A stretch of 64,000 nt of DNA from a virus: the IMG/VR virus record IMGVR_UViG_3300031857_000025; one strand, 5' to 3'. Every line of letters starts with the position of its first letter. The first letter of the stretch is position 1. Positions 1-64,000 of the stretch are shown one piece after another. Made by a program: the position numbers and the translations under genes. A model generated the notes under the pieces. That model saw only the letters and a list, made by a program, of their open reading frames with translations. It made no database searches and was not told where the DNA came from.

Positions 1-123
1 ACCTATGCAGATTATTGTGACAAACATGGTATTCAGTGGGCGGAAAAAACAATACCACAGTCATGGATCGATGAAGAAAAAAAAGCAGACAAAAAGGTTG
101 ATCTTTTGAAAAAGTTTTTATAA
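1..123 (+). CDS. T7 endonuclease I-like Holliday junction resolvase, 3' fragment
   Basis: Frame 1 reads TYADYCDKHGIQWAEKTIPQSWIDE...KKFL*, matching the TY..(W/Y)C.KHG..A...IP..W..E C-terminus of the endonuclease I family; not in the ORF track. Confidence 0.75.
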   Translation, partial: TYADYCDKHGIQWAEKTIPQSWIDEEKKADKKVDLLKKFL

Positions 124-128
124 ATTCA
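98..128 (+). promoter_or_regulatory. Putative host-type (early/middle) promoter for primase
   Basis: TTG(98-100)-N20-TAAATTCA; same spacing as the sites before bS21, polA, ssb and helicase. Confidence 0.35.
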
Positions 129-220
129 TTTATATAAATTTTCAATTGAAAGTTATTGAGATTGAAACATTGTTGTATATTATATGACAATGCTAATATT
201 AATAATATTAATAATATATA

Positions 221-1147
221 ATGAGTAAGTTATCGGTTATTTCTCTTCTCGAATCTGTTCTTGGTAAAAGTCGCCAATCAACTGACGATAATTTAGCTTT
301 TCATTGTCCATTCTGTCATCATCATAAACCTAAGTTAGAAGTTAATATCGTAACTCAACATTGGCATTGTTGGGTATGTAATGCGGCTGGTAGAAAGATA
401 CCTATCTTATTTCGTAAACTTAATACACCTCGAGAAAAAGTAGCTCAATTAATTAAACTACTAGATGGTGTAGAATATAAGCCTACTAAGACTACAACGG
501 ATACACCTGTAGTTGAACTTCCTAAAGAATATCGACCATTATGGGTTATGGATAAAGCTAATCCTGAGTATCGTAACGCCGTACGTTATTTACTTAACCG
601 TGGTATTACTATTCATGATATACTAAAATACAGAATTGGATATTGTGAAACTGGTCAATATTCCGGTAAGATAATTATTCCTAGTTATGATGCTAATGGT
701 AGTCTTAATTATTTTGTAGGTCGTGCCTATTATGAATCAGATGGCATGCGTCATAAGAATCCAAAAGTATCAAAAGATATAATTGGATTTGAACTGCATA
801 TAAACTGGAATATGCCAATTATATTAGTAGAAGGCGCATTTGATGCGATTGCTATTAAACGTAATGTTATTCCATTATTTGGTAAAACTATTTCAAATAC
901 ACTTAAGAAACGTATTGTAGAACGTAAAGTGAAAACTATATACATATGTCTAGATCTAGATGCTAGAAAACAAGCACTTGAAACAGCTGAGTATTTTATT
1001 AATAACGGTATAGATGTATACTTTGTAGAACTAACTGGTAAAGATCCTAGTGAATTAGGATTTGAACAGACTAAACATATACTAGATGCTACAACTAGAT
1101 TAACAGAACAGAATTTAATGCAAGAAAAGATATTATGCGCACTATAG
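221..1147 (+). CDS. DnaG-type DNA primase (Zn finger + TOPRIM)
   Basis: CPFC...HCWVC zinc-binding motif, GR motif, TOPRIM LVEGAFD and CLDLDA, KDP motif. Confidence 0.9.
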   Translation: MSKLSVISLLESVLGKSRQSTDDNLAFHCPFCHHHKPKLEVNIVTQHWHCWVCNAAGRKIPILFRKLNTPREKVAQLIKLLDGVEYKPTKTTTDTPVVELPKEYRPLWVMDKANPEYRNAVRYLLNRGITIHDILKYRIGYCETGQYSGKIIIPSYDANGSLNYFVGRAYYESDGMRHKNPKVSKDIIGFELHINWNMPIILVEGAFDAIAIKRNVIPLFGKTISNTLKKRIVERKVKTIYICLDLDARKQALETAEYFINNGIDVYFVELTGKDPSELGFEQTKHILDATTRLTEQNLMQEKILCAL

Positions 1148-4100
1148 ATATTGGGTTACCTACCATAGATAAAATTTTTCATATTGCTGATGTACATGTA
1201 CGTAATGTAAAACGTCATACAGAATATGAGCAAGTATTTAAACGATTATATAAATACATTAAGAAACATAAAACGGATAATAGTGTAATTTACGTTGCTG
1301 GCGATATTGTACATGCTAAGACAGATATGTCACCGGAACTAGTACATTGTGTATCAGATTTCTTTAGCAGTTTAGCGGCCATTGCGCCTACATTAATTAT
1401 TACTGGTAATCATGATTGCAACTTAAATAACTCCCATCGTCTAGATGCCATTTCCCCTATAGTTAAAGCCTTAAATGACTCCAATATACACTATCTTAAA
1501 GATAACGGTATATACTATATTTCAGGCATACACTTTAACGTTATGTCAGTGTTTGAAAAGCCAGCGAACTATATAAAAGCTAGTGATTTTACAGGTAATT
1601 ATAAGATTGCATTTCACCATGGTGCAGTAAATTCTGCAGAAACTGATATGGGCATGACATTGAGTAATACTCATGTTACAACTGAATTGTTTGAAGGGCA
1701 TGATTTAGTATTATTAGGTGATATTCATAAACCGCAATTCTTAAATAAGAATAAGACAATTGCATATGCTGGTAGTTTAATACAACAAAATTTTGGCGAA
1801 GGACTTCACCATGGCATCATGGTATGGGATCTGGCTACACGTTCTTGTGAATTTGTTGAAATAGGAAATGATTATGGTTATTATACATTTGATATTGATA
1901 ACGGAGTAATACAAAACCCAGCTACGGTAATGCCTAAAAAACCTAGAATTCGTTTAAAGGTTAAAGATACAGATTCGGGTACGCTTAAAACGATAGTAGC
2001 TGAAATAAAACATAAATACAAAGTACAAGAAATTACCATACAGAAAGTTAATCCATTATCATCTGTTACTGCTGGTAAAAGAATATCATTTGGTAATGTA
2101 CGTGATGTAGAATGGCAAAACACGGTAATATCAGATTACCTATCTGACGAATTAGCATTAGATGACGCCATGCTTGACTGTGTACGTCATATCAATCGTA
2201 CGGTATTTTCAAAACTACCAGATTCTGAGTTAACTCGCAATGTAGTATGGGTGCCAAAATATTTTGAATTTAGTAACATGTTTAGTTATGGCGATGATAA
2301 TCATGTTGACTTTGCTAATATGTCAGGTACATATGGATTGTTTGCTCCTAATGCTTCTGGTAAGTCTACATTGTTAGATGCTTTAGCATTTTGTTGTTTT
2401 GATAAATGTAGTCGTACTAATAAAGCTGTTCATGTATTGAATAATAAATGCGATCGTTTTGCTAGTAAATTTACATTTGATCTAGACGGTAAGACATATG
2501 TAATTGAACGTAATGGTAAAAAGCAAAGTAACGGGCATGTTAAAGTAGATGTAGAATTTTATCATGTAGATGATACTGGTAATATTACATCATTAAACGG
2601 TGACCAACGTGATTCTACTAATAAAATAGTACAACAGTACTTAGGTACATATGAAGACTTTGTATTAACGGCACTATCACTGCAAAATAATAATACTGGA
2701 TTTATTGACATGTCTCAAAAAGATCGTAAAGACTTATTGAGTCAGTTTTTAGATATCAATGTATTTGAAAAACAGTATCAGATCGCAGCTGATGATAGTA
2801 AAGACACTGCCGCATTAATACGGGAATATAAACGAACTGATATAGGTACAATATTGGCAGATGCTGAACGTATCATATCACATACATCTCAAAGTTACAA
2901 TGAATTGTTAACTGAAAAACAAACAGTTGATCGTATGAAGGATGATATTAATGATCAGATTATTGATCTGTCAAAACAACTACGTCCTATAGATGATAAT
3001 ATAAAACACCCAGAGCAACTACAAACGGCATATCATACCATGCTGTCAGAATTAGATACATTAAAAGAGACTGTTACGGCTATTGAAACAGATATTAACA
3101 ATCAACAAGATATTGTAGATTCATGGCGTAATAATGTAGCAGAATATGACATTACAGAAATACGTAGTAATATTATTACTGAAGAACAAAATAAAAAACG
3201 TTTAGCTGAGTTAACTACAAAATTACAAGTATTACAACAACAAATATCACATGCTAACCGTATGGTTGATAAATTAGATAATCATAAGTGGGATCCAAAT
3301 TGTGAATATTGCATGGCTAATCCATGGTTACATGATACTAAATTGGAGGCCGAAAAATTACCAAAACTACAAGAAGAACATGATAATCTATTAATTGAAA
3401 TTGCCGATATTAAAGTTAATTTTCCAACAGTAAGTGCTACTAATTTATTAAATGGGTATCAAGTAGCAGAACAACGTTTACATACTGAAGAACAAAAACT
3501 ATCGACACTGACAAATAAACTAAATAGTACATTATTAACAGTACAATCTAGTGAAGATAAGATTACTCGATTAGTAGAGCTAATAAAAACAGCTGAAGAC
3601 CGTATTACTGATATTGAAACTAATAAACAACTAGAATCTGAAATATCAGAACTTCAAAGTGAAGTAACATACTTAACATCAGAACTTAAACAAGTAGATA
3701 ATCGTTTATTAGAATGTTCTGGTAAACTTCATGCTGCGGAAACAGCTAAGCAAAATGCTATACGAGATATTGAGCGGTTAACTGAGTTAGAAGTACAGTA
3801 CAAAGCATATGAATATTATCTACAAGCAGTTAAACGTGACGGCGTACCGTATCAATTAATAGCTCGAGCATTACCACAAATTGAAGCCGAAATAAATAAT
3901 ATATTAACGCAGATAGTAGATTTTACTGTTATATTAAATACTGATGGTAAAAATATACATGGCTTTATTGTATATGATAATGATAATTATTGGCCAATGG
4001 AACTAACATCCGGTATGGAAAAGTTTATTGCATCTCTTGCAATACGTACGTCATTGATTAACGTCAGTAGTTTACCTAGACCTAATTTCTTAGCTATTGA

Positions 4101-4287
4101 TGAAGGGTTTGGTGTACTTGATTCGGATAATTTGAATAGTATGTACATGTTGTTCGACTACCTTAAATCTCAGTTTGGTTTTATTATGTGTATATCTCAT
4201 ATTGATGCTATGCGTGATGTAGTTGATAAGCTTATTGAGATTAAAAAAGAAAACGGGTACTCTAAAATAAATTACTCATATTTATAA
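1135..4287 (+). CDS. Fused Mre11/SbcD nuclease - Rad50/SbcC ATPase (gp47-gp46-like)
   Basis: Phosphoesterase motifs DVH, GD, GNHD, GDIH; Walker A PNASGKST; coiled coil with CEYC zinc hook; signature SGMEK; Walker B IDEGFGVLD; ISH loop. Confidence 0.93.
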   Translation: MRTIDIGLPTIDKIFHIADVHVRNVKRHTEYEQVFKRLYKYIKKHKTDNSVIYVAGDIVHAKTDMSPELVHCVSDFFSSLAAIAPTLIITGNHDCNLNNSHRLDAISPIVKALNDSNIHYLKDNGIYYISGIHFNVMSVFEKPANYIKASDFTGNYKIAFHHGAVNSAETDMGMTLSNTHVTTELFEGHDLVLLGDIHKPQFLNKNKTIAYAGSLIQQNFGEGLHHGIMVWDLATRSCEFVEIGNDYGYYTFDIDNGVIQNPATVMPKKPRIRLKVKDTDSGTLKTIVAEIKHKYKVQEITIQKVNPLSSVTAGKRISFGNVRDVEWQNTVISDYLSDELALDDAMLDCVRHINRTVFSKLPDSELTRNVVWVPKYFEFSNMFSYGDDNHVDFANMSGTYGLFAPNASGKSTLLDALAFCCFDKCSRTNKAVHVLNNKCDRFASKFTFDLDGKTYVIERNGKKQSNGHVKVDVEFYHVDDTGNITSLNGDQRDSTNKIVQQYLGTYEDFVLTALSLQNNNTGFIDMSQKDRKDLLSQFLDINVFEKQYQIAADDSKDTAALIREYKRTDIGTILADAERIISHTSQSYNELLTEKQTVDRMKDDINDQIIDLSKQLRPIDDNIKHPEQLQTAYHTMLSELDTLKETVTAIETDINNQQDIVDSWRNNVAEYDITEIRSNIITEEQNKKRLAELTTKLQVLQQQISHANRMVDKLDNHKWDPNCEYCMANPWLHDTKLEAEKLPKLQEEHDNLLIEIADIKVNFPTVSATNLLNGYQVAEQRLHTEEQKLSTLTNKLNSTLLTVQSSEDKITRLVELIKTAEDRITDIETNKQLESEISELQSEVTYLTSELKQVDNRLLECSGKLHAAETAKQNAIRDIERLTELEVQYKAYEYYLQAVKRDGVPYQLIARALPQIEAEINNILTQIVDFTVILNTDGKNIHGFIVYDNDNYWPMELTSGMEKFIASLAIRTSLINVSSLPRPNFLAIDEGFGVLDSDNLNSMYMLFDYLKSQFGFIMCISHIDAMRDVVDKLIEIKKENGYSKINYSYL

Positions 4288-4303
4288 GAAAATGAGGATA
4301 TAA

Positions 4304-7300
4304 ATGCCGTTACGTAAACGTGTAGGTTATTTTGGCTTACGTGATTTATCTTATTCAATAATAGATACTAGTGAAAATTCACCAAACTTTTTTCGGATAA
4401 TTGAATTTCCTGAAAAGTTTAAAGCTGGTAAAAATCTTATTAAGATATCAGCAAATCGTGAATATTTAGTTGATGGTAGTGAAATACATATTGAAATACT
4501 AGATTATAATAATAACCCAGTTTATTACGAACCTATCCGTTACGTAGAAAAAGATGGTACACGTGTAATTGCAGTTTATATCTACCCGGATACATCGCCA
4601 GGTGATTGTACTGTATTTTTAGCAGGAAGGGCTTCTCAAGACCCCAGTACTGGTAATCTATATCGTTTTAGTAAAAATAGTAATGACGCTGATTATTTTC
4701 AAGTACCAAATGTTATTTGGTCGCGTAAATGTAATGTAGCACCAAAGGCATCAAACGATATTGAAATAATATTCACACAACAACCTAGAGTTACTATAAC
4801 AGAAATAGTACAGCCTTATTTGCAACCAGTTAATTTAACTAATATATTTACTCAGGTAAGTAGTAGTGGTACTATATCATTAAGTACTCCATCTACATTA
4901 GCACGTACAGGGCTTACTGATATTGATAGTTCAGTTGCAGAAGGAGCAGGGTCTACTCGTACGCCGTCATTCGGTAGACAATTTTATAATAATAACACTG
5001 TACAGTCGCAATTAACTGATACATCTGCAGCAGTTACAGTATCTCCGACACTGCAAACTTTAACTGGATACTCCACTGTAACAACTAGTCAGCCATTTTT
5101 CTCAGCAAGTATGGTTAACGGTACGTTAACTGTAAAAAATCCGATATTGACTATTAGTGGATTAACGGCTGGTGCTAATAATTTAGTATATCCAGCATCG
5201 CAGTTTAATGAAACAACTAATGATTATGGAGGTGCGACACGCGCATTGAGCGGTTCATATGATTTTGCAATCGTACAGGTACTTAATAATACATCAGCAC
5301 GTGTATCACAAATTGGTGGATTTCTTAATGGTGAAGATACATTAGGTCAATTTAATGTTAGTTTGTTGTCTGTTGGAACATCTGGTACATCAATTCGTGA
5401 TTCGCGTGATTATACATTATATAACGTAAATAGTTTTAACGCGTCTTCAGATTTTACAGCTAGTTTTATAAAGCCTTCTGAAGTAATATACACCGAAAAT
5501 TCTGCTAGCTTTGCTGATATTATATTATCAAATACAGAACCAGCAACCGGCGATGTATATCGTATTAAAACATTATTTAAACCTAGTGGTCAATTTGGTG
5601 ATTTTATTGATTTAGGTGATACTATAGTAGAACAGACAGATATATTAATTGATACAAGTTCTTTAGAAACTAATGTAACAGTTGGTTCATATTATGAAAA
5701 TTTTGGAACAATAGAAAGTTTATCTGAAATAAACACATACTGGACAGCATCGGCATTGGGTACAATTAGTACATCTAATCCAATGACCATTGCATATGAT
5801 ATGGATACACTAGTCGGTGGAATAAAAATGACACCTACAACTACTGCGTTTCAAGATAATGATGCGGTTATATTATCAATTAAACCACAATATAATCCAA
5901 GAGTATATAAAGATACGGAATATATTGTAGTATTTAATATAGCAAATACATCTAATATAACATCATTTTCATCGACAAATACTAATATACCTAATGCGCG
6001 TTTAGATGTTTATATATCCGGATCTGCGGTTACATCTCAAGAAGCATTTAAACGAGTCACTACCGGTGATGTACTACCAGTAAGTAATTTTAATTCGACG
6101 GTTATTAATAATTTTAAAGATAATGGAGTACTAGGTTCACGTATTGGTACATATGAAACAACTAAAGTACCAGAAGCAAATGCTACAGTAACATTTAGAT
6201 TTATTGCAACAGAAGATAAACCTATTGATTTAAAATTTGTAACACGTCATGGTGCATTTATAATAAGTGATATTCAAGTTTTGGCTAATCAAGAGACTGG
6301 ATTTTCACCTAATTATATACGTATTAATAAAAGAATACCGACAGAGCATCTTAAAACGCCATTAACGTTTAAGTTTCAATATTTTGATTTTCGTGGACGT
6401 AAAGCTGATACTGAAACTATAGCTTATGGTGCGGTATTTGATGGCGATAACACATATATAAATGGTACTAATAATCTATTAACAGGCTCTGTATATATAG
6501 GTAATGGTATTGGTACTGGTATTGAAATGGCCGGTGTAAATTCAGGTTTTATACGTTCGATAGGATATGAAGGATTTATATCAGCATCAGATCCAGCAAA
6601 AGGTGGCGCACCCGGATGGATGTTGTATTCAGGATCAGTACTACCAAATTCGGGTGATAATTATTCAGGTGTAGGACTTGAACTAGTTGCTGGATCTGAT
6701 AATTACTTTAAATACGGAACGTCAAATGGCGGCTCATTAGAAGTACGTACTAACAAATTCTTTTTAGGTAGTGCTAATCAATTTATTTCTGGGGCAAATG
6801 GTAATATAGAAATATCATCTAGTAATTTTCATTTAACTGCTCAAGGTAATGTAACAGCATCAAATGCATTATTTACTGGTGTGGCATTAGCAAATATAAT
6901 ACGCGATAAAACCGTAGTTATAACAGCCGCAAACTCTGCTAGTTATTTTGACCGTTATGATTATAGTAGTAATCTAGGCGACCAGTGGGCATATTGGTTA
7001 CGATTAGATGGTAACAATGGCGGAGAGCAAGTACGACGTGTGACAATTAATTGTGATTTATTGTATCCATTAGGAAAAATTGCATTTCCTAGTTTAGGTA
7101 ATAGTTCTAGGATTGATATTATTATAGAAAATAACGTAGCCGGTAATGAAATTTTAGATATATTCAATGTTGAAAAAGGTACTATCACAAATCCAGCTAG
7201 AGTATCATTACCAGCAGGAGCCGTAATGCAACTTGCCTCTGTATTTCCTGGTACATCACAAACAGATTGGAATTGTATTGGTGGTAGTATACAGCCATTC

Positions 7301-7822
7301 TCTGGATATACATATAAACGCGGTGTAATTGTAACAGGTTCGTTAGAAGTTACGGGTTCATTAATAATGAACAACAATAAGCAGTTTAATCATGGAGCTT
7401 TTAGTAATACATCTAGCATAACAAATCCAGGGGCTAATGTATCGGCTTCATTTACATATACTACGGTAGATGTTGCTGACGGTATAACGTATACAAACAA
7501 CTCTCGTATACAATTTCCGAATGATGGAGTATACAATATACAATTTTCAGCTCAAATAGATAACATCAGCGGAGCAGATGATGTGTATATATGGTTAAAG
7601 AAAAACGGTCAGAATATTGCAAATACCGCAACACAAATAACTGCCGCAAATAATATAACAACTGTTGCAGCATGGAATTGGGTATATTCATTTTTAAACG
7701 CTGATTATGCGGAAATTGCATGGCAAACTAGCGCAGGAAATGCTATAATTGATGCATTCCCTGCCTTAGGGAACATACCAGCTATACCAAGTGTAATAGT
7801 AACCGTAACGCAAGTAGCGTAA
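4304..7822 (+). CDS. Large putative virion structural (baseplate/tail-associated) protein
   Basis: 1172 aa, S/T/G/N-rich beta-type composition, SGS/TGS motifs shared with the tail fibres, late box at 4278. Confidence 0.55.
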   Translation: MPLRKRVGYFGLRDLSYSIIDTSENSPNFFRIIEFPEKFKAGKNLIKISANREYLVDGSEIHIEILDYNNNPVYYEPIRYVEKDGTRVIAVYIYPDTSPGDCTVFLAGRASQDPSTGNLYRFSKNSNDADYFQVPNVIWSRKCNVAPKASNDIEIIFTQQPRVTITEIVQPYLQPVNLTNIFTQVSSSGTISLSTPSTLARTGLTDIDSSVAEGAGSTRTPSFGRQFYNNNTVQSQLTDTSAAVTVSPTLQTLTGYSTVTTSQPFFSASMVNGTLTVKNPILTISGLTAGANNLVYPASQFNETTNDYGGATRALSGSYDFAIVQVLNNTSARVSQIGGFLNGEDTLGQFNVSLLSVGTSGTSIRDSRDYTLYNVNSFNASSDFTASFIKPSEVIYTENSASFADIILSNTEPATGDVYRIKTLFKPSGQFGDFIDLGDTIVEQTDILIDTSSLETNVTVGSYYENFGTIESLSEINTYWTASALGTISTSNPMTIAYDMDTLVGGIKMTPTTTAFQDNDAVILSIKPQYNPRVYKDTEYIVVFNIANTSNITSFSSTNTNIPNARLDVYISGSAVTSQEAFKRVTTGDVLPVSNFNSTVINNFKDNGVLGSRIGTYETTKVPEANATVTFRFIATEDKPIDLKFVTRHGAFIISDIQVLANQETGFSPNYIRINKRIPTEHLKTPLTFKFQYFDFRGRKADTETIAYGAVFDGDNTYINGTNNLLTGSVYIGNGIGTGIEMAGVNSGFIRSIGYEGFISASDPAKGGAPGWMLYSGSVLPNSGDNYSGVGLELVAGSDNYFKYGTSNGGSLEVRTNKFFLGSANQFISGANGNIEISSSNFHLTAQGNVTASNALFTGVALANIIRDKTVVITAANSASYFDRYDYSSNLGDQWAYWLRLDGNNGGEQVRRVTINCDLLYPLGKIAFPSLGNSSRIDIIIENNVAGNEILDIFNVEKGTITNPARVSLPAGAVMQLASVFPGTSQTDWNCIGGSIQPFSGYTYKRGVIVTGSLEVTGSLIMNNNKQFNHGAFSNTSSITNPGANVSASFTYTTVDVADGITYTNNSRIQFPNDGVYNIQFSAQIDNISGADDVYIWLKKNGQNIANTATQITAANNITTVAAWNWVYSFLNADYAEIAWQTSAGNAIIDAFPALGNIPAIPSVIVTVTQVA

Positions 7823-7829
7823 TATTTAT
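7822..7829 (+). promoter_or_regulatory. Late-type promoter box ATATTTAT
   Basis: Recurrent motif; here 14 nt before the ATG at 7844. Confidence 0.6.
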
Positions 7830-7843
7830 TCAAAAGGATATCA

Positions 7844-9505
7844 ATGAATTTAGGTGAATGGCTAGTAGAACAAATCATAACTGAAGATACTAATATTAAA
7901 CAAATCATAGCTGTATACCCAGGACGTTTTCAACCATTTGGTCGTCATCATGCAGAAGCATTTCGCTGGTTACAAAAACAATTCGGCGCTAACAATGCAT
8001 TTGTAGTTACTAGTGATAAAGTGGAAAAACCTAAATCGCCATTTTCATTTGCTGATAAAAAACTTATAATCGGTCAGTATGGTATTAAAAATGTAATACA
8101 AGTTAAGAATCCATATAAAGCCGAAGAGTTATTATCACAATACGATCCAGCCACTACTGCGGTAGTATTTATGGTTGGTGATAAGGATATGCAAGAAGAT
8201 CCTAGATTCCGTATTGGTAAACTTAAGTCTGGTAAAGATTCTTATTTCCAAGATTATAAAACACATAAAAACAATATGGTCGGATATGACCAACATGGAT
8301 ACTTAATTGTAGCACCTCATGTATCATTAAACATTCCAGGATATGGAGAAATGTCAGGAACGGCATTAAGAGCTGCATTAAAAAACGGTACACCAGAAAC
8401 ATTTAAAAAAATATTAGGATGGGATGATATGAAGTTAGTTGATTTAGTAAAAGATCGTTTATCAGAAGGACTGATAACAGAAGGTGGTGCTGGTGGACAC
8501 ATGGCACATCCATTTGATATTGATTGGGTAAAGACTGGAAAGGATCTAGTTAAAGTATTTGTACAGTCAGCTGAATACCTAAAGAAAGGACCAGCCTCTG
8601 TTAAAATTGATGGCGTAAATGCTAGTATTCGTTTAGTAGATGTCGATGGTAAAAAAGTGTTTGTAATGGACCGCGGTTCTAATAAACCATTAGATGTTAA
8701 AGGTATTACAAAAGCTGATTTAGAAGATCGTTTTGGTGTGGGCCATGGTATGATTATTATTGGTGGAAAAGTATTAGATATATTTAATGACGCATTACCA
8801 GATATTACGCCAATGCTTAAGAAATTAGGAATGTGGGACAATCCAAATATTTTGTTTAATATTGAATATGTAGCTGGTAGTACTAATGTATTATCATATA
8901 ATAAAAACTTCTTAGCTATACACGGATTGCTAGAAATTGAACAAGTAACTCCAAAGCGTAGAGCTACTAAAGAGATTTCATATAATAAAAAAGCATTGCA
9001 AGACTTATTAAATGCTTTAGCTCCGACTGCTAATGAAAATGGATATGAGGTATTAGGATCAGTTCCTACTACATTAGATTCAGATCCGGACTTTCAAGGC
9101 GAATTAGCAAAGAAATATACTGTTATTGTTAATGGTAAAAAAGTATCAAAGACATTGAGCCAATGGTTAGCTACTGCTACTAATCAAAAAGAAACTATGA
9201 TTAAATTAGCAGATGGTAAAACGGTAGGTGCTCAAAGTAAACAAATATTAATGGCAATTGCAGATAAAAAGGATGTAGCCGAGTTAGTAGCAGATCCTGC
9301 AGATCAACAAAAAGCAATTGACGGATTTGTTATGTATTTAGCTACTATGGAACTAGGAAATGCAGTACTAGAAGCATTAAGTTCTCCACTAGGTCCAGTA
9401 CGTGAACATGAAGGTATTGTAATACGTGATCCTAAAATATACAGTAAACCATTTAAGATTACTGGTAGATTCATAGTTAAAGGATTAGAATCATCTTTTA
9501 GATAA
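7844..9505 (+). CDS. Cytidylyltransferase-like (HIGH/HUP fold) domain fused to a ligase-like nucleotidyltransferase domain
   Basis: N-terminal YPGRFQPFGRHH and SGTALR; C-terminal KIDG, IEY, EGIVI, FKITG resembling ligase motifs I, III, IV, V; linker LSEGLITEG. Confidence 0.7.
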   Translation: MNLGEWLVEQIITEDTNIKQIIAVYPGRFQPFGRHHAEAFRWLQKQFGANNAFVVTSDKVEKPKSPFSFADKKLIIGQYGIKNVIQVKNPYKAEELLSQYDPATTAVVFMVGDKDMQEDPRFRIGKLKSGKDSYFQDYKTHKNNMVGYDQHGYLIVAPHVSLNIPGYGEMSGTALRAALKNGTPETFKKILGWDDMKLVDLVKDRLSEGLITEGGAGGHMAHPFDIDWVKTGKDLVKVFVQSAEYLKKGPASVKIDGVNASIRLVDVDGKKVFVMDRGSNKPLDVKGITKADLEDRFGVGHGMIIIGGKVLDIFNDALPDITPMLKKLGMWDNPNILFNIEYVAGSTNVLSYNKNFLAIHGLLEIEQVTPKRRATKEISYNKKALQDLLNALAPTANENGYEVLGSVPTTLDSDPDFQGELAKKYTVIVNGKKVSKTLSQWLATATNQKETMIKLADGKTVGAQSKQILMAIADKKDVAELVADPADQQKAIDGFVMYLATMELGNAVLEALSSPLGPVREHEGIVIRDPKIYSKPFKITGRFIVKGLESSFR

Positions 9506-9531
9506 TATTTATACAATATAAAAGGAACAAT

Positions 9532-10074
9532 ATGACAGAAAAACAATTACGTGAAGCAATTCGTAAGGAAATACGTAGCCAAATAAGTGAAGCGGATACT
9601 GATTTTTTAAACAAAATTGGTAGCAACTTAAGATCTAAATTAGGATCTGCAAAAACTCAGTTAAACGTTGGTTTAGGTAAAATTGACCCAAAACGTATTG
9701 CTAGTATGACACCGGAACAAAAGGCTGAATTAACTGCACAATTAACACAGCAGTTAGGATTAACGGCAAAAGATTTTAATACTATCAAACAACGTATTGC
9801 TCGTAAATTAGGAGCGGCTGAAAAGTTAACAACAACTGAGAGTATAATTAATGAGTTAGATATGGATACACCAGAATCTAAAGTATCTTCTGGATTATCA
9901 CAACGATCAGATCGAGTTAAAGAAACTGCTGCGTTTAAGCAGATGGTAAAGATGTTAGAAAATAAGCCAGCTACGGAACAAGCTAATTTTGTATTAGAAT
10001 TATTACAAGGTTTACCATTAGATGAAGCAGCTAAACGTATGTTACGCATGCGTATTAAAACCGAGTTAAAATAA
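9532..10074 (+). CDS. Hypothetical protein, putative internal head protein
   Basis: Leader LREAIRKEIRSQISE; own late box 9505-9512; AAGGA upstream. Confidence 0.6.
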   Translation: MTEKQLREAIRKEIRSQISEADTDFLNKIGSNLRSKLGSAKTQLNVGLGKIDPKRIASMTPEQKAELTAQLTQQLGLTAKDFNTIKQRIARKLGAAEKLTTTESIINELDMDTPESKVSSGLSQRSDRVKETAAFKQMVKMLENKPATEQANFVLELLQGLPLDEAAKRMLRMRIKTELK

Positions 10075-10075
10075 T

Positions 10076-10678
10076 ATGTCAAATAAGTTACAAAACACAA
10101 AAGCTTTAAAAGAGCTATTATCTGGCCAACACAAAAGTCAAACCAGAACTAGTTACGGTTACACTAGTACATCAACTGAAAAACATAATGTAGGTGATGT
10201 ATGGACAGAAACAGATCCTAAAACAGGAACTGTATGGAGATTTGAACAGAAGGATGGATATCGTACAAAAACTGTTGATAATAGTATTTTAGATACAATA
10301 CGTAAATCATTAGCAGTTCCAGATAAATGTCCTTGTTGTAATGGTAATATGCGAGATCATGAAAAGCAGTTACATTTCAAAATGTATTTCATGCATAAAA
10401 AATGCTTTTCATGTGTATTAAAGGAAGAACATGCTATTCGATTACAAGGTACGGAGGCATGGGAACAGTATAGTAAACAGCGTATGTTAGCAAATGCAGA
10501 AGCATGGTTTACTGATGCAGATAAAGAAGTGGCATTATTACGTGAAGCGGTTAAATTACAATTTGCACAAAATGCGGACGGTCGTATGGAAGAATGGGAC
10601 CAATCAGCATTTTTAGAAAAATTTGATAGTGATTATATCAAACTTAAAGAACAAATATTAAACGACCTTAAAGGATAA
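10076..10678 (+). CDS. Hypothetical Zn-binding protein near terminase
   Basis: CPCC and CFSC cysteine pairs; tightly coupled to its neighbours. Confidence 0.6.
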   Translation: MSNKLQNTKALKELLSGQHKSQTRTSYGYTSTSTEKHNVGDVWTETDPKTGTVWRFEQKDGYRTKTVDNSILDTIRKSLAVPDKCPCCNGNMRDHEKQLHFKMYFMHKKCFSCVLKEEHAIRLQGTEAWEQYSKQRMLANAEAWFTDADKEVALLREAVKLQFAQNADGRMEEWDQSAFLEKFDSDYIKLKEQILNDLKG

Positions 10679-10679
10679 G

Positions 10680-12062
10680 ATGGCAAAAGGACGATCAATT
10701 AGTAAAATATCTAAAGAGCTTGAGACATTAGTCGATAAAATGAAAAAGAAGGCCAAAGAGTTTGCAGAAGCCGATGGTGCTAAGAAGCAAAAAATTACCA
10801 ACGAGTTAAAGAAAATGACATTTGATAAAAAAATGTTAGAAAAAGAACTTGAATCATCTGTTGCTGAATTAGATAAAAATGCTCAATTACAAGTTGATGA
10901 ACGTGTTATATTATCCAATGCCATTAAAAAAATAGTCGAGCAAGAAATTAAGTTTTTTTTTCCTAATAGATACACCCGACGTAAACTACAAAAACTGACA
11001 GAATCTACAGTAGTGTTAGAAAGTCAGGCTAAGCGAGTAGCAAAATCATTAAAACGCGGTATGTCTGAATCCCAATGGACCAACTTAGTAAATTTTGTAC
11101 AGCCTGTAATGGGTGTTAATGAAGTTGGCGCTGTATCAGATGATGTTGTAGCTAAGGCAATTGCTCAAATTGCTAAAGAAGCAACAAAAGGAAAAGTAAC
11201 TGTTGATCCAAATAAAATTAATGTAGATGCATTAGAGGATCCCAAGTCAATAGATTCAAAAGATGATGTTATTGATGAAGGATTACTTATGGAGATGGGG
11301 CCATTAGAAACTGGATTATTAGCTGCTCCTACCTTACTAAAATTTTTAGGAAATATAGTCGATTGGATTGGCGGATTAACTTTTGGTGATGAAAAATCTA
11401 GATCTATACGTCGTATTATAGGTCGTATGTACGAGTATGCTAAGAAAAACAAAGAAATACCGTCAAAAGCTGACATGGTAAAGCAACTAGGTGGTACAGT
11501 TAAAGGTATGTTACAAGGTGTATCATTTGAAGCAGATAAAAAGTATATTGATGATGCATATGCATATCTTGGTCAAACGATAGAAAAAAGTCATAAGTCA
11601 GATGATCATGCAGTAAGTTTTGATAGTAGTGGAGCATCAGCACAACCAGTCGATGAACACATGTTACATGTTATACATGATGCATCCGCAGATACAAAAT
11701 TAGGTAAATGGCTTAAAAATACGGCTCATGAAATGCATGATGCATATTTAATACCATTAAGGGCAGTTATTTCAGGCGTAATGTTATTAGGAGATCCGAG
11801 TAATTTTTTACGTGTAAAGAAAGTATGGGAGACTTCTAAACGTGTAGCAGATGTAATCTATACTATAGGTATGTTTTTTATTGCTATTGATGGTGGAATG
11901 CATGCAATTGACCAAGTAGTTGAGGCATTACCAGAAATCAAAGCTACTGCATCAGCGGCTGGTCAATCCGGAACTATATTTACAGCAGTAGCCGATTCTA
12001 TTAAAGCTGGTGATATGTCAGTAGCTATATTGAAAGGTGTATTGGAAAAGGCATTAGCATAA
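10680..12062 (+). CDS. Hypothetical protein, coiled-coil N-terminus and hydrophobic C-terminal helices
   Basis: 460 aa ORF with AAGGA upstream; several [IL]xE sites; hydrophobic segments near the C-terminus. Confidence 0.6.
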   Translation: MAKGRSISKISKELETLVDKMKKKAKEFAEADGAKKQKITNELKKMTFDKKMLEKELESSVAELDKNAQLQVDERVILSNAIKKIVEQEIKFFFPNRYTRRKLQKLTESTVVLESQAKRVAKSLKRGMSESQWTNLVNFVQPVMGVNEVGAVSDDVVAKAIAQIAKEATKGKVTVDPNKINVDALEDPKSIDSKDDVIDEGLLMEMGPLETGLLAAPTLLKFLGNIVDWIGGLTFGDEKSRSIRRIIGRMYEYAKKNKEIPSKADMVKQLGGTVKGMLQGVSFEADKKYIDDAYAYLGQTIEKSHKSDDHAVSFDSSGASAQPVDEHMLHVIHDASADTKLGKWLKNTAHEMHDAYLIPLRAVISGVMLLGDPSNFLRVKKVWETSKRVADVIYTIGMFFIAIDGGMHAIDQVVEALPEIKATASAAGQSGTIFTAVADSIKAGDMSVAILKGVLEKALA

Positions 12063-12083
12063 TAATAAATTAACTAGAGTTAC

Positions 12084-13667
12084 ATGGCACAGAAAAGTTT
12101 ACGTGAAATAATTTCAGAAGAATACAAACGTTGTGCAGTGGATCCTATCCATTTCATGCGCAAGTATTGTATTATTCAACATCCCACAAAAGGTAAAATG
12201 TATTTTAACCTTTATCCATTTCAGGAAGAGGTATTAACATCCTTACAACATAACCGATATAGTGTAATACTTAAATCGCGTCAGTTAGGTATATCAACAG
12301 TAACTGCTGGTTATGTGTTATGGGCAATGCTGTTTAAATCAGATTATAATGTATTAGTTATTGCAACTACTCAAGACGTTGCTAAAAACTTGGTTACAAA
12401 GATACGTGTAATGCACGAAAATCTTCCTAGTTGGTTAAAGGGTACGTCTATTGAAGATAACAAATTATCCTTACGCTTTAAGAACGGTTCTCAAGTTAAA
12501 GCTGTATCAAGTACTGGTACTGCCGGTCGTTCTGAAGCATTATCTCTTTTAGTAATTGATGAGGCAGCGTTTATTAGAAACATTGATGAAATATGGACAT
12601 CGGCTCAACAAACACTTGCGACAGGTGGTGGATGTATTTCTTTATCTACTCCTAATGGTACTGGTAATTGGTTTCATAAAATTTGGTCAGATGCGGAAGC
12701 GGGTGGTCAATTTCATCCGATAAAACTGCATTGGACAGTACATCCAGATCGTGATGACAAATGGAGAGTTCAACAGACAGAGTTGTTAGGAGAAAAACAA
12801 GCAGCCCAAGAATGTGATTGTGACTTTATATCATCAGGACATACTGTTATTGACGGTCCTATTCTGCAATGGTATGAACAAACATATATTAAAGAGCCAA
12901 TAGAAAAACGTGGATTTGATAGTAATTATTGGGTATGGGAATATCCAGAATACGGTACTAACAAAAGCTATGCAGTTGTAGCTGACGTTGCCCGAGGCGA
13001 TGGAGCAGACTATTCAGCTTTCCATGTTATAGAAATCAATTCAATGACTCAAGTAGCTGAATATCGTGGTAAGATAGGAACAACTGATTACGGTAATATG
13101 CTTGTATCTGTAGCAACTGAATATGATAATGCCTTACTAGTAATTGAAAATGCTAATATAGGATGGGCAGTACTACAAGTAGCGATAGATCGTAATTACA
13201 ATAACTTATATTATTCATATCGTTCAGATGCATATGTAGATGAAAATGTACATTTAGCAAAAGGATATGATTTGAAAAGTAAGTCAGATAAAGTTCCTGG
13301 CTTTTCAATGAATTCAAAAACTCGTCCACTTGTAATATCTAAACTAGAAACATATTTTCGTGAAAAAAGTCCAGTAGTACGTAGTAAACGATTAATAGAT
13401 GAACTGTTAGTATTTATATGGACTGGTCAACGTGCAGAAGCACAAAGAGGTTATAATGATGACTTGGTAATGTCCTTTGGTACCGCTTTATGGGTACGTG
13501 ATACAGCACTTCGTCTACATCAACAAGGTATAGATTTATCTAGAAAAACGTTAGGTCATTTTGGCAAGACTACCCCGGGTGTATATAGTAGTAATAATAC
13601 TGCTGCTAATAATAGTTGGTCATGGGGTACAGCTAATGGAAACGAGAGCCTTACCTGGCTTATCTAA
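12084..13667 (+). CDS. terL: Terminase large subunit (T4 gp17-like)
   Basis: LYPFQ Q motif, KSRQLGIST Walker A, LVIDEAAF Walker B, STPNG, nuclease DVARG.G.DYS and NDDLVM. Confidence 0.96.
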   Translation: MAQKSLREIISEEYKRCAVDPIHFMRKYCIIQHPTKGKMYFNLYPFQEEVLTSLQHNRYSVILKSRQLGISTVTAGYVLWAMLFKSDYNVLVIATTQDVAKNLVTKIRVMHENLPSWLKGTSIEDNKLSLRFKNGSQVKAVSSTGTAGRSEALSLLVIDEAAFIRNIDEIWTSAQQTLATGGGCISLSTPNGTGNWFHKIWSDAEAGGQFHPIKLHWTVHPDRDDKWRVQQTELLGEKQAAQECDCDFISSGHTVIDGPILQWYEQTYIKEPIEKRGFDSNYWVWEYPEYGTNKSYAVVADVARGDGADYSAFHVIEINSMTQVAEYRGKIGTTDYGNMLVSVATEYDNALLVIENANIGWAVLQVAIDRNYNNLYYSYRSDAYVDENVHLAKGYDLKSKSDKVPGFSMNSKTRPLVISKLETYFREKSPVVRSKRLIDELLVFIWTGQRAEAQRGYNDDLVMSFGTALWVRDTALRLHQQGIDLSRKTLGHFGKTTPGVYSSNNTAANNSWSWGTANGNESLTWLI

Positions 13668-13674
13668 TATTTAT
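13667..13674 (+). promoter_or_regulatory. Late-type promoter box ATATTTAT
   Basis: Recurrent motif, 15 nt before the portal ATG. Confidence 0.6.
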
Positions 13675-13689
13675 TAATAAATAGAACTT

Positions 13690-15591
13690 ATGGCAGATAC
13701 TTCACTACAAGCTAGACTTAAACGACTGTTTTCAACTAATGTCGTTGTGCGTAGAATAGCAAAAAACCGTTTAAAGGCTATTGATACTAATAAGTTACAA
13801 TCAAACGGTTCATTGTCAACAACTGCATATATAGATCGTTTTGCCGGTCTACATAGAGGTCAAGGAGGCCAGTCAGTTTACAATGGTACATATAACTTTC
13901 ATCAATCTAAAGTAGAATTATTTTCAGATTATGAGGCTATGGATTTAGATCCTATTATCGCATCGGCATTAGACATATATGCAGATGAAAGTACAGTTAA
14001 AGATTCGGAAGGTGATACTTTAACAATATCATCGCCTAATAATGAAATACGTAAAGTACTTCATAATTTGTTTTATGATATACTTAATATAGATTATAAT
14101 TTATGGCCATGGATACGTAATGCTTGTAAGTATGGAGACTTTTATCTTTATCTAGATATTGAAGATGAGTTAGGAGTTATTAATGTAATTCCAATGTCTG
14201 CATATGAAATGGTACGTGAAGAAGGATATGATCAAGAAAATCCATATGCATATCGATTTGTAATGCAAGGTGCTCATACTACTACTAGACATTTTGCGGG
14301 TACCGGAGGACAAAATCCACGTAATGAATTTGAAAATTACCAAATAGCTCATTTCCGTTTATTATCAGATACTAATTTCTTACCATATGGTAAATCAATG
14401 ATTGAACCAGCACGTAAGATTTTTAAACAACTTACGTTGATGGAAGATGCTATGTTAATACATCGTATTATGAGAGCACCAGAACGTCGTATTTTTAAAA
14501 TTGATGTCGGTAATATACCACCTAACGAAGTTGATAGTTATATGCAACAGATTATCAACAAGATGAAAAAGACCCCGTATATTGATGAAACAACTGGGCA
14601 ATATAATTTAAAGTTTAATATACAAAACATGATGGAAGACTATTATCTTCCGGTACGTGGTGGAGATTCGGGAACAGCTATTGATACATTATCTGGATTA
14701 AGTTCGGATGGTCAGATTGAAGATATTGAATACTTACGTAATAAAATGCATGCCGCTCTTAAAATACCTAAAGCATTTTTAGGATATGATGAAGGTGTAG
14801 AAGGTAAAGCTACTTTAGCGGCTGAAGATGTACGTTTTGCTAGAACTATTGAACGTATACAAAAAATATTCGTATCAGAGTTAACTAAAATTGCTATTGT
14901 ACATTTATATGCACAAGGATTCCGTGATGAAGATTTGGTTAATTTTAGTTTATCACTAACTAACCCATCATTAATATATGAAAAGCAAAAAATTGAATCT
15001 CTTAATGAAAAGGTAAGTTTGGCCGGTAATCTTAAAGAGACTACCATGTTTTCAGAAAAATATATTTATGAAAATGTATTTGGATTAAGTGAAGAAGAAT
15101 GGCAAGCTGAACGTGAATTAGTTATTGAGGACTTAAAACAAGACTTCCGTAAGGAACAAATTAAGTCAGAAGGTAATGATCCAAAGAAAACTAATATGAG
15201 TTTTGGTACACCTCATGATATTGCTAGTATGCACGTTGCTAATAAAGGTGGATTGTTACCAGGTATGGAGCAAGAACATGTAGCCGGGCCAGGAAGACCT
15301 CAAGAGCCAGGTACTTGGGGTAGCCATGCAAGTCCGCATGGAAGAGATCCATTAGGTATTAAAGATTTAGGTAAAACATTTACTACTGATAAATCACCAT
15401 TACAACATAATTTCCGTGGTGGTAGTGCATTAAGTACGGAGCATATTGATACTAAAGCTATAATAAAATCAATGGCTAGTAAAGTAAAAACAAAACAAGT
15501 ATTAAAAGAGTCATTAGATATTGAGATTAAAAATGATGATGCTGGTACTATGTTAGATGAAAACAATTTACTAGATATAAATTTAACATAA
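13690..15591 (+). CDS. Portal protein (T4 gp20-like)
   Basis: QL.LMEDAMLIHRIMRAPERRIFKIDVGN and EDYYLP.RGG..GT.IDTL.G motifs; follows TerL. Confidence 0.96.
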   Translation: MADTSLQARLKRLFSTNVVVRRIAKNRLKAIDTNKLQSNGSLSTTAYIDRFAGLHRGQGGQSVYNGTYNFHQSKVELFSDYEAMDLDPIIASALDIYADESTVKDSEGDTLTISSPNNEIRKVLHNLFYDILNIDYNLWPWIRNACKYGDFYLYLDIEDELGVINVIPMSAYEMVREEGYDQENPYAYRFVMQGAHTTTRHFAGTGGQNPRNEFENYQIAHFRLLSDTNFLPYGKSMIEPARKIFKQLTLMEDAMLIHRIMRAPERRIFKIDVGNIPPNEVDSYMQQIINKMKKTPYIDETTGQYNLKFNIQNMMEDYYLPVRGGDSGTAIDTLSGLSSDGQIEDIEYLRNKMHAALKIPKAFLGYDEGVEGKATLAAEDVRFARTIERIQKIFVSELTKIAIVHLYAQGFRDEDLVNFSLSLTNPSLIYEKQKIESLNEKVSLAGNLKETTMFSEKYIYENVFGLSEEEWQAERELVIEDLKQDFRKEQIKSEGNDPKKTNMSFGTPHDIASMHVANKGGLLPGMEQEHVAGPGRPQEPGTWGSHASPHGRDPLGIKDLGKTFTTDKSPLQHNFRGGSALSTEHIDTKAIIKSMASKVKTKQVLKESLDIEIKNDDAGTMLDENNLLDINLT

Positions 15592-15636
15592 TAACTATAT
15601 TTATTAAAAAGATACGTACAAACAGGATGTATAAAC

Positions 15637-16485
15637 ATGAGTAAGATTAAACATGCGAAAGTAAAGAATACTGGTTTAATTTTTGAGTTACTCGTACGCC
15701 AAGTAGCATCGGATACTATGAACAATAAAGATTCGGCAGCACTTCGTATAATTAAAAGAAATTTTAGAAAGAACTCAGAATTATCAAAAGAGTTAAAATT
15801 ATACCGTTCTTTACATGAAGAAACGTTTAACTCACAGCGTAAAGCAGAAATGTTTTTAGAAGCAGTACTTCGTACAAAACGCAGTATTAACGAAACAGCT
15901 TTAAAGCGTGAAAAATATAATTTAATAAAAGAAATACGTAACAATTATAACATTGAAGATTTTTTCAAATCACGTGTTAATAATTATAAACTACATGCTT
16001 CGATTTATAAATTATTTGAATTTGCAGAATCAGATGATCCAAAAGAATATGTAGAAAATCGATTTTCATTAACCGAATATATTTGTACAGTACGTAAGAC
16101 AGATACTGAAGCAGTACCGGTATTAACTAATGAAGATAAAGATGTTCGATTATTAGCATCTAAATTAATCATTGATCGTTTTAACGAAAAATATGCTACA
16201 TTAAACGAATCACAAAAACGTTTACTACGCGAATATATTAATAATGTAACTAACTCAGTGACACTTAAACAGTTTATTGTTAAAGAATCTGCTATGTTAC
16301 GTGATACTATTAATAAACTAAAAACTACAGTACCTAGCAAAGTTATACGTATCAAATTAAATGAAGTCGCTAATTTATTAACTACAATGAGCCGTCGTAA
16401 TAATATCGAAGATAAAGATATATTAACAATGCTTCGTTACTATGAATTAGTAGAAGAACTTAAAAGCATTAAAGGAGCAAAATGA
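15637..16485 (+). CDS. Hypothetical helical protein of the head module
   Basis: 282 aa ORF after portal; late box 15597-15604. Confidence 0.65.
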   Translation: MSKIKHAKVKNTGLIFELLVRQVASDTMNNKDSAALRIIKRNFRKNSELSKELKLYRSLHEETFNSQRKAEMFLEAVLRTKRSINETALKREKYNLIKEIRNNYNIEDFFKSRVNNYKLHASIYKLFEFAESDDPKEYVENRFSLTEYICTVRKTDTEAVPVLTNEDKDVRLLASKLIIDRFNEKYATLNESQKRLLREYINNVTNSVTLKQFIVKESAMLRDTINKLKTTVPSKVIRIKLNEVANLLTTMSRRNNIEDKDILTMLRYYELVEELKSIKGAK

Positions 16486-16784
16486 GTTTTTATCCTGGAT
16501 ATACAGCCACAGAACAAAATCAATTTACTAGACTAGGGCATCCTGGTAAGTATGTGTCATCGTATTTATATACTAGTGGTCAAGTAGACTTTACTGGTAG
16601 TAATTATGGATATGGTAGTATTATTGTTAAGACACCTGGTAATGCAACCGCTAGTTTATCGGACGGCGGAGAAATTATATTAAATGACTTAACAGCCGGT
16701 GTTATATATGACTTGTCAGTGAGACAGATTAAAGGTGGATCGGCTAGTGTTATTTACGTACTAAAGCGTCAAACAGGATTCTAA
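16482..16784 (+). CDS. Hypothetical small beta-rich protein
   Basis: AAGGAG upstream; overlaps the stop codon of the previous gene. Confidence 0.6.
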   Translation: MSFYPGYTATEQNQFTRLGHPGKYVSSYLYTSGQVDFTGSNYGYGSIIVKTPGNATASLSDGGEIILNDLTAGVIYDLSVRQIKGGSASVIYVLKRQTGF

Positions 16785-16785
16785 T

Positions 16786-17607
16786 ATGGGCCTACGTAAA
16801 GATATAGAAAAGAATTTTCGTCGGTTAATGGAAGCAGTAGACCGCGTTTCTGATAAAGAAGCCAACACGGATTTTGAAGACTTGGACGATAAAGATTTAG
16901 ACAATGATGGCGATACTGATAGTTCAGATCGATATCTAAAAAAGCGTTTAAGTAAAGTTGCTAAAATGGACGAAGAAGAAGAGTTAGATGAAATGTCTAC
17001 GACTGCAGGTGTACCTGGCTATGATTCGCCAATGGCATTTGGTAAAGCTGATGATGATACTATTGAAGCTGATGGTTGGAAAAAAACTCCTAAGACAAAT
17101 AAATTCTTTAAACGTATGGAAAGTAAAACATCTGATTATAAAAAAATGATGTCCGAAATGTACGGTGTTAACCCTAGTATTACAGAATCTAGTAATCCAG
17201 AAATGGATAAGTTAGTTACGGCATTTGTTGATAAGATAGCGGATAGAAATGGGTATCCAACATCAGAAGCTATCATATCAATATTTGAAGCACTTAAGCG
17301 AAAAGGATTTTTACATAAAAGCGTTGAATACAAATCACCTTCAGGCTATAGTATTGATGAAGCAGTATCATATCGTGAATACAAAAAAGATGAATCTGCT
17401 ACACCATCACAAAAGGTAAACAAAAGTATTATGGAAGTTAATCGTATGTTAGCTGAAATAGAACGAGTAGTAGCACATAACTTAAAATTAAAAAATGAAT
17501 CTGGTGTTAATTCTGGACAATTCTGGAAATCAACAGGGGCTCGTTTTTCAAAAATTAACGAACGTATAGTTCGTATTTCAAATAGATTAAAGGAATTATC
17601 AAAATGA
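16786..17607 (+). CDS. Hypothetical modular head-associated protein
   Basis: DLDNDGDTD motif; segments separated by LME, LDE, ITE, IDE. Confidence 0.6.
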   Translation: MGLRKDIEKNFRRLMEAVDRVSDKEANTDFEDLDDKDLDNDGDTDSSDRYLKKRLSKVAKMDEEEELDEMSTTAGVPGYDSPMAFGKADDDTIEADGWKKTPKTNKFFKRMESKTSDYKKMMSEMYGVNPSITESSNPEMDKLVTAFVDKIADRNGYPTSEAIISIFEALKRKGFLHKSVEYKSPSGYSIDEAVSYREYKKDESATPSQKVNKSIMEVNRMLAEIERVVAHNLKLKNESGVNSGQFWKSTGARFSKINERIVRISNRLKELSK

Positions 17608-18419
17608 GTAATTTTTTAGATTGGCGTGATTATACAAGACAGCCACATATCAAACAATTAATTGAAACAAAAGGCGTTGAAGCTGCCCGTATACAATTCG
17701 TAAAAGAAAGTAATAAGGCATTATGGGATGATCCATTTATTATAAACGAATCATATGAATCACCTGGTACGTCGGTATCATCTAATAATTCAGCTGCGGT
17801 CGGTACTAATCCACAGTTGATTAGCGTAACAGCTGAAACTCAGAGCTTTGCATGGGCATCTGGATTGACTAATAATATTACCGGTTCTAATCATCCGACA
17901 AGTGCTAGTATACATGAATATTATTTTGATGTAACTGCTTATAACGGAGGAGTTGACTATACATATGACCACGTTGATACATTTAAAAAATTCAGATTTT
18001 TAATTGTATCTGGAGCAGCTGGATATACATATAGTAATACAACTGGTTTAGCAGGATTAATTACTGCATCTTATACAAGATCTGAAACTGGTAATATTAC
18101 TGGTAGTTTGTTAAACAGATTTAAAGATGCCGTTAATACCCAAGCCGCCGGAGCAGTAGTTGCTGGATTTACAAATACAATCGCACCAGCTGATTTATTT
18201 ACTGTAACATTAACAGCAGGAAGTGGCTCTTTGACAATTGAACATGACAATGAAGGTGGTGTACCGGATCCATATACAAACTTTATATCAGCTACAGCAT
18301 CAATCACAGTAACTACAAACGGTACAGATAAGATATATGATGAGACAGGTACGTATTATGATACAATTTTAGTAGATGGTGCTGTGTATCCATATACATC
18401 ATTAACTCGTAAAGGATAA
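17604..18419 (+). CDS. Hypothetical structural protein
   Basis: Charged leader ending IINE, followed by an S/T/G-rich beta-type region. Confidence 0.55.
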   Translation: MSNFLDWRDYTRQPHIKQLIETKGVEAARIQFVKESNKALWDDPFIINESYESPGTSVSSNNSAAVGTNPQLISVTAETQSFAWASGLTNNITGSNHPTSASIHEYYFDVTAYNGGVDYTYDHVDTFKKFRFLIVSGAAGYTYSNTTGLAGLITASYTRSETGNITGSLLNRFKDAVNTQAAGAVVAGFTNTIAPADLFTVTLTAGSGSLTIEHDNEGGVPDPYTNFISATASITVTTNGTDKIYDETGTYYDTILVDGAVYPYTSLTRKG

Positions 18420-18420
18420 T

Positions 18421-19026
18421 ATGAGCAAACAACTTTTAGTTGATTATACAGTATTTGAAGTATCACCTCAACAAATAAACGAATCATTAACACAAAATAA
18501 CGGACGTTTAATTGTTAATGGAGTACTACAACGTGCTAATGCTCAGAATCAAAACGGCCGTGTATATCCAATGGAAATATTACAACGTGAAGCAAAAAAA
18601 TATAGTCAAACATTTATTGCGGAACGTAGAGCATTAGGAGAACTAGACCATCCAGATTCATCTGTTGTTAATTTGAATAACGTTAGTCATAATGTATTAG
18701 GTATGAATTGGAATGGTAACGATCTTGTCGGTACAGTAGAAATTCTCAATACACCGTCAGGTAATATACTTAAAGCATTATTTCAATCAGGAATTCGTTT
18801 AGGTATTTCATCACGCGGCATGGGGTCAGTTAAAGAAGTAATGCGTGAAGGAAATGCTACATTAGTAGTACAAGATGACTTTGATTTGATTGCATTTGAC
18901 TTTGTAAGTAATCCATCCACCCACGGAGCTTTCTTATCACCCGTCAATGAGTCAGTTAATAAAGTAATAAATGACAAATACGGTCATATAAATCGTATTA
19001 TACAAGATATCATAATGGAGTTTTAA
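18421..19026 (+). CDS. Prohead protease (T4 gp21-like)
   Basis: NQNGRVYP, GELDHP (His), GISSRGMGS (Ser), DFVSNPS (Asp). Confidence 0.96.
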   Translation: MSKQLLVDYTVFEVSPQQINESLTQNNGRLIVNGVLQRANAQNQNGRVYPMEILQREAKKYSQTFIAERRALGELDHPDSSVVNLNNVSHNVLGMNWNGNDLVGTVEILNTPSGNILKALFQSGIRLGISSRGMGSVKEVMREGNATLVVQDDFDLIAFDFVSNPSTHGAFLSPVNESVNKVINDKYGHINRIIQDIIMEF

Positions 19027-19027
19027 T

Positions 19028-19288
19028 ATGCCATCATTATTAGAATTAGCACATACATCACAATACGGGCCTATCAATCCAGGACAAATGGGAACTGGAT
19101 ATACTACTGGTCCTAATGCAGAACCATTGGTTAACATGCAATTAGGTAACCCAGTTGCTAGTTCTGTATCATTTGATAGTTTGGAACAAGCATCTCATAA
19201 CAGTCTTTATGGTCCTTATAATACGCCAGGTCAGCCAGGCGCTGGATTTATTCCAGATCCATTTGCAAATATACCGCCTGAACTATAA
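19028..19288 (+). CDS. Small Pro/Gly-rich protein with two internal repeats
   Basis: SLLELAHTSQYGPINPGQMGTGY vs SLEQASHNSLYGPYNTPGQPGAGF. Confidence 0.6.
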   Translation: MPSLLELAHTSQYGPINPGQMGTGYTTGPNAEPLVNMQLGNPVASSVSFDSLEQASHNSLYGPYNTPGQPGAGFIPDPFANIPPEL

Positions 19289-19296
19289 GGATTAGT

Positions 19297-19635
19297 ATGA
19301 ACTTAAAACATAAGTATAATAAACTGTTTACGGGTAAGCCAAAGTCTAATGATCAGTTACTTACGGAAGGTACTGTATTTTTAGGTATTGGAAACGCTAA
19401 ACGTAAAATTAATGAAGCAGAAAATGCCTCATATTATCAGGATCTTATGTCACAATTAGATGAAGCTGTAGCACAACTTAATCAGGTAATAGCTGATATA
19501 GATGCTCAGACAGAAGATGATATGGCATATGATTATGAAGTGAAAGCTGCACGTACAACAATTAACCGTTACGGTTCAGCTGCAATGAAAAATATAGCAG
19601 GTATTAGAAAAGTACTTAGAGGATTATCAAAATGA
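19297..19635 (+). CDS. Hypothetical helical protein
   Basis: AAGGA upstream; LTE and INE sites. Confidence 0.6.
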   Translation: MNLKHKYNKLFTGKPKSNDQLLTEGTVFLGIGNAKRKINEAENASYYQDLMSQLDEAVAQLNQVIADIDAQTEDDMAYDYEVKAARTTINRYGSAAMKNIAGIRKVLRGLSK

Positions 19636-20042
19636 AAAAGTTTGAACAACAATTACTACGTAGTATCTTAAATGAAAAGTATTTAGGAGAAACTGAAAAA
19701 CCTAAAATGACTAAAGAGGAAAAGAAAGCTTTCTTGGAAGCAGTATCTCAATATCATAAGTTAGGAGAAATGGTTTACCGTAACAATCAGTTATCAGAAT
19801 TATCAGAGACATTAAGTAACATTGTTACTACTGCAGAAAATTTAACTATGCAAGAGTCTGAACATTGGTTTGATAATGTTACGGTTAGCCGTCATATGAA
19901 GCAAATACAAGAAGCCTTTAAGGTATTTGAAAAGACTGCCGGTGAGATGTCAGGCATGCAACAACGTTTAGAAGCTGCATACGAAGATATTGGTACAGTA
20001 CTAAACAAGTACTATAATGTAAATAATGCATTAGAAGGATAA
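19632..20042 (+). CDS. Hypothetical coiled-coil protein of the head module
   Basis: Leader ending ILNE; coupled to the previous gene. Confidence 0.65.
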   Translation: MKKFEQQLLRSILNEKYLGETEKPKMTKEEKKAFLEAVSQYHKLGEMVYRNNQLSELSETLSNIVTTAENLTMQESEHWFDNVTVSRHMKQIQEAFKVFEKTAGEMSGMQQRLEAAYEDIGTVLNKYYNVNNALEG

Positions 20043-20043
20043 A

Positions 20044-20358
20044 ATGAATTTCATAACAAGTTACTGGAGAGAGTTATTGATATTGGTATTATTTGTATCA
20101 TTGTTAATAACTCTTTCTATGTTATATAATAAACCAACTGTTACGGTAACTATAGAAGATACCAAACAGATTGAACGCCTTAGGGAACAAGTTAATAAGT
20201 TAAACTCAGATCTATCAAATCTACAAACGGCTTATGATAATAAACAAGGTGAAACAGTTACACGAATAAAAAAAATAAAAGAACGCAATGCTGAAGAAAT
20301 TAACGCTCTTGATAAGTTGTCTACTGCTGGCCGCGATAGTGTCTGGACAACATTTTAG
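20044..20358 (+). CDS. Membrane-anchored coiled-coil protein, i-spanin-like
   Basis: N-terminal TM (LLILVLFVSLLITLSML), then coiled coil; 3' end overlaps the next gene. Confidence 0.5.
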   Translation: MNFITSYWRELLILVLFVSLLITLSMLYNKPTVTVTIEDTKQIERLREQVNKLNSDLSNLQTAYDNKQGETVTRIKKIKERNAEEINALDKLSTAGRDSVWTTF

Positions 20359-20722
20359 TCCTAAACGTATAGTATATAATAACGACTCCTTAGTTTGTTT
20401 TTCATATAAACAAGAGTTGGATCTATTACGTAAAATTAAATTATGTAACGGCGTTGAAATTGAATTAACAGAGACTCGCTCGTTATGGAATGATTGTAAT
20501 AAGCAATTAACCATAGAACGTAAATATTACAAAGATTTAAACAAGTTATATACAGACCTAGAAACGGAAGCAGATAGTCTTCGTACTAAATATCAGAATG
20601 AAATTGTATTACATGCTAATACTAAAGCATTATTAGATACTGAAACCAATCGTAAGCGTAACTGGAGAATGGCAGCAATAGCCGAAGGCATAATAATAGT
20701 TGCTATTTTTCTTGTTAAATAA
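20288..20722 (+). CDS. Exported coiled-coil protein with C-terminal TM, spanin partner candidate
   Basis: Signal peptide MLKKLTLLISCLLLAAIVSG-Q; C-terminal hydrophobic AAIAEGIIIVAIFLV; 71 nt overlap with the previous ORF. Confidence 0.5.
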   Translation: MLKKLTLLISCLLLAAIVSGQHFSPKRIVYNNDSLVCFSYKQELDLLRKIKLCNGVEIELTETRSLWNDCNKQLTIERKYYKDLNKLYTDLETEADSLRTKYQNEIVLHANTKALLDTETNRKRNWRMAAIAEGIIIVAIFLVK

Positions 20723-20742
20723 AGAAATAGTTATTATAATAA
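20712..20742 (+). promoter_or_regulatory. Putative host-type promoter for bS21
   Basis: TTG(20712-14)-N20-TATAATAA(20735-42). Confidence 0.45.
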
Positions 20743-20757
20743 TCAAAAATAAGTTAT

Positions 20758-21015
20758 ATGAATTACATAAGTAAAAAACAAAAACATTTTGCAAGCATCC
20801 AACCCGGAGTAGAAATTGGAGCTCGAGTAGTAAAAATTGGAGACCGTGGAGACATTTCATTTGCTTTACGTAAATGGAAAAAGGGTCTTAAAGATTCTGG
20901 TAAATTAGAAATCCTAAAGGAACGGCAAGAATATATTCCTGCTTCAGTTACTAAAAGGATTAATAGAGAAAGGGCTAGGTTTATAGCTCAAAGAGAATCA
21001 GAACGAAACGGTTAA
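20758..21015 (+). CDS. rpsU: Phage-encoded ribosomal protein bS21 with N-terminal extension
   Basis: DISFALRKWKK...SGKLEILKERQEYIPASVTKR...A matches the bS21 pattern I..ALR..K....G......R..Y..PS..R; basic, 85 aa. Confidence 0.88.
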   Translation: MNYISKKQKHFASIQPGVEIGARVVKIGDRGDISFALRKWKKGLKDSGKLEILKERQEYIPASVTKRINRERARFIAQRESERNG

Positions 21016-21030
21016 CAAAACAAAGTTTAT

Positions 21031-21059
21031 AAAAAGATGTCAGTAACGGCATCTTTTTT
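21031..21059 (+). terminator. Intrinsic terminator after bS21
   Basis: AAAAAGATGTC-AGTAAC-GGCATCTTTTTT hairpin (one G-U pair) with U tract. Confidence 0.75.
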
Positions 21060-21186
21060 ACTATTCGTTATATATATAATTGTTAATGATACCGTAACAG
21101 TCTATTATACGGTCACTCAAATTATATTATACAAATTATTAAGACTCTGAATAGTCTTATTTCCAAATTAAATACGAGGACAAATT

Positions 21187-22062
21187 ATGAACAAACTCTT
21201 AAAAGAGGCAATCGCAGATGCTAAAGCTGTTCGTGAGACTGCATTAGCAAACGCAAAAATTGCATTAGAAGAAACATTCAGACCAAGACTTCAAAACATG
21301 ATTTCTGCCCGTTTAGCTGAAGAAGAGGATATGGACGACGACATGGATGACATGGACGATGAAGAAATGCCAGCTCCTGCTCCTGCTGAAGAAGGATATG
21401 AAAATGATGAAGATGGTACTCCTAATCCAGGACCAGCTATTGAAGAAGAAGATGACATGGACGGTGTAGATGAAGAATTAGATCTAGAAGCTATCATCCG
21501 TGAACTTGAAGGCGATGAAGAAGAAATGGCTACCGAAGGTGAAGAAGAAGAAATGCCTATGGAAGGTGAAGAAGAAGAAATGGCTAATGAGGCTGAGGAC
21601 AAAGAAATGGACGAGGAAATTGATATCAATGAAATCATCCGTTCTTTAACTGAAGAAGAAGATTCTGAAGAAATGACTAACGAAGAAGAAGATTCTGAAG
21701 AAACGCCAAGTAAGGATCTAGAAGAAGCTTATCGTGTTATCAAATTCATGCAATCTAAACTTAATGAAGTAAATCTTCTTAATGCAAAATTATTATTTTC
21801 TAACAAGTTGTTTAGAAATTATGAGTTAAATGAATCTCAAAAGATGAAAGTAATTGAAAACTTTGACCGTGCAAATAGCTTGCGTGAAGTTAAATTAGTT
21901 TACAGTACTATCTGTGAGTCATTGACAACTAAAAAAGCAAAAAAACAAATCAAAGAAAGCTATGCTTCTAAACCAACCCGTAGTACTGCTCCAAAGAAAG
22001 AAATTCTTTCTGAAGGAAATGCTTTAGCTGCTCGTTGGAAGAAATTAGCTAACTTAAAGTAA
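21187..22062 (+). CDS. Prohead scaffolding/core protein (gp22-like)
   Basis: Very acidic low-complexity middle, helical ends, directly upstream of MCP. Confidence 0.8.
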   Translation: MNKLLKEAIADAKAVRETALANAKIALEETFRPRLQNMISARLAEEEDMDDDMDDMDDEEMPAPAPAEEGYENDEDGTPNPGPAIEEEDDMDGVDEELDLEAIIRELEGDEEEMATEGEEEEMPMEGEEEEMANEAEDKEMDEEIDINEIIRSLTEEEDSEEMTNEEEDSEETPSKDLEEAYRVIKFMQSKLNEVNLLNAKLLFSNKLFRNYELNESQKMKVIENFDRANSLREVKLVYSTICESLTTKKAKKQIKESYASKPTRSTAPKKEILSEGNALAARWKKLANLK

Positions 22063-22083
22063 AAAATTAACAAAAGGAAAAAA

Positions 22084-23787
22084 ATGAATTTAAACTCATT
22101 ATTACCTCATGAATCAAATGCAACTCAACATGCTGCTGCGATCGCTTTGGAAAAGAAGTGGCAGAAGACCGGTTTGTTGGAAGGTTTGAACGGAGAGGTT
22201 GAAAGACGTGGTATGGCTGTTCTTTTAGAGAACCAAGCCAAGCAACTTGTAACTGAAGCAAACCAAACTGGTACTGGTGCAAATGCAGAAGATTGGAACG
22301 GTGTTGCCCTTCCATTGGTTCGTCGTATCTTTGCTGAAATTGCTGCGAAAGATTTCGTTAGTGTTCAGCCAATGAACTTGCCATCTGGTCTAGTGTTCTT
22401 CTTGGATTTCAAATATGGAAACAAGCAAGGAACTACTGGTACAGCTGGTGGTAACGATTTCTTATCCGGTGTTGGTCGTACTTCACAAAACGATTCTGTA
22501 TTCGGTGTAACTGATGCTACTAAAGGTACTACTGCCGGAACCGAAGGTCTTTATGGCGCTGGTCGTTTTGGATATACTATTAACGATTATAGCTCATCTC
22601 AATTAACTAATATAACGCCTGCTACTGCAACTACTGCTATTGCAACTACTAGATTTGCAACCGGCTCAGTTAGCCCAGCTGATGTTAACTTTGACACTGA
22701 ATTCTTGAATAGCACTGGTTCAACTGCTGCTTTAATTCAAACTTTAGATGTTAAGTTGTCTGACCTTGATGGTGCTGATACTAACGGTGTACGTGCATTT
22801 AACTTAGTTGATGCTGACGGTGATATTACAGCTGTATATCCTCAATTCACTAAATTGGTAACTCGTGCAGCTACTAATGATACTGTTCGTTTCGTTGTTA
22901 AATTAGCTTCCGCCGGTGTTACAGTAACACCAAACGTAGTATACCATAAGCAACCAGGTTCAAGCACTCGTGGTGATTTTGAAGATGTAAATGCAATCGG
23001 TGTAAACGGAGCAACGCCAGGTTCAACTTTGGATATTCCAGAAATTAACTTGGAATTGCGCTCTGAGGCTATTGTTGCTAAGACACGTAAGTTAAAGGCA
23101 ATCTGGAGTCCAGAATTTGCTCAAGACTTGAATGCTTATCATTCAATTGACGCTGAAGCAGAATTGACTTCAATGTTATCTGAGTATATCTCTCAAGAAA
23201 TTGATTTAGAGATCTTGGATATGTTGATTCAAAATGCCCAAACAACTGAGCGTTGGTCAGCTCAAATTGGTTTTGTATATGACGCAGCTACTACTTCATT
23301 CGTGAATGGAGCAATCTCTGGTCAAGCATACAACCAAGGAACTTGGTTCCAAACTTTAGGAACTAAGATTCAAAAGGTATCAAACCAAATTCACCGTTTA
23401 ACTTTACGTGGTGGAGCTAACTTCTTAGTATGTTCTCCAACTGTAGCAACTATCCTAGAGTCTATCCCAGGATATGCTGCTGATACTGACGGTGATAAGA
23501 TGCAGTTTGCAATGGGTGTTCAGAAAGTTGGTGCTATTAACAATAGATTCCAAGTTTATAAGAACCCATACATGACTGAAAATACCATCTTAATGGGATA
23601 CCGTGGAAGTCAATTCTTGGAAACAGGTGCTGTATATGCTCCATATATTCCATTGATCATGACTCCATTAGTGTACGATCCAACTAACTTCACTCCAAGA
23701 AAAGGTGTGATGACTCGTTACGCTAAGAAAATGGTACGTCCAGAATTCTATGGTAAAGTATTTGTACATGGTTTAGACCGCGTATAA
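22084..23787 (+). CDS. Major capsid protein (T4 gp23-like)
   Basis: LLENQ, LVRRIF, VQPMNLPSGLVF, AKTRKLKA.WS.E.AQDL.A.H.IDAE.EL, YAPYIPL, F.P.KG.MTRY. Confidence 0.97.
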   Translation: MNLNSLLPHESNATQHAAAIALEKKWQKTGLLEGLNGEVERRGMAVLLENQAKQLVTEANQTGTGANAEDWNGVALPLVRRIFAEIAAKDFVSVQPMNLPSGLVFFLDFKYGNKQGTTGTAGGNDFLSGVGRTSQNDSVFGVTDATKGTTAGTEGLYGAGRFGYTINDYSSSQLTNITPATATTAIATTRFATGSVSPADVNFDTEFLNSTGSTAALIQTLDVKLSDLDGADTNGVRAFNLVDADGDITAVYPQFTKLVTRAATNDTVRFVVKLASAGVTVTPNVVYHKQPGSSTRGDFEDVNAIGVNGATPGSTLDIPEINLELRSEAIVAKTRKLKAIWSPEFAQDLNAYHSIDAEAELTSMLSEYISQEIDLEILDMLIQNAQTTERWSAQIGFVYDAATTSFVNGAISGQAYNQGTWFQTLGTKIQKVSNQIHRLTLRGGANFLVCSPTVATILESIPGYAADTDGDKMQFAMGVQKVGAINNRFQVYKNPYMTENTILMGYRGSQFLETGAVYAPYIPLIMTPLVYDPTNFTPRKGVMTRYAKKMVRPEFYGKVFVHGLDRV

Positions 23788-23806
23788 TCTTAACTGATTG
23801 TATATT

Positions 23807-23835
23807 AAAAGGGAAGCTTCGGTTTCCCTTTTTTT
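23807..23835 (+). terminator. Intrinsic terminator with UUCG tetraloop after MCP
   Basis: GGGAAGC-TTCG-GTTTCCC followed by T7. Confidence 0.92.
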
Positions 23836-23843
23836 ATGTCTTT

Positions 23844-23851
23844 ATATTTAT
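23844..23851 (+). promoter_or_regulatory. Late-type promoter box ATATTTAT
   Basis: Directly after the MCP terminator, 16 nt before phoH. Confidence 0.6.
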
Positions 23852-23867
23852 ACAAAAGGTAAAAGTT

Positions 23868-24548
23868 ATGGACCAACCAACCAAGTTATCAAATTTAGAA
23901 AAGCGTAAGCCTAAGAATCCTATTAAGTTTAAATTGGAACTTAATGAAGAGCAAAAGGTAGCTAAGTCATTAATATTTGATAATCCAGTAGTATTGATCA
24001 AAGGACAAGCAGGTTCTGGTAAAACTCTACTTGCATGCCAATGTGCATTAGATATGTTTTTTAAACGTGAAATTGAAAAAATAGTTATCACAAGACCGAC
24101 GGTTGCAAAAGAAGATATCGGATTCCTACCTGGCGACTTAAAAGAAAAAATGGATCCATGGTTAGCTCCTATCTATGCTAATCTATACATGTTATATAAT
24201 AGAGAAGGTGTAGATAAAATGGCAGCTGAAGGTAATATTGAAATTGTGCCATTTGCATTTATGCGTGGACGTACTTTTCCAAATACATTTGTACTTGTAG
24301 ACGAATGCCAGAACATAACACATAGTCAGACTGAAATGATGTTAGGTCGTTTAGGTAAGGGCGGTAAGATGGTATTCTGTGGTGATATTAGTCAAACAGA
24401 CTTAAAAAATAAAAAAGATTCTGGTATTAGTTTCTTTACTCGTCTTGAAGAAAATGTTAAAGGTGTACGTGTTTGTACTCTTAAGACTAATCACCGACAT
24501 GAAATTGTTGAGCCAATCCTTAATATTTACTCAGAATACCGTGATTAA
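23868..24548 (+). CDS. phoH: PhoH family ATPase
   Basis: GQAGSGKT, GFLPGDLKEKMDPW, FMRGRTF, DECQN, GD.SQ.DL. Confidence 0.96.
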   Translation: MDQPTKLSNLEKRKPKNPIKFKLELNEEQKVAKSLIFDNPVVLIKGQAGSGKTLLACQCALDMFFKREIEKIVITRPTVAKEDIGFLPGDLKEKMDPWLAPIYANLYMLYNREGVDKMAAEGNIEIVPFAFMRGRTFPNTFVLVDECQNITHSQTEMMLGRLGKGGKMVFCGDISQTDLKNKKDSGISFFTRLEENVKGVRVCTLKTNHRHEIVEPILNIYSEYRD

Positions 24549-24711
24549 AAAAGTCAAAGTGTATCTACTATGAATTAGATATTAACTAGGACTTATAGAA
24601 TAGTATACTTGTTCGGTAATGATACTATAGTATAATAAAAATACCATAGTTATCATACTACATGTACTGCATGAAATACATATTTATATAAAAAATGCAT
24701 AGAAGAGCTAC

Positions 24712-25065
24712 ATGCGAGTAATACAGGTATTTTCACAAGGACCGCAAGGTATTCCTGGACCAATAGGCCCACAAGGCCCACAAGGTCCTGCAGGATCTTC
24801 AACAGCGGCAGGTCCATTTTTTATTAAAGCAGATCAATATAATACGTGGTTTACTACAAGTAGTATTTTAATTTCTAGTTCATTGCAAATACAAAGTGAT
24901 GAGGATAATTTATTAACAGTTAATAACAGTACTGGCAGTACTATTTTTACTGTAACGCAAAGTGGTTATGTGGTTATAGCTACACAGAGTATGTTATTAA
25001 CTAATCCTGCACCATATGGCGGAATATATTTTACATCGTCTAGTTTTTTTGTAGGATTAGAATAA
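24712..25065 (+). CDS. Small structural protein with short collagen-like repeat
   Basis: GPQGIPGPIGPQGPQGPAG; late box 24680-24687. Confidence 0.65.
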   Translation: MRVIQVFSQGPQGIPGPIGPQGPQGPAGSSTAAGPFFIKADQYNTWFTTSSILISSSLQIQSDEDNLLTVNNSTGSTIFTVTQSGYVVIATQSMLLTNPAPYGGIYFTSSSFFVGLE

Positions 25066-25119
25066 ATAGTTAAAATGAAATATTTATATATATAATTAAA
25101 AAGAATAACAGGATATAAT

Positions 25120-27123
25120 ATGTCAACTCCGACTTGGAAAAAAGTTATAGTATCAGGAAGTCAAGCTGAGTTAGGTGAGTTAAACGTCGGTGCTAACCAA
25201 CAAATATCTAGCTCTGCAGCGGATACATTTTTATCTGGATCATTTTCCGGATCATTCTCAGGTAATTTTAGTATAGGACCTGCTGAAGATGGAACTTATA
25301 CAGATGGTTTATTTACTGACTTTATAACAACAACTCCAATTGGTACAGCTGTTGATAGATTTAATGAGGTATTACGTGGACTAGCTCCATTACAAGCACC
25401 GTTATTAGATTATATTGATGCTACTAGTACTAGTACAAGGGCAAATAATCAGCGGCTATCATTTGACGCTACTAATACAACTGCTTCATATTCGCCTATG
25501 TCCGGTAGTATTACTGCATTTGCTAATATTACTGCATTTAATATGGATTATGCACAAACAGCCGGTGACGGTGGCAATAACATACGATTAGGAGTTATAG
25601 CATCAAGTACTAATCCAGTCGTTTTAACATTAAATAATGATGTATCTGCCGATTCAGCAACAGCTGTTAACTATCCAGCAAATGCATTTAGAGTAACTAA
25701 TGATGTCGGTTTTGGTGAGTCTTATACATTAAATGTTAATGGTAATAATTTTAGTTATACTACTGCTAATGCTAATGCAGTATCTAGCCAAAATTTAGGA
25801 GCAGGTCCTGCAACTATAACACTTGCTGCAGCAAAAACAGGTTCATTTATAAATTCCGGTCAGTCATTTAATTTATGGTGGCACAGAACCGGTTCGGTAT
25901 CAATACCGACATCAATGTGGAGAAGTGGTTCTAATTTTGCAATTGTATCATCATCATTAGGTGTATCATCCGCATATGTAGATTGGGTATATGATCCATT
26001 AGCATCATCAACCGATACTTTATTTCAGTATAGCATAACAACACCTGTATCAGCTTCTATCGATACGGGTAGTATTGTATGGTTATCTGGAATTCCATAT
26101 TGTAATAAATTTGAATATGTGTTTAGTTCATCTATTGATAATTACTATCGTAATACATTTGCAACTACAGCAATTGGCGCAAGTAATGCTGCACAAGGGT
26201 TTAATACATTCCAACTAGGTAACATAACTACTACTATATTAACAGCGGCGGCTGTATCGATTGCTACACCGACATCACCGTCTAGCAGTTTACAAGTTGC
26301 TAGCACTCATAGCGTTAACTCCAACCAAGCTATAACAGGTTCTACTTTATCATCAAGATTTACTGTTACAAATGCATTTGGAAAGACAGCAAATTCAACA
26401 GCATTAACAACGCCAAGAGTAATTGTTAACAGACATAGTAATTCCAATAGTACTACCAGTGAGACATTTACTGGTGAAAATTATCGATTAGAATATGGTA
26501 TTACATATGATAGCCAAGCTAATGTTACTACGTACCTAAATCAATATCCAAGTGCATCTAGTTTAGTCGCAGGTGGTAATACTGATGAGTTAGCAGTCTG
26601 GGTTGCGCCTGGTAGTTCGCCGGTTGGACGTTTAACATACCCGACTAGAGCATTCGGCAGTAGTGTAGGAGGAAATATAAGCGGTATAGGTGCATTATAT
26701 CCTGATAACGCATTTGCATCGCATCCAAATTATAGTGGAGCAACTGGTACACGTTATTATCTGCGTGCCTTCCAAAATGGTGACAGTGTTAAGGCACAAT
26801 TTACTATTGCAATTGCCGGCAGTGGATTAACATTTGTAACAGAAGGAGCTTCAATTGGGTCAAGTATAAAAGTATCAGCAAAGATTCCTGGTACAACAGC
26901 TTGGAGAGACGTACTTACCGGCGCACCTGGTTCGACAGTTGGAATACCAACAGATACAGATAACACATACGGATGTGGATCAGGTATTACTCCACTCGCT
27001 ACTAGCCTAGCCGGTTCAGTAAATTTTGTAAACCAAAATGCAGCTGCAAATCAATATGTATTAATACGCATTACAGCAGCTGCCGGATGGACTGGTACAA
27101 TTACAAGTATATCGTTAACATAA
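25120..27123 (+). CDS. Putative tail/virion structural protein
   Basis: 667 aa, S/T/A/G-rich, SGSFSGSFSG repeat, late box 25080-25087. Confidence 0.65.
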   Translation: MSTPTWKKVIVSGSQAELGELNVGANQQISSSAADTFLSGSFSGSFSGNFSIGPAEDGTYTDGLFTDFITTTPIGTAVDRFNEVLRGLAPLQAPLLDYIDATSTSTRANNQRLSFDATNTTASYSPMSGSITAFANITAFNMDYAQTAGDGGNNIRLGVIASSTNPVVLTLNNDVSADSATAVNYPANAFRVTNDVGFGESYTLNVNGNNFSYTTANANAVSSQNLGAGPATITLAAAKTGSFINSGQSFNLWWHRTGSVSIPTSMWRSGSNFAIVSSSLGVSSAYVDWVYDPLASSTDTLFQYSITTPVSASIDTGSIVWLSGIPYCNKFEYVFSSSIDNYYRNTFATTAIGASNAAQGFNTFQLGNITTTILTAAAVSIATPTSPSSSLQVASTHSVNSNQAITGSTLSSRFTVTNAFGKTANSTALTTPRVIVNRHSNSNSTTSETFTGENYRLEYGITYDSQANVTTYLNQYPSASSLVAGGNTDELAVWVAPGSSPVGRLTYPTRAFGSSVGGNISGIGALYPDNAFASHPNYSGATGTRYYLRAFQNGDSVKAQFTIAIAGSGLTFVTEGASIGSSIKVSAKIPGTTAWRDVLTGAPGSTVGIPTDTDNTYGCGSGITPLATSLAGSVNFVNQNAAANQYVLIRITAAAGWTGTITSISLT

Positions 27124-27137
27124 CGTAAGAGAATAAC

Positions 27138-27806
27138 ATGGCAACTACACAATATAATCAATTAGCAATTGCATACAAAAAATTATCCGGAAAGTCTCAT
27201 ACTAGCGTCAATTTTGACCCTGGCAATGAAACAATCGGATCTGGTGTACAAATATCAGCATTACAAACATTCGGTCAAGATGTATCAACTACTACTGCAG
27301 TACGTTCTACAGCATTAGGTAATACATCCACAAATGCATCTGGTGAAACTGTAGTACAGTATGTAAGATTCACGTTAACGGGAATTGGTACATCACTAGT
27401 AGCCACTGGACTTGGTAATGTAACAGGCAATACTAGTATCGATGATACCGGAAATGAAACAGCAGCTGCAAGCTTGTATCATGCATATGCGTTATCATTA
27501 CCATCAGACTATGAAAGTAATTCCGCATATGCACATACAAAACGCGGAACATTTCCATTCAAAGCTAATCAATCATTTTCTGGAAGTAATGGTAGGTTAC
27601 AAGTAATACCTGCACGATTTGCTTCCGGTTCTATTATCGACCAGTTTGATCCTAAGGTATTAGAAAGCAATGTCACCACAGAAATCACACCAGGTGATCC
27701 TATTGATTGGGTGTTTGATCCTTTTGCTGGAGTATTATATGTACAAGATCCTAGTTCAACTAAAACGCCTGGATTTATAGAAGGCTATTTGTATATCGGT
27801 AATTAT
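27138..27806 (+). repeat. Copy 1 of a ~670 bp diverged direct repeat (copy 2 at 29424-30089)
   Basis: Both run from MATTQYNQLAIAYKKLSGKSH to GYLYIGNY with long identical DNA stretches. Confidence 0.95.
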
Positions 27807-28880
27807 GTCGATGAAGTTATAAATAGTATTGAAGGAGGTGGTGGTGGTTCTGGTAATTATATATCATCAAGTAATGGTAATAATATTGTATCGGCGAGTA
27901 ATGAAAATATTTTAGTACAAGGCGATTACACTACTACAGCAGTTACAATTGTTAATTTAAGTACTACCTCAGCATCATTTGGTGTTCCGGTAGTAGCGAC
28001 ATCATTTACTGGTAGTTTACAAGGAACTGGAAGTTGGTCAGTAGTGGCTGTATCGGCTAGTATTACGGATAATACTAGTACTAATGCAAGTTATTATCCA
28101 GTATTTGTAACAGCATCAGGTAGTCAGGCATTAACTATTGATACTAATACATTATCTTATAATCCAAGTACTAACATATTAACAACTACTGCAAGCTCAG
28201 CATTGACTGCTAGTAATATTAGTACAGCATTTGTCGGGTCAATAGTAGCACCTAATAATCAAATTTTAATATCTAACGGTACTGGTCAAGTTACTGGCAG
28301 TGGATTATTAAGTTTTAACCCTGCTGTGGACGGTGGTCAATTAACTATCGGTGCAGTGACTATAGATGAGAATTCATTTAATAGTACTAATAATGCATTT
28401 ACTTTTAATTTCGGAAGCTCATTAGACAATTATATAGAAATAACCAATGCTAATAACCCTAATGCGGCATTAATAACATTTAATTTATCAGCTAGTTTTA
28501 CTGGTGATACTACATTTGTAAATGCTAATAATAGTGTTTTTGATGACCAGTTTATTTTGTTAGCATCTGGATCAGCTGCTGGTTCTTCTGATCTAGATTC
28601 GGGTATTGTATTTGAATATGGTGATCAAATAGGTACTGGTTCGGCATTGTTTTTTGACGCTTTTTCAACTAAACGTTTAGCATTCCGTTATTCAGCATCT
28701 ATATCAGATACTAATATGACACCCCAATCGTATATTACAACTACATTTGTACATGGCGTTGGTAGTATTAATAGTACCTCTGACGTGGATAATAATTTTA
28801 CAAATGCTGGTGGTTTAGCTACTAACAGTCATGGACTTATGTTTATTGATGATGTCGGTAATATTTATATTAAATCGTAA
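27138..28880 (+). CDS. Putative tail fibre protein (N-terminal domain duplicated in 29424)
   Basis: First ~223 aa nearly identical to the 29424 ORF; GGGGSG linker, then fibre-like repeats. Confidence 0.7.
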   Translation: MATTQYNQLAIAYKKLSGKSHTSVNFDPGNETIGSGVQISALQTFGQDVSTTTAVRSTALGNTSTNASGETVVQYVRFTLTGIGTSLVATGLGNVTGNTSIDDTGNETAAASLYHAYALSLPSDYESNSAYAHTKRGTFPFKANQSFSGSNGRLQVIPARFASGSIIDQFDPKVLESNVTTEITPGDPIDWVFDPFAGVLYVQDPSSTKTPGFIEGYLYIGNYVDEVINSIEGGGGGSGNYISSSNGNNIVSASNENILVQGDYTTTAVTIVNLSTTSASFGVPVVATSFTGSLQGTGSWSVVAVSASITDNTSTNASYYPVFVTASGSQALTIDTNTLSYNPSTNILTTTASSALTASNISTAFVGSIVAPNNQILISNGTGQVTGSGLLSFNPAVDGGQLTIGAVTIDENSFNSTNNAFTFNFGSSLDNYIEITNANNPNAALITFNLSASFTGDTTFVNANNSVFDDQFILLASGSAAGSSDLDSGIVFEYGDQIGTGSALFFDAFSTKRLAFRYSASISDTNMTPQSYITTTFVHGVGSINSTSDVDNNFTNAGGLATNSHGLMFIDDVGNIYIKS

Positions 28881-28899
28881 ATATATAAAACAATTAGTT

Positions 28900-29118
28900 A
28901 TGGCACTAGCAGATAAATTTATAACAGATACTGAAATAAAACATGATATTGTATCAAACAAGTTAACTACAGAAGAATTAGATTTTTTATTACATTATTT
29001 ACGTAATGCTGATCTGAAAGGATATCAAGTTGAAATGTTTTATAATCTAGTTATCAAATTGCAAAATCAATATATCGAACATTCAAATAAAGGTTACAAT
29101 GGAAATCAATCTAGCTGA
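28900..29118 (+). CDS. Small hypothetical protein (start reassigned to ATG 28900)
   Basis: The track start 28831 overlaps the previous gene; ATG 28900 follows the late box at 28861 and a GTTATG context. Confidence 0.55.
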   Translation: MALADKFITDTEIKHDIVSNKLTTEELDFLLHYLRNADLKGYQVEMFYNLVIKLQNQYIEHSNKGYNGNQSS

Positions 29119-29296
29119 AATACAAACCATACGCGCGGCATTAGATGTAATTACAATTACTGGTAAAGATGCTATTTTTATTGCAAACTTACAGACAAAA
29201 CTATCAAATGAAATTACACGACTTCAAAGTACGACGCAAAATTTACCGAACGATAAACCAGTATCAGCTGTACAGAAATCTAACTCAAAAAAATAA
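29099..29296 (+). CDS. Small hypothetical protein, possible fibre assembly chaperone
   Basis: AAGG upstream; ITITGKDA...LQ.KL resembles the preceding ORF (ADLKGYQV...LV.KL). Confidence 0.55.
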   Translation: MEINLAEIQTIRAALDVITITGKDAIFIANLQTKLSNEITRLQSTTQNLPNDKPVSAVQKSNSKK

Positions 29297-29423
29297 CTAG
29301 TATATTTATATATAGAATCTACTAGTATTCATGCATAGTAAAGGAATAATGTTTATATTAAACGTATACGCTATAATAGAGTTAACTATAATTACTAATA
29401 TTATTAGCTAATAATAAGTTCAT

Positions 29424-30089
29424 ATGGCAACTACTCAGTATAATCAATTAGCAATTGCATACAAAAAATTATCTGGCAAATCACATACTAGCGTCAATTT
29501 TGACCCTGGCAATGAAACAATTGGATCAGGTGTACAGATATCAGCGTTTCAGGCATTTGGTCAAGATGTATCAACTACCACAGCAGTACGTACTGGGGCA
29601 ACGTTAGGTAATACATATGCAAATGCATCTGGTGAAACTGTAGTACAATATGTAAGATTCACGTTAACAGGAATTGGTACATCACTGGTACTTACGGAAC
29701 CAGGTGATATATCAGGTACTAGTATTGATGATACCGGAGAAATTTCAGCAGCCGCAAGTTTACATCATGCATATGCATTAGCACTGCCGTCAGACTATCA
29801 AAGTAATTCCGCGTATACGCATGCAAAACGTGGAACATTTCCATTCACGGCTAATCAATCATTCTCCGGAAGTAACGGTAGACTACAAGTTATTCCTGCA
29901 CGATTTGCTTCCGGATCTATTATCGACCAGTTTGATCCTAAGGTATTAAAATCAGATTTAACAGAAATTACGCCAGGTGATCCTATTGATTGGGTGTTTG
30001 ATCCTTTTGCCGGAGTATTATATGTACAAGATCCTAGTGTTAGTACTGTTCCAGCCTTCATAGAAGGCTATTTGTATATTGGCAATTAT
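29424..30089 (+). repeat. Copy 2 of the ~670 bp diverged direct repeat
   Basis: Matches 27138-27806. Confidence 0.95.
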
Positions 30090-31841
30090 ATTAGCGAAAT
30101 AATAAATAATGGTACATCGTTTTCTGGGCTAACACCATACCGTGCAGTATATGCAAGTTCTTCAACATCAATAACTACTGAGCCATTAACTAATGTACGT
30201 CTATTACGAGAATTTGACCCAGGTTCTGGAAATTTTGGACAAATACTGCAAGCGGGTATAAATAATGCACCGACAGGTGCTATTCTTGATTGTACGTCAT
30301 ATACTGGATCTCAACAAATAACAGAGACCGTTGTTTTTACTAAACCAATCAGTATACGTTTAGGCGAAATTAATATTACAGCTAGTTTTGCATCACCAAC
30401 AACTCAGTCCCATGCATTTTTAATACAAGGAATAAACGGCGTATCAATTGAAGGTTTAGGTAGATCACCAAAAGCTGATCTGTTAGTATCACCTACTACT
30501 ATTGAAATGAGAACTTCAGGATCTGGGTATCATATTTTTGCTACTGGTTCAAATGTACTTACATTTGAAGGTTTCGACTGTTACGGTATACAAAGTGATA
30601 ATTACAATATTAGATCGGGCTCGGGTGGCATATGTTTAATTGAACCTGATCCAGATGTCAGTGGCGGAGGAAATAACGTTAACCAAGTGCTCCTAGAAAG
30701 CGTTTACGTACAAGGCACGCGTGATCATGGTATATGGGTAGTAGGCGCGATTCTAGCTCAAATACGTAATTGTCGTGTTGCTCAAGCTGGTGGCCATGGA
30801 TTTTATGTATCTACAGGAACAACATCTACCTATATTCTTAATTGTTATGCTAGTTCTGGCGAATTAGCTGGTTTTTGCATAGACGGATCAAGCTATACCC
30901 AGTTACAAAACTGCGCGGCTGAATTTTTTGGTGTAGGATATTGGTTACGAAGTTCATTTAATATTTCTTTGTTAGGATGTGGAGCTGAACAAAACACACC
31001 AAAGACGAACGTACCTAATAACCTAGGAATAGTATTTCCTAATAGCCTAGGATCATATGCAGTTAATGATATAGGTAGTGGTTTTACGAATGAATTTAGG
31101 GGTACAAATTATCTAATAACTGGTGGAAGAAATATCTACATACCAGTGCCATATTCAAAAGATCCAGGTGATAATGCATTTGCTACTGTAGTTGAATATA
31201 ACGGTACTCGTCATTATAAAATACGAGGAAATGCTCGTGCAGTATATCTGGTTAATCCTAGGTGCACTGGTGATACGCCACTGCGATATGATATCAGTAT
31301 TGAAGATGATGGTACCAATGCTCCTCGTGATGTGAATTTGTTTTTTAATCCAGTCGAAGACGGTACTGTACATTTGCTCACTCAGGATATATTTACAAGT
31401 TCATATGCTACAGGTACTATACTTACAAATACTGGCCGTTATATATACACTGGTAGTAATAGTGGACCCGGCGCGGCTCTTAGTTCGTCAGTTATTTTAG
31501 ACCAAGGTGATAACACGGAAATTAAAAATGGTACTATATATTATACAAGTTTAATTGCTAATCTACAAGGCACATCATCCTGGGCAAATAATAGTTTACA
31601 GACAGTTACGGCATCATATGCCTTTACTGCTTCATATATAGATCCAATATTTATATCATCATCAGCCGCAGCATCAGGATTTGGTGCTGGCGGAGGTGGT
31701 GGCGTAACACAAATTACAGCCGGCTCTAATATTACAATTGACCCGGTCGGGGGTACTGGTAACGTTACTATTAATTCTACCGGCGGTGGCACCAACCTAG
31801 GATTAGTATATGCAGTTTCATTAGGATATTTAATGCCTTGA
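29424..31841 (+). CDS. Tail spike with right-handed beta-helix (pectate lyase-like; putative depolymerase)
   Basis: Shared N-terminal domain, then LQAGINNAPTGAIL cap and repeated rungs HGIWV, IRNCRV, HGFYV, ILNCYA, LQNCAAE, LLGCGAE. Confidence 0.75.
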   Translation: MATTQYNQLAIAYKKLSGKSHTSVNFDPGNETIGSGVQISAFQAFGQDVSTTTAVRTGATLGNTYANASGETVVQYVRFTLTGIGTSLVLTEPGDISGTSIDDTGEISAAASLHHAYALALPSDYQSNSAYTHAKRGTFPFTANQSFSGSNGRLQVIPARFASGSIIDQFDPKVLKSDLTEITPGDPIDWVFDPFAGVLYVQDPSVSTVPAFIEGYLYIGNYISEIINNGTSFSGLTPYRAVYASSSTSITTEPLTNVRLLREFDPGSGNFGQILQAGINNAPTGAILDCTSYTGSQQITETVVFTKPISIRLGEINITASFASPTTQSHAFLIQGINGVSIEGLGRSPKADLLVSPTTIEMRTSGSGYHIFATGSNVLTFEGFDCYGIQSDNYNIRSGSGGICLIEPDPDVSGGGNNVNQVLLESVYVQGTRDHGIWVVGAILAQIRNCRVAQAGGHGFYVSTGTTSTYILNCYASSGELAGFCIDGSSYTQLQNCAAEFFGVGYWLRSSFNISLLGCGAEQNTPKTNVPNNLGIVFPNSLGSYAVNDIGSGFTNEFRGTNYLITGGRNIYIPVPYSKDPGDNAFATVVEYNGTRHYKIRGNARAVYLVNPRCTGDTPLRYDISIEDDGTNAPRDVNLFFNPVEDGTVHLLTQDIFTSSYATGTILTNTGRYIYTGSNSGPGAALSSSVILDQGDNTEIKNGTIYYTSLIANLQGTSSWANNSLQTVTASYAFTASYIDPIFISSSAAASGFGAGGGGGVTQITAGSNITIDPVGGTGNVTINSTGGGTNLGLVYAVSLGYLMP

Positions 31842-31864
31842 TAATTATATAAAAGAGATACATT

Positions 31865-32278
31865 ATGTCACAGAATACGGCTCCAATATTTACACAAACA
31901 CCTGATATTCAATTTGCTAGAATGATCACAACAGCAAATCCAGATCACACCATGGCAACTGGAGTAAGTTCATCAATATTTCTAGCAGGCCCTTCAGGTA
32001 GTTACGTAAACAAAATACGTTTCAAACCTTCTGGCTCAATTAATGCTACAGTAGTGCGTGTGTTTATTAATAATGGGCAAACTACAACTACAGCTACTAA
32101 TAACTCTCTATACGGAGAATTATCATTACCGACTATTACTACTAGTAATACTACTGCACAAAATGACTTTGAAATACCAATGAATATTGCATTACCGGCT
32201 AATTATCGTTTGTTTGCAACAACTGCTACTGCATTAGGTGGCGGATTAGATATTACTACAATTGCCGGCGACTATTAA
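31865..32278 (+). CDS. Small beta-sandwich tail-associated protein
   Basis: 137 aa T-rich ORF between the spike and the Gly-rich genes; ends GDY. Confidence 0.6.
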   Translation: MSQNTAPIFTQTPDIQFARMITTANPDHTMATGVSSSIFLAGPSGSYVNKIRFKPSGSINATVVRVFINNGQTTTTATNNSLYGELSLPTITTSNTTAQNDFEIPMNIALPANYRLFATTATALGGGLDITTIAGDY

Positions 32279-32297
32279 TAAAAATAAATAACTAGTT

Positions 32298-33242
32298 ATG
32301 GACGGCTTTAGTCATTTACCTAATAAAATAGACGCTAATACTTTTGTATTTTATGCAAATGCTACTACAACTACATCTGGAAGCTTCCAAGCCTGGAATG
32401 TACCTGAGTATGCTTCATTTCTACATTTCACTGTAATTGGTGGAGGAGGTGGAGGAGGCGGTGGTTGTGGCGGTGTACCAAATGCATCAGGACGGGTAGG
32501 AGGTGGCGGCGGAGCTCCAGCTGGACTAGTAGCAGTTTCTATACCTACTATTTTACTTCCTAAAACTTTATATTTACAAGTAGGATATGGAGGTGCGCCT
32601 GGTACGGGAAGTAATAACCAAGCTATAGCAGGTCAGTCTGGTAATGCAGGTACTATTTCATATATATGTTTATATCCAGAAATCAATCCAGGATCTGTTT
32701 TAATGCAATCAAGCAATACCGCTCCAGGAGGTGGAGTAGGAGGTTCTGTAACAGGAGCAACGGGTACACCTATAACAATTGCAGATACGACTAACTTAAA
32801 GTGGTTAGGTATAGTAGGAAATACAGTAGCCCAAACTGCCGGAGGTGCTAGTGCAGTTGGTGGCGGTGCTAGTGTGACGTATGCTGGTTTATTAACTGGC
32901 GGTGCAGGAGGTGGATCTAAACCTGCTAGCAACAACAACGGAAATGCAGGAGGTGGTATAACCATGACTAGCATAAGTGCATATGTAACAACGGCTATTA
33001 ATGGTGGAGCAGGAGGAACAAACCCAGCAGCTGGTAGTAATGGCAGTAATGGATATTTTTCATGGCGGCCATTTATAGCTACTGGTGGAGCTGGTGGCGG
33101 TGGAGGATCTGTAAGTGCAAACGGAGGAAATGGAGGGAAAGGAGCTTATGGTTGTGGAGGAGGTGGAGGTGGAGCAGCCGGCACTATCGGTGGAACTGGA
33201 GGATCAGGTGGTGATGGTCTAATAATAATAGCAGTAAGTTAA
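32298..33242 (+). CDS. Glycine-rich tail adhesin-like protein 1
   Basis: W..P...IGGGGGGG start, poly-Gly runs, GG.GGDGL end. Confidence 0.7.
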   Translation: MDGFSHLPNKIDANTFVFYANATTTTSGSFQAWNVPEYASFLHFTVIGGGGGGGGGCGGVPNASGRVGGGGGAPAGLVAVSIPTILLPKTLYLQVGYGGAPGTGSNNQAIAGQSGNAGTISYICLYPEINPGSVLMQSSNTAPGGGVGGSVTGATGTPITIADTTNLKWLGIVGNTVAQTAGGASAVGGGASVTYAGLLTGGAGGGSKPASNNNGNAGGGITMTSISAYVTTAINGGAGGTNPAAGSNGSNGYFSWRPFIATGGAGGGGGSVSANGGNGGKGAYGCGGGGGGAAGTIGGTGGSGGDGLIIIAVS

Positions 33243-33243
33243 T

Positions 33244-34170
33244 ATGAACGGATTTCAACATTTACCTTCACAACAAGATCAACGCTTTTGGGTTTTTAGT
33301 AGTACTAAAAGTCAGCGAATAGATCCTAGTCTTATTAATAGACTTGAAATTTGGACTAAACCGCCAGGTATAAGTTTTGTTCATATTATTTGCGTAGGCG
33401 GCGGCTCGGGTGCAGGTGGTACCGTGGCACGTAATGCCGGAATCCAGGTAGGAGGAGGAGGAGGAGGAGCTTCAGGTGCAATAACTTCGACATTTCTTCC
33501 GGCATATTTAGTTCCTGATACTTTGTATATTAGTGTAGGTACCGGTGGCCCAGGTGGTATTGGTGATATTATAGGCTCCCAAGGCGCGGCTGGCCAGGCT
33601 ACTTGGGTTTCTTTTTGGCCAGATTCAAACCCAGCAACTGCAGTAGGATATACTTTATGTTATGCCAATCAAGCGTTTATTGCCGGCAGCGGCGGCTCAA
33701 TTGGCGGCTTTGGAACAGGCGGTACAGGTCCCGCAGCAGTAACAACTACTTCATTACGATACTCACAAATAGGCTTACGTAATTATTTTGCTGGCCAATC
33801 TGGAGCCAACGGCGGTGTACCTATAGGTACCAGCATTAATGCCGTCTATAGAATTTCTGGTGGCGCTGGTGGCGGTGGGAACAATAATACAGGTGTTGTC
33901 GGTGCCGGTGGTAGTATTAATAGTATAGGGCAATTCGCATTAAGTGCAATTACAGCCTCCCCATCCGGAAGCAACGGAGCACGTGTACAAGATTTTATTA
34001 AATTTATTGCAACCGGCGGTACTGGTGCCAGCTCTGCAGTGACAATCTCTGGTAGTAACGGAGGATTCGGAGGATTCGGATCAGGCGGAGGTGGTGGTTC
34101 AGTAGGTCTTGGCGGCGGTGGCCGTGGTGGCGATGGCGGTGATGGATTAGTAATAATAACATGTGGATAA
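33244..34170 (+). CDS. Glycine-rich tail adhesin-like protein 2
   Basis: WTKPPG...VGGGSG, poly-Gly runs, GGDGGDGL end; paralog of its neighbours. Confidence 0.7.
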   Translation: MNGFQHLPSQQDQRFWVFSSTKSQRIDPSLINRLEIWTKPPGISFVHIICVGGGSGAGGTVARNAGIQVGGGGGGASGAITSTFLPAYLVPDTLYISVGTGGPGGIGDIIGSQGAAGQATWVSFWPDSNPATAVGYTLCYANQAFIAGSGGSIGGFGTGGTGPAAVTTTSLRYSQIGLRNYFAGQSGANGGVPIGTSINAVYRISGGAGGGGNNNTGVVGAGGSINSIGQFALSAITASPSGSNGARVQDFIKFIATGGTGASSAVTISGSNGGFGGFGSGGGGGSVGLGGGGRGGDGGDGLVIITCG

Positions 34171-34174
34171 AGTT

Positions 34175-35128
34175 ATGACAGGAAATTTCAATTTACCAAT
34201 AGCAAAAGGAAACGCTAAAACATACGTTTTTACAACCGAAAATACTACTGCAGCATCAACCCCATGGAGAGGAATGACAGTATGGAATAAACCTCCAGGA
34301 ATAAATTTTGTATATGGACTATTAATAGGAGGTGGATCTGGCGGCGCTGGAGGATTTTCATTCGGAGCAGGAACAGCTGGTGGTGGAGGAGGTGGAGGTA
34401 CGCCGGGAGGAGTAATACAATTCATACAACCAGCTTACTTGGTACCAGATAAATTAACAGTTACTGTAGCAAGAGGCGGTAGAGGCGGAGCAGCTGGAAA
34501 CAATGGCGGATATCCTAGTACTACTACTGGATTATGGTATCAAGAGGTAGGACAAACAAGCTTGAATATAAATCGTGTGTATTATGCTTTTCCTAATTCT
34601 TCTCTTACTGGTACGCAAACCGGTCGAGTAGGTTCCGCAGTTGCGGCTGGTCTTGGAGGCGCTGCAGCTACCTTATCAACGACTGCCAACCAGCCTGGAA
34701 TAATGGGATTTTGTAATTTTGCACAGCCAGCCACATTAGGCGGACAAAATGGTGGATTAGCAGCAGGAGGTAACAATGCTCCATTTGTAGGAAGACCACA
34801 GGGTGGAGCTGGAGGTGGAGGAGTATCAAGTGGTGTAACTTTTAATGGTGGTAATGTGTTTGCTCCTACAACATCTGTAAACTCTATATGGAGTCGAAAT
34901 TTATTAGGAGGAGCATCTGCAGGAGCAAATGGAGAAGATGGTATAACACTTTTTGAACCAACATTCTTTTCATTACCAGGAGCTGGAGGTGCTGGAAATG
35001 CTTCTGGTGTTGGAGGTAATGGCGGTAAGGGTGGTATTGGATGTGGTGGTGGTGGTGGTGGAGCTGGAACTACTGGCGGACCAGGTGGCGAAGGAGGAGA
35101 TGGATTAGTTATGCTCGTTTGTTGGTAA
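34175..35128 (+). CDS. Glycine-rich tail adhesin-like protein 3 (ATG 34175 preferred to GTG 34163)
   Basis: WNKPPG...IGGGSGG, poly-Gly runs, GGEGGDGL end. Confidence 0.7.
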   Translation: MTGNFNLPIAKGNAKTYVFTTENTTAASTPWRGMTVWNKPPGINFVYGLLIGGGSGGAGGFSFGAGTAGGGGGGGTPGGVIQFIQPAYLVPDKLTVTVARGGRGGAAGNNGGYPSTTTGLWYQEVGQTSLNINRVYYAFPNSSLTGTQTGRVGSAVAAGLGGAAATLSTTANQPGIMGFCNFAQPATLGGQNGGLAAGGNNAPFVGRPQGGAGGGGVSSGVTFNGGNVFAPTTSVNSIWSRNLLGGASAGANGEDGITLFEPTFFSLPGAGGAGNASGVGGNGGKGGIGCGGGGGGAGTTGGPGGEGGDGLVMLVCW

Positions 35129-35153
35129 TCAATATTTATTAGAAAGAGATATT

Positions 35154-35540
35154 ATGGCAGCAGGAAAATATTCATTTACTATTGAACAAGGAGCTACTTT
35201 AACCTTAGAAGTGCAATACAAGGATCCTAATAATAATCCAATTGATTTGTCAGGACATTCCGGTAGAATGTTAATACGTTCAGATTATGCAGATGCTAAT
35301 CCAACGACATATGCTATATTATCAAGTAGTAAATGGGCCGATGGTACTGGATTAGATTTTTCCGGTAGTAATGGCATAACGCCAACACAGTCCGGAAGTA
35401 TTGGAATTTATATTTCAGCTGCTACGTCATCAGCATTTACATTTGATACCGCGCGATACGACTTAGAAATATATACTGGCGGTACAGTGACACGTTTATT
35501 GGAAGGACAAGTTAAGTTAAGTAAAGAAGTTACTCGATGA
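35154..35540 (+). CDS. Tail fibre attachment/adaptor-like protein
   Basis: IEQGAT...PIDLSG...YDLEI...RLLEG.V pattern typical of small fibre-proximal proteins; late box 35132-35139. Confidence 0.6.
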   Translation: MAAGKYSFTIEQGATLTLEVQYKDPNNNPIDLSGHSGRMLIRSDYADANPTTYAILSSSKWADGTGLDFSGSNGITPTQSGSIGIYISAATSSAFTFDTARYDLEIYTGGTVTRLLEGQVKLSKEVTR

Positions 35541-38500
35541 GTCATGATAATAGAGTATATCTTAATACAACTCAAAATAACATTGTAGTACTTGATAGTG
35601 AACATAATCAAATAACAGTTTCACATCCAGTTACTCAAGTTATTGAAATCACACAGGCCACGACTCCTACCATAACTGTTATAGAAGAAACACCTAATAA
35701 CGTTTCGGTTACAGAAGCATTAGGTAATACTGTAATAGTAACATCGCCGGGACCACAAGGTCCAGTTGTCACAGAATCTGACCCAGTGTTTACAGCATGG
35801 ACATCGTCATTTAATTCATATACCGGTTCGGTACAGACTCAAGTTAACAGTCTAAACTCAGCTACTAGTAGTTATGTATTAAATTCTGTAACATCTTCAA
35901 TGTCTGTACTAAGCAGTTCATATGCCGTAACAGCTAGTTATGCAATTAATGTTCCGACAATAGATACATCTGTATTAGTAGGAACAGCTTCATTTAACAT
36001 ATTTACGGGCTCAATACAAACACAAGTTAATAACTTAACTTCGGCTACTGGTAGTTATGTACTGAATTCTGTAACGTCATCAATGATAGTATCAGGCGCA
36101 TTAACTGCGTCATATATAAATGCATTAACACAAAACGTACAATTAACTGGAAATTTAAGTATTACCGGTAATATGAACGTTATTGGTACAGCATCGTATA
36201 CATATGTAACCGCATCACAATTAGACGTAGGTACAAATACTATATCAGTTAACATAGCCGAACCAGCTGAACGTTTTGGTGGATTAGTAGTATATGATTC
36301 TGGTTCATTATCTCATCTAGCAACCGCTAGTTTACTTTGGGACTCGTTACATAATCATTGGGTATATCAAAATGTATCTGGTTCTACATATTCCGGGGGT
36401 ATGTTGCTCGCCGGTCCTAGGAATACAGGGGTATTAGGTGACGAACCTAATTTATCAAAATGGTTTATACCTAGATCTGACGGTGGTGATCATTTGAATG
36501 ATACTCAAATATTTAGTAGTGCTTCTACACATATAATAACAGGTTCATTAACTGTTACGGAGTATATTACCGGTAGTTTATTAGGCACTTCGTCATGGGC
36601 TACAAATGCAGTTACTGCATCATTTGCTCCTAATTATGTTTTAAACTCAATGACATCGAGTTTTATAGTAAATAATCAAACTGGTTCATTTGCTATTACC
36701 GGATCTAATACATTTACCGGTAATCAGATAATAAGTGGTTCATTTATCATAGAAACAGGATCAATAAATACAACTTTACGTGTCACTCAAAACGGTACTG
36801 GTACTATATTAACTATACAAACTGGTTCAACAGATGTACTGACAATTAATAATAATAGAACATCATCATTCACTGGTAATGTGGTATTAAATAATGCATC
36901 AACTCAATTACGTTTAGGTATTGGTAGATTTGATAGTAGTACATTAACAGATCCATTATATCCAATACATGTGATATCACAAGGCGGAAATGATGCGACA
37001 ATGGTATTTGATGGCAAGCAGTACTTAAATAATGCGGCGAATGCTAATATAATACTAGCAGCTGATACAATTGATAAAACACCGCGACTAACGTTTTTTG
37101 ATAGAGGCACCGGACTAACCCCAATAAGTTATAATGGTACTGCTACTTATACTGGCGCTTCTGCGTATTTGTATTTGGAAAGAAGTGGATCTGGTATGAG
37201 TGCTCCAAATGCAGCATTCTCAGGTTCCTTGCCATTAATAACCGGGGCTAACAGAAATAATTTCTATATTGTTAATGAATATACTGATAGAAGTATAGTA
37301 TTCAGATTAAATGCTACCGTTGGTGGACAGCGTAACGTACTTAATATACTTTCTAGTGGAGTAGTAAATGCATTAACATCATTTATTGCTCCTACATTAC
37401 AAGGGAGTACTTTATATCCTCAAAGTGATAATACGTTAAGTATTAGAACAAGAGATGCTGGCCTCGGTAATCAAAATATTATATTTGGTACGGGTAATCC
37501 AGGTGGTATTCCATTTACACGGCTAACCGTCAGTGCATCAGGCGCTGTAATAATTCCTTCTGGTAATTTAGGTATAGGTACGACATCACCTGGAAGTAAT
37601 TTACATGTCGTAAAAGGTTCATCAGGTGTAGCCGTTTTAGCAAGTGACATAGCTACATTTGAAAATAATACTCATGCATATATAACTGTACTATCACCAA
37701 ATGGTCAAAACTCAGGGTTACATTTAGGTAGTGGACCGGATCCGTTAGGTGCCTATGTTAGATGGAATCAAGATAATAATTTAATGAGTATCGGAACAGC
37801 AAATGACGGTGATAATATAAACTTTCTGACAGGTAATGAAGTTAGTTCAATGTATCTAAGAAATAACGTTGGACTAGGTATTAATACTACTGCTCCTCTA
37901 TATAGACTTCATGTCAGAAGTGGGTCAGTAACTAACAGTTCAACCTTCTCCGGAACACTAGCTGTTGTTGAAAATAGCGGGAGTGATTCATACTTATCTA
38001 TTTTAAGTAGTACCGGATTTGAATCAGGCGTAGGATTTGGAAGTGAAGTACATAGATCATCAGCTCGATTAGCTTGGACTCATAACTCATTAAATTTTAG
38101 TTTAGCTACTAATACAGGAAGTGCATTTTTAACTTTCGGTACCGGTCAAGCTACTGAAAGAATGCGTATAACAACAAATGGATTAGTTGGTATCGGTATA
38201 ACTGCTCCGGATTCAAATCTACATATACATAAAGGCTCAGCCGGTACCGTAAGTGCTACTAGCGAAACTGTATTGACTATTGAAAATAGTACTACTAACT
38301 ATCTCTCAATGTTAGCTCCAGATGCAAACTTTAGTGGTATTGTATTCGGATCACCGACTGATAATTTTGGTTCATTTATTAGATGGGGATACACATCGGG
38401 TAAATTAGAAATAGGTACAGCTGAAAGTGGTCAATATATTGAATTGAAAGCTGGTAACGATGTACCAAAAGCTTACGTAGCAACGACAGGTTTTGGTATT

Positions 38501-39133
38501 AATAAATTACCGACAGCTGCATTGGATGTAAGTGGAAGTACTATATTGTCCGGATCATTGATCGTTAGTGGTTCATCGTTAATTGTCAGTGGTACATCAA
38601 ATTTTATAGGTGAAGTAACAGTAACTGGGGCAGTAGTACCAGGAGGCCCGTATACCAATAATATATCTAGTCATAGTTTAGGATCACCTTTAAAGGCTTG
38701 GCAAGATGTATATGTCGGAAGTGGTTCTGTTTATTTCATTAATGCAGGCGGACAGACCAAAATCTCAGCAAATAGTGACGGTGAATTATCATTACCGGCA
38801 ACAACAGTGACAGGTAAGTTATATGGTAATGTATGGTCTGTTACGCCGGCCGGAAAAACTATATTAGATTGTTCTCTCGCAAATTTCTTCACATTAACTC
38901 TAAGCGCTAGCGAAACTACCGAAATTGACCTTAGTAATTTTTCACCAGGGCAAACTGTAAATTTAAAAATTACTATGGGTGGAAGTAATACTATAACTTT
39001 TGCTGGTAAGATAAAACAGTCAAATGAGTCGCCATATATTCCATCATCAGGGCCAAATGAAGTGGACATATTGACATTTATAGCATTTGACGCGTCAACG
39101 GTATACGTAAGTCATATTAATAATCTACTTTAA
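35537..39133 (+). CDS. Long tail fibre protein
   Basis: 1198 aa; duplicated SFN..TGS.QTQVN.L.SAT.SYVLNSVTSSM block; repeated G(L/V)GI.T..P...LH units. Confidence 0.8.
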   Translation: MSHDNRVYLNTTQNNIVVLDSEHNQITVSHPVTQVIEITQATTPTITVIEETPNNVSVTEALGNTVIVTSPGPQGPVVTESDPVFTAWTSSFNSYTGSVQTQVNSLNSATSSYVLNSVTSSMSVLSSSYAVTASYAINVPTIDTSVLVGTASFNIFTGSIQTQVNNLTSATGSYVLNSVTSSMIVSGALTASYINALTQNVQLTGNLSITGNMNVIGTASYTYVTASQLDVGTNTISVNIAEPAERFGGLVVYDSGSLSHLATASLLWDSLHNHWVYQNVSGSTYSGGMLLAGPRNTGVLGDEPNLSKWFIPRSDGGDHLNDTQIFSSASTHIITGSLTVTEYITGSLLGTSSWATNAVTASFAPNYVLNSMTSSFIVNNQTGSFAITGSNTFTGNQIISGSFIIETGSINTTLRVTQNGTGTILTIQTGSTDVLTINNNRTSSFTGNVVLNNASTQLRLGIGRFDSSTLTDPLYPIHVISQGGNDATMVFDGKQYLNNAANANIILAADTIDKTPRLTFFDRGTGLTPISYNGTATYTGASAYLYLERSGSGMSAPNAAFSGSLPLITGANRNNFYIVNEYTDRSIVFRLNATVGGQRNVLNILSSGVVNALTSFIAPTLQGSTLYPQSDNTLSIRTRDAGLGNQNIIFGTGNPGGIPFTRLTVSASGAVIIPSGNLGIGTTSPGSNLHVVKGSSGVAVLASDIATFENNTHAYITVLSPNGQNSGLHLGSGPDPLGAYVRWNQDNNLMSIGTANDGDNINFLTGNEVSSMYLRNNVGLGINTTAPLYRLHVRSGSVTNSSTFSGTLAVVENSGSDSYLSILSSTGFESGVGFGSEVHRSSARLAWTHNSLNFSLATNTGSAFLTFGTGQATERMRITTNGLVGIGITAPDSNLHIHKGSAGTVSATSETVLTIENSTTNYLSMLAPDANFSGIVFGSPTDNFGSFIRWGYTSGKLEIGTAESGQYIELKAGNDVPKAYVATTGFGINKLPTAALDVSGSTILSGSLIVSGSSLIVSGTSNFIGEVTVTGAVVPGGPYTNNISSHSLGSPLKAWQDVYVGSGSVYFINAGGQTKISANSDGELSLPATTVTGKLYGNVWSVTPAGKTILDCSLANFFTLTLSASETTEIDLSNFSPGQTVNLKITMGGSNTITFAGKIKQSNESPYIPSSGPNEVDILTFIAFDASTVYVSHINNLL

Positions 39134-39135
39134 AA

Positions 39136-39450
39136 ATGTTTACGCCTTTTGCATTCATACGACCGCCAGATCCTATAATAAACGCTTACACTATATATCT
39201 ATCTGACCCTGCAGCAGACAGGCCTAGTACTGCATGTGCAACGGGGCTGTCACGAACCCCTACCCCGTATTATACTGATGATGTATCATTTCCTATTGCT
39301 TCAATAATATATACACAGCCTACATTGACTATTCCATTTAACGGTGATAATTTATATTATAGTGTATACGATGACACGGAAGCTCCGTACGGTATTTACA
39401 TACAAATAGATAAGGACGGTATTATTATAGATACCGGAATTTGCGAGTAA
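39136..39450 (+). CDS. Small hypothetical protein, possible fibre tip
   Basis: Starts 2 nt after the fibre stop codon; two Cys; PFNG...YY motif. Confidence 0.5.
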   Translation: MFTPFAFIRPPDPIINAYTIYLSDPAADRPSTACATGLSRTPTPYYTDDVSFPIASIIYTQPTLTIPFNGDNLYYSVYDDTEAPYGIYIQIDKDGIIIDTGICE

Positions 39451-39474
39451 CATATTTATATAAAAAGGTAATAC

Positions 39475-40638
39475 ATGGCAGTTAATATTCCTATATGGCC
39501 TGGTAGTTCGTCATTTTTTCCCGGTAATACACCATTCGGGTTTTATGATCATGACTATGATTTTCAACAAGATGCTGATAAAATAGCAGATTGGTGTGCT
39601 AAAAGATTAGGATTCCCTCTCAGTGAAGTAGAATTACAAGACCTACATTTTTATACATGTTTCGAAGAAGCTGTTACAGAATACGGTGCCCAACTTAATG
39701 CATATAATATACGAGACAACATGTTAAATTTATACGGTGCTAGTACTGGAAGTAATTTAACTGGTAAAACAGTATCACCAAATTTAGGTGGTATTATATC
39801 ACTGGCAAATGAATATGGTGTCGAAGCTGGATCTGGAGGTAATGTAACGTATCGTACAGGTAGTGTTACATTATCAAGTGGTAAACAAATATACGACCTA
39901 TCCGATCCAAGTGTAGTGTCGTTAGAATCCGGTACACCGGGGACTACGGCAATTGAAATAAAACGTTTATATCATGAAGCACCACCAGCTTTAGTACGGT
40001 TCTTTGACCCATTTATTGGTACTGGTATAGGTACTCAACAAATGTTAGATGCATTCGGATTTGGAAGTTACTCGCCAGGTACATCGTTTATGATGATGCC
40101 GATATATGCCGATCTACTACGTTTACAGGCAATTGAATTCAATGATACAGTACGTCGTTCAGCATATTCATTCGAAATATCAAATAACAGATTACGTATA
40201 TTTCCGGTACCATTAGTTAATACTATTACAAAAGTACACTTTGATTATATTATTAAGTCAGATCGTAGTAATCCACTTAAAGGAAGTACTGGTAATATTT
40301 CTGATTTTTCAAATGTACCGTATGAAAATGTAGTATATGAAAATGTTAATAGTGTAGGTCGTCAATGGATACGTAAATATGCCGCGGCACTATCTAAAGA
40401 AATGCTAGGTAATGTACGTGGTAAGTATTCATCTATTCCAATTCCTAATAGTGAAATAACACTTAACGGCACTGATTTATTAAGTGCTGCCCAGACAGAA
40501 AAAGATGCATTAGTAACTGAACTTAAAGAAATGTTAGATAGCATGTCCCGTCAAGCACAATTAGAACGCAAGCAAGCTGAGGCAGATGCTCTTCAATCTC
40601 AAATGATGAAAATGCCACTTAAAATTTATATAGGATAA
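39475..40638 (+). CDS. Neck protein (T4 gp13-like)
   Basis: RLGFP...VEL at the N-terminus; WIRKYA.AL.KE..G..RGKY...TLNG..L at the C-terminus. Confidence 0.85.
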   Translation: MAVNIPIWPGSSSFFPGNTPFGFYDHDYDFQQDADKIADWCAKRLGFPLSEVELQDLHFYTCFEEAVTEYGAQLNAYNIRDNMLNLYGASTGSNLTGKTVSPNLGGIISLANEYGVEAGSGGNVTYRTGSVTLSSGKQIYDLSDPSVVSLESGTPGTTAIEIKRLYHEAPPALVRFFDPFIGTGIGTQQMLDAFGFGSYSPGTSFMMMPIYADLLRLQAIEFNDTVRRSAYSFEISNNRLRIFPVPLVNTITKVHFDYIIKSDRSNPLKGSTGNISDFSNVPYENVVYENVNSVGRQWIRKYAAALSKEMLGNVRGKYSSIPIPNSEITLNGTDLLSAAQTEKDALVTELKEMLDSMSRQAQLERKQAEADALQSQMMKMPLKIYIG

Positions 40639-40641
40639 CAT

Positions 40642-41181
40642 ATGGCGTTGTTTGGAAGTGCCCGTGATATGAGTTTATTTCGTAGTGTTAATAGAGAACT
40701 AATTAACAAATATATAGATACAGAAGTACTTCTATATAAACTTAATTTACAAAATACCGATACTAACTTATATGGAGAAGCAGATCGTAAAACATATTAT
40801 CGGCCAACACGTATGAATTGTTTAATTTTACGTGATAGTCGTACAAGTTCTGGAGATGACTTTGGTATTGATATACAACGTACTGCTACATTTGCATTCT
40901 TTAAACCAGACCTAGAAAATAAAGACATTGTTATACAAGTCGGTGATATATTACGATGGGACGGTGAATATTATGAATTAGATAATCAAAATAATGCACA
41001 GGATTATGTTGCCGGTAAAGATGAAAAAACTGATCTTGGAGTCACTACTGGCGAACGTGGTAGTTTTGGTATGGATATATCTGTAATTTTTGAAGGTCAT
41101 GTGACACGTATAAATGCAATTAATATTGAACCAGTGCGTACTGGCATCAATAAAACAAATTATAAACCTAGGAATTTATGA
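40642..41181 (+). CDS. Head-tail connector (gp14-like)
   Basis: NLYGEA..K.Y, FG.D and VGD.L motifs; lies between the gp13-like and gp15-like genes. Confidence 0.65.
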   Translation: MALFGSARDMSLFRSVNRELINKYIDTEVLLYKLNLQNTDTNLYGEADRKTYYRPTRMNCLILRDSRTSSGDDFGIDIQRTATFAFFKPDLENKDIVIQVGDILRWDGEYYELDNQNNAQDYVAGKDEKTDLGVTTGERGSFGMDISVIFEGHVTRINAINIEPVRTGINKTNYKPRNL

Positions 41182-42005
41182 GTAAACCAAAACTAAATAA
41201 AACATATAGCACATTTACTCGTAATCAGGAGATTGATAGGTCCGCAGAAATCCGTCGTGATAACGATACTATTAAAACACCGAAATGTACAATTTATGAT
41301 GTTGATAATGCTATTATTAGTTATTTATCTGATATTATACAACTACAAATAATAGAAAACAATAATATAATACCAGTACCAGTTATTTATGCTAACGGAG
41401 AAAAATGGGCACAAATACGCGAACGTGGTTATATGTATGACGTAAGTGATAAACTAATGACTCCAGCGGCTGTCATAAAACGTAACAGTATTACAGAACG
41501 TGACATGCTTAAAAAATTAGACGTTAACTGGAATCCAGAGACTGATAATGATTATGCACGTAACACATTGACATTTGAGAATCCTTATACAAAACGTAAT
41601 CGATATGATCGGTTTTCTGTACTACAAGGTACTCGTCCACGTCGGGAATTATATGTATCTTCTATACCAGAATATGTTGAGGTTTCATACGATTTATTAT
41701 TATGGGCAGAGTATACAGAACAACTTAATAGTATGGTAGAACAAATAATGCCAACTGGTGGGTTTGCCTGGGGTACTACTTGGAAGTTTCCAACCTTTAT
41801 ACAAGATTATACATTTGAAACAGCATCAGGACCAGGCGAAGATCGTATTGTAAGAGCCACATTACCATTAACAGTTAAAGCTACTTTGTTAATGCCATAT
41901 GAATTACGTAGGTCAAGTCTACAGAAAAGATATAGTATTAAGCGAATTGTATTTGGTTCAGAAAATGAGTCATTTAATGCAGATGCAGACTGGGACGGTG
42001 CATAA
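41178..42005 (+). CDS. Tail terminator/sheath stabiliser (gp15-like)
   Basis: VPVIYA..EKW, P.YV...Y.L...Q.N..VEQI; precedes sheath. Confidence 0.7.
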   Translation: MSKPKLNKTYSTFTRNQEIDRSAEIRRDNDTIKTPKCTIYDVDNAIISYLSDIIQLQIIENNNIIPVPVIYANGEKWAQIRERGYMYDVSDKLMTPAAVIKRNSITERDMLKKLDVNWNPETDNDYARNTLTFENPYTKRNRYDRFSVLQGTRPRRELYVSSIPEYVEVSYDLLLWAEYTEQLNSMVEQIMPTGGFAWGTTWKFPTFIQDYTFETASGPGEDRIVRATLPLTVKATLLMPYELRRSSLQKRYSIKRIVFGSENESFNADADWDGA

Positions 42006-42026
42006 TTATAATAAAGGAAAAGTTAT

Positions 42027-42302
42027 ATGCAAGATCAAATAAAGTTTACAGAAGAAGAATTAGCTAGTATTAAAACTATACGTGATAAAAATACTACATT
42101 AGTTTTAGATTTAGGTCAAAATGAATTGGAAACATTTACATTGACAAATAGACTTAAAGAACTAGAGTCAGAAAAACACGCATTGCAATCTAATTATATA
42201 CAATTACGTGCCGATGAACAACAGTTAGTACAGGAACTTAATAAAAAATACGGTTCAGGTACAGTTGATATTGAGAGTGGAGTATTTATTCCAAATAAGT
42301 AA
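42027..42302 (+). CDS. Small coiled-coil hypothetical protein
   Basis: AAGGA upstream; KYG.G.VD.ESG.F C-terminus. Confidence 0.65.
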   Translation: MQDQIKFTEEELASIKTIRDKNTTLVLDLGQNELETFTLTNRLKELESEKHALQSNYIQLRADEQQLVQELNKKYGSGTVDIESGVFIPNK

Positions 42303-42322
42303 CGGTTTGACGTTTTACTCTG

Positions 42323-42330
42323 ATATTTAT
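42323..42330 (+). promoter_or_regulatory. Late-type promoter box ATATTTAT
   Basis: Upstream of the sheath gene. Confidence 0.6.
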
Positions 42331-42363
42331 TAATAAACTGTAACATTAATTAAGGAGTAAAAC

Positions 42364-44505
42364 ATGGCAGAAAAAATTGTATCGCCTGGTGTATTTACCA
42401 ATGAAGTCGATCAATCATTTTTACCTTCACGTATTGCCGCAATTGGAGCCGCTGTTATCGGTCCTACACAAAAAGGACCAGCCGGTATTCCTACTACAGT
42501 AAGTAGCTATTCAGAATTTTTACAAACATTTGGTGGCGTATTTACTAGTGGTTCTGGCGCAAGTGAACAATCATATAAATATTTAACAAATTACGCAGCA
42601 CAAGAGTATTTGAAATATGCAGATACATTAACTGTAGTACGTGTATTAGCTGGGGCATTTAGTCCGGCAACATCTACTGCTACTACTGCTGTAGCATCAG
42701 GATTAACTTTTTCATCCGGGTCGTTAACATTAGTTAGTAACATAGAAAATGAAACATTCCGTATTGCACAAGGAACAAATACAATTAAATTTATTGCACA
42801 AACAAGTCCAAATGTTGATGCATCAAACGGTTTAACTAATTTTTTCCAATTAGGTGCAAACATTACAGCTACGGTTGGTAATCTAGTAACTGAAATTAAT
42901 AGTAATACTGTATTATCTGGTATAGTAGCAAGTAACACTGCAGGAACATTAATTTTGTCTGGTTCTAGTGCTGGTACTGGTCCAAATGGTGTTACATTTG
43001 CAACAGCATCAGGATTATCACCTCAGTCATTTGGTAGTACACTTAATACTAATTTCTTTACAATGGGCGGAGGTACTAATACTACTACATCCGAAAACGT
43101 ATTTACATTAACAACATTATCAGACGGGTCTGACCAAAATAGTGGTGGTGGAACTGAGGGCGTAAATAATATATTACCTAATGGTACTTCTAATAATATA
43201 CGTTGGGAAGTTACTAGTAAAAGCAATGCTAAAGGTACATTTAATTTAATTTTACGTCGCGGTGATGATACTAGCAATCGTAAAGTTATTTTAGAACAAT
43301 ATAATAATTTAACATTAGATCCAAATTCACCAAATTATATAGCTCGTGTAATTGGAGATCAGTCATATACAATAGTCGATGGTGGTGGTCTAGATCCATT
43401 CTTGCAATTGTCAGGATCATTTGGTAATCGTTCTAAATATGTTCGTGTAACTGTACATAAAAATACTATTAATTATTTAGATGCAAATGGTAATGTACGT
43501 GTAGGATCTGCAAGTGGTAGTCTTCCAGCAATTGCATCTGGATCATTTACTGGTGGTAGTAATGGTAATGAAACGCATCCAAAAGCATTTTATGAAACTA
43601 TTGAAAACACAAATACTCAAGGATTTAATTTAGCAAATGCTAATGACGGTAAAAATGCTTATATTGATGCTATTCGTTTATTAAAGAATCAAGATGAATA
43701 TGATATCAACTTATTAACATTACCAGGATTAGTTGATAACTTTACAAGTCATGCTACTGTATTAACTGAAGCCGTTAACATGTGTGAAAGTCGTGGAGAT
43801 TGTTTCTTAGTATATGACCCGGTTGAATTTGCTCAAACTATCGGTCAAGCTGTTACTAAAGCAGAATCTCGTGATACTAATTATGCTGCAATGTATTGGC
43901 CATGGATCAAAATTCCAGATGCTGATCTAGGTAAAAATGTTTGGGTTCCAGCATCTACTGTTATCCCAGGCGTATATGCATTTAATGACAGAGTAGCTGC
44001 TCCATGGTTTGCACCAGCAGGTTTAAATCGTGGCGGTATTGATATCGCTGTACAAACTGAACGTAAATTGACTCATGCTAATCGTGATACTTTATATGAA
44101 GCTGCTGTAAACCCAATTGCAACCTTCCCAAATAGTGGAGTAGTTGTATTTGGTCAAAAGACTCTTCAAAAGAAAGCATCTGCATTGGATCGTGTAAATG
44201 TACGTAGATTATTAATCGCTGCTAAGAAGTTTATTGCATCAACTACTAAGTATTTGGTATTTGAAAATAATACGGCAGCAACCCGTAACAGATTCTTAAG
44301 CATTGCAAATCCATATTTTGAAAACATTCAGCAACGTCAAGGATTATATGCATTTAAAGTAGTAATGGATGAAACCACTAATACTCCAGATGTAATTGAC
44401 CGTAATGAAATGCGTGGACAAATATTCTTGCAACCTGCTAAGACTGCTGAATTTATCATTGTAGACTTTAATATTATGCCAACTGGTGCTTCTTTCCCAG
44501 AATAG
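42364..44505 (+). CDS. Tail sheath protein
   Basis: SPGVFTNEVD, WFAPAGLNRG, FGQKT, RVNVRRL, P.KTAEFI. Confidence 0.96.
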   Translation: MAEKIVSPGVFTNEVDQSFLPSRIAAIGAAVIGPTQKGPAGIPTTVSSYSEFLQTFGGVFTSGSGASEQSYKYLTNYAAQEYLKYADTLTVVRVLAGAFSPATSTATTAVASGLTFSSGSLTLVSNIENETFRIAQGTNTIKFIAQTSPNVDASNGLTNFFQLGANITATVGNLVTEINSNTVLSGIVASNTAGTLILSGSSAGTGPNGVTFATASGLSPQSFGSTLNTNFFTMGGGTNTTTSENVFTLTTLSDGSDQNSGGGTEGVNNILPNGTSNNIRWEVTSKSNAKGTFNLILRRGDDTSNRKVILEQYNNLTLDPNSPNYIARVIGDQSYTIVDGGGLDPFLQLSGSFGNRSKYVRVTVHKNTINYLDANGNVRVGSASGSLPAIASGSFTGGSNGNETHPKAFYETIENTNTQGFNLANANDGKNAYIDAIRLLKNQDEYDINLLTLPGLVDNFTSHATVLTEAVNMCESRGDCFLVYDPVEFAQTIGQAVTKAESRDTNYAAMYWPWIKIPDADLGKNVWVPASTVIPGVYAFNDRVAAPWFAPAGLNRGGIDIAVQTERKLTHANRDTLYEAAVNPIATFPNSGVVVFGQKTLQKKASALDRVNVRRLLIAAKKFIASTTKYLVFENNTAATRNRFLSIANPYFENIQQRQGLYAFKVVMDETTNTPDVIDRNEMRGQIFLQPAKTAEFIIVDFNIMPTGASFPE

Positions 44506-44515
44506 TAGTTGAGTA

Positions 44516-44523
44516 ATATTTAT
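44516..44523 (+). promoter_or_regulatory. Late-type promoter box ATATTTAT
   Basis: Upstream of the tube gene. Confidence 0.6.
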
Positions 44524-44544
44524 TAGAAATAGGAGAATAAAAAA

Positions 44545-45033
44545 ATGGCAGAATTATTATCACCGAATGAGATTTTTTATACAGCATATGAGCCTAAAAT
44601 GGCTAATAGATTTATTATGTATGTGGAAGGTATTCCATCATATTTAATTAAAGCTGCATCTCGACCAAGCATTGACCAAGGTGAAGTCATTTTAGATCAT
44701 ATCAACGTTGAGCGTAAATTGAAAGGAAAGTCAAGATGGCAGGACGTAACTATTACTTTATATGATCCAGTTGTTCCATCAGGAGCACAGGCTGTAATGG
44801 AATGGGTACGTTTACATCATGAATCAGTAACTGGCCGCGATGGTTATTCTGATTTTTATAAGAAAGACATCACTTTCAATAGTTTAGGTCCAGTAGGAGA
44901 TAAAGTTGAAGAATGGACTCTGAAAGGAGCATTTATTAGTTCAGCAACTTTTGGAGACATGGATTGGGCTACTGAAGATCCAGTAACTATTGAGCTTACT
45001 TTGAAATACGATTACGCGATATTGCAATTCTAA
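44545..45033 (+). CDS. Tail tube protein (gp19-like)
   Basis: Follows sheath; NRF, W.D.TITLYD, EW, YKKDI, W.LKGAF, L.YD. Confidence 0.92.
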   Translation: MAELLSPNEIFYTAYEPKMANRFIMYVEGIPSYLIKAASRPSIDQGEVILDHINVERKLKGKSRWQDVTITLYDPVVPSGAQAVMEWVRLHHESVTGRDGYSDFYKKDITFNSLGPVGDKVEEWTLKGAFISSATFGDMDWATEDPVTIELTLKYDYAILQF

Positions 45034-45052
45034 TTGCATTTATATATTATGT

Positions 45053-45077
45053 AAAGTCCCACTCCGGTGGGATTTTT
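45053..45077 (+). terminator. Intrinsic terminator after tail tube
   Basis: AAAGTCCCAC-TCCG-GTGGGATTTTT. Confidence 0.85.
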
Positions 45078-45099
45078 ACTATCCGAATATTTATATAAA

Positions 45100-45357
45100 A
45101 TGAAAAAGAACGTAGATCCGATAGAACATTACGGTACTCAAATTAATGAGTCATTAGGAACAATAATAGGTGTTAGTTTAGCAGCTATATTATATGGCAG
45201 AAAATTATTTGATGCAATTAAAGCTGTACGTAAAGAATTTAAAGATGATCCTGAAATAGAAGCTGCTACGGCAGATCTTCTCGCTCAAGCAGAACGCGTT
45301 AAAGATACAGCCGAACGAAAAGCTACAGAAAAGAAGAAACGTCATACAAAAAAATAA
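45100..45357 (+). CDS. Small protein with INE leader and one hydrophobic segment (start reassigned to ATG 45100)
   Basis: The track GTG 45067 lies inside the terminator stem; ATG 45100 follows the late box 45087-45094. Confidence 0.55.
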   Translation: MKKNVDPIEHYGTQINESLGTIIGVSLAAILYGRKLFDAIKAVRKEFKDDPEIEAATADLLAQAERVKDTAERKATEKKKRHTKK

Positions 45358-45399
45358 GTTTTAATATTTATAATAAATAAAGTTATATAAAAGGAAAAT

Positions 45400-46272
45400 A
45401 TGCCAACAGTTAACGATCAGTATCCAACCAAACCTCAACACCAAATGACAGATGAAGAATTGAAGATGGCCGCAATTGCCCAATATACCAATTCCAATCC
45501 AAGTGTACCAACAGCTGCTAAATCTACATTCCCTACAGAAATAGTAGAACTACCTAGCCGTGGATTAGTATATCCAGAAGGTCATCCATTAGCTGATGGT
45601 AAAATTGAAATGAAATACATGACGGCTAAAGAAGAAGATATTCTTACCAATCAAAGTTATATCAAGCAAGGTGTAGTATTGGATAAACTATTTCAATCGT
45701 TAATTGTAACGCCTGTTGATTATGATGATTTATTAATTGGTGATAAAAATGCCATAATGGTAGCAGCTCGTATTTTAGGTTACGGTAAAGATTATGAAAC
45801 TGAAATAACAACACCTATGGGCGCTACTCAAAAAGTATCAATTGATTTAACTAAATTATCAGATAAAGAAATTGATGAGACATTGTATACCAGAGGTAAT
45901 CCTGAATTTGAATTTGCATTACCAGCTAGTAAGCGTACAGTAGTATTACAGCTAGTAACTAATCGCATACAAAAGAAAATTGAAACGGAACTTAAGGGTT
46001 TAGCTAAACTCAAGCAACAAGATGCCACATTGACTACCATGCTTAAACATGTTATAGTTGCTTTGGATGGTGAACGTGATCAAAGTAAAATACGTAAATT
46101 TGTTGATTCCGAATTATTAGCTATTGATTCTCGTGCCATACGTAACTATCTTAAAACAGTTACTCCTGATATTGACTTGTCATATGATTTTGTTGATGAG
46201 GAGGATGGAGAGCCCTTTCGTCGTACGTTTACCATCGGACTGGACTTTTTTTGGCCTGACACAAAATTATAA
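45400..46272 (+). CDS. Baseplate hub/tail assembly chaperone (T4 gp26-like)
   Basis: VELPSRG..Y, MTAKEEDIL, L..GD...I..AAR...YG, terminal DFFWP; lies between tube and tape measure. Confidence 0.75.
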   Translation: MPTVNDQYPTKPQHQMTDEELKMAAIAQYTNSNPSVPTAAKSTFPTEIVELPSRGLVYPEGHPLADGKIEMKYMTAKEEDILTNQSYIKQGVVLDKLFQSLIVTPVDYDDLLIGDKNAIMVAARILGYGKDYETEITTPMGATQKVSIDLTKLSDKEIDETLYTRGNPEFEFALPASKRTVVLQLVTNRIQKKIETELKGLAKLKQQDATLTTMLKHVIVALDGERDQSKIRKFVDSELLAIDSRAIRNYLKTVTPDIDLSYDFVDEEDGEPFRRTFTIGLDFFWPDTKL

Positions 46273-46477
46273 AGTTCATTTACATGATCAAGTATTTGAC
46301 TTGATATATCATGGAAAAGGTTTCACTTATCAAGATGTATATAATATGCCTGTATATCTACGGCATTTCTATGTAAGAAAAATACAACATATATATTCTG
46401 AAGAAAAGAAGGCACATGAAAAGGCCATGCGTGATGCTAAATCTAAACAAAGCAAAAAACCTAACATTAGACGTTAA
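46247..46477 (+). CDS. gp51-like chaperone segment, probably reached by +1 frameshift from the upstream gene
   Basis: FFGLT...F.L.YHG.GF...DVYNMP..LR.FY; overlaps the upstream ORF at a T7 run; no convincing start of its own. Confidence 0.6.
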   Translation, partial: FFGLTQNYKVHLHDQVFDLIYHGKGFTYQDVYNMPVYLRHFYVRKIQHIYSEEKKAHEKAMRDAKSKQSKKPNIRR

Positions 46478-46506
46478 TAGATATTTATTAGAAATATAGG
46501 ATATCT

Positions 46507-46752
46507 ATGAACAAGTTAGAACAAAAGGCTTTACGACAAATTAATCTCAATGAAGGATTAATATCACTGCTAGCTAAATTTTTTCTTGGTGGTAAGTTTC
46601 GAGATGGAATGCGCGAACTAGAAAAAATGAAAAAAGATGACCCAGAACTAAAAGCTGGACTTGCAAGTTTTTATCAAAACTATAAAATGATAAAAAATGA
46701 TATTGATAATATTTGTGCAAAATATCCAAATTTACCGAACTGTAAAAAATAA
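46507..46752 (+). CDS. Small hypothetical protein with LNE leader
   Basis: Late box 46481-46488, AGGA upstream. Confidence 0.6.
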   Translation: MNKLEQKALRQINLNEGLISLLAKFFLGGKFRDGMRELEKMKKDDPELKAGLASFYQNYKMIKNDIDNICAKYPNLPNCKK

Positions 46753-46754
46753 GT

Positions 46755-49085
46755 ATGACAAATCAGGGACAGTCAATATCAGATGACCAACGTAAACTAT
46801 TAACAGATTTAGGAAAGCTTAGTAGAGAACTAGGCCTGAATGAAGAAAATGTACGAAAAATACGTAAAGAAATTCTGACACTTACTATACAAAATATAGA
46901 TGCGTTAAAACGAGAAGTTGATCAGTTATATGGTATTCAAGAGATTGAAGCAGATCGTCTAGATGCGATTAACGAAATAGTCGGTTTAGAAAAAGAAATG
47001 ATCAAGCCGTTAACGAAAATAGCAACGCTTACAGATAAGTCATATGAATTAGAAAAAAAGAAATTACAGCAACTTAAAGAACAAGTTCCGGAAATGGAAG
47101 ATGCTGTTAATAATTTATTAAAACAATTAGAAACTGTAAATAAAATTAGTAAAAATCCGATAGCAAAAATTGGTTTTAGTGCAGCTGCGAGTAGTTTAGA
47201 TTCAATGCAAAAAAGTCTAGACGACTTTATGAAATCAGTACCAGGCGGTGAAATGTTATCTGATGCATTGGGTCTAGATACATTATCAGAAAAAATGCAA
47301 AATGCTATTTTATCGGGTGGTAAATTAGGTATGTTAGGCGTAGTAGCTGCTGTTGGTATTTTATATAAAGTACTATCAGATGTAACAAAAGAAGCTGAAG
47401 AGTTTTCAAAAGAAACTGGAGTAACCTTTGGCCAAGCTCGACAAATAGCAGATGCAGCGCGTGATGCTCAAACTAGTTATGGTAATCAATTAGCATTGCA
47501 AAAAGATATTTTAGATGTACAACAAGAAACTATAAAGGCATTTGGTACTACTGCTATGTTAACAGGTCAGCAAGCTGCTAATGTAGCCGACCTAGGAAAG
47601 TCTTTTGGATATGGAGCACAACAAGCAGCTCAAGTTAATAATGCATTTATGACCATGGGGGCATCGGCGGGTGATGCATATGAAGCGCAACAGAGCTTAG
47701 CTGCTGAAGCTCTTAAGGCAGGTGTTAATGTAGGTGCTGTTACAAAAGATATTAGCGAAAATGCCTCTGCTACATCTAAATATTTCGGTGGTAATGTTAC
47801 GGCATTAAAAAATGCTGCTATTGAAGCTGCGAAGATGGGAATGAGTTTAAGTACCATGTCTAAGGTAGCTGATAAACTTTTAGATATAGAATCGAGTTTA
47901 TCAGCACAATTCGAATTTCAGGCATTATCTGGCAGGCAAATTGATTTAGATATGGCCCGTCAGTTAGCATTACAAGGAGATATAGCCGGCGCATCCAAAG
48001 AAGTTTTATCGGCCGTTGGTAGTGCAGCTGAATTTAATCAGTTAAGTGTATTAGAGAAAAAGAAACTAGCTGAAGCAACTGGTATGGAAGTAGATGAACT
48101 TCAAAAGTCATTAGTAATACAGGAAAAGTTAGGCGACTTAACAGATGACCAAAAAGCTGCAATGTCCGGTTTAAATTTATCAGCAGCAGAACTTAATAAT
48201 CTATCAGCTGAACAAATAAAACAAAAATTAGCTGATCAGCAAGCGTTACAGAAAAATGAAGCAGCGTTTGAGTCGATAAAAAATCAATTAATGGCAGCAT
48301 TAATACCATTAGCAGAAATTGTAGGTACTGTACTATCAGTACTAACTCCTGCATTTAAGACTATAGGATTTATAATACAAGCAGCGTTTTGGCCGATTAC
48401 GACAGCTATACAGGGATTTAAAGAAATATATAATTTACTAACAGGCGGCGGTGAAAAGTTATCGTTTTGGGGAACTACTATGGCTACATTAGCAGTTACA
48501 TTAGGCGTAATAAAAGGTTATCAAATTATAATCGCAAATCAAGCTGCACTCGCCGCAGGATATGCTCAGTTAAAAGCATTCTGGGAAAATAATACAGTAA
48601 AGTCAATGATTGCCCAAGGAGCTCAAGCACTTAAAAACGTAGGGTTAGCAATTGCAGAAGCTGTCGCAAAAGTAACTGGTATGTCAGCCGCAACATTAGG
48701 TGTCGCAGCTGGTATCGCGTTAACGGCTGGGGCAGCTGCATATGCATTTTTAAGTCCTAAATCTACTGGTGACTTAGCAATGGGCGCTAATAATGGGCCT
48801 ATTGTAGCTAATCCTCGTGAAGGTACTATATTCCAAGGCACATCAAACGATGAAGTAGCAATGGGGCCTGGTGTTATTGGTATGGCTCAACAATCAGGTA
48901 CTGGTACTCAAACAGTTGTTAATAATGGTGGTAGTACTGATATGACCGAAACTAATAACTTATTACGTCAGTTATTAGGTAAGCAATCTGTCGCAGTTAT
49001 TAATTGGGGTGATCGTGATACAACTCAAGTAGCAAATGCAGTAGCGGCTGATAGAACAACTCGCGCAACTTATAATGGACGATAA
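46755..49085 (+). CDS. Tape measure protein
   Basis: 776 aa, Ala-rich helical with hydrophobic segments; canonical position after tube and chaperones. Confidence 0.8.
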   Translation: MTNQGQSISDDQRKLLTDLGKLSRELGLNEENVRKIRKEILTLTIQNIDALKREVDQLYGIQEIEADRLDAINEIVGLEKEMIKPLTKIATLTDKSYELEKKKLQQLKEQVPEMEDAVNNLLKQLETVNKISKNPIAKIGFSAAASSLDSMQKSLDDFMKSVPGGEMLSDALGLDTLSEKMQNAILSGGKLGMLGVVAAVGILYKVLSDVTKEAEEFSKETGVTFGQARQIADAARDAQTSYGNQLALQKDILDVQQETIKAFGTTAMLTGQQAANVADLGKSFGYGAQQAAQVNNAFMTMGASAGDAYEAQQSLAAEALKAGVNVGAVTKDISENASATSKYFGGNVTALKNAAIEAAKMGMSLSTMSKVADKLLDIESSLSAQFEFQALSGRQIDLDMARQLALQGDIAGASKEVLSAVGSAAEFNQLSVLEKKKLAEATGMEVDELQKSLVIQEKLGDLTDDQKAAMSGLNLSAAELNNLSAEQIKQKLADQQALQKNEAAFESIKNQLMAALIPLAEIVGTVLSVLTPAFKTIGFIIQAAFWPITTAIQGFKEIYNLLTGGGEKLSFWGTTMATLAVTLGVIKGYQIIIANQAALAAGYAQLKAFWENNTVKSMIAQGAQALKNVGLAIAEAVAKVTGMSAATLGVAAGIALTAGAAAYAFLSPKSTGDLAMGANNGPIVANPREGTIFQGTSNDEVAMGPGVIGMAQQSGTGTQTVVNNGGSTDMTETNNLLRQLLGKQSVAVINWGDRDTTQVANAVAADRTTRATYNGR

Positions 49086-49087
49086 TT

Positions 49088-51088
49088 ATGGCATTAAGTG
49101 AATTAACATCTAACTTATCATGGTATGGCACTAATGCCGGATTTCAAGCTCAACAATCAGTTGAACAAACAAGATTTAATTATGATCTGGGTGATTTAAC
49201 TAGTGCTGTTGCTCCTCGAGGATTTGATAATGCTGGATTTCAAAGTAATGCCTTTATACCAAAAGTATCTAGTAATGCATTTAATATATTTGATTATGGT
49301 ACTGCAACTCGACGTAGTCAATTAGGTACAGGTACAAAATTTCCAATTGGACCAAAAGGTGAGACTCATGAGTTTGATATTAAACGTACTGGATTTCATG
49401 ACGGTAATCGGTATGAAACTGTATTTAATGCTAAATCTAATAGTGGATTAGCTAATACATATACTACATCATCTCCTATAGATGACATGTACAATAAATT
49501 CAAAGTACGTGATGAAGCATATGATCCATTCGGATATGCAAAACCGCCGTTCATATTAAGAGGTATTCAGCAAGATGATTCATCTAAACCACAGCGTTGG
49601 GGATTCGGTGATACTACTGCAGGTGTAATATCTTCATTACTAGATATTCCTCGAGGAGGTCCTTTAGTAATGGGCGATCGTATTTTGAATGATGCAGTTC
49701 GTTTAGGTAAAATGTTGATACGACCTCAAGGTCTTGCATTTATAGCTAAACAACAATTACTACATTTAATGTCGCCTAATACAGAAGGTGTTAACGGACT
49801 TATAAATAAAAATGTAGCTACAAATCAAAAATTAAGTAGTCCTGCTAATACATTAGCATCAGCATTAGGAAGTCCATTGGGATTGCGATTTAAAAAACAT
49901 GGACTACTACCAGTCGATGATGAAACATCAAAATATAGTGATATACATAGATTACGTAAAATACGTGCAGCTGCCCAAGCCGATTTTGATGTTGAACAGA
50001 ACCGTTTAGTTTTATTATTAGGTACTCGTAAAGACGGTGTGACACCATACTGGACTCCGTTATCAGGACCATTAGGACCTGACTCTGTCGGAGGTATCGG
50101 AGAAACTAAGTTTAGTAAACGTTTTGAATATGATACATATAAATTAGGAACAGAACTATTTCGCGATACTGATACCAGTCGTGGTCGTACATTTTCTACT
50201 CAGTATGGTTATATTGCTCCGTATACAGATGGCACTGAAAGTCAGACAGATCCTACCATAGTTGATGAACGTGAAGGTGATAACGGTTCGTTGACAAGTC
50301 CATATGGTAAAAATTCATTACGTAAACGTATTGAAACTGATACTAATTTTACTGCAATACCACAACGTGAAATTAAGCAAGCGGCTAGCAATCAAACACG
50401 TCAGCAAGGTGATATCGTTGATACTGCTACTTATAAAACATTGGCATATGGTAATATACCAAAAGCAAAAAATCGTACACATTCAAATACTATAACAAAA
50501 ATTATAGATCCGACTATGGACGGTGCAGGGTATCAAGCAAAAGATACTCCAATTGCTAAAAAGTTGTTAACATATACAACAACGCAGATCTCTGGACAAA
50601 AAGATACAACTCGAATCACTGAAACAAATAAAAATTATATTACTTTAAAAATAGGTAATGTAGTATTGTATGCATATTTAAGTAGTCTAAATTTTAGTAA
50701 TCAGTTTTCAACGAATGAACTTAAAGGGGCTATGGAAGCATATGCAGAAAAAACATATAGTTCCCATGAGCGTGGAATTGGTTTAGGTTTTATGATAGCA
50801 GCAAAATCTCCGACAGAATTAGAAGATAACTGGAAAAAAATAAAAAGATTACAACAGCTATCATCGCCGGTATATACTAATAATGTTATCTTCCCTACAC
50901 GTACAACATTAACAGTAGGCAGTATTGTACGGTCAATGCCAGTATTTATGGATAGTATATCGTTTGATATTGATAATGAATCGCCATGGGAAATAACACC
51001 TAATTATCAGTATCCATATTATATTACAGTGGATTGTGAGTTTTCAATAATACCGTCAAGTGCAACATCATTGCCAGTAATAGGATAA
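49088..51088 (+). CDS. Putative baseplate/tube initiator protein
   Basis: C-terminal tube-like region (R.I.L.F...P...L.VG...PWEI); follows tape measure. Confidence 0.55.
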   Translation: MALSELTSNLSWYGTNAGFQAQQSVEQTRFNYDLGDLTSAVAPRGFDNAGFQSNAFIPKVSSNAFNIFDYGTATRRSQLGTGTKFPIGPKGETHEFDIKRTGFHDGNRYETVFNAKSNSGLANTYTTSSPIDDMYNKFKVRDEAYDPFGYAKPPFILRGIQQDDSSKPQRWGFGDTTAGVISSLLDIPRGGPLVMGDRILNDAVRLGKMLIRPQGLAFIAKQQLLHLMSPNTEGVNGLINKNVATNQKLSSPANTLASALGSPLGLRFKKHGLLPVDDETSKYSDIHRLRKIRAAAQADFDVEQNRLVLLLGTRKDGVTPYWTPLSGPLGPDSVGGIGETKFSKRFEYDTYKLGTELFRDTDTSRGRTFSTQYGYIAPYTDGTESQTDPTIVDEREGDNGSLTSPYGKNSLRKRIETDTNFTAIPQREIKQAASNQTRQQGDIVDTATYKTLAYGNIPKAKNRTHSNTITKIIDPTMDGAGYQAKDTPIAKKLLTYTTTQISGQKDTTRITETNKNYITLKIGNVVLYAYLSSLNFSNQFSTNELKGAMEAYAEKTYSSHERGIGLGFMIAAKSPTELEDNWKKIKRLQQLSSPVYTNNVIFPTRTTLTVGSIVRSMPVFMDSISFDIDNESPWEITPNYQYPYYITVDCEFSIIPSSATSLPVIG

Positions 51089-51093
51089 TAACT

Positions 51094-51381
51094 ATGGATA
51101 GATATAGATACAGTAAAACAGAGTCAAATAAATTTAAAACTAGCCGATTACCATCATTGCCAGTTACATCAACTGATTTGTATATATTTTCACGTGAAGG
51201 TGATCGTTTGGATTTAATGGCAAATACGTTTTATAACGATCCTCATTTATGGTGGATTATTGCCGATGCGAATAATCTTGGTAAAGGATCACTAATAATA
51301 CCACCAGGTTTACAGATACGTATACCAAACCCAATAACAGATTTACGTGTGTATTTAGAACAAATAGAAGCTGATAGATAA
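51094..51381 (+). CDS. LysM/gp53/TailX-like baseplate wedge protein
   Basis: GDRLDLMA..FY.DP.LWWIIA.AN...PG.QIRIP. Confidence 0.85.
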   Translation: MDRYRYSKTESNKFKTSRLPSLPVTSTDLYIFSREGDRLDLMANTFYNDPHLWWIIADANNLGKGSLIIPPGLQIRIPNPITDLRVYLEQIEADR

Positions 51382-51387
51382 TAAGTT

Positions 51388-53400
51388 ATGGAAAATTTCT
51401 TTTTAAAGTCACCTAATCCATCGATACAGCAGGCGATTAACTATCGTAAACAAAACTGGTCACCTCTGTCTCGGCAAGTAAATGTTACGATTACATGTAA
51501 TGGTACTAAATACTTTCCAAGTACGGATAAACGTATAAAATTAACAAAAGTATCAATTTCAGAGTCTGGCGATTATATGACCGCCAGAAAGTGTCAGATT
51601 GAAATATTATGTATTGGTTGGGATGCTTTTGAAATTGTAGAAAAAGATTTTGGATTTATTGATAAGAATAAAAGATTAACAATACAATTTGAACAAGTAG
51701 CACCTCCAGGTTATTCAGTAGCAGCTGCTGAAATATCACAAACCTGGGAATTTCGTATAATTGATCCAGCATTTACTTTACAAGATGATGGTACAATACT
51801 TTTAGCTGTTAGGGGTATAGGAGCAGGAGCAACGGTAGAATCTGTAAATATAGGTGACGCTGCATTTGCGACAGCTCTTCCAGGTACAACATTCGTATCA
51901 GATTATAACTGGAATAATGACACTAAACAGATACAATCAATAACTGATTATATTCATTGGCGTGTGCAATCTCAGACAAATGCATTAACGTCTATAGATT
52001 TTGATATACAGCATGGATGCCAAGGATCGATTACAGATGATGCTCCTGGTAATGCAATGTTCTTAACTTTAAAAACAGCATCAGAAGTATATGAAGCTCC
52101 AGAACAATCAGTAAATATGCCGTCATTAATATATGTTACATTATCAGGAATTGTACATTTAATAAATACATATTATCAACCTGGCGAAGGTGCACTTAGT
52201 TCAATAAAAATTACATGTGAACCTCGAGGTACTGTAACATATAAAACTTCGGATGGTAGTACATTTGGTTTATATAGTGCAGATCCAATTCGAGTATTCT
52301 TACCATGGTCGGATCCGGCATATTGTAGTTATATACCTAAAGGGGCAGAAAGTCAGCCTGGTCGAAATGCATTTGATTTTGTTAGTAATCCTGGATATGC
52401 TTTACCGGCATTACAAGCATGTAGTGTATCAGGCGGAGAGTTAGGTGGTATTTTTATTAATGTTGATATACTAGAAACTATATTAAAAGAATTAGGTGGC
52501 GAAAATACTGATAGTACATTAGAGAAAAAAAATCCAGCTAAAATATCAATACAAAGTTTTTTCAAAAAGATTTTTGCTACTATTAAAGAATTAACAGGCG
52601 GTGCTATTGATTTAGGATTACGTACTGATAATGATAAAACAACGCCGACACATACCGAATTTGCAATTGTAAATGCTCGTGATCAAACAACCGAAGTAAT
52701 TACACCAGTAGCCTTTTCGCGTCTAGACGGTACTACAATAAGCCTAATCGTTAAAAGTAAAATTACTCAGGAATTAATTGCGGCTTCATTTGGAAGTGCT
52801 CCTGGTACTGACGGGGACGAATCAGGTACGGCAGCTGTTGGTAGACAACAAGCATCAGAAGATGACACTACAGCTGCTAAGAAAGGTTTACCTACATGGA
52901 CAGATTTATCAGATGCACGTACACGATTAGCATATGGGTTTTTTAAAGATGAAGATGTTAATGCGGCTAAAGGTGTATTAACGCGATTAATTACAGAACA
53001 AAATACCAAAGAAAAAGCAGAACAGTCTACTGGTATATATCCGTTAGAATTGACATTAATTATACGTGGCCTAGACGGATTTCGTTTTGGTGATGCTATA
53101 ACAGTTAATGAATTGCCTAGTCGATACAAAACACCAGTAGGTGGAACACGTATAATTTTTACAGTACATGAGGTAGAGCATCAGTATGTAGAAGGCGGTC
53201 GTTGGGAAACATCATTAAAAACATTGTTACGTATGGCACCTGATAATTTATACCAATCAGTTAGTAGTACTGGCAATGGCGTTACATCAGCTGATACCCA
53301 AGAAAGTTTACAGACACAAATGTCAACCCAAATACAGAATGAGAATATTAATTCAAGTACAACTGACCCAAATAATTCGGTATTTGAAAGATTAGAATAG
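51388..53400 (+). CDS. Putative baseplate hub protein (gp27-like)
   Basis: C-terminal L.L.I.G..G...GD...LP.RY...F.V..V.H....W.T; position after the LysM gene. Confidence 0.6.
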   Translation: MENFFLKSPNPSIQQAINYRKQNWSPLSRQVNVTITCNGTKYFPSTDKRIKLTKVSISESGDYMTARKCQIEILCIGWDAFEIVEKDFGFIDKNKRLTIQFEQVAPPGYSVAAAEISQTWEFRIIDPAFTLQDDGTILLAVRGIGAGATVESVNIGDAAFATALPGTTFVSDYNWNNDTKQIQSITDYIHWRVQSQTNALTSIDFDIQHGCQGSITDDAPGNAMFLTLKTASEVYEAPEQSVNMPSLIYVTLSGIVHLINTYYQPGEGALSSIKITCEPRGTVTYKTSDGSTFGLYSADPIRVFLPWSDPAYCSYIPKGAESQPGRNAFDFVSNPGYALPALQACSVSGGELGGIFINVDILETILKELGGENTDSTLEKKNPAKISIQSFFKKIFATIKELTGGAIDLGLRTDNDKTTPTHTEFAIVNARDQTTEVITPVAFSRLDGTTISLIVKSKITQELIAASFGSAPGTDGDESGTAAVGRQQASEDDTTAAKKGLPTWTDLSDARTRLAYGFFKDEDVNAAKGVLTRLITEQNTKEKAEQSTGIYPLELTLIIRGLDGFRFGDAITVNELPSRYKTPVGGTRIIFTVHEVEHQYVEGGRWETSLKTLLRMAPDNLYQSVSSTGNGVTSADTQESLQTQMSTQIQNENINSSTTDPNNSVFERLE

Positions 53401-53408
53401 GAATAAGA

Positions 53409-53975
53409 ATGTTACCACAATTACATATGCCTCCTAGTCAAATAAAAAAAGCTTATACAGCTGGAGGTGAATATATTATTGCCAATGTAAATGATCGTCG
53501 AGAATATGTTGGATATCTACATATATATCCAAACGGTGCTATATATAGTGGTGATAAGTACACATCGGATAGTATAGAATTATTAATGGTGCCGGCACAA
53601 TACTTTAACTCCCAGTATAATGGTATATATTTTAAACTTACTAGAGCAGCTTTTTATAATCATACAGATCCGCAACATTACGTTTTAGTACCTACAGCAG
53701 ATGATCGTAAAAAAGGTGTAGTTAAACGATATTTTGCCTGTAAACGCAATGAAGATATTGTTATTGAAGTTGATTCCAAACAAGTGCAAGCAGCTAATGT
53801 ATCAAATAAAAAAGGTATTAATGCACGTATTTGGCGTATGATATCATTGGAATGGACAATTGCTGGTAATACAGATGAAGTACAACGAGCGAATAGTAGA
53901 GTTGTATCAGTTGCATCACGTAAAGTTCCTTATATACGTACATACTTATCAGACCTTTTAGAATTTTATCAGTAA
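53409..53975 (+). CDS. Hypothetical baseplate-region protein
   Basis: YT.GGE...Y.G.(Y/L)H and PT..D..KG...RYF; AGGA upstream. Confidence 0.6.
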   Translation: MLPQLHMPPSQIKKAYTAGGEYIIANVNDRREYVGYLHIYPNGAIYSGDKYTSDSIELLMVPAQYFNSQYNGIYFKLTRAAFYNHTDPQHYVLVPTADDRKKGVVKRYFACKRNEDIVIEVDSKQVQAANVSNKKGINARIWRMISLEWTIAGNTDEVQRANSRVVSVASRKVPYIRTYLSDLLEFYQ

Positions 53976-53977
53976 CA

Positions 53978-54009
53978 TTTGGTAAATTAAGATATTGATC
54001 TTATATTTA
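53978..54009 (+). promoter_or_regulatory. Host-type promoter resembling the Bacteroidota -33/-7 consensus
   Basis: TTTG(53978-81)-N20-TATATTTA(54002-09) vs consensus TTTG / TAnnTTTG. Confidence 0.55.
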
Positions 54010-54014
54010 GCTAA

Positions 54015-55322
54015 ATGATAATCGAATCTGATATTGACTTCCAACGTGTTCAAGCGTCTTTAAGATCTGGTGATAGCTTCTGGATTCCGGTATACTCTGA
54101 CAAGTATCGTCATTATGTAAATAATAGAATTAGTTTTGTTTACATATATAGTATAGCTGATAATGAAGACTACATTGTTCCATTCCATCATATGGATTGT
54201 TTGAACCTCAAATCCGAACAACTACAACACCTTACAAGTCAACATAATATCTTTGTATTAGGTAAAAAGCGATTCCAATATACGTACGGTAATACATGTT
54301 ATGACGCCGATCTGTTTGCCTGGTGGCATACCAATAAAATGTTACCGTTAGATGAAACTAATACTGCTGCTCATGACATGTGGAGCAAGTGGTGGCATAA
54401 TGAAACCAATACAAACGATTGGTTACCAATAACTCGTCATCTGGAACGATGTGTTAACATGCGTATAGAGTTTCTAAAACTATATAATACAGTTGAGATA
54501 TCTGATGAGTATAAGACATATGATATATCCGTATGTAAAGCATTTGGTGATATTGAACAGTATGGATTATATCAGTCAACAAAACAACTAGCTCATACCG
54601 AATATAATTTATATACAAGTACAGGTCGTCCTAGTAATAAGTTTGGTGGTATTAACTATGCAGCTATGAATAAGGAAGATGGTAGTCGTAAAATATACTC
54701 GAGTAGATTTGCAAAAGGTATGTTAGTTGAATATGATTATGATGCATATCATGTACGGTTGATTGCCAGTTTAATTGAATATACATTACCGACTGGTTCA
54801 GTTCATACTTATTTTGGTAAACAGTATTTTGATACGGATGATTTATCAGAAGAACAGTATGACCAAAGCAAACAAATAACATTCCGATTGTTGTACGGAG
54901 GTATTGATGATGACTTTGCTCAGATACCATTCTTTAACAAAGTACGTCAGTTCATTAACAAGTTATGGAAAGAATTCAAAGTATCAGGTTACATAACTAC
55001 TCCTATATATAAACGGAGAATGTTTAAAAATAATCTGCATGATATGAATGCCAATAAATTGTTTAACTATTTGTTACAGGCAACTGAAACAGAACATAAT
55101 ATCAAACAAGTTTTAGCTGTAAATAACTTACTAATAAACTATCAAAGCCGATTAGTATTGTATACATACGATTCATTTTTATTTGATTTTGATATGACCG
55201 ATGGTAAACATGTATTATGTGATATCAAGAACACATTATCAGATAATGGTCAATATCCAGTTAAACTAAAAGCTGGAGTAGACTATGACAGTATGCATGA
55301 TATGACTAACCGACTTAGTTAA
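54015..55322 (+). CDS. Compact, divergent family A DNA polymerase
   Basis: TSTGRPS, motif A EYDYDAYHVRL, motif B SKQITFRLLYGG, NYLLQATE, motif C YTYDSF. Confidence 0.85.
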   Translation: MIIESDIDFQRVQASLRSGDSFWIPVYSDKYRHYVNNRISFVYIYSIADNEDYIVPFHHMDCLNLKSEQLQHLTSQHNIFVLGKKRFQYTYGNTCYDADLFAWWHTNKMLPLDETNTAAHDMWSKWWHNETNTNDWLPITRHLERCVNMRIEFLKLYNTVEISDEYKTYDISVCKAFGDIEQYGLYQSTKQLAHTEYNLYTSTGRPSNKFGGINYAAMNKEDGSRKIYSSRFAKGMLVEYDYDAYHVRLIASLIEYTLPTGSVHTYFGKQYFDTDDLSEEQYDQSKQITFRLLYGGIDDDFAQIPFFNKVRQFINKLWKEFKVSGYITTPIYKRRMFKNNLHDMNANKLFNYLLQATETEHNIKQVLAVNNLLINYQSRLVLYTYDSFLFDFDMTDGKHVLCDIKNTLSDNGQYPVKLKAGVDYDSMHDMTNRLS

Positions 55323-55372
55323 ATATTTATAACTATAAAAAGTTTTGTTGGATATTTATTAAAAAAAGAATT

Positions 55373-55921
55373 ATGACCGAATTACCAAAATCAACAGTAC
55401 AAACAGTAGTATCGTCACAAGATAGTGTTATGTTACCAAAAACATTGACACCAGAAATTGTGAACGTACTTAACTCTGCAATTGCAGAAGAATATGCCGC
55501 TCATTATTTTTATAGAGGAGCTGCTAACTGGTGCCAAGGAGTTGGATATACTAAAGCGGCAGCGTTTTTTGCTAGTGAAGCAATTGCAGAATTAGAGCAT
55601 GCTGAGAAGTTACAAAAGTATATAGTAGATTGGAATGCTACTCCGTTACTGCCATCTATAAAATTTAACGGTGAGTTTGCTCATTTAATTGATGTTGTTA
55701 ACAAATCATATGCTATTGAATACCAATTAGGTAACAAGTATATGACCTGGACACGTCAAATGTTTGATACTCATTTAATGACATTTAATTTCCTTCAAGG
55801 ATATGTAGATATTCAGAATGGGTCTATTGCAGAAATGTCAGATCTATTAAATGCTGCGCAGCTAGTTGATACATCAAATAAATTAGATTTATTACATTAT
55901 GAAGAAAGATACTTTGGTTAA
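55373..55921 (+). CDS. Ferritin (non-haem, FtnA-like)
   Basis: LN.AI.EE..A.YFY...W....GY..AA.FF...A..E.EHA.KL..YI four-helix ferroxidase pattern; two late boxes at 55323 and 55352. Confidence 0.88.
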   Translation: MTELPKSTVQTVVSSQDSVMLPKTLTPEIVNVLNSAIAEEYAAHYFYRGAANWCQGVGYTKAAAFFASEAIAELEHAEKLQKYIVDWNATPLLPSIKFNGEFAHLIDVVNKSYAIEYQLGNKYMTWTRQMFDTHLMTFNFLQGYVDIQNGSIAEMSDLLNAAQLVDTSNKLDLLHYEERYFG

Positions 55922-57317
55922 TTTACTTGATTTAGATAATATTCTGAATCCGGAGCCTATACAAGCACAGGCAGATATAATTTCTGAATCGGTTAATAAT
56001 ACTGTTACGGAAACACCTAAGCCAGTTAATATTGATTGGGATGAAGTAATTACTGAATGGTTTTATCGTTTACCAAAAGGATATGCCGAACAGCCATATA
56101 CTGAAAAAGAACTTAAAGTCTTAGATCAAGTAATTAATGAATATCAAAGTGGTGGGTTTAAACCAGTTATTAACGAAGCAAAAGCATTAACACCTGCTTT
56201 AACACCAGCTGGTAAAGAATTCATGCAAAAGGTTTATGATAATGGTAGTATACGTGATGAGGCATATCGAAAAATAGAATCAATCGTAGCAACAGCTAGT
56301 AAAGATCAGCAGATACAATGGAATGATTTGTTTCAGACATATACATTAAAACAATATATTAATGGTGGCTGGGAAAATTTTAAAGAATTTTTTGATATTG
56401 CACCACAGGGAATGGGTCGTGGTGAAATGATGGCTGTGTTAGCAATTAAAGGAGCTGCTTCCGGAGGTACCGAGCAGAAGGATTTACTATTACCTAGTGC
56501 TACTTGGGAAGTAAAAGAAGACCCGGATAACATCCGTATGGCCAAATCTGGCTTCGGTGGCAAGTTTAAATATGTCAAAGAAACTAAAAAATTCTATGAA
56601 TTACTAGAAGGTATTGGTTTAAATGGCGGAGAGGATGCTACGATTATAGAAAATCTTAATAAAGTATTTAATTCTGAATCGTTATCAAATGAATTCATGA
56701 AAGTATTAACAGTTAACTTCCGTGGTGATGGTTTTAAAGCAAAAAAGAAAAAAGGTGAAGAAGACGTTACATCTGAAAATTTCTTTGATCGTGTATCAAA
56801 AGCAGCTGAATTACCATCTGGCGTAATTGAATTACATTACCTAGGGTTTAAAGAACTAAACAGATTAGGTAAAACAATAAGTAAAAATAAAGATTTAGTA
56901 AATACAGCTAAATTAATTGTACAAACATCGAAAGCAGAAGGTCAGTTTTTTATTAGTACTGATGATGCTACAAAGATACAAAAAGCAAAATCGGACCAAT
57001 CAGTAAGTATTAAAGTATCTACTCCGGCAAAAAAAGATATTCGTGTATTTTTATATAACATTCTTAAAATTATAAAATCGCCAATGGTACAAGACCCTGA
57101 GTTATTACCAAAAGATTTTAATGATCGTAAACATGCATACTTTATTGATGATGGATTGCCAGGCTTTGTTTATTATTTATCAGGTAATCCGAAACCATAT
57201 TTAGGTTTTCCGAAAGATTTTATCATATATGGTATATCACAAAATATGGGAAAGATGATGATTGGGCGTCTAGCCAGTAAATATGAATTTATTAAAGCGC
57301 AAATGGCGTTAGGTTAA
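55899..57317 (+). CDS. Hypothetical protein with putative PD-(D/E)xK nuclease core
   Basis: GMGRGE...KDLLLPSATWEVKE; N-terminal module ending VINE. Confidence 0.5.
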   Translation: MKKDTLVNLLDLDNILNPEPIQAQADIISESVNNTVTETPKPVNIDWDEVITEWFYRLPKGYAEQPYTEKELKVLDQVINEYQSGGFKPVINEAKALTPALTPAGKEFMQKVYDNGSIRDEAYRKIESIVATASKDQQIQWNDLFQTYTLKQYINGGWENFKEFFDIAPQGMGRGEMMAVLAIKGAASGGTEQKDLLLPSATWEVKEDPDNIRMAKSGFGGKFKYVKETKKFYELLEGIGLNGGEDATIIENLNKVFNSESLSNEFMKVLTVNFRGDGFKAKKKKGEEDVTSENFFDRVSKAAELPSGVIELHYLGFKELNRLGKTISKNKDLVNTAKLIVQTSKAEGQFFISTDDATKIQKAKSDQSVSIKVSTPAKKDIRVFLYNILKIIKSPMVQDPELLPKDFNDRKHAYFIDDGLPGFVYYLSGNPKPYLGFPKDFIIYGISQNMGKMMIGRLASKYEFIKAQMALG

Positions 57318-57334
57318 GTAAGAGAGGTTGATTA

Positions 57335-57721
57335 GTGAAGCCACAACTATTATGTACATTTGCACATCGTAAAGATTTAGATTTAATACTTGATTATATC
57401 ATATCATCTTATACTATATCTGAACGTCGGTTATTTGTATTTGCTGATGATAATGTTTACAATGACATGTACATAACATTCAATGTGGAAACTGCGGATA
57501 CCAAGCGTATACCAAATACAATATTGGTACACCGTAAAAAAGAAACCAATACCATGTATACAGTTAATGCTTTAAATGTAATCATACGTGAAGCTAATAA
57601 CGGTATACTGGATAAGACATTTATTATTAACTGGAATGCTTATCGCAATTCTATACTATTAACTTCAGATGATGCATTAAGGCATGTGCAATTGAAAATG
57701 CATAAGCGAATTGATTTGTAA
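57335..57721 (+). CDS. Hypothetical protein
   Basis: GTG start with GAGG upstream; LLCTF and HRKKETNTMYTVNALN segments. Confidence 0.65.
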   Translation: MKPQLLCTFAHRKDLDLILDYIISSYTISERRLFVFADDNVYNDMYITFNVETADTKRIPNTILVHRKKETNTMYTVNALNVIIREANNGILDKTFIINWNAYRNSILLTSDDALRHVQLKMHKRIDL

Positions 57722-57750
57722 TATATTTATTTAAAACATAAAAGGAAAAC

Positions 57751-58488
57751 ATGAAAAAAATACAACTTAAAAATTTAATCCGTGAAGAGATTCGCAGAGT
57801 ATTAAAAGAAGCTGCTACCGGTACATTACGCAATGTAAAGGCAAACGTTTCTATATTTAGTGGTAAAGACGGTGAAGAAATGCAGTTGGCAGATAAATTT
57901 TTCGGAAAATTTATTACCGTAAAACAAGCTCCAAATGAAGACGGAGATGCTATAGTAGACGTTAACGTTGGCAACTTAATTAACTTGCTGCAAACAGATG
58001 CAAAATATAGTGCAGGGACAGCTGAGTATAGTAAGAAGCCAGGTGACGTTAGGGTTTATTACGGCGGAAATGATTCTATAGAGCTTTATGGATTACCAAC
58101 TGATGCATCAGATGCAATTTTATCAACTGGTACATCAAAAAAACAATCTCGTATGTATTCTGTAACAGTACAGATAGGTGCAGATCCGTATGCTAACTTT
58201 GATGATTTTGAAGATTATATGATACCAACTGTAGCAGAAAAGATAATCGGACGTCCGAAAATTACAGCCCAGCCAGAAACTGATGCTGAGGGAAGGCAAA
58301 TTGACCAGTATGTTAGCAAGTTAGAAAAAACTTTATTGGCAGCTGCTAAACGAGTTGTTCCGGGAATAAAGAGTATGGCAACTGAAGAAGGTGGATTTGT
58401 ATTTCAACTACCGGGACAGCCAGATAGTCAAATGAAGTCTAAACTAAAGTCTTTGTTTGCAGGCGCTAGAAAAGTAACTTTTAAATAA
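57751..58488 (+). CDS. Hypothetical protein with IREE leader, putative internal head protein
   Basis: MKKIQLKNLIREEIRRVLKEA; late box 57723-57730; AAGGA upstream. Confidence 0.65.
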   Translation: MKKIQLKNLIREEIRRVLKEAATGTLRNVKANVSIFSGKDGEEMQLADKFFGKFITVKQAPNEDGDAIVDVNVGNLINLLQTDAKYSAGTAEYSKKPGDVRVYYGGNDSIELYGLPTDASDAILSTGTSKKQSRMYSVTVQIGADPYANFDDFEDYMIPTVAEKIIGRPKITAQPETDAEGRQIDQYVSKLEKTLLAAAKRVVPGIKSMATEEGGFVFQLPGQPDSQMKSKLKSLFAGARKVTFK

Positions 58489-58508
58489 AATATATATAAA
58501 GTAATAAC

Positions 58509-58733
58509 ATGAAAGCATCAGAGTTTAAAAAACTAATCCGTGAAGAGGTTAAAAACGTCTTAAAGGAAGCTACAGTTAAACTTGGGCCTGACAAAAATTT
58601 TATTTTAAAAAACTATAAAGGAGGTGTACTACTTCAAAAATTAGACCCTAACGGAGGTCAAGTACATAGCGAAATGCTTATCCTTAAAAATGAAATACCA
58701 GATGTAATTGCTTTCTTAAATAAGAATAAATAA
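58509..58733 (+). CDS. Small protein with IREE leader, putative internal head protein
   Basis: MKASEFKKLIREEVKNVLKEA. Confidence 0.65.
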   Translation: MKASEFKKLIREEVKNVLKEATVKLGPDKNFILKNYKGGVLLQKLDPNGGQVHSEMLILKNEIPDVIAFLNKNK

Positions 58734-58760
58734 TAAAACTACACGCCCCCAGAATATTAG

Positions 58761-58783
58761 AGCCGGTTTCATCCGGCTTTTTT
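58761..58783 (+). terminator. Intrinsic terminator
   Basis: AGCCGG-TTTCAT-CCGGCT followed by a T run. Confidence 0.85.
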
Positions 58784-58845
58784 ATTGGCTAAGGATATAT
58801 TTATATAAAATAACAAATGATAAATAAAAATATTTCACTTTTTTC

Positions 58846-58876
58846 TTGTTTAATGAAAAGTAAGTACTTATATTTA
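58846..58876 (+). promoter_or_regulatory. Host-type promoter for the ssb-recA-exonuclease operon
   Basis: TTG(58846-48)-N20-TATATTTA(58869-76); same -7 box and spacing as the polA site. Confidence 0.55.
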
Positions 58877-58917
58877 AAGCAAATTAATAATAATCAATAA
58901 TAAAAAAGGAGTAACAA

Positions 58918-59688
58918 ATGGCTATTAATTTAGATGCTATTAAAGCAAAACTTAACAAATTACAAACACAGACTACACGTCAGAACAATCTTTGGAAGCC
59001 TGAACCGGGCAAGCAGCAAATTCGTATTGTACCTTATCAATACAACAAAGAGAATCCATTTCAAGAACTTTATTTCCATTATGATCTAGGTAAGAAGAAT
59101 TTCTTATCTCCGATCACTCATGGCAATCCAGATCCAGTAGTGGAATTTGCTGACAAGCTTAAATCTTCAGGTAATTCAGATGAATGGAAATTAGGTAAGA
59201 AACTAGAACCAAAAATGCGTTGCTATGTTCCTATCATTGTTCGTGGTAAAGAGTCCGAAGGTGTTAAATTCTGGGGTTTTGGTAAGACAGTCTATGCTGA
59301 ATTATTAGGGTTCATTGCTGACCCAGATTACGGTGATCTAACCGATCCAATGAATGGTCGTGATATTGTAATTGAATTTACACCAGCCGAAGGTGGTGCA
59401 TATCCAAAGACAACTTTACGTATTAAACCAAATACAACACCATTGACTACGGATCGTAATATTGCTGAAAAGATCGCTCAACAGCAACCAAATCTCGGAG
59501 AAATTTTCAAAGAACCGACTTACAATGAACTTAAAGAAGCATTGGAGCAATGGTTGAATCCTAGTGATGATGATGCTGATACATCTGTATCGACTGCATC
59601 TCATGATGAAGATGAAGCACCATTTTCACCTAATGTAAGTAAAGTTGATGACGTAAGTGCAGCGTTTGATGAATTGTTTAACGAATAA
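58918..59688 (+). CDS. Single-stranded DNA-binding protein (gp32-like)
   Basis: WKP..G...IRIVP, GVKFWGFGK.VY, D...GRDI, acidic tail ending AFDELFNE. Confidence 0.85.
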   Translation: MAINLDAIKAKLNKLQTQTTRQNNLWKPEPGKQQIRIVPYQYNKENPFQELYFHYDLGKKNFLSPITHGNPDPVVEFADKLKSSGNSDEWKLGKKLEPKMRCYVPIIVRGKESEGVKFWGFGKTVYAELLGFIADPDYGDLTDPMNGRDIVIEFTPAEGGAYPKTTLRIKPNTTPLTTDRNIAEKIAQQQPNLGEIFKEPTYNELKEALEQWLNPSDDDADTSVSTASHDEDEAPFSPNVSKVDDVSAAFDELFNE

Positions 59689-59708
59689 TATTTTAAAGGA
59701 GTTACAAA

Positions 59709-60848
59709 ATGGCAGTATCTAAAAGTGATCTGTCGGATGAATTAGCCGGTGAATTGGCTAGTAATCTGAACAAAAAATTTAAAGGATCTGGATACAAGAC
59801 CGCATACTTTTTAGAGGGAGATGTTGATTCTCCTTCTAATGTATCCGGTTGGGTAGGAACAGGTTCAAGTATGCTTGATTTAGCTATATCAAATCGTCCA
59901 GGAGGTGGTTTTCCGATTGGTCGTATCGCTGAGATAACTGGTCTAGAAGCTTCTGGTAAGTCGTTATTGGCTACTCATGCATTAGCTGATACACAGAGAC
60001 AAGGAGGATTGGCAGTTTACATTGATACCGAGAGTGCAGTTAGCAGTGAGTTTCTTGAAGCTATCGGTATTGATTTAACTAAAATGTTATATGTTCCATT
60101 GGAAACTATGGAAGATATCTTTGAAGCTATTGAATCTATTGTTGAATCAGTACGTAAATCGAACAAGGATCGATTGGTTACTATAGTAGTCGATTCGGTC
60201 ATGGGCGCATCTACAAAGGTAGAAATGGCAGCCGAATTTGATAAAGATGGTTGGGCAACTAGCAAAGCCATTATCTTATCAAAAGGTATGCGTAAAATTA
60301 CCAATATGATTGCTCGTGAGAAGATATGTCTACTATTTACCAATCAGTTACGATCTCGACTAGGAGTTAGTTTTGGTGATCCATGGACTACCTCTGGTGG
60401 TAAGGCTATTCCATTTCATGCTTCTGTACGTCTTCGTCTTAAGTCTATAGGTCAAATCAAGGCTAAGGATGCTAAAGGTGTTGAGCAGATCATTGGAATC
60501 AAGACCCGAGCTCAAGTAATTAAGAATCGTATGGGACCTCCTTTGAAGTCTATTGATTATGATATTTACTTTGAGTCTGGTATTGATAATTACGGTGGAT
60601 GGTTGGAAGTGATGAAAGAGTATAAGTTAGTTAGTCAGGCAGGTGCTTGGTATACTTATACAAGAGAGAATGGTACGGCTGTTAAGTTCTTATCAAAAGA
60701 TTTTCAAGGAGCGTTGGAAAAGGATAAGACCCTAATGGATGAAATATACAAAGCTATTTGTGATGCATATATCTTCCGTTACCAAGCAGGCTCTATTGGA
60801 ATTGATGACATTGAAATTGACGAGGACTTTATTAGTGAAGAATCATGA
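59709..60848 (+). CDS. recA: RecA/UvsX recombinase
   Basis: TGS..LD.AI, GRIAEITGLEASGKS, YIDTE, VVDSV, NQLR, TSGGKAIPFHASVRL, KNR. Confidence 0.95.
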   Translation: MAVSKSDLSDELAGELASNLNKKFKGSGYKTAYFLEGDVDSPSNVSGWVGTGSSMLDLAISNRPGGGFPIGRIAEITGLEASGKSLLATHALADTQRQGGLAVYIDTESAVSSEFLEAIGIDLTKMLYVPLETMEDIFEAIESIVESVRKSNKDRLVTIVVDSVMGASTKVEMAAEFDKDGWATSKAIILSKGMRKITNMIAREKICLLFTNQLRSRLGVSFGDPWTTSGGKAIPFHASVRLRLKSIGQIKAKDAKGVEQIIGIKTRAQVIKNRMGPPLKSIDYDIYFESGIDNYGGWLEVMKEYKLVSQAGAWYTYTRENGTAVKFLSKDFQGALEKDKTLMDEIYKAICDAYIFRYQAGSIGIDDIEIDEDFISEES

Positions 60849-61891
60849 AGACTAGATATCTTGAAATCTTAAAACAAGTTGAACAGGAACATACCAGTGA
60901 TAAGACTACTGATCGAAACAGTAGAATACTTATTATTGACGGATTGAATACGTTCATCAGAGTATTTTCTGCAGTACCTGCATTAAACGATGACGGTGAA
61001 CATATTGGCGGAGTAACGGGCTTTTTAAGGTCCGTTGCTTCGGTCATCCGTGACTATAAGCCAACTAGATGTATTGTAGTATTTGACGGTAAGGGTGGTT
61101 CTGCGAGACGTAAGAAAGTTTACTCTCAATACAAAGCTAACCGAGCCGTTAAGACCCAATTCAACCGATACCAAGAATTTGCAAATCTTGAAGACGAATC
61201 ATTATCAATGAAACGCCAATTTGGTCGTATTATTGAATATCTACAAGTATTGCCAGTAACTACATTAGCAGTTGATAATGTTGAAGCTGATGATATTATA
61301 GCATATATTGCCAATGAAATTTATACTAAAGATGAACAAAAGGTAACTATTGTATCTACAGATAGAGATTTCTTACAACTAGTTAATCATCGTATCAATG
61401 TATGGAGTCCGGTTAAGAAGATTCTATATAATCCAGTACGATTAGAAGAAGAACTAGGTATTCCGTCAAAGAACTATTTAATGTATCGAACATTTATAGG
61501 TGATAAGTCAGATAACATACCTGGCATTAACGGCGTAGCATTAAAAACAATGCTCAAGCATTTTCCAATCATGACAGAAGATCGTCAAATAAGTATTGAT
61601 GATATAATGGACTATGCTAAGGGACAAGATAAACCGACTCGTATACATGAAGCAGTATTAAACAGCAAAGAAACATTAGAACTCAATTACAACCTAATGC
61701 AACTTAAGAATGTTGATATTCCAGGTAATGCCAAGATGCTAGCCATTAATACTGTTAATGATCCAGTATCAAAGACCAATGTATATGAATTCAAGAAAAT
61801 GTTCATGATGGATAAAATGTATACCATTATTAAAGATGTGGATACTTGGTTAACAGCATTTAATACCTTAAATGCTTATGCAAATATTTGA
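60845..61891 (+). CDS. 5'-3' exonuclease / flap endonuclease (T4 RNase H, PolI N-terminal-like)
   Basis: IIDG.N, VFDG, YKANR, EADDII, STDRDFLQL, GDKSDNIPGI.GV. Confidence 0.93.
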   Translation: MKTRYLEILKQVEQEHTSDKTTDRNSRILIIDGLNTFIRVFSAVPALNDDGEHIGGVTGFLRSVASVIRDYKPTRCIVVFDGKGGSARRKKVYSQYKANRAVKTQFNRYQEFANLEDESLSMKRQFGRIIEYLQVLPVTTLAVDNVEADDIIAYIANEIYTKDEQKVTIVSTDRDFLQLVNHRINVWSPVKKILYNPVRLEEELGIPSKNYLMYRTFIGDKSDNIPGINGVALKTMLKHFPIMTEDRQISIDDIMDYAKGQDKPTRIHEAVLNSKETLELNYNLMQLKNVDIPGNAKMLAINTVNDPVSKTNVYEFKKMFMMDKMYTIIKDVDTWLTAFNTLNAYANI

Positions 61892-61918
61892 TTTATTAAA
61901 AAATTGTTTATATAATAA
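61887..61918 (+). promoter_or_regulatory. Putative host-type promoter for helicase
   Basis: TTTG(61887-90)-N20-TATAATAA(61911-18). Confidence 0.45.
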
Positions 61919-61921
61919 AGT

Positions 61922-63277
61922 ATGACAGATAGATTAAGTGCCTACGGTTATGCTTTTCAGATAAAAGTTATTACCGCTTTATTTACAGATAAAGCATTTT
62001 TACAACAAATTGCTGATATATTATCAGCCTCGTATTTTGAGAGTGAAGCTAACGAGTGGATTGTAAATACAATTTTAGAGTATCATTTGCAATACAAGAC
62101 AAGTGCAACATTAGAAGTTATGAAAGTAAAACTTCATGAAGTATCTAATGAAGTGCTTGCAACCCAAATTAAAGAACATCTTAAAGATGCATTCCGATAT
62201 ACTCAAGCAGATGACCTAGAGTTTATTAAACAGCAAGCGTTAGATTTTTGTAAGAATCAAGAAATCAAAAAAGCTATCTTATCGGCAGTCGACTTACTTA
62301 AGGTAGGTAGATATGATGACATCAAAGTGCAAATTGATAATGCTTTGAAAGCTGGTGGCGATAAAGAGATAGGTCATGATTACATGACTAGTATAGATGA
62401 ACGATATACAGAGTCTGTTCGTGATACAAAAGAAACGCCATGGGAAATAGTTAATGAATTGACTTCAGGTGGATTAGGTAAAGGTGAGTTAGGAGTATTT
62501 GTAGCTCCTGCAGGTATTGGTAAGTCTTGGGGACTTATTAATATAGGAGCGCATGCGCTTAGGAAAGGAATGACAGTTGTTCATTATACATTGGAGTTGA
62601 ATGAAGCATATGTAGGTTTACGTTATGACTCTGTAGTAACTGGTATTGCTAATCAGAACTTGAAACATTATCAAGATCAAGTTAAGTCTGACTTAAGTAA
62701 ACTAAACGGCGAACTTATTATCAAATATTATCCGACCAAGACAATATCAGTATTAGGATTGAAAGCTCATATTGAAAAATGTATAATGCAAGGAAAGAAG
62801 CCAGATGTCATTATAGTTGACTATGCTGATTTGTTAAGAGGTCATGGTCAAGAGAAACGACATGAGTTGGAAGGTATATATGAAGACCTCCGAGGATTAG
62901 CAGGAGAGTATGAAGTACCGGTATGGACAGCATCTCAAGCAAATAGATCGGCATTGGAAGAGGATGTTATCGGGGCAGAGAAGATTGCCGAGTCTTATGG
63001 TAAGGTAATGGTAGCTGACTTTGTTATATCATTATCTCGTAAGGTGCAAGACAAGTTAGCCGGTACTGGTAGATGGCATGTCATTAAGAATCGTTTCGGT
63101 CCTGATGGTATTACATTGCCAAGTAAAATGAATACTAGTAATGGACAGATTAACATATACGCTGATACATCAGTGCAAGGTAAGGATGCTCAGAAGCAAA
63201 TGGATAATGGAAATGAGTTAGCTCGTAAGATGTTAGCCCGCAAATTCCAAGAAATTCAGAATAATGACTTTGAATAA
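61922..63277 (+). CDS. Replicative DnaB-like helicase (gp41-like)
   Basis: APAGIGKS, YTLEL, IVDYADL, WTASQANR, KNRFG. Confidence 0.94.
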   Translation: MTDRLSAYGYAFQIKVITALFTDKAFLQQIADILSASYFESEANEWIVNTILEYHLQYKTSATLEVMKVKLHEVSNEVLATQIKEHLKDAFRYTQADDLEFIKQQALDFCKNQEIKKAILSAVDLLKVGRYDDIKVQIDNALKAGGDKEIGHDYMTSIDERYTESVRDTKETPWEIVNELTSGGLGKGELGVFVAPAGIGKSWGLINIGAHALRKGMTVVHYTLELNEAYVGLRYDSVVTGIANQNLKHYQDQVKSDLSKLNGELIIKYYPTKTISVLGLKAHIEKCIMQGKKPDVIIVDYADLLRGHGQEKRHELEGIYEDLRGLAGEYEVPVWTASQANRSALEEDVIGAEKIAESYGKVMVADFVISLSRKVQDKLAGTGRWHVIKNRFGPDGITLPSKMNTSNGQINIYADTSVQGKDAQKQMDNGNELARKMLARKFQEIQNNDFE

Positions 63278-63400
63278 AAAAGTTAAGAAAAAGTTACAAA
63301 AAGCAAACAGATAGCAATGACGACGGCATATTTATGTATAAAATTACGTAGTTTTAAAACAATTTATAACAAAAGATTAATTAAACTTTAAGGGAACATT

Positions 63401-64000
63401 ATGAACGTATCTAATGAAATACTCTCTGATATTACTGTGCATATGAAGTATGCTAAGTATATTCCAGAGTTACATCGCAGAGAGACCTGGGAAGAGCTAG
63501 TGACCAGAAATAAAAACATGCATCAAAAGAAATATCCAAATTTAAGCAATGAAATTGAAGAAGTATATAAGTACGTTTATGATAAAAAGATTTTACCGTC
63601 CATGCGTAGTTTGCAATTTGGTGGTAAGCCAATTGAAATATCACCTAATCGTATATATAATTGTGCTTATCTTCCTATTGATGACTGGAGGGCTTTCGGT
63701 GAAGTAATGTTCCTATTGTTAGGCGGTACGGGTGTAGGGTATTCAGTACAACGTCACCATACTGAGCAATTACCAGAGATACGTAAACCGAATATGGATA
63801 GAGAACGTCGATTCCTTATTGCTGATAGTATCGAAGGTTGGGCAGATGCTGTTAAGGCATTAATGAAATCATATTACCAAGGTGGTTCAAAAATTAAATT
63901 TGATTTTTCTGATATCCGTGCAAAAGGAGCCCGTTTGGTTACGTCAGGCGGTAAAGCACCAGGACCACAACCACTTAAAGAATGTTTAATTAAAATTCAA
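63401..64000 (+). CDS. nrdJ: Class II (B12-dependent) ribonucleotide reductase, 5' part, truncated by the window end
   Basis: My translation: MNVSNEILSDITVHMKYAKY...RRETWEE...LPSMRSLQFGG...YNC...GGTGVGYSVQ...DSIEGWADAV...FDFSDIRAKGARLVTSGGKAPGPQPL. Confidence 0.85.
   Translation, partial: MNVSNEILSDITVHMKYAKYIPELHRRETWEELVTRNKNMHQKKYPNLSNEIEEVYKYVYDKKILPSMRSLQFGGKPIEISPNRIYNCAYLPIDDWRAFGEVMFLLLGGTGVGYSVQRHHTEQLPEIRKPNMDRERRFLIADSIEGWADAVKALMKSYYQGGSKIKFDFSDIRAKGARLVTSGGKAPGPQPLKECLIKIQ

Follow-up and report, generated by a model that had tools for sequence, protein, structure and literature searches.

A predicted phage-encoded bS21 co-occurs with Shine-Dalgarno-led late genes among relatives of Flavobacterium phage immuto

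Introduction

No ribosomal protein is found in phage genomes more often than bS21; as to its role there, the published proposal goes no further than a general favouring of phage messages. In freshwater jumbo myoviruses with predicted Bacteroidetes hosts, the gene lies among those for TerL, portal, prohead protease, and capsid; the phage protein was proposed to substitute into host ribosomes and to favour phage messages late, the anti-Shine-Dalgarno (anti-SD) sequence was argued to stay blocked, and SD sites on late genes were not reported (Chen et al. 2022, ISME Commun, PMC9723584). In Flavobacterium johnsoniae, the anti-SD is sequestered by bS21, bS18, and bS6, and rpsU is autoregulated through its SD (Jha et al. 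2021, PMC7797042; McNutt et al. 2023, PMC9976891). In F. johnsoniae bS21, contact with the 16S tail is made by Tyr54 and Ile55, through stacking on A1534 and packing against the tail (PMC7797042). F. johnsoniae ribosomes without bS21 gain SD-dependent translation, and an exchange of bS21 has been raised as a speculation (McNutt et al. 2023, PMC9976891). Elsewhere, bS21 of Pelagibacter phage HTVC008M has been reported to be taken up in vivo by the ribosomes of E. coli (Mizuno et al. 2019, as cited in PMC9976891), and in Francisella tularensis, which has bS21 paralogues, gene expression is reported to be altered when the homologue in the ribosome is swapped (PMC9578407).

Here we analyse a 64,000-nt stretch of viral DNA (IMG/VR virus record IMGVR_UViG_3300031857_000025; hereafter the window) that carries a bS21-like gene in its head module. 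The location of bS21 in the head module of Bacteroidetes phages is already known; for its coupling to SD sites on late genes, a literature search turned up no earlier description.

Results

The phage and its bS21 gene

The long ORFs of the window all lie on the plus strand, and its G+C content is ~35%. The Gp23-family capsid, the prohead protease, and the gene order identify a T4-like myophage, whose nearest cultured relative is Flavobacterium phage vB_FspM_immuto (hereafter immuto; MCP and TerL ~58% identical). Complete or near-complete relatives measure about 153-180 kb, and identity between the window capsid and that of a huge-phage relative is only ~55%. The window starts with primase and a fused Mre11/Rad50-like nuclease (221-4287), continues with head, neck, and tail genes, and from 54015 on holds a replication block of polA, ssb, a RecA-like gene, an exonuclease, and DnaB. 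No tRNA genes were found within it.

Between the end of the prohead protease gene (19026) and the start of MCP (22084), within a few genes of both, lies an ORF that by profile and alignment is best identified as a divergent phage-encoded bS21 (Table 1); throughout the window clade it is found 1.3-1.5 kb upstream of MCP. The window protein alone scores below threshold with both family models (22.2 bits for Pfam Ribosomal_S21, with a cut-off of 27 bits, and E 0.029 for TIGR00030), and tblastn against 50,697 phage records returned nothing at E 1e-3; the protein is short and divergent. An exhaustive profile search starting from it found 86 relatives, each of ~80 residues. PF01165 is matched by 50 of 51 such relatives, and the profile of these 51 matches 39 distinct solved bS21 sequences, with 9i5v_9 at the top (1.5e-14) and F. 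johnsoniae bS21 (7jil_z) at 5e-13; these two best solved chains bear the Bacteroidota-type tyrosine. The AF2 model of the window protein (mean pLDDT 89.5) consists of a short hairpin, two helices, and a long C-terminal helix. A Foldseek search of the PDB with this model gave no significant match, two bS21 chains being ranked at the top with E above 1.

The protein is laid out as ~20 extra N-terminal residues, a core from ALRKWKK to IPAS, and a C-terminal helix with F75-I76. ALRKWKK stands for the bS21 core motif ALRxFKR and IPAS for KPS/T, which is KPS or KPT in most relatives. The identity of the gene, as given in the initial annotation, is borne out by the profile of 51 relatives; the N-terminal extension noted there reaches ~20 residues beyond cellular bS21, has the conserved motif KKQKHF-SI-PG, and is modelled with good confidence as a short helix. 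The annotation had also cautioned that the host tyrosine corresponds to Phe here, and F75 and I76 indeed align to Tyr54 and Ile55 of F. johnsoniae bS21. The aromatic-Ile pair typical of Bacteroidota bS21 is kept in the window clade as F/Y plus Ile, and because of this the window-clade proteins look, on sequence alone, competent to lock the 16S tail; nothing in their residues would by itself support the idea that phage bS21 frees the anti-SD. A C-terminal part far less basic than that of SD-using phyla is a further trait of the anti-SD-locking type; the tail after IPAS in the window protein has a net charge of +4 (7 basic residues, 3 acidic) and falls between those of F. johnsoniae and E. coli bS21, the latter being strongly basic.

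The bS21 expression unit

Motifs around the gene indicate that bS21 of the window clade forms a separate expression unit within the head-gene cluster, and that this layout is conserved. The host-type promoter (TTG-N20-TATAAT), the lack of a late box and of an SD, and the dedicated terminator that had been described for it were all recovered in the window (Table 1). The leader, AAAAATAAGTTAT, contains no SD on inspection, and its AAGTT(AT)-type end is conserved in 25 of the 30 clade loci. The terminator hairpin (-11.4 kcal/mol, z -3.2) had escaped a strict consensus scan because its stem is poor in G-C pairs. In 17 of 30 clade loci, TTG-N19-21-TATA[AT]T occurs in the 90 nt before bS21, compared with 25 of 487 other genes (5%); a late box occurs there in one of 30. 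A hairpin with a T run follows the gene in at least 16 of the 30 loci, the stem sequences differing. The late boxes (ATATTTAT) nearest to bS21 in the window start at 15597 and 23844, neither of them directly upstream of the gene; no terminator was found between the first of these and bS21, so late read-through into bS21 is possible.

Across 64 loci, an SD motif precedes the bS21 gene itself in only six (absent in 58). More than half of the genes neighbouring bS21 have one, and the SD-lessness of bS21 has a binomial probability of 2e-14, a value that ignores relatedness. The lack of an SD fits a product that has to be made by native ribosomes, and being SD-less the gene escapes the SD-based feedback known for host rpsU.

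Table 1. Positions of the bS21 unit and of the promoter and SD elements discussed in the text (window coordinates)
Feature	Position	Strand	Basis
Early (host-type) promoter-like site of bS21, TTGTTA-17-TATAAT	20712..20740	+	10/12 matches
SD-less bS21 leader, ends AAATAAGTTAT before ATG	20741..20757	+	sequence
Predicted phage bS21 gene	20758..21015	+	85 aa; family profile, alignment, AlphaFold model
bS21 intrinsic terminator: 11-bp stem, 6-nt loop, T run	21031..21059 (hairpin 21031-21058)	+	folding
SD (GAGGA) of scaffold gene 21187-22062	21176..21180	+	sequence
SD (AAAAGGA) of major capsid gene 22084-23787	22072..22078	+	sequence
ATATTTAT late boxes, 17 upstream of genes; starts 4278, 7822, 9505, 13667, 15597, 23844, 24680, 25080, 35132, 39452, 42323, 44516, 45364, 46481, 55323, 55352, 57723	4278..57730	+	consensus scan
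Late box ATATTTAT heading head-gene operon into bS21	15597..15604	+	motif scan
Late box ATATTTAT, then SD (AAAAGG), before phoH 23868-24548	23844..23851	+	motif scan
Early-class promoter TTG-N20-TATATTTAG before polA (ATG 54015, no SD)	53979..54010	+	motif

SD sites and promoter classes

An SD 4-mer stands at -16 to -4 of 32 out of 63 window starts, the corresponding share being 11% for other ATGs and 9% for shuffled leaders. The G content of the leaders peaks at -11 to -7, and AAGGA is 16-fold enriched before starts, with spacers of 5-10 nt. The usual form, AAAGGA(G), complements UCCUUU of the 16S tail (1537-1542, numbering of PMC7797042). All 18 starts that had been named as SD-bearing carry AGGA, AAGG, or GGAG, and further calls of the initial annotation also held: primase, polA, helicase, TerL, and portal are without an SD, and ssb combines an SD with a promoter of the early type. 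Nine consecutive head genes (16482 to 20044), all operon-internal and promoter-less, have an SD on each, and such operon-internal sites sit inside the upstream coding sequence. The presence of the motif on genes of this kind indicates that it belongs to translation and not to the late promoter.

The late box shows a strong strand bias in the window, with 24 copies on the plus strand and one on the minus strand. It lies 21-41 nt before the start codon, is common to the window and immuto, and is followed by an SD on 12 of the 16 window genes that stand directly behind it. The early class is represented in the window by the polA promoter (Table 1) and is common to the early promoters of immuto (GTTG-N-TATATTTAGG, ~30 early genes) and of a further relative, G001 (GGTTGG-N-TATCTTTAG); the bS21 promoter appears, by its motifs, to be a variant of it. 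We take these early promoters to match the Bacteroidota -33/-7 type (TTG, TAnnTTTG). A strict TAnnTTTG -7 box is not enriched in the window or in immuto, the phage early box being the variant TAnnTT(T)AG. The geometry is also near that of sigma-70 promoters, so the promoter alone leaves the host unsettled.

We compared four bS21-bearing genomes (the window, G001, G004, and G005) with two complete bS21-less genomes (immuto and G008) that use the same promoter motifs. In the bS21-bearing genomes, 54 of 95 late-box genes have an SD, versus 2 of 26 early-promoter genes (P = 4e-6, Fisher). In the bS21-less genomes, an SD precedes none of 57 late-box genes and 1 of 37 early-promoter genes. The enrichment is shared neither by early genes nor by these bS21-less relatives. 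Mean anti-SD pairing energy, split by promoter class as the initial annotation had proposed, is strongest for late genes of bS21-bearing genomes (-3.8 kcal/mol), compared with -0.7 for their early genes, +0.8 for late genes of bS21-less genomes, and a background of -2.2. The view that SDs are mostly a late-gene feature is therefore clear in the related complete genomes; within the window alone it does not reach significance (4 of 12 replication genes vs. ~28 of 48 others), a weak split explained by the few early genes present there.

SD status is gene-specific and conserved. The abundant late proteins, namely, capsid, scaffold, prohead protease, PhoH, sheath, and tube, have AAAAGGA or AGGAG, and early genes and the low-copy late genes for TerL and portal have no SD. 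The pattern tracks expected protein abundance and is the one to be expected of a translation enhancer for abundant proteins.

SD use across relatives

Four capsid-based scans provided 110 distinct loci with enough flanking sequence for the comparison with bS21-less relatives that the initial annotation had suggested. In fragmentary contigs, absence of bS21 was judged within ~10 kb of MCP; in nearly all bS21-bearing loci the gene lies 1.3-1.6 kb upstream of MCP. Among these loci, a high SD fraction is confined to phages that encode bS21: It is at most 0.27 in each of the 45 bS21-less loci and averages 0.54 in the 65 bS21-bearing ones. The sole SD-rich locus without a nearby bS21 (L208) encodes it at another place on its complete contig. 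The complete genomes that lack bS21 (immuto, G007, and G008) are SD-poor, and in immuto, under the same gene-calling, an SD precedes 4% of 230 starts against a background of 19%, which amounts to SD avoidance. Five bS21-bearing loci are SD-poor, including the 484-kb LR756508, whose bS21, like that of phage Mel-JY01, was detected by profile search. A phage bS21 thus looks necessary, but not sufficient, for an SD-rich genome.

The same contrast is seen gene by gene. In the clade, 23 of 24 loci have an SD before the scaffold orthologue. For MCP, the counts are 27 of 30 in the clade and 26 of 34 in other bS21-bearing loci (53 of 64 together), versus 8 of 46 in bS21-less loci. PhoH orthologues have an SD in 18 of 20 and 13 of 14 bS21-bearing loci (31 of 34), versus none of 24 bS21-less ones. 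On the MCP tree, the bS21 state changes five times, and both traits are clustered. Among the five independent pairs, SD use changes in the same direction in about four and never in the opposite one (P about 0.125, sign test, which with only five independent contrasts cannot reach significance).

Neither any residue of bS21, including that at the Tyr54 position, nor the N-terminal extension separates SD-rich from SD-poor lineages among those with bS21. The Tyr54 position is occupied by Arg, Leu, or Lys in other SD-rich clades and likewise in SD-poor bS21-bearing lineages, and the extension is absent from several other SD-rich clades. A search of four bS21-bearing genomes for bS18 or bS6 homologues found none.

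The host

From relatives and signatures we infer that the window clade likely infects SD-blind Bacteroidota of the Flavobacteria type. Immuto, the closest cultured relative, infects Flavobacterium, and its early promoter class is common to the window clade. Early genes of the bS21-bearing phages avoid SDs and pair with the anti-SD below background, as in phages of known Flavobacterium host. In one complete bS21-bearing, SD-rich genome from another MCP subclade (G005), a T9SS sorting domain (56 bits) makes up the C-terminal 65 residues of a 985-residue protein; no such domain was found in the large ORFs of the window or in G001-G004, G006, and G009-G011. A genome-contig scan for related capsids yielded three MAG contigs only, in bins assigned to Bacteroidales, Ignavibacteriaceae, and Woesebacteria, the last presumably a binning artefact; so few contigs carry little weight for the host. 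No direct host link was found for the window clade. The SD-averse host assumed in the initial annotation is therefore made likely by the relatives, the promoter class, and the bS21 signature, but one bS21-bearing relative, Mel-JY01 (SD fraction 0.54), has Microcystis elabens as its recorded host.

Discussion

Taken together, the comparisons favour a functional connection of phage bS21 with the translation of SD-led late genes, to which we would assign about even odds. In its boldest form, the idea is that phage bS21 turns SD-blind Bacteroidota ribosomes into SD-reading ones, which would give T4-like phages a timed switch, with native ribosomes serving the early genes and modified ribosomes the abundant late ones (probability roughly 0.4). 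In the mechanism that we consider most likely, host ribosomes would at first hide the 16S tail under bS21, bS18, and bS6. With its early promoter, SD-less leader, and own terminator, phage bS21 could be made by these unmodified ribosomes, independently and before the late burst. It would then replace host bS21 in 30S subunits, an incorporation that we infer, and the modified subunits would be able to use SD sites, or be better at using them, such that translation of the SD-led late messages would rise.

The apparent lock-competence of the window-clade protein suggests a different course, in which the anti-SD is freed by some other function of the phage, or by the loss of host bS21 that follows host shut-off, and phage bS21 is a host-like, lock-competent copy. 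Such a copy might sustain SD-independent translation or ribosome integrity, escape the rpsU feedback, or counter a defence by which phage protein synthesis is stalled. F75-I76 preserve the Tyr54-Ile55 pair, and a blocked anti-SD has been argued for from this same conservation (PMC9723584); ribosomes lacking bS21 do read SD sites (PMC9976891), and some bS21-bearing lineages are SD-poor. We nevertheless consider unlocking by other means unlikely, as it leaves unexplained why SD-rich late genes were seen solely in phages with a bS21; no bS18 or bS6 homologue was found in the four genomes searched, and no candidate unlocking factor was identified.

The association might also reflect host range. 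If bS21-bearing clades infect hosts with a usable anti-SD, such as cyanobacteria or unusual Bacteroidota, the SDs would merely boost highly expressed late genes, and bS21 would co-travel with them for unrelated reasons. The Microcystis record of Mel-JY01 fits such a scenario, as do the clustering of bS21 and SD use on the tree, with five contrasts only, and the resemblance of the early -7 box to the sigma-70 -10 hexamer. It is harder to reconcile with the early genes of the same phages, which avoid SDs and pair below background, with the T9SS-sorted protein of an SD-rich, bS21-bearing genome, with the residue pair of window-clade bS21, described as a Bacteroidetes signature, and with the bins of the related capsids (Bacteroidales and Ignavibacteriaceae beside the presumed Woesebacteria artefact). 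On balance this account seems to us quite improbable.

That the AAAGGA motifs are the start region of late transcripts or an RNA-processing or stability signal, and not ribosome-binding sites, has very little to recommend it: Many do lie 5-15 nt after ATATTTAT, but their distance to the start codon is fixed at 5-10 nt while the box stands anywhere between 21 and 41 nt from it, they precede operon-internal genes within upstream coding sequence, and they follow expected abundance (MCP, scaffold, and PhoH vs. TerL and portal) and match the 16S tail.

A conversion of ribosomes to SD reading by phage bS21 would, if true, be a new kind of ribosome take-over by a phage. The hidden anti-SD of the Bacteroidota would then be a latent function that viruses can exploit, and the conversion would explain why bS21 is the ribosomal protein that phages encode most often. 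Since the late-class SD code is confined to relatives that encode bS21, the idea is directly testable with SD reporters.

The promoter architecture of the window resembles that of T4, in which late transcription depends on a TATAAATA box read by gp55, gp33, and the clamp. In both, the late box is short and A/T-rich and has no -35 element, and the window box is strand-specific. Unlike the T4 box, that of the window is ATATTTAT, a sequence that overlaps with the core of the early -7 element of the same phage, TATATTTAG.

Among phages that encode bS21, those of Chen et al. are similar in having the gene near the prohead protease and MCP. They differ in genome size (293-331 kb, versus about 153-180 kb for relatives of the window phage) and in carrying bS21 on the reverse strand, whereas in the window it lies on the gene strand; the SD coupling, the SD-less cassette with an early promoter, and the N-terminal extension are features of the window that are undescribed there (PMC9723584). 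HTVC008M also encodes its own bS21, but belongs to another phage lineage with a host of another phylum, and no SD link is described for it (Mizuno et al. 2019, cited in PMC9976891). The bS21 proteins of Francisella tularensis are cellular paralogues, unlike the phage gene described here (PMC9578407).

A parallel in logic exists with F. johnsoniae itself, where SD-led messages are likewise translated well only when bS21 does not lock the 16S tail, and whose Tyr54 and Ile55 positions the window protein keeps as Phe and Ile. The two systems differ in the control of the bS21 gene, since host rpsU has a strong SD and is feedback-controlled and the phage gene has no SD. They differ also in reach: In F. 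johnsoniae the SD stands on one ribosomal gene, and in the phage on dozens of late genes.

Start contexts of genes without a Shine-Dalgarno site

Among window genes that lack a Shine-Dalgarno (SD) site, the leader frequently ends in AAGTT(AT) directly 5′ of the ATG. The copy preceding the phage ribosomal protein gene bS21 is kept in 25 of the 30 loci of the window clade, and in Flavobacterium phage vB_FspM_immuto, the closest cultured relative, which has no bS21, GTT stands before the ATG at many genes. This leader end may constitute an SD-independent start context. The message of polA may be leaderless, because its start codon lies only 5 nt past the early −7 box, TATATTTAG.

A common leader, ATATAACCTTTAAAGA, is found downstream of the early promoters of a related bS21-bearing genome (G001, L092-L099); it includes both a palindrome (TCTTTAAAGA-like) and an anti-SD-like string, CCTTT.

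Features in the window and in related loci
Feature	Location	Remark
AAGTT(AT) leader end, bS21	20747-20757	
AAGTT(AT) leader end, other genes	before 29424, 33244, 46755, 51388	
polA	53979-54017 (early promoter to start codon)	
Rz-like spanin gene	20044-20358	phrog_739, E 3e-5
Lipoprotein-like gene	20288-20722	LISC at start of product
Mre11-like/Rad50-like fusion	1135-4287	1050 residues
Raised G+C	32001-36000	up to 0.43
Glycine-rich-domain protein gene	32298-33242	inside raised G+C
Late box, hairpin, and T run upstream of bS21	L301, L311, L269, L320, L292, L305, L251	
T9SS-tailed protein, G005	L336:8398-11352	985 residues

Host clues in related phages

Mel-JY01 (L100/L351, PP395634.1) is named a "Microcystis phage" and groups with phages otherwise tied to Bacteroidota. 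Its bS21 occupies the same position as in related phages, and one or more sites in its early region match the Bacteroidota-type promoter exactly (TTG-N20-TAGTTTTG); the recorded host is possibly worth checking. In another bS21-bearing genome, G005, a phage protein ends in a type IX secretion (T9SS) Por_Secre_tail sorting domain, which implies export via the host type IX system. The match in G008, a complete immuto-like genome without bS21, is weaker.

Gene organization and comparison with other phages

Just upstream of bS21, within the head module, lie two overlapping genes, the first matching an Rz-like spanin family and the second with a lipoprotein-like signal; a spanin pair at this position is unexpected. 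Elsewhere in the window, G+C is raised across several consecutive genes.

The control layout of bS21 in the window clade differs from that of another bS21-bearing subclade, where a late box comes first, a strong hairpin plus T run directly after it, and then the bS21 start codon. The window also differs from T4, in which gp47 (Mre11-like) and gp46 (Rad50/SbcC-like) are separate genes, whereas here a phosphoesterase and an ATPase of these types are fused in a single ORF.
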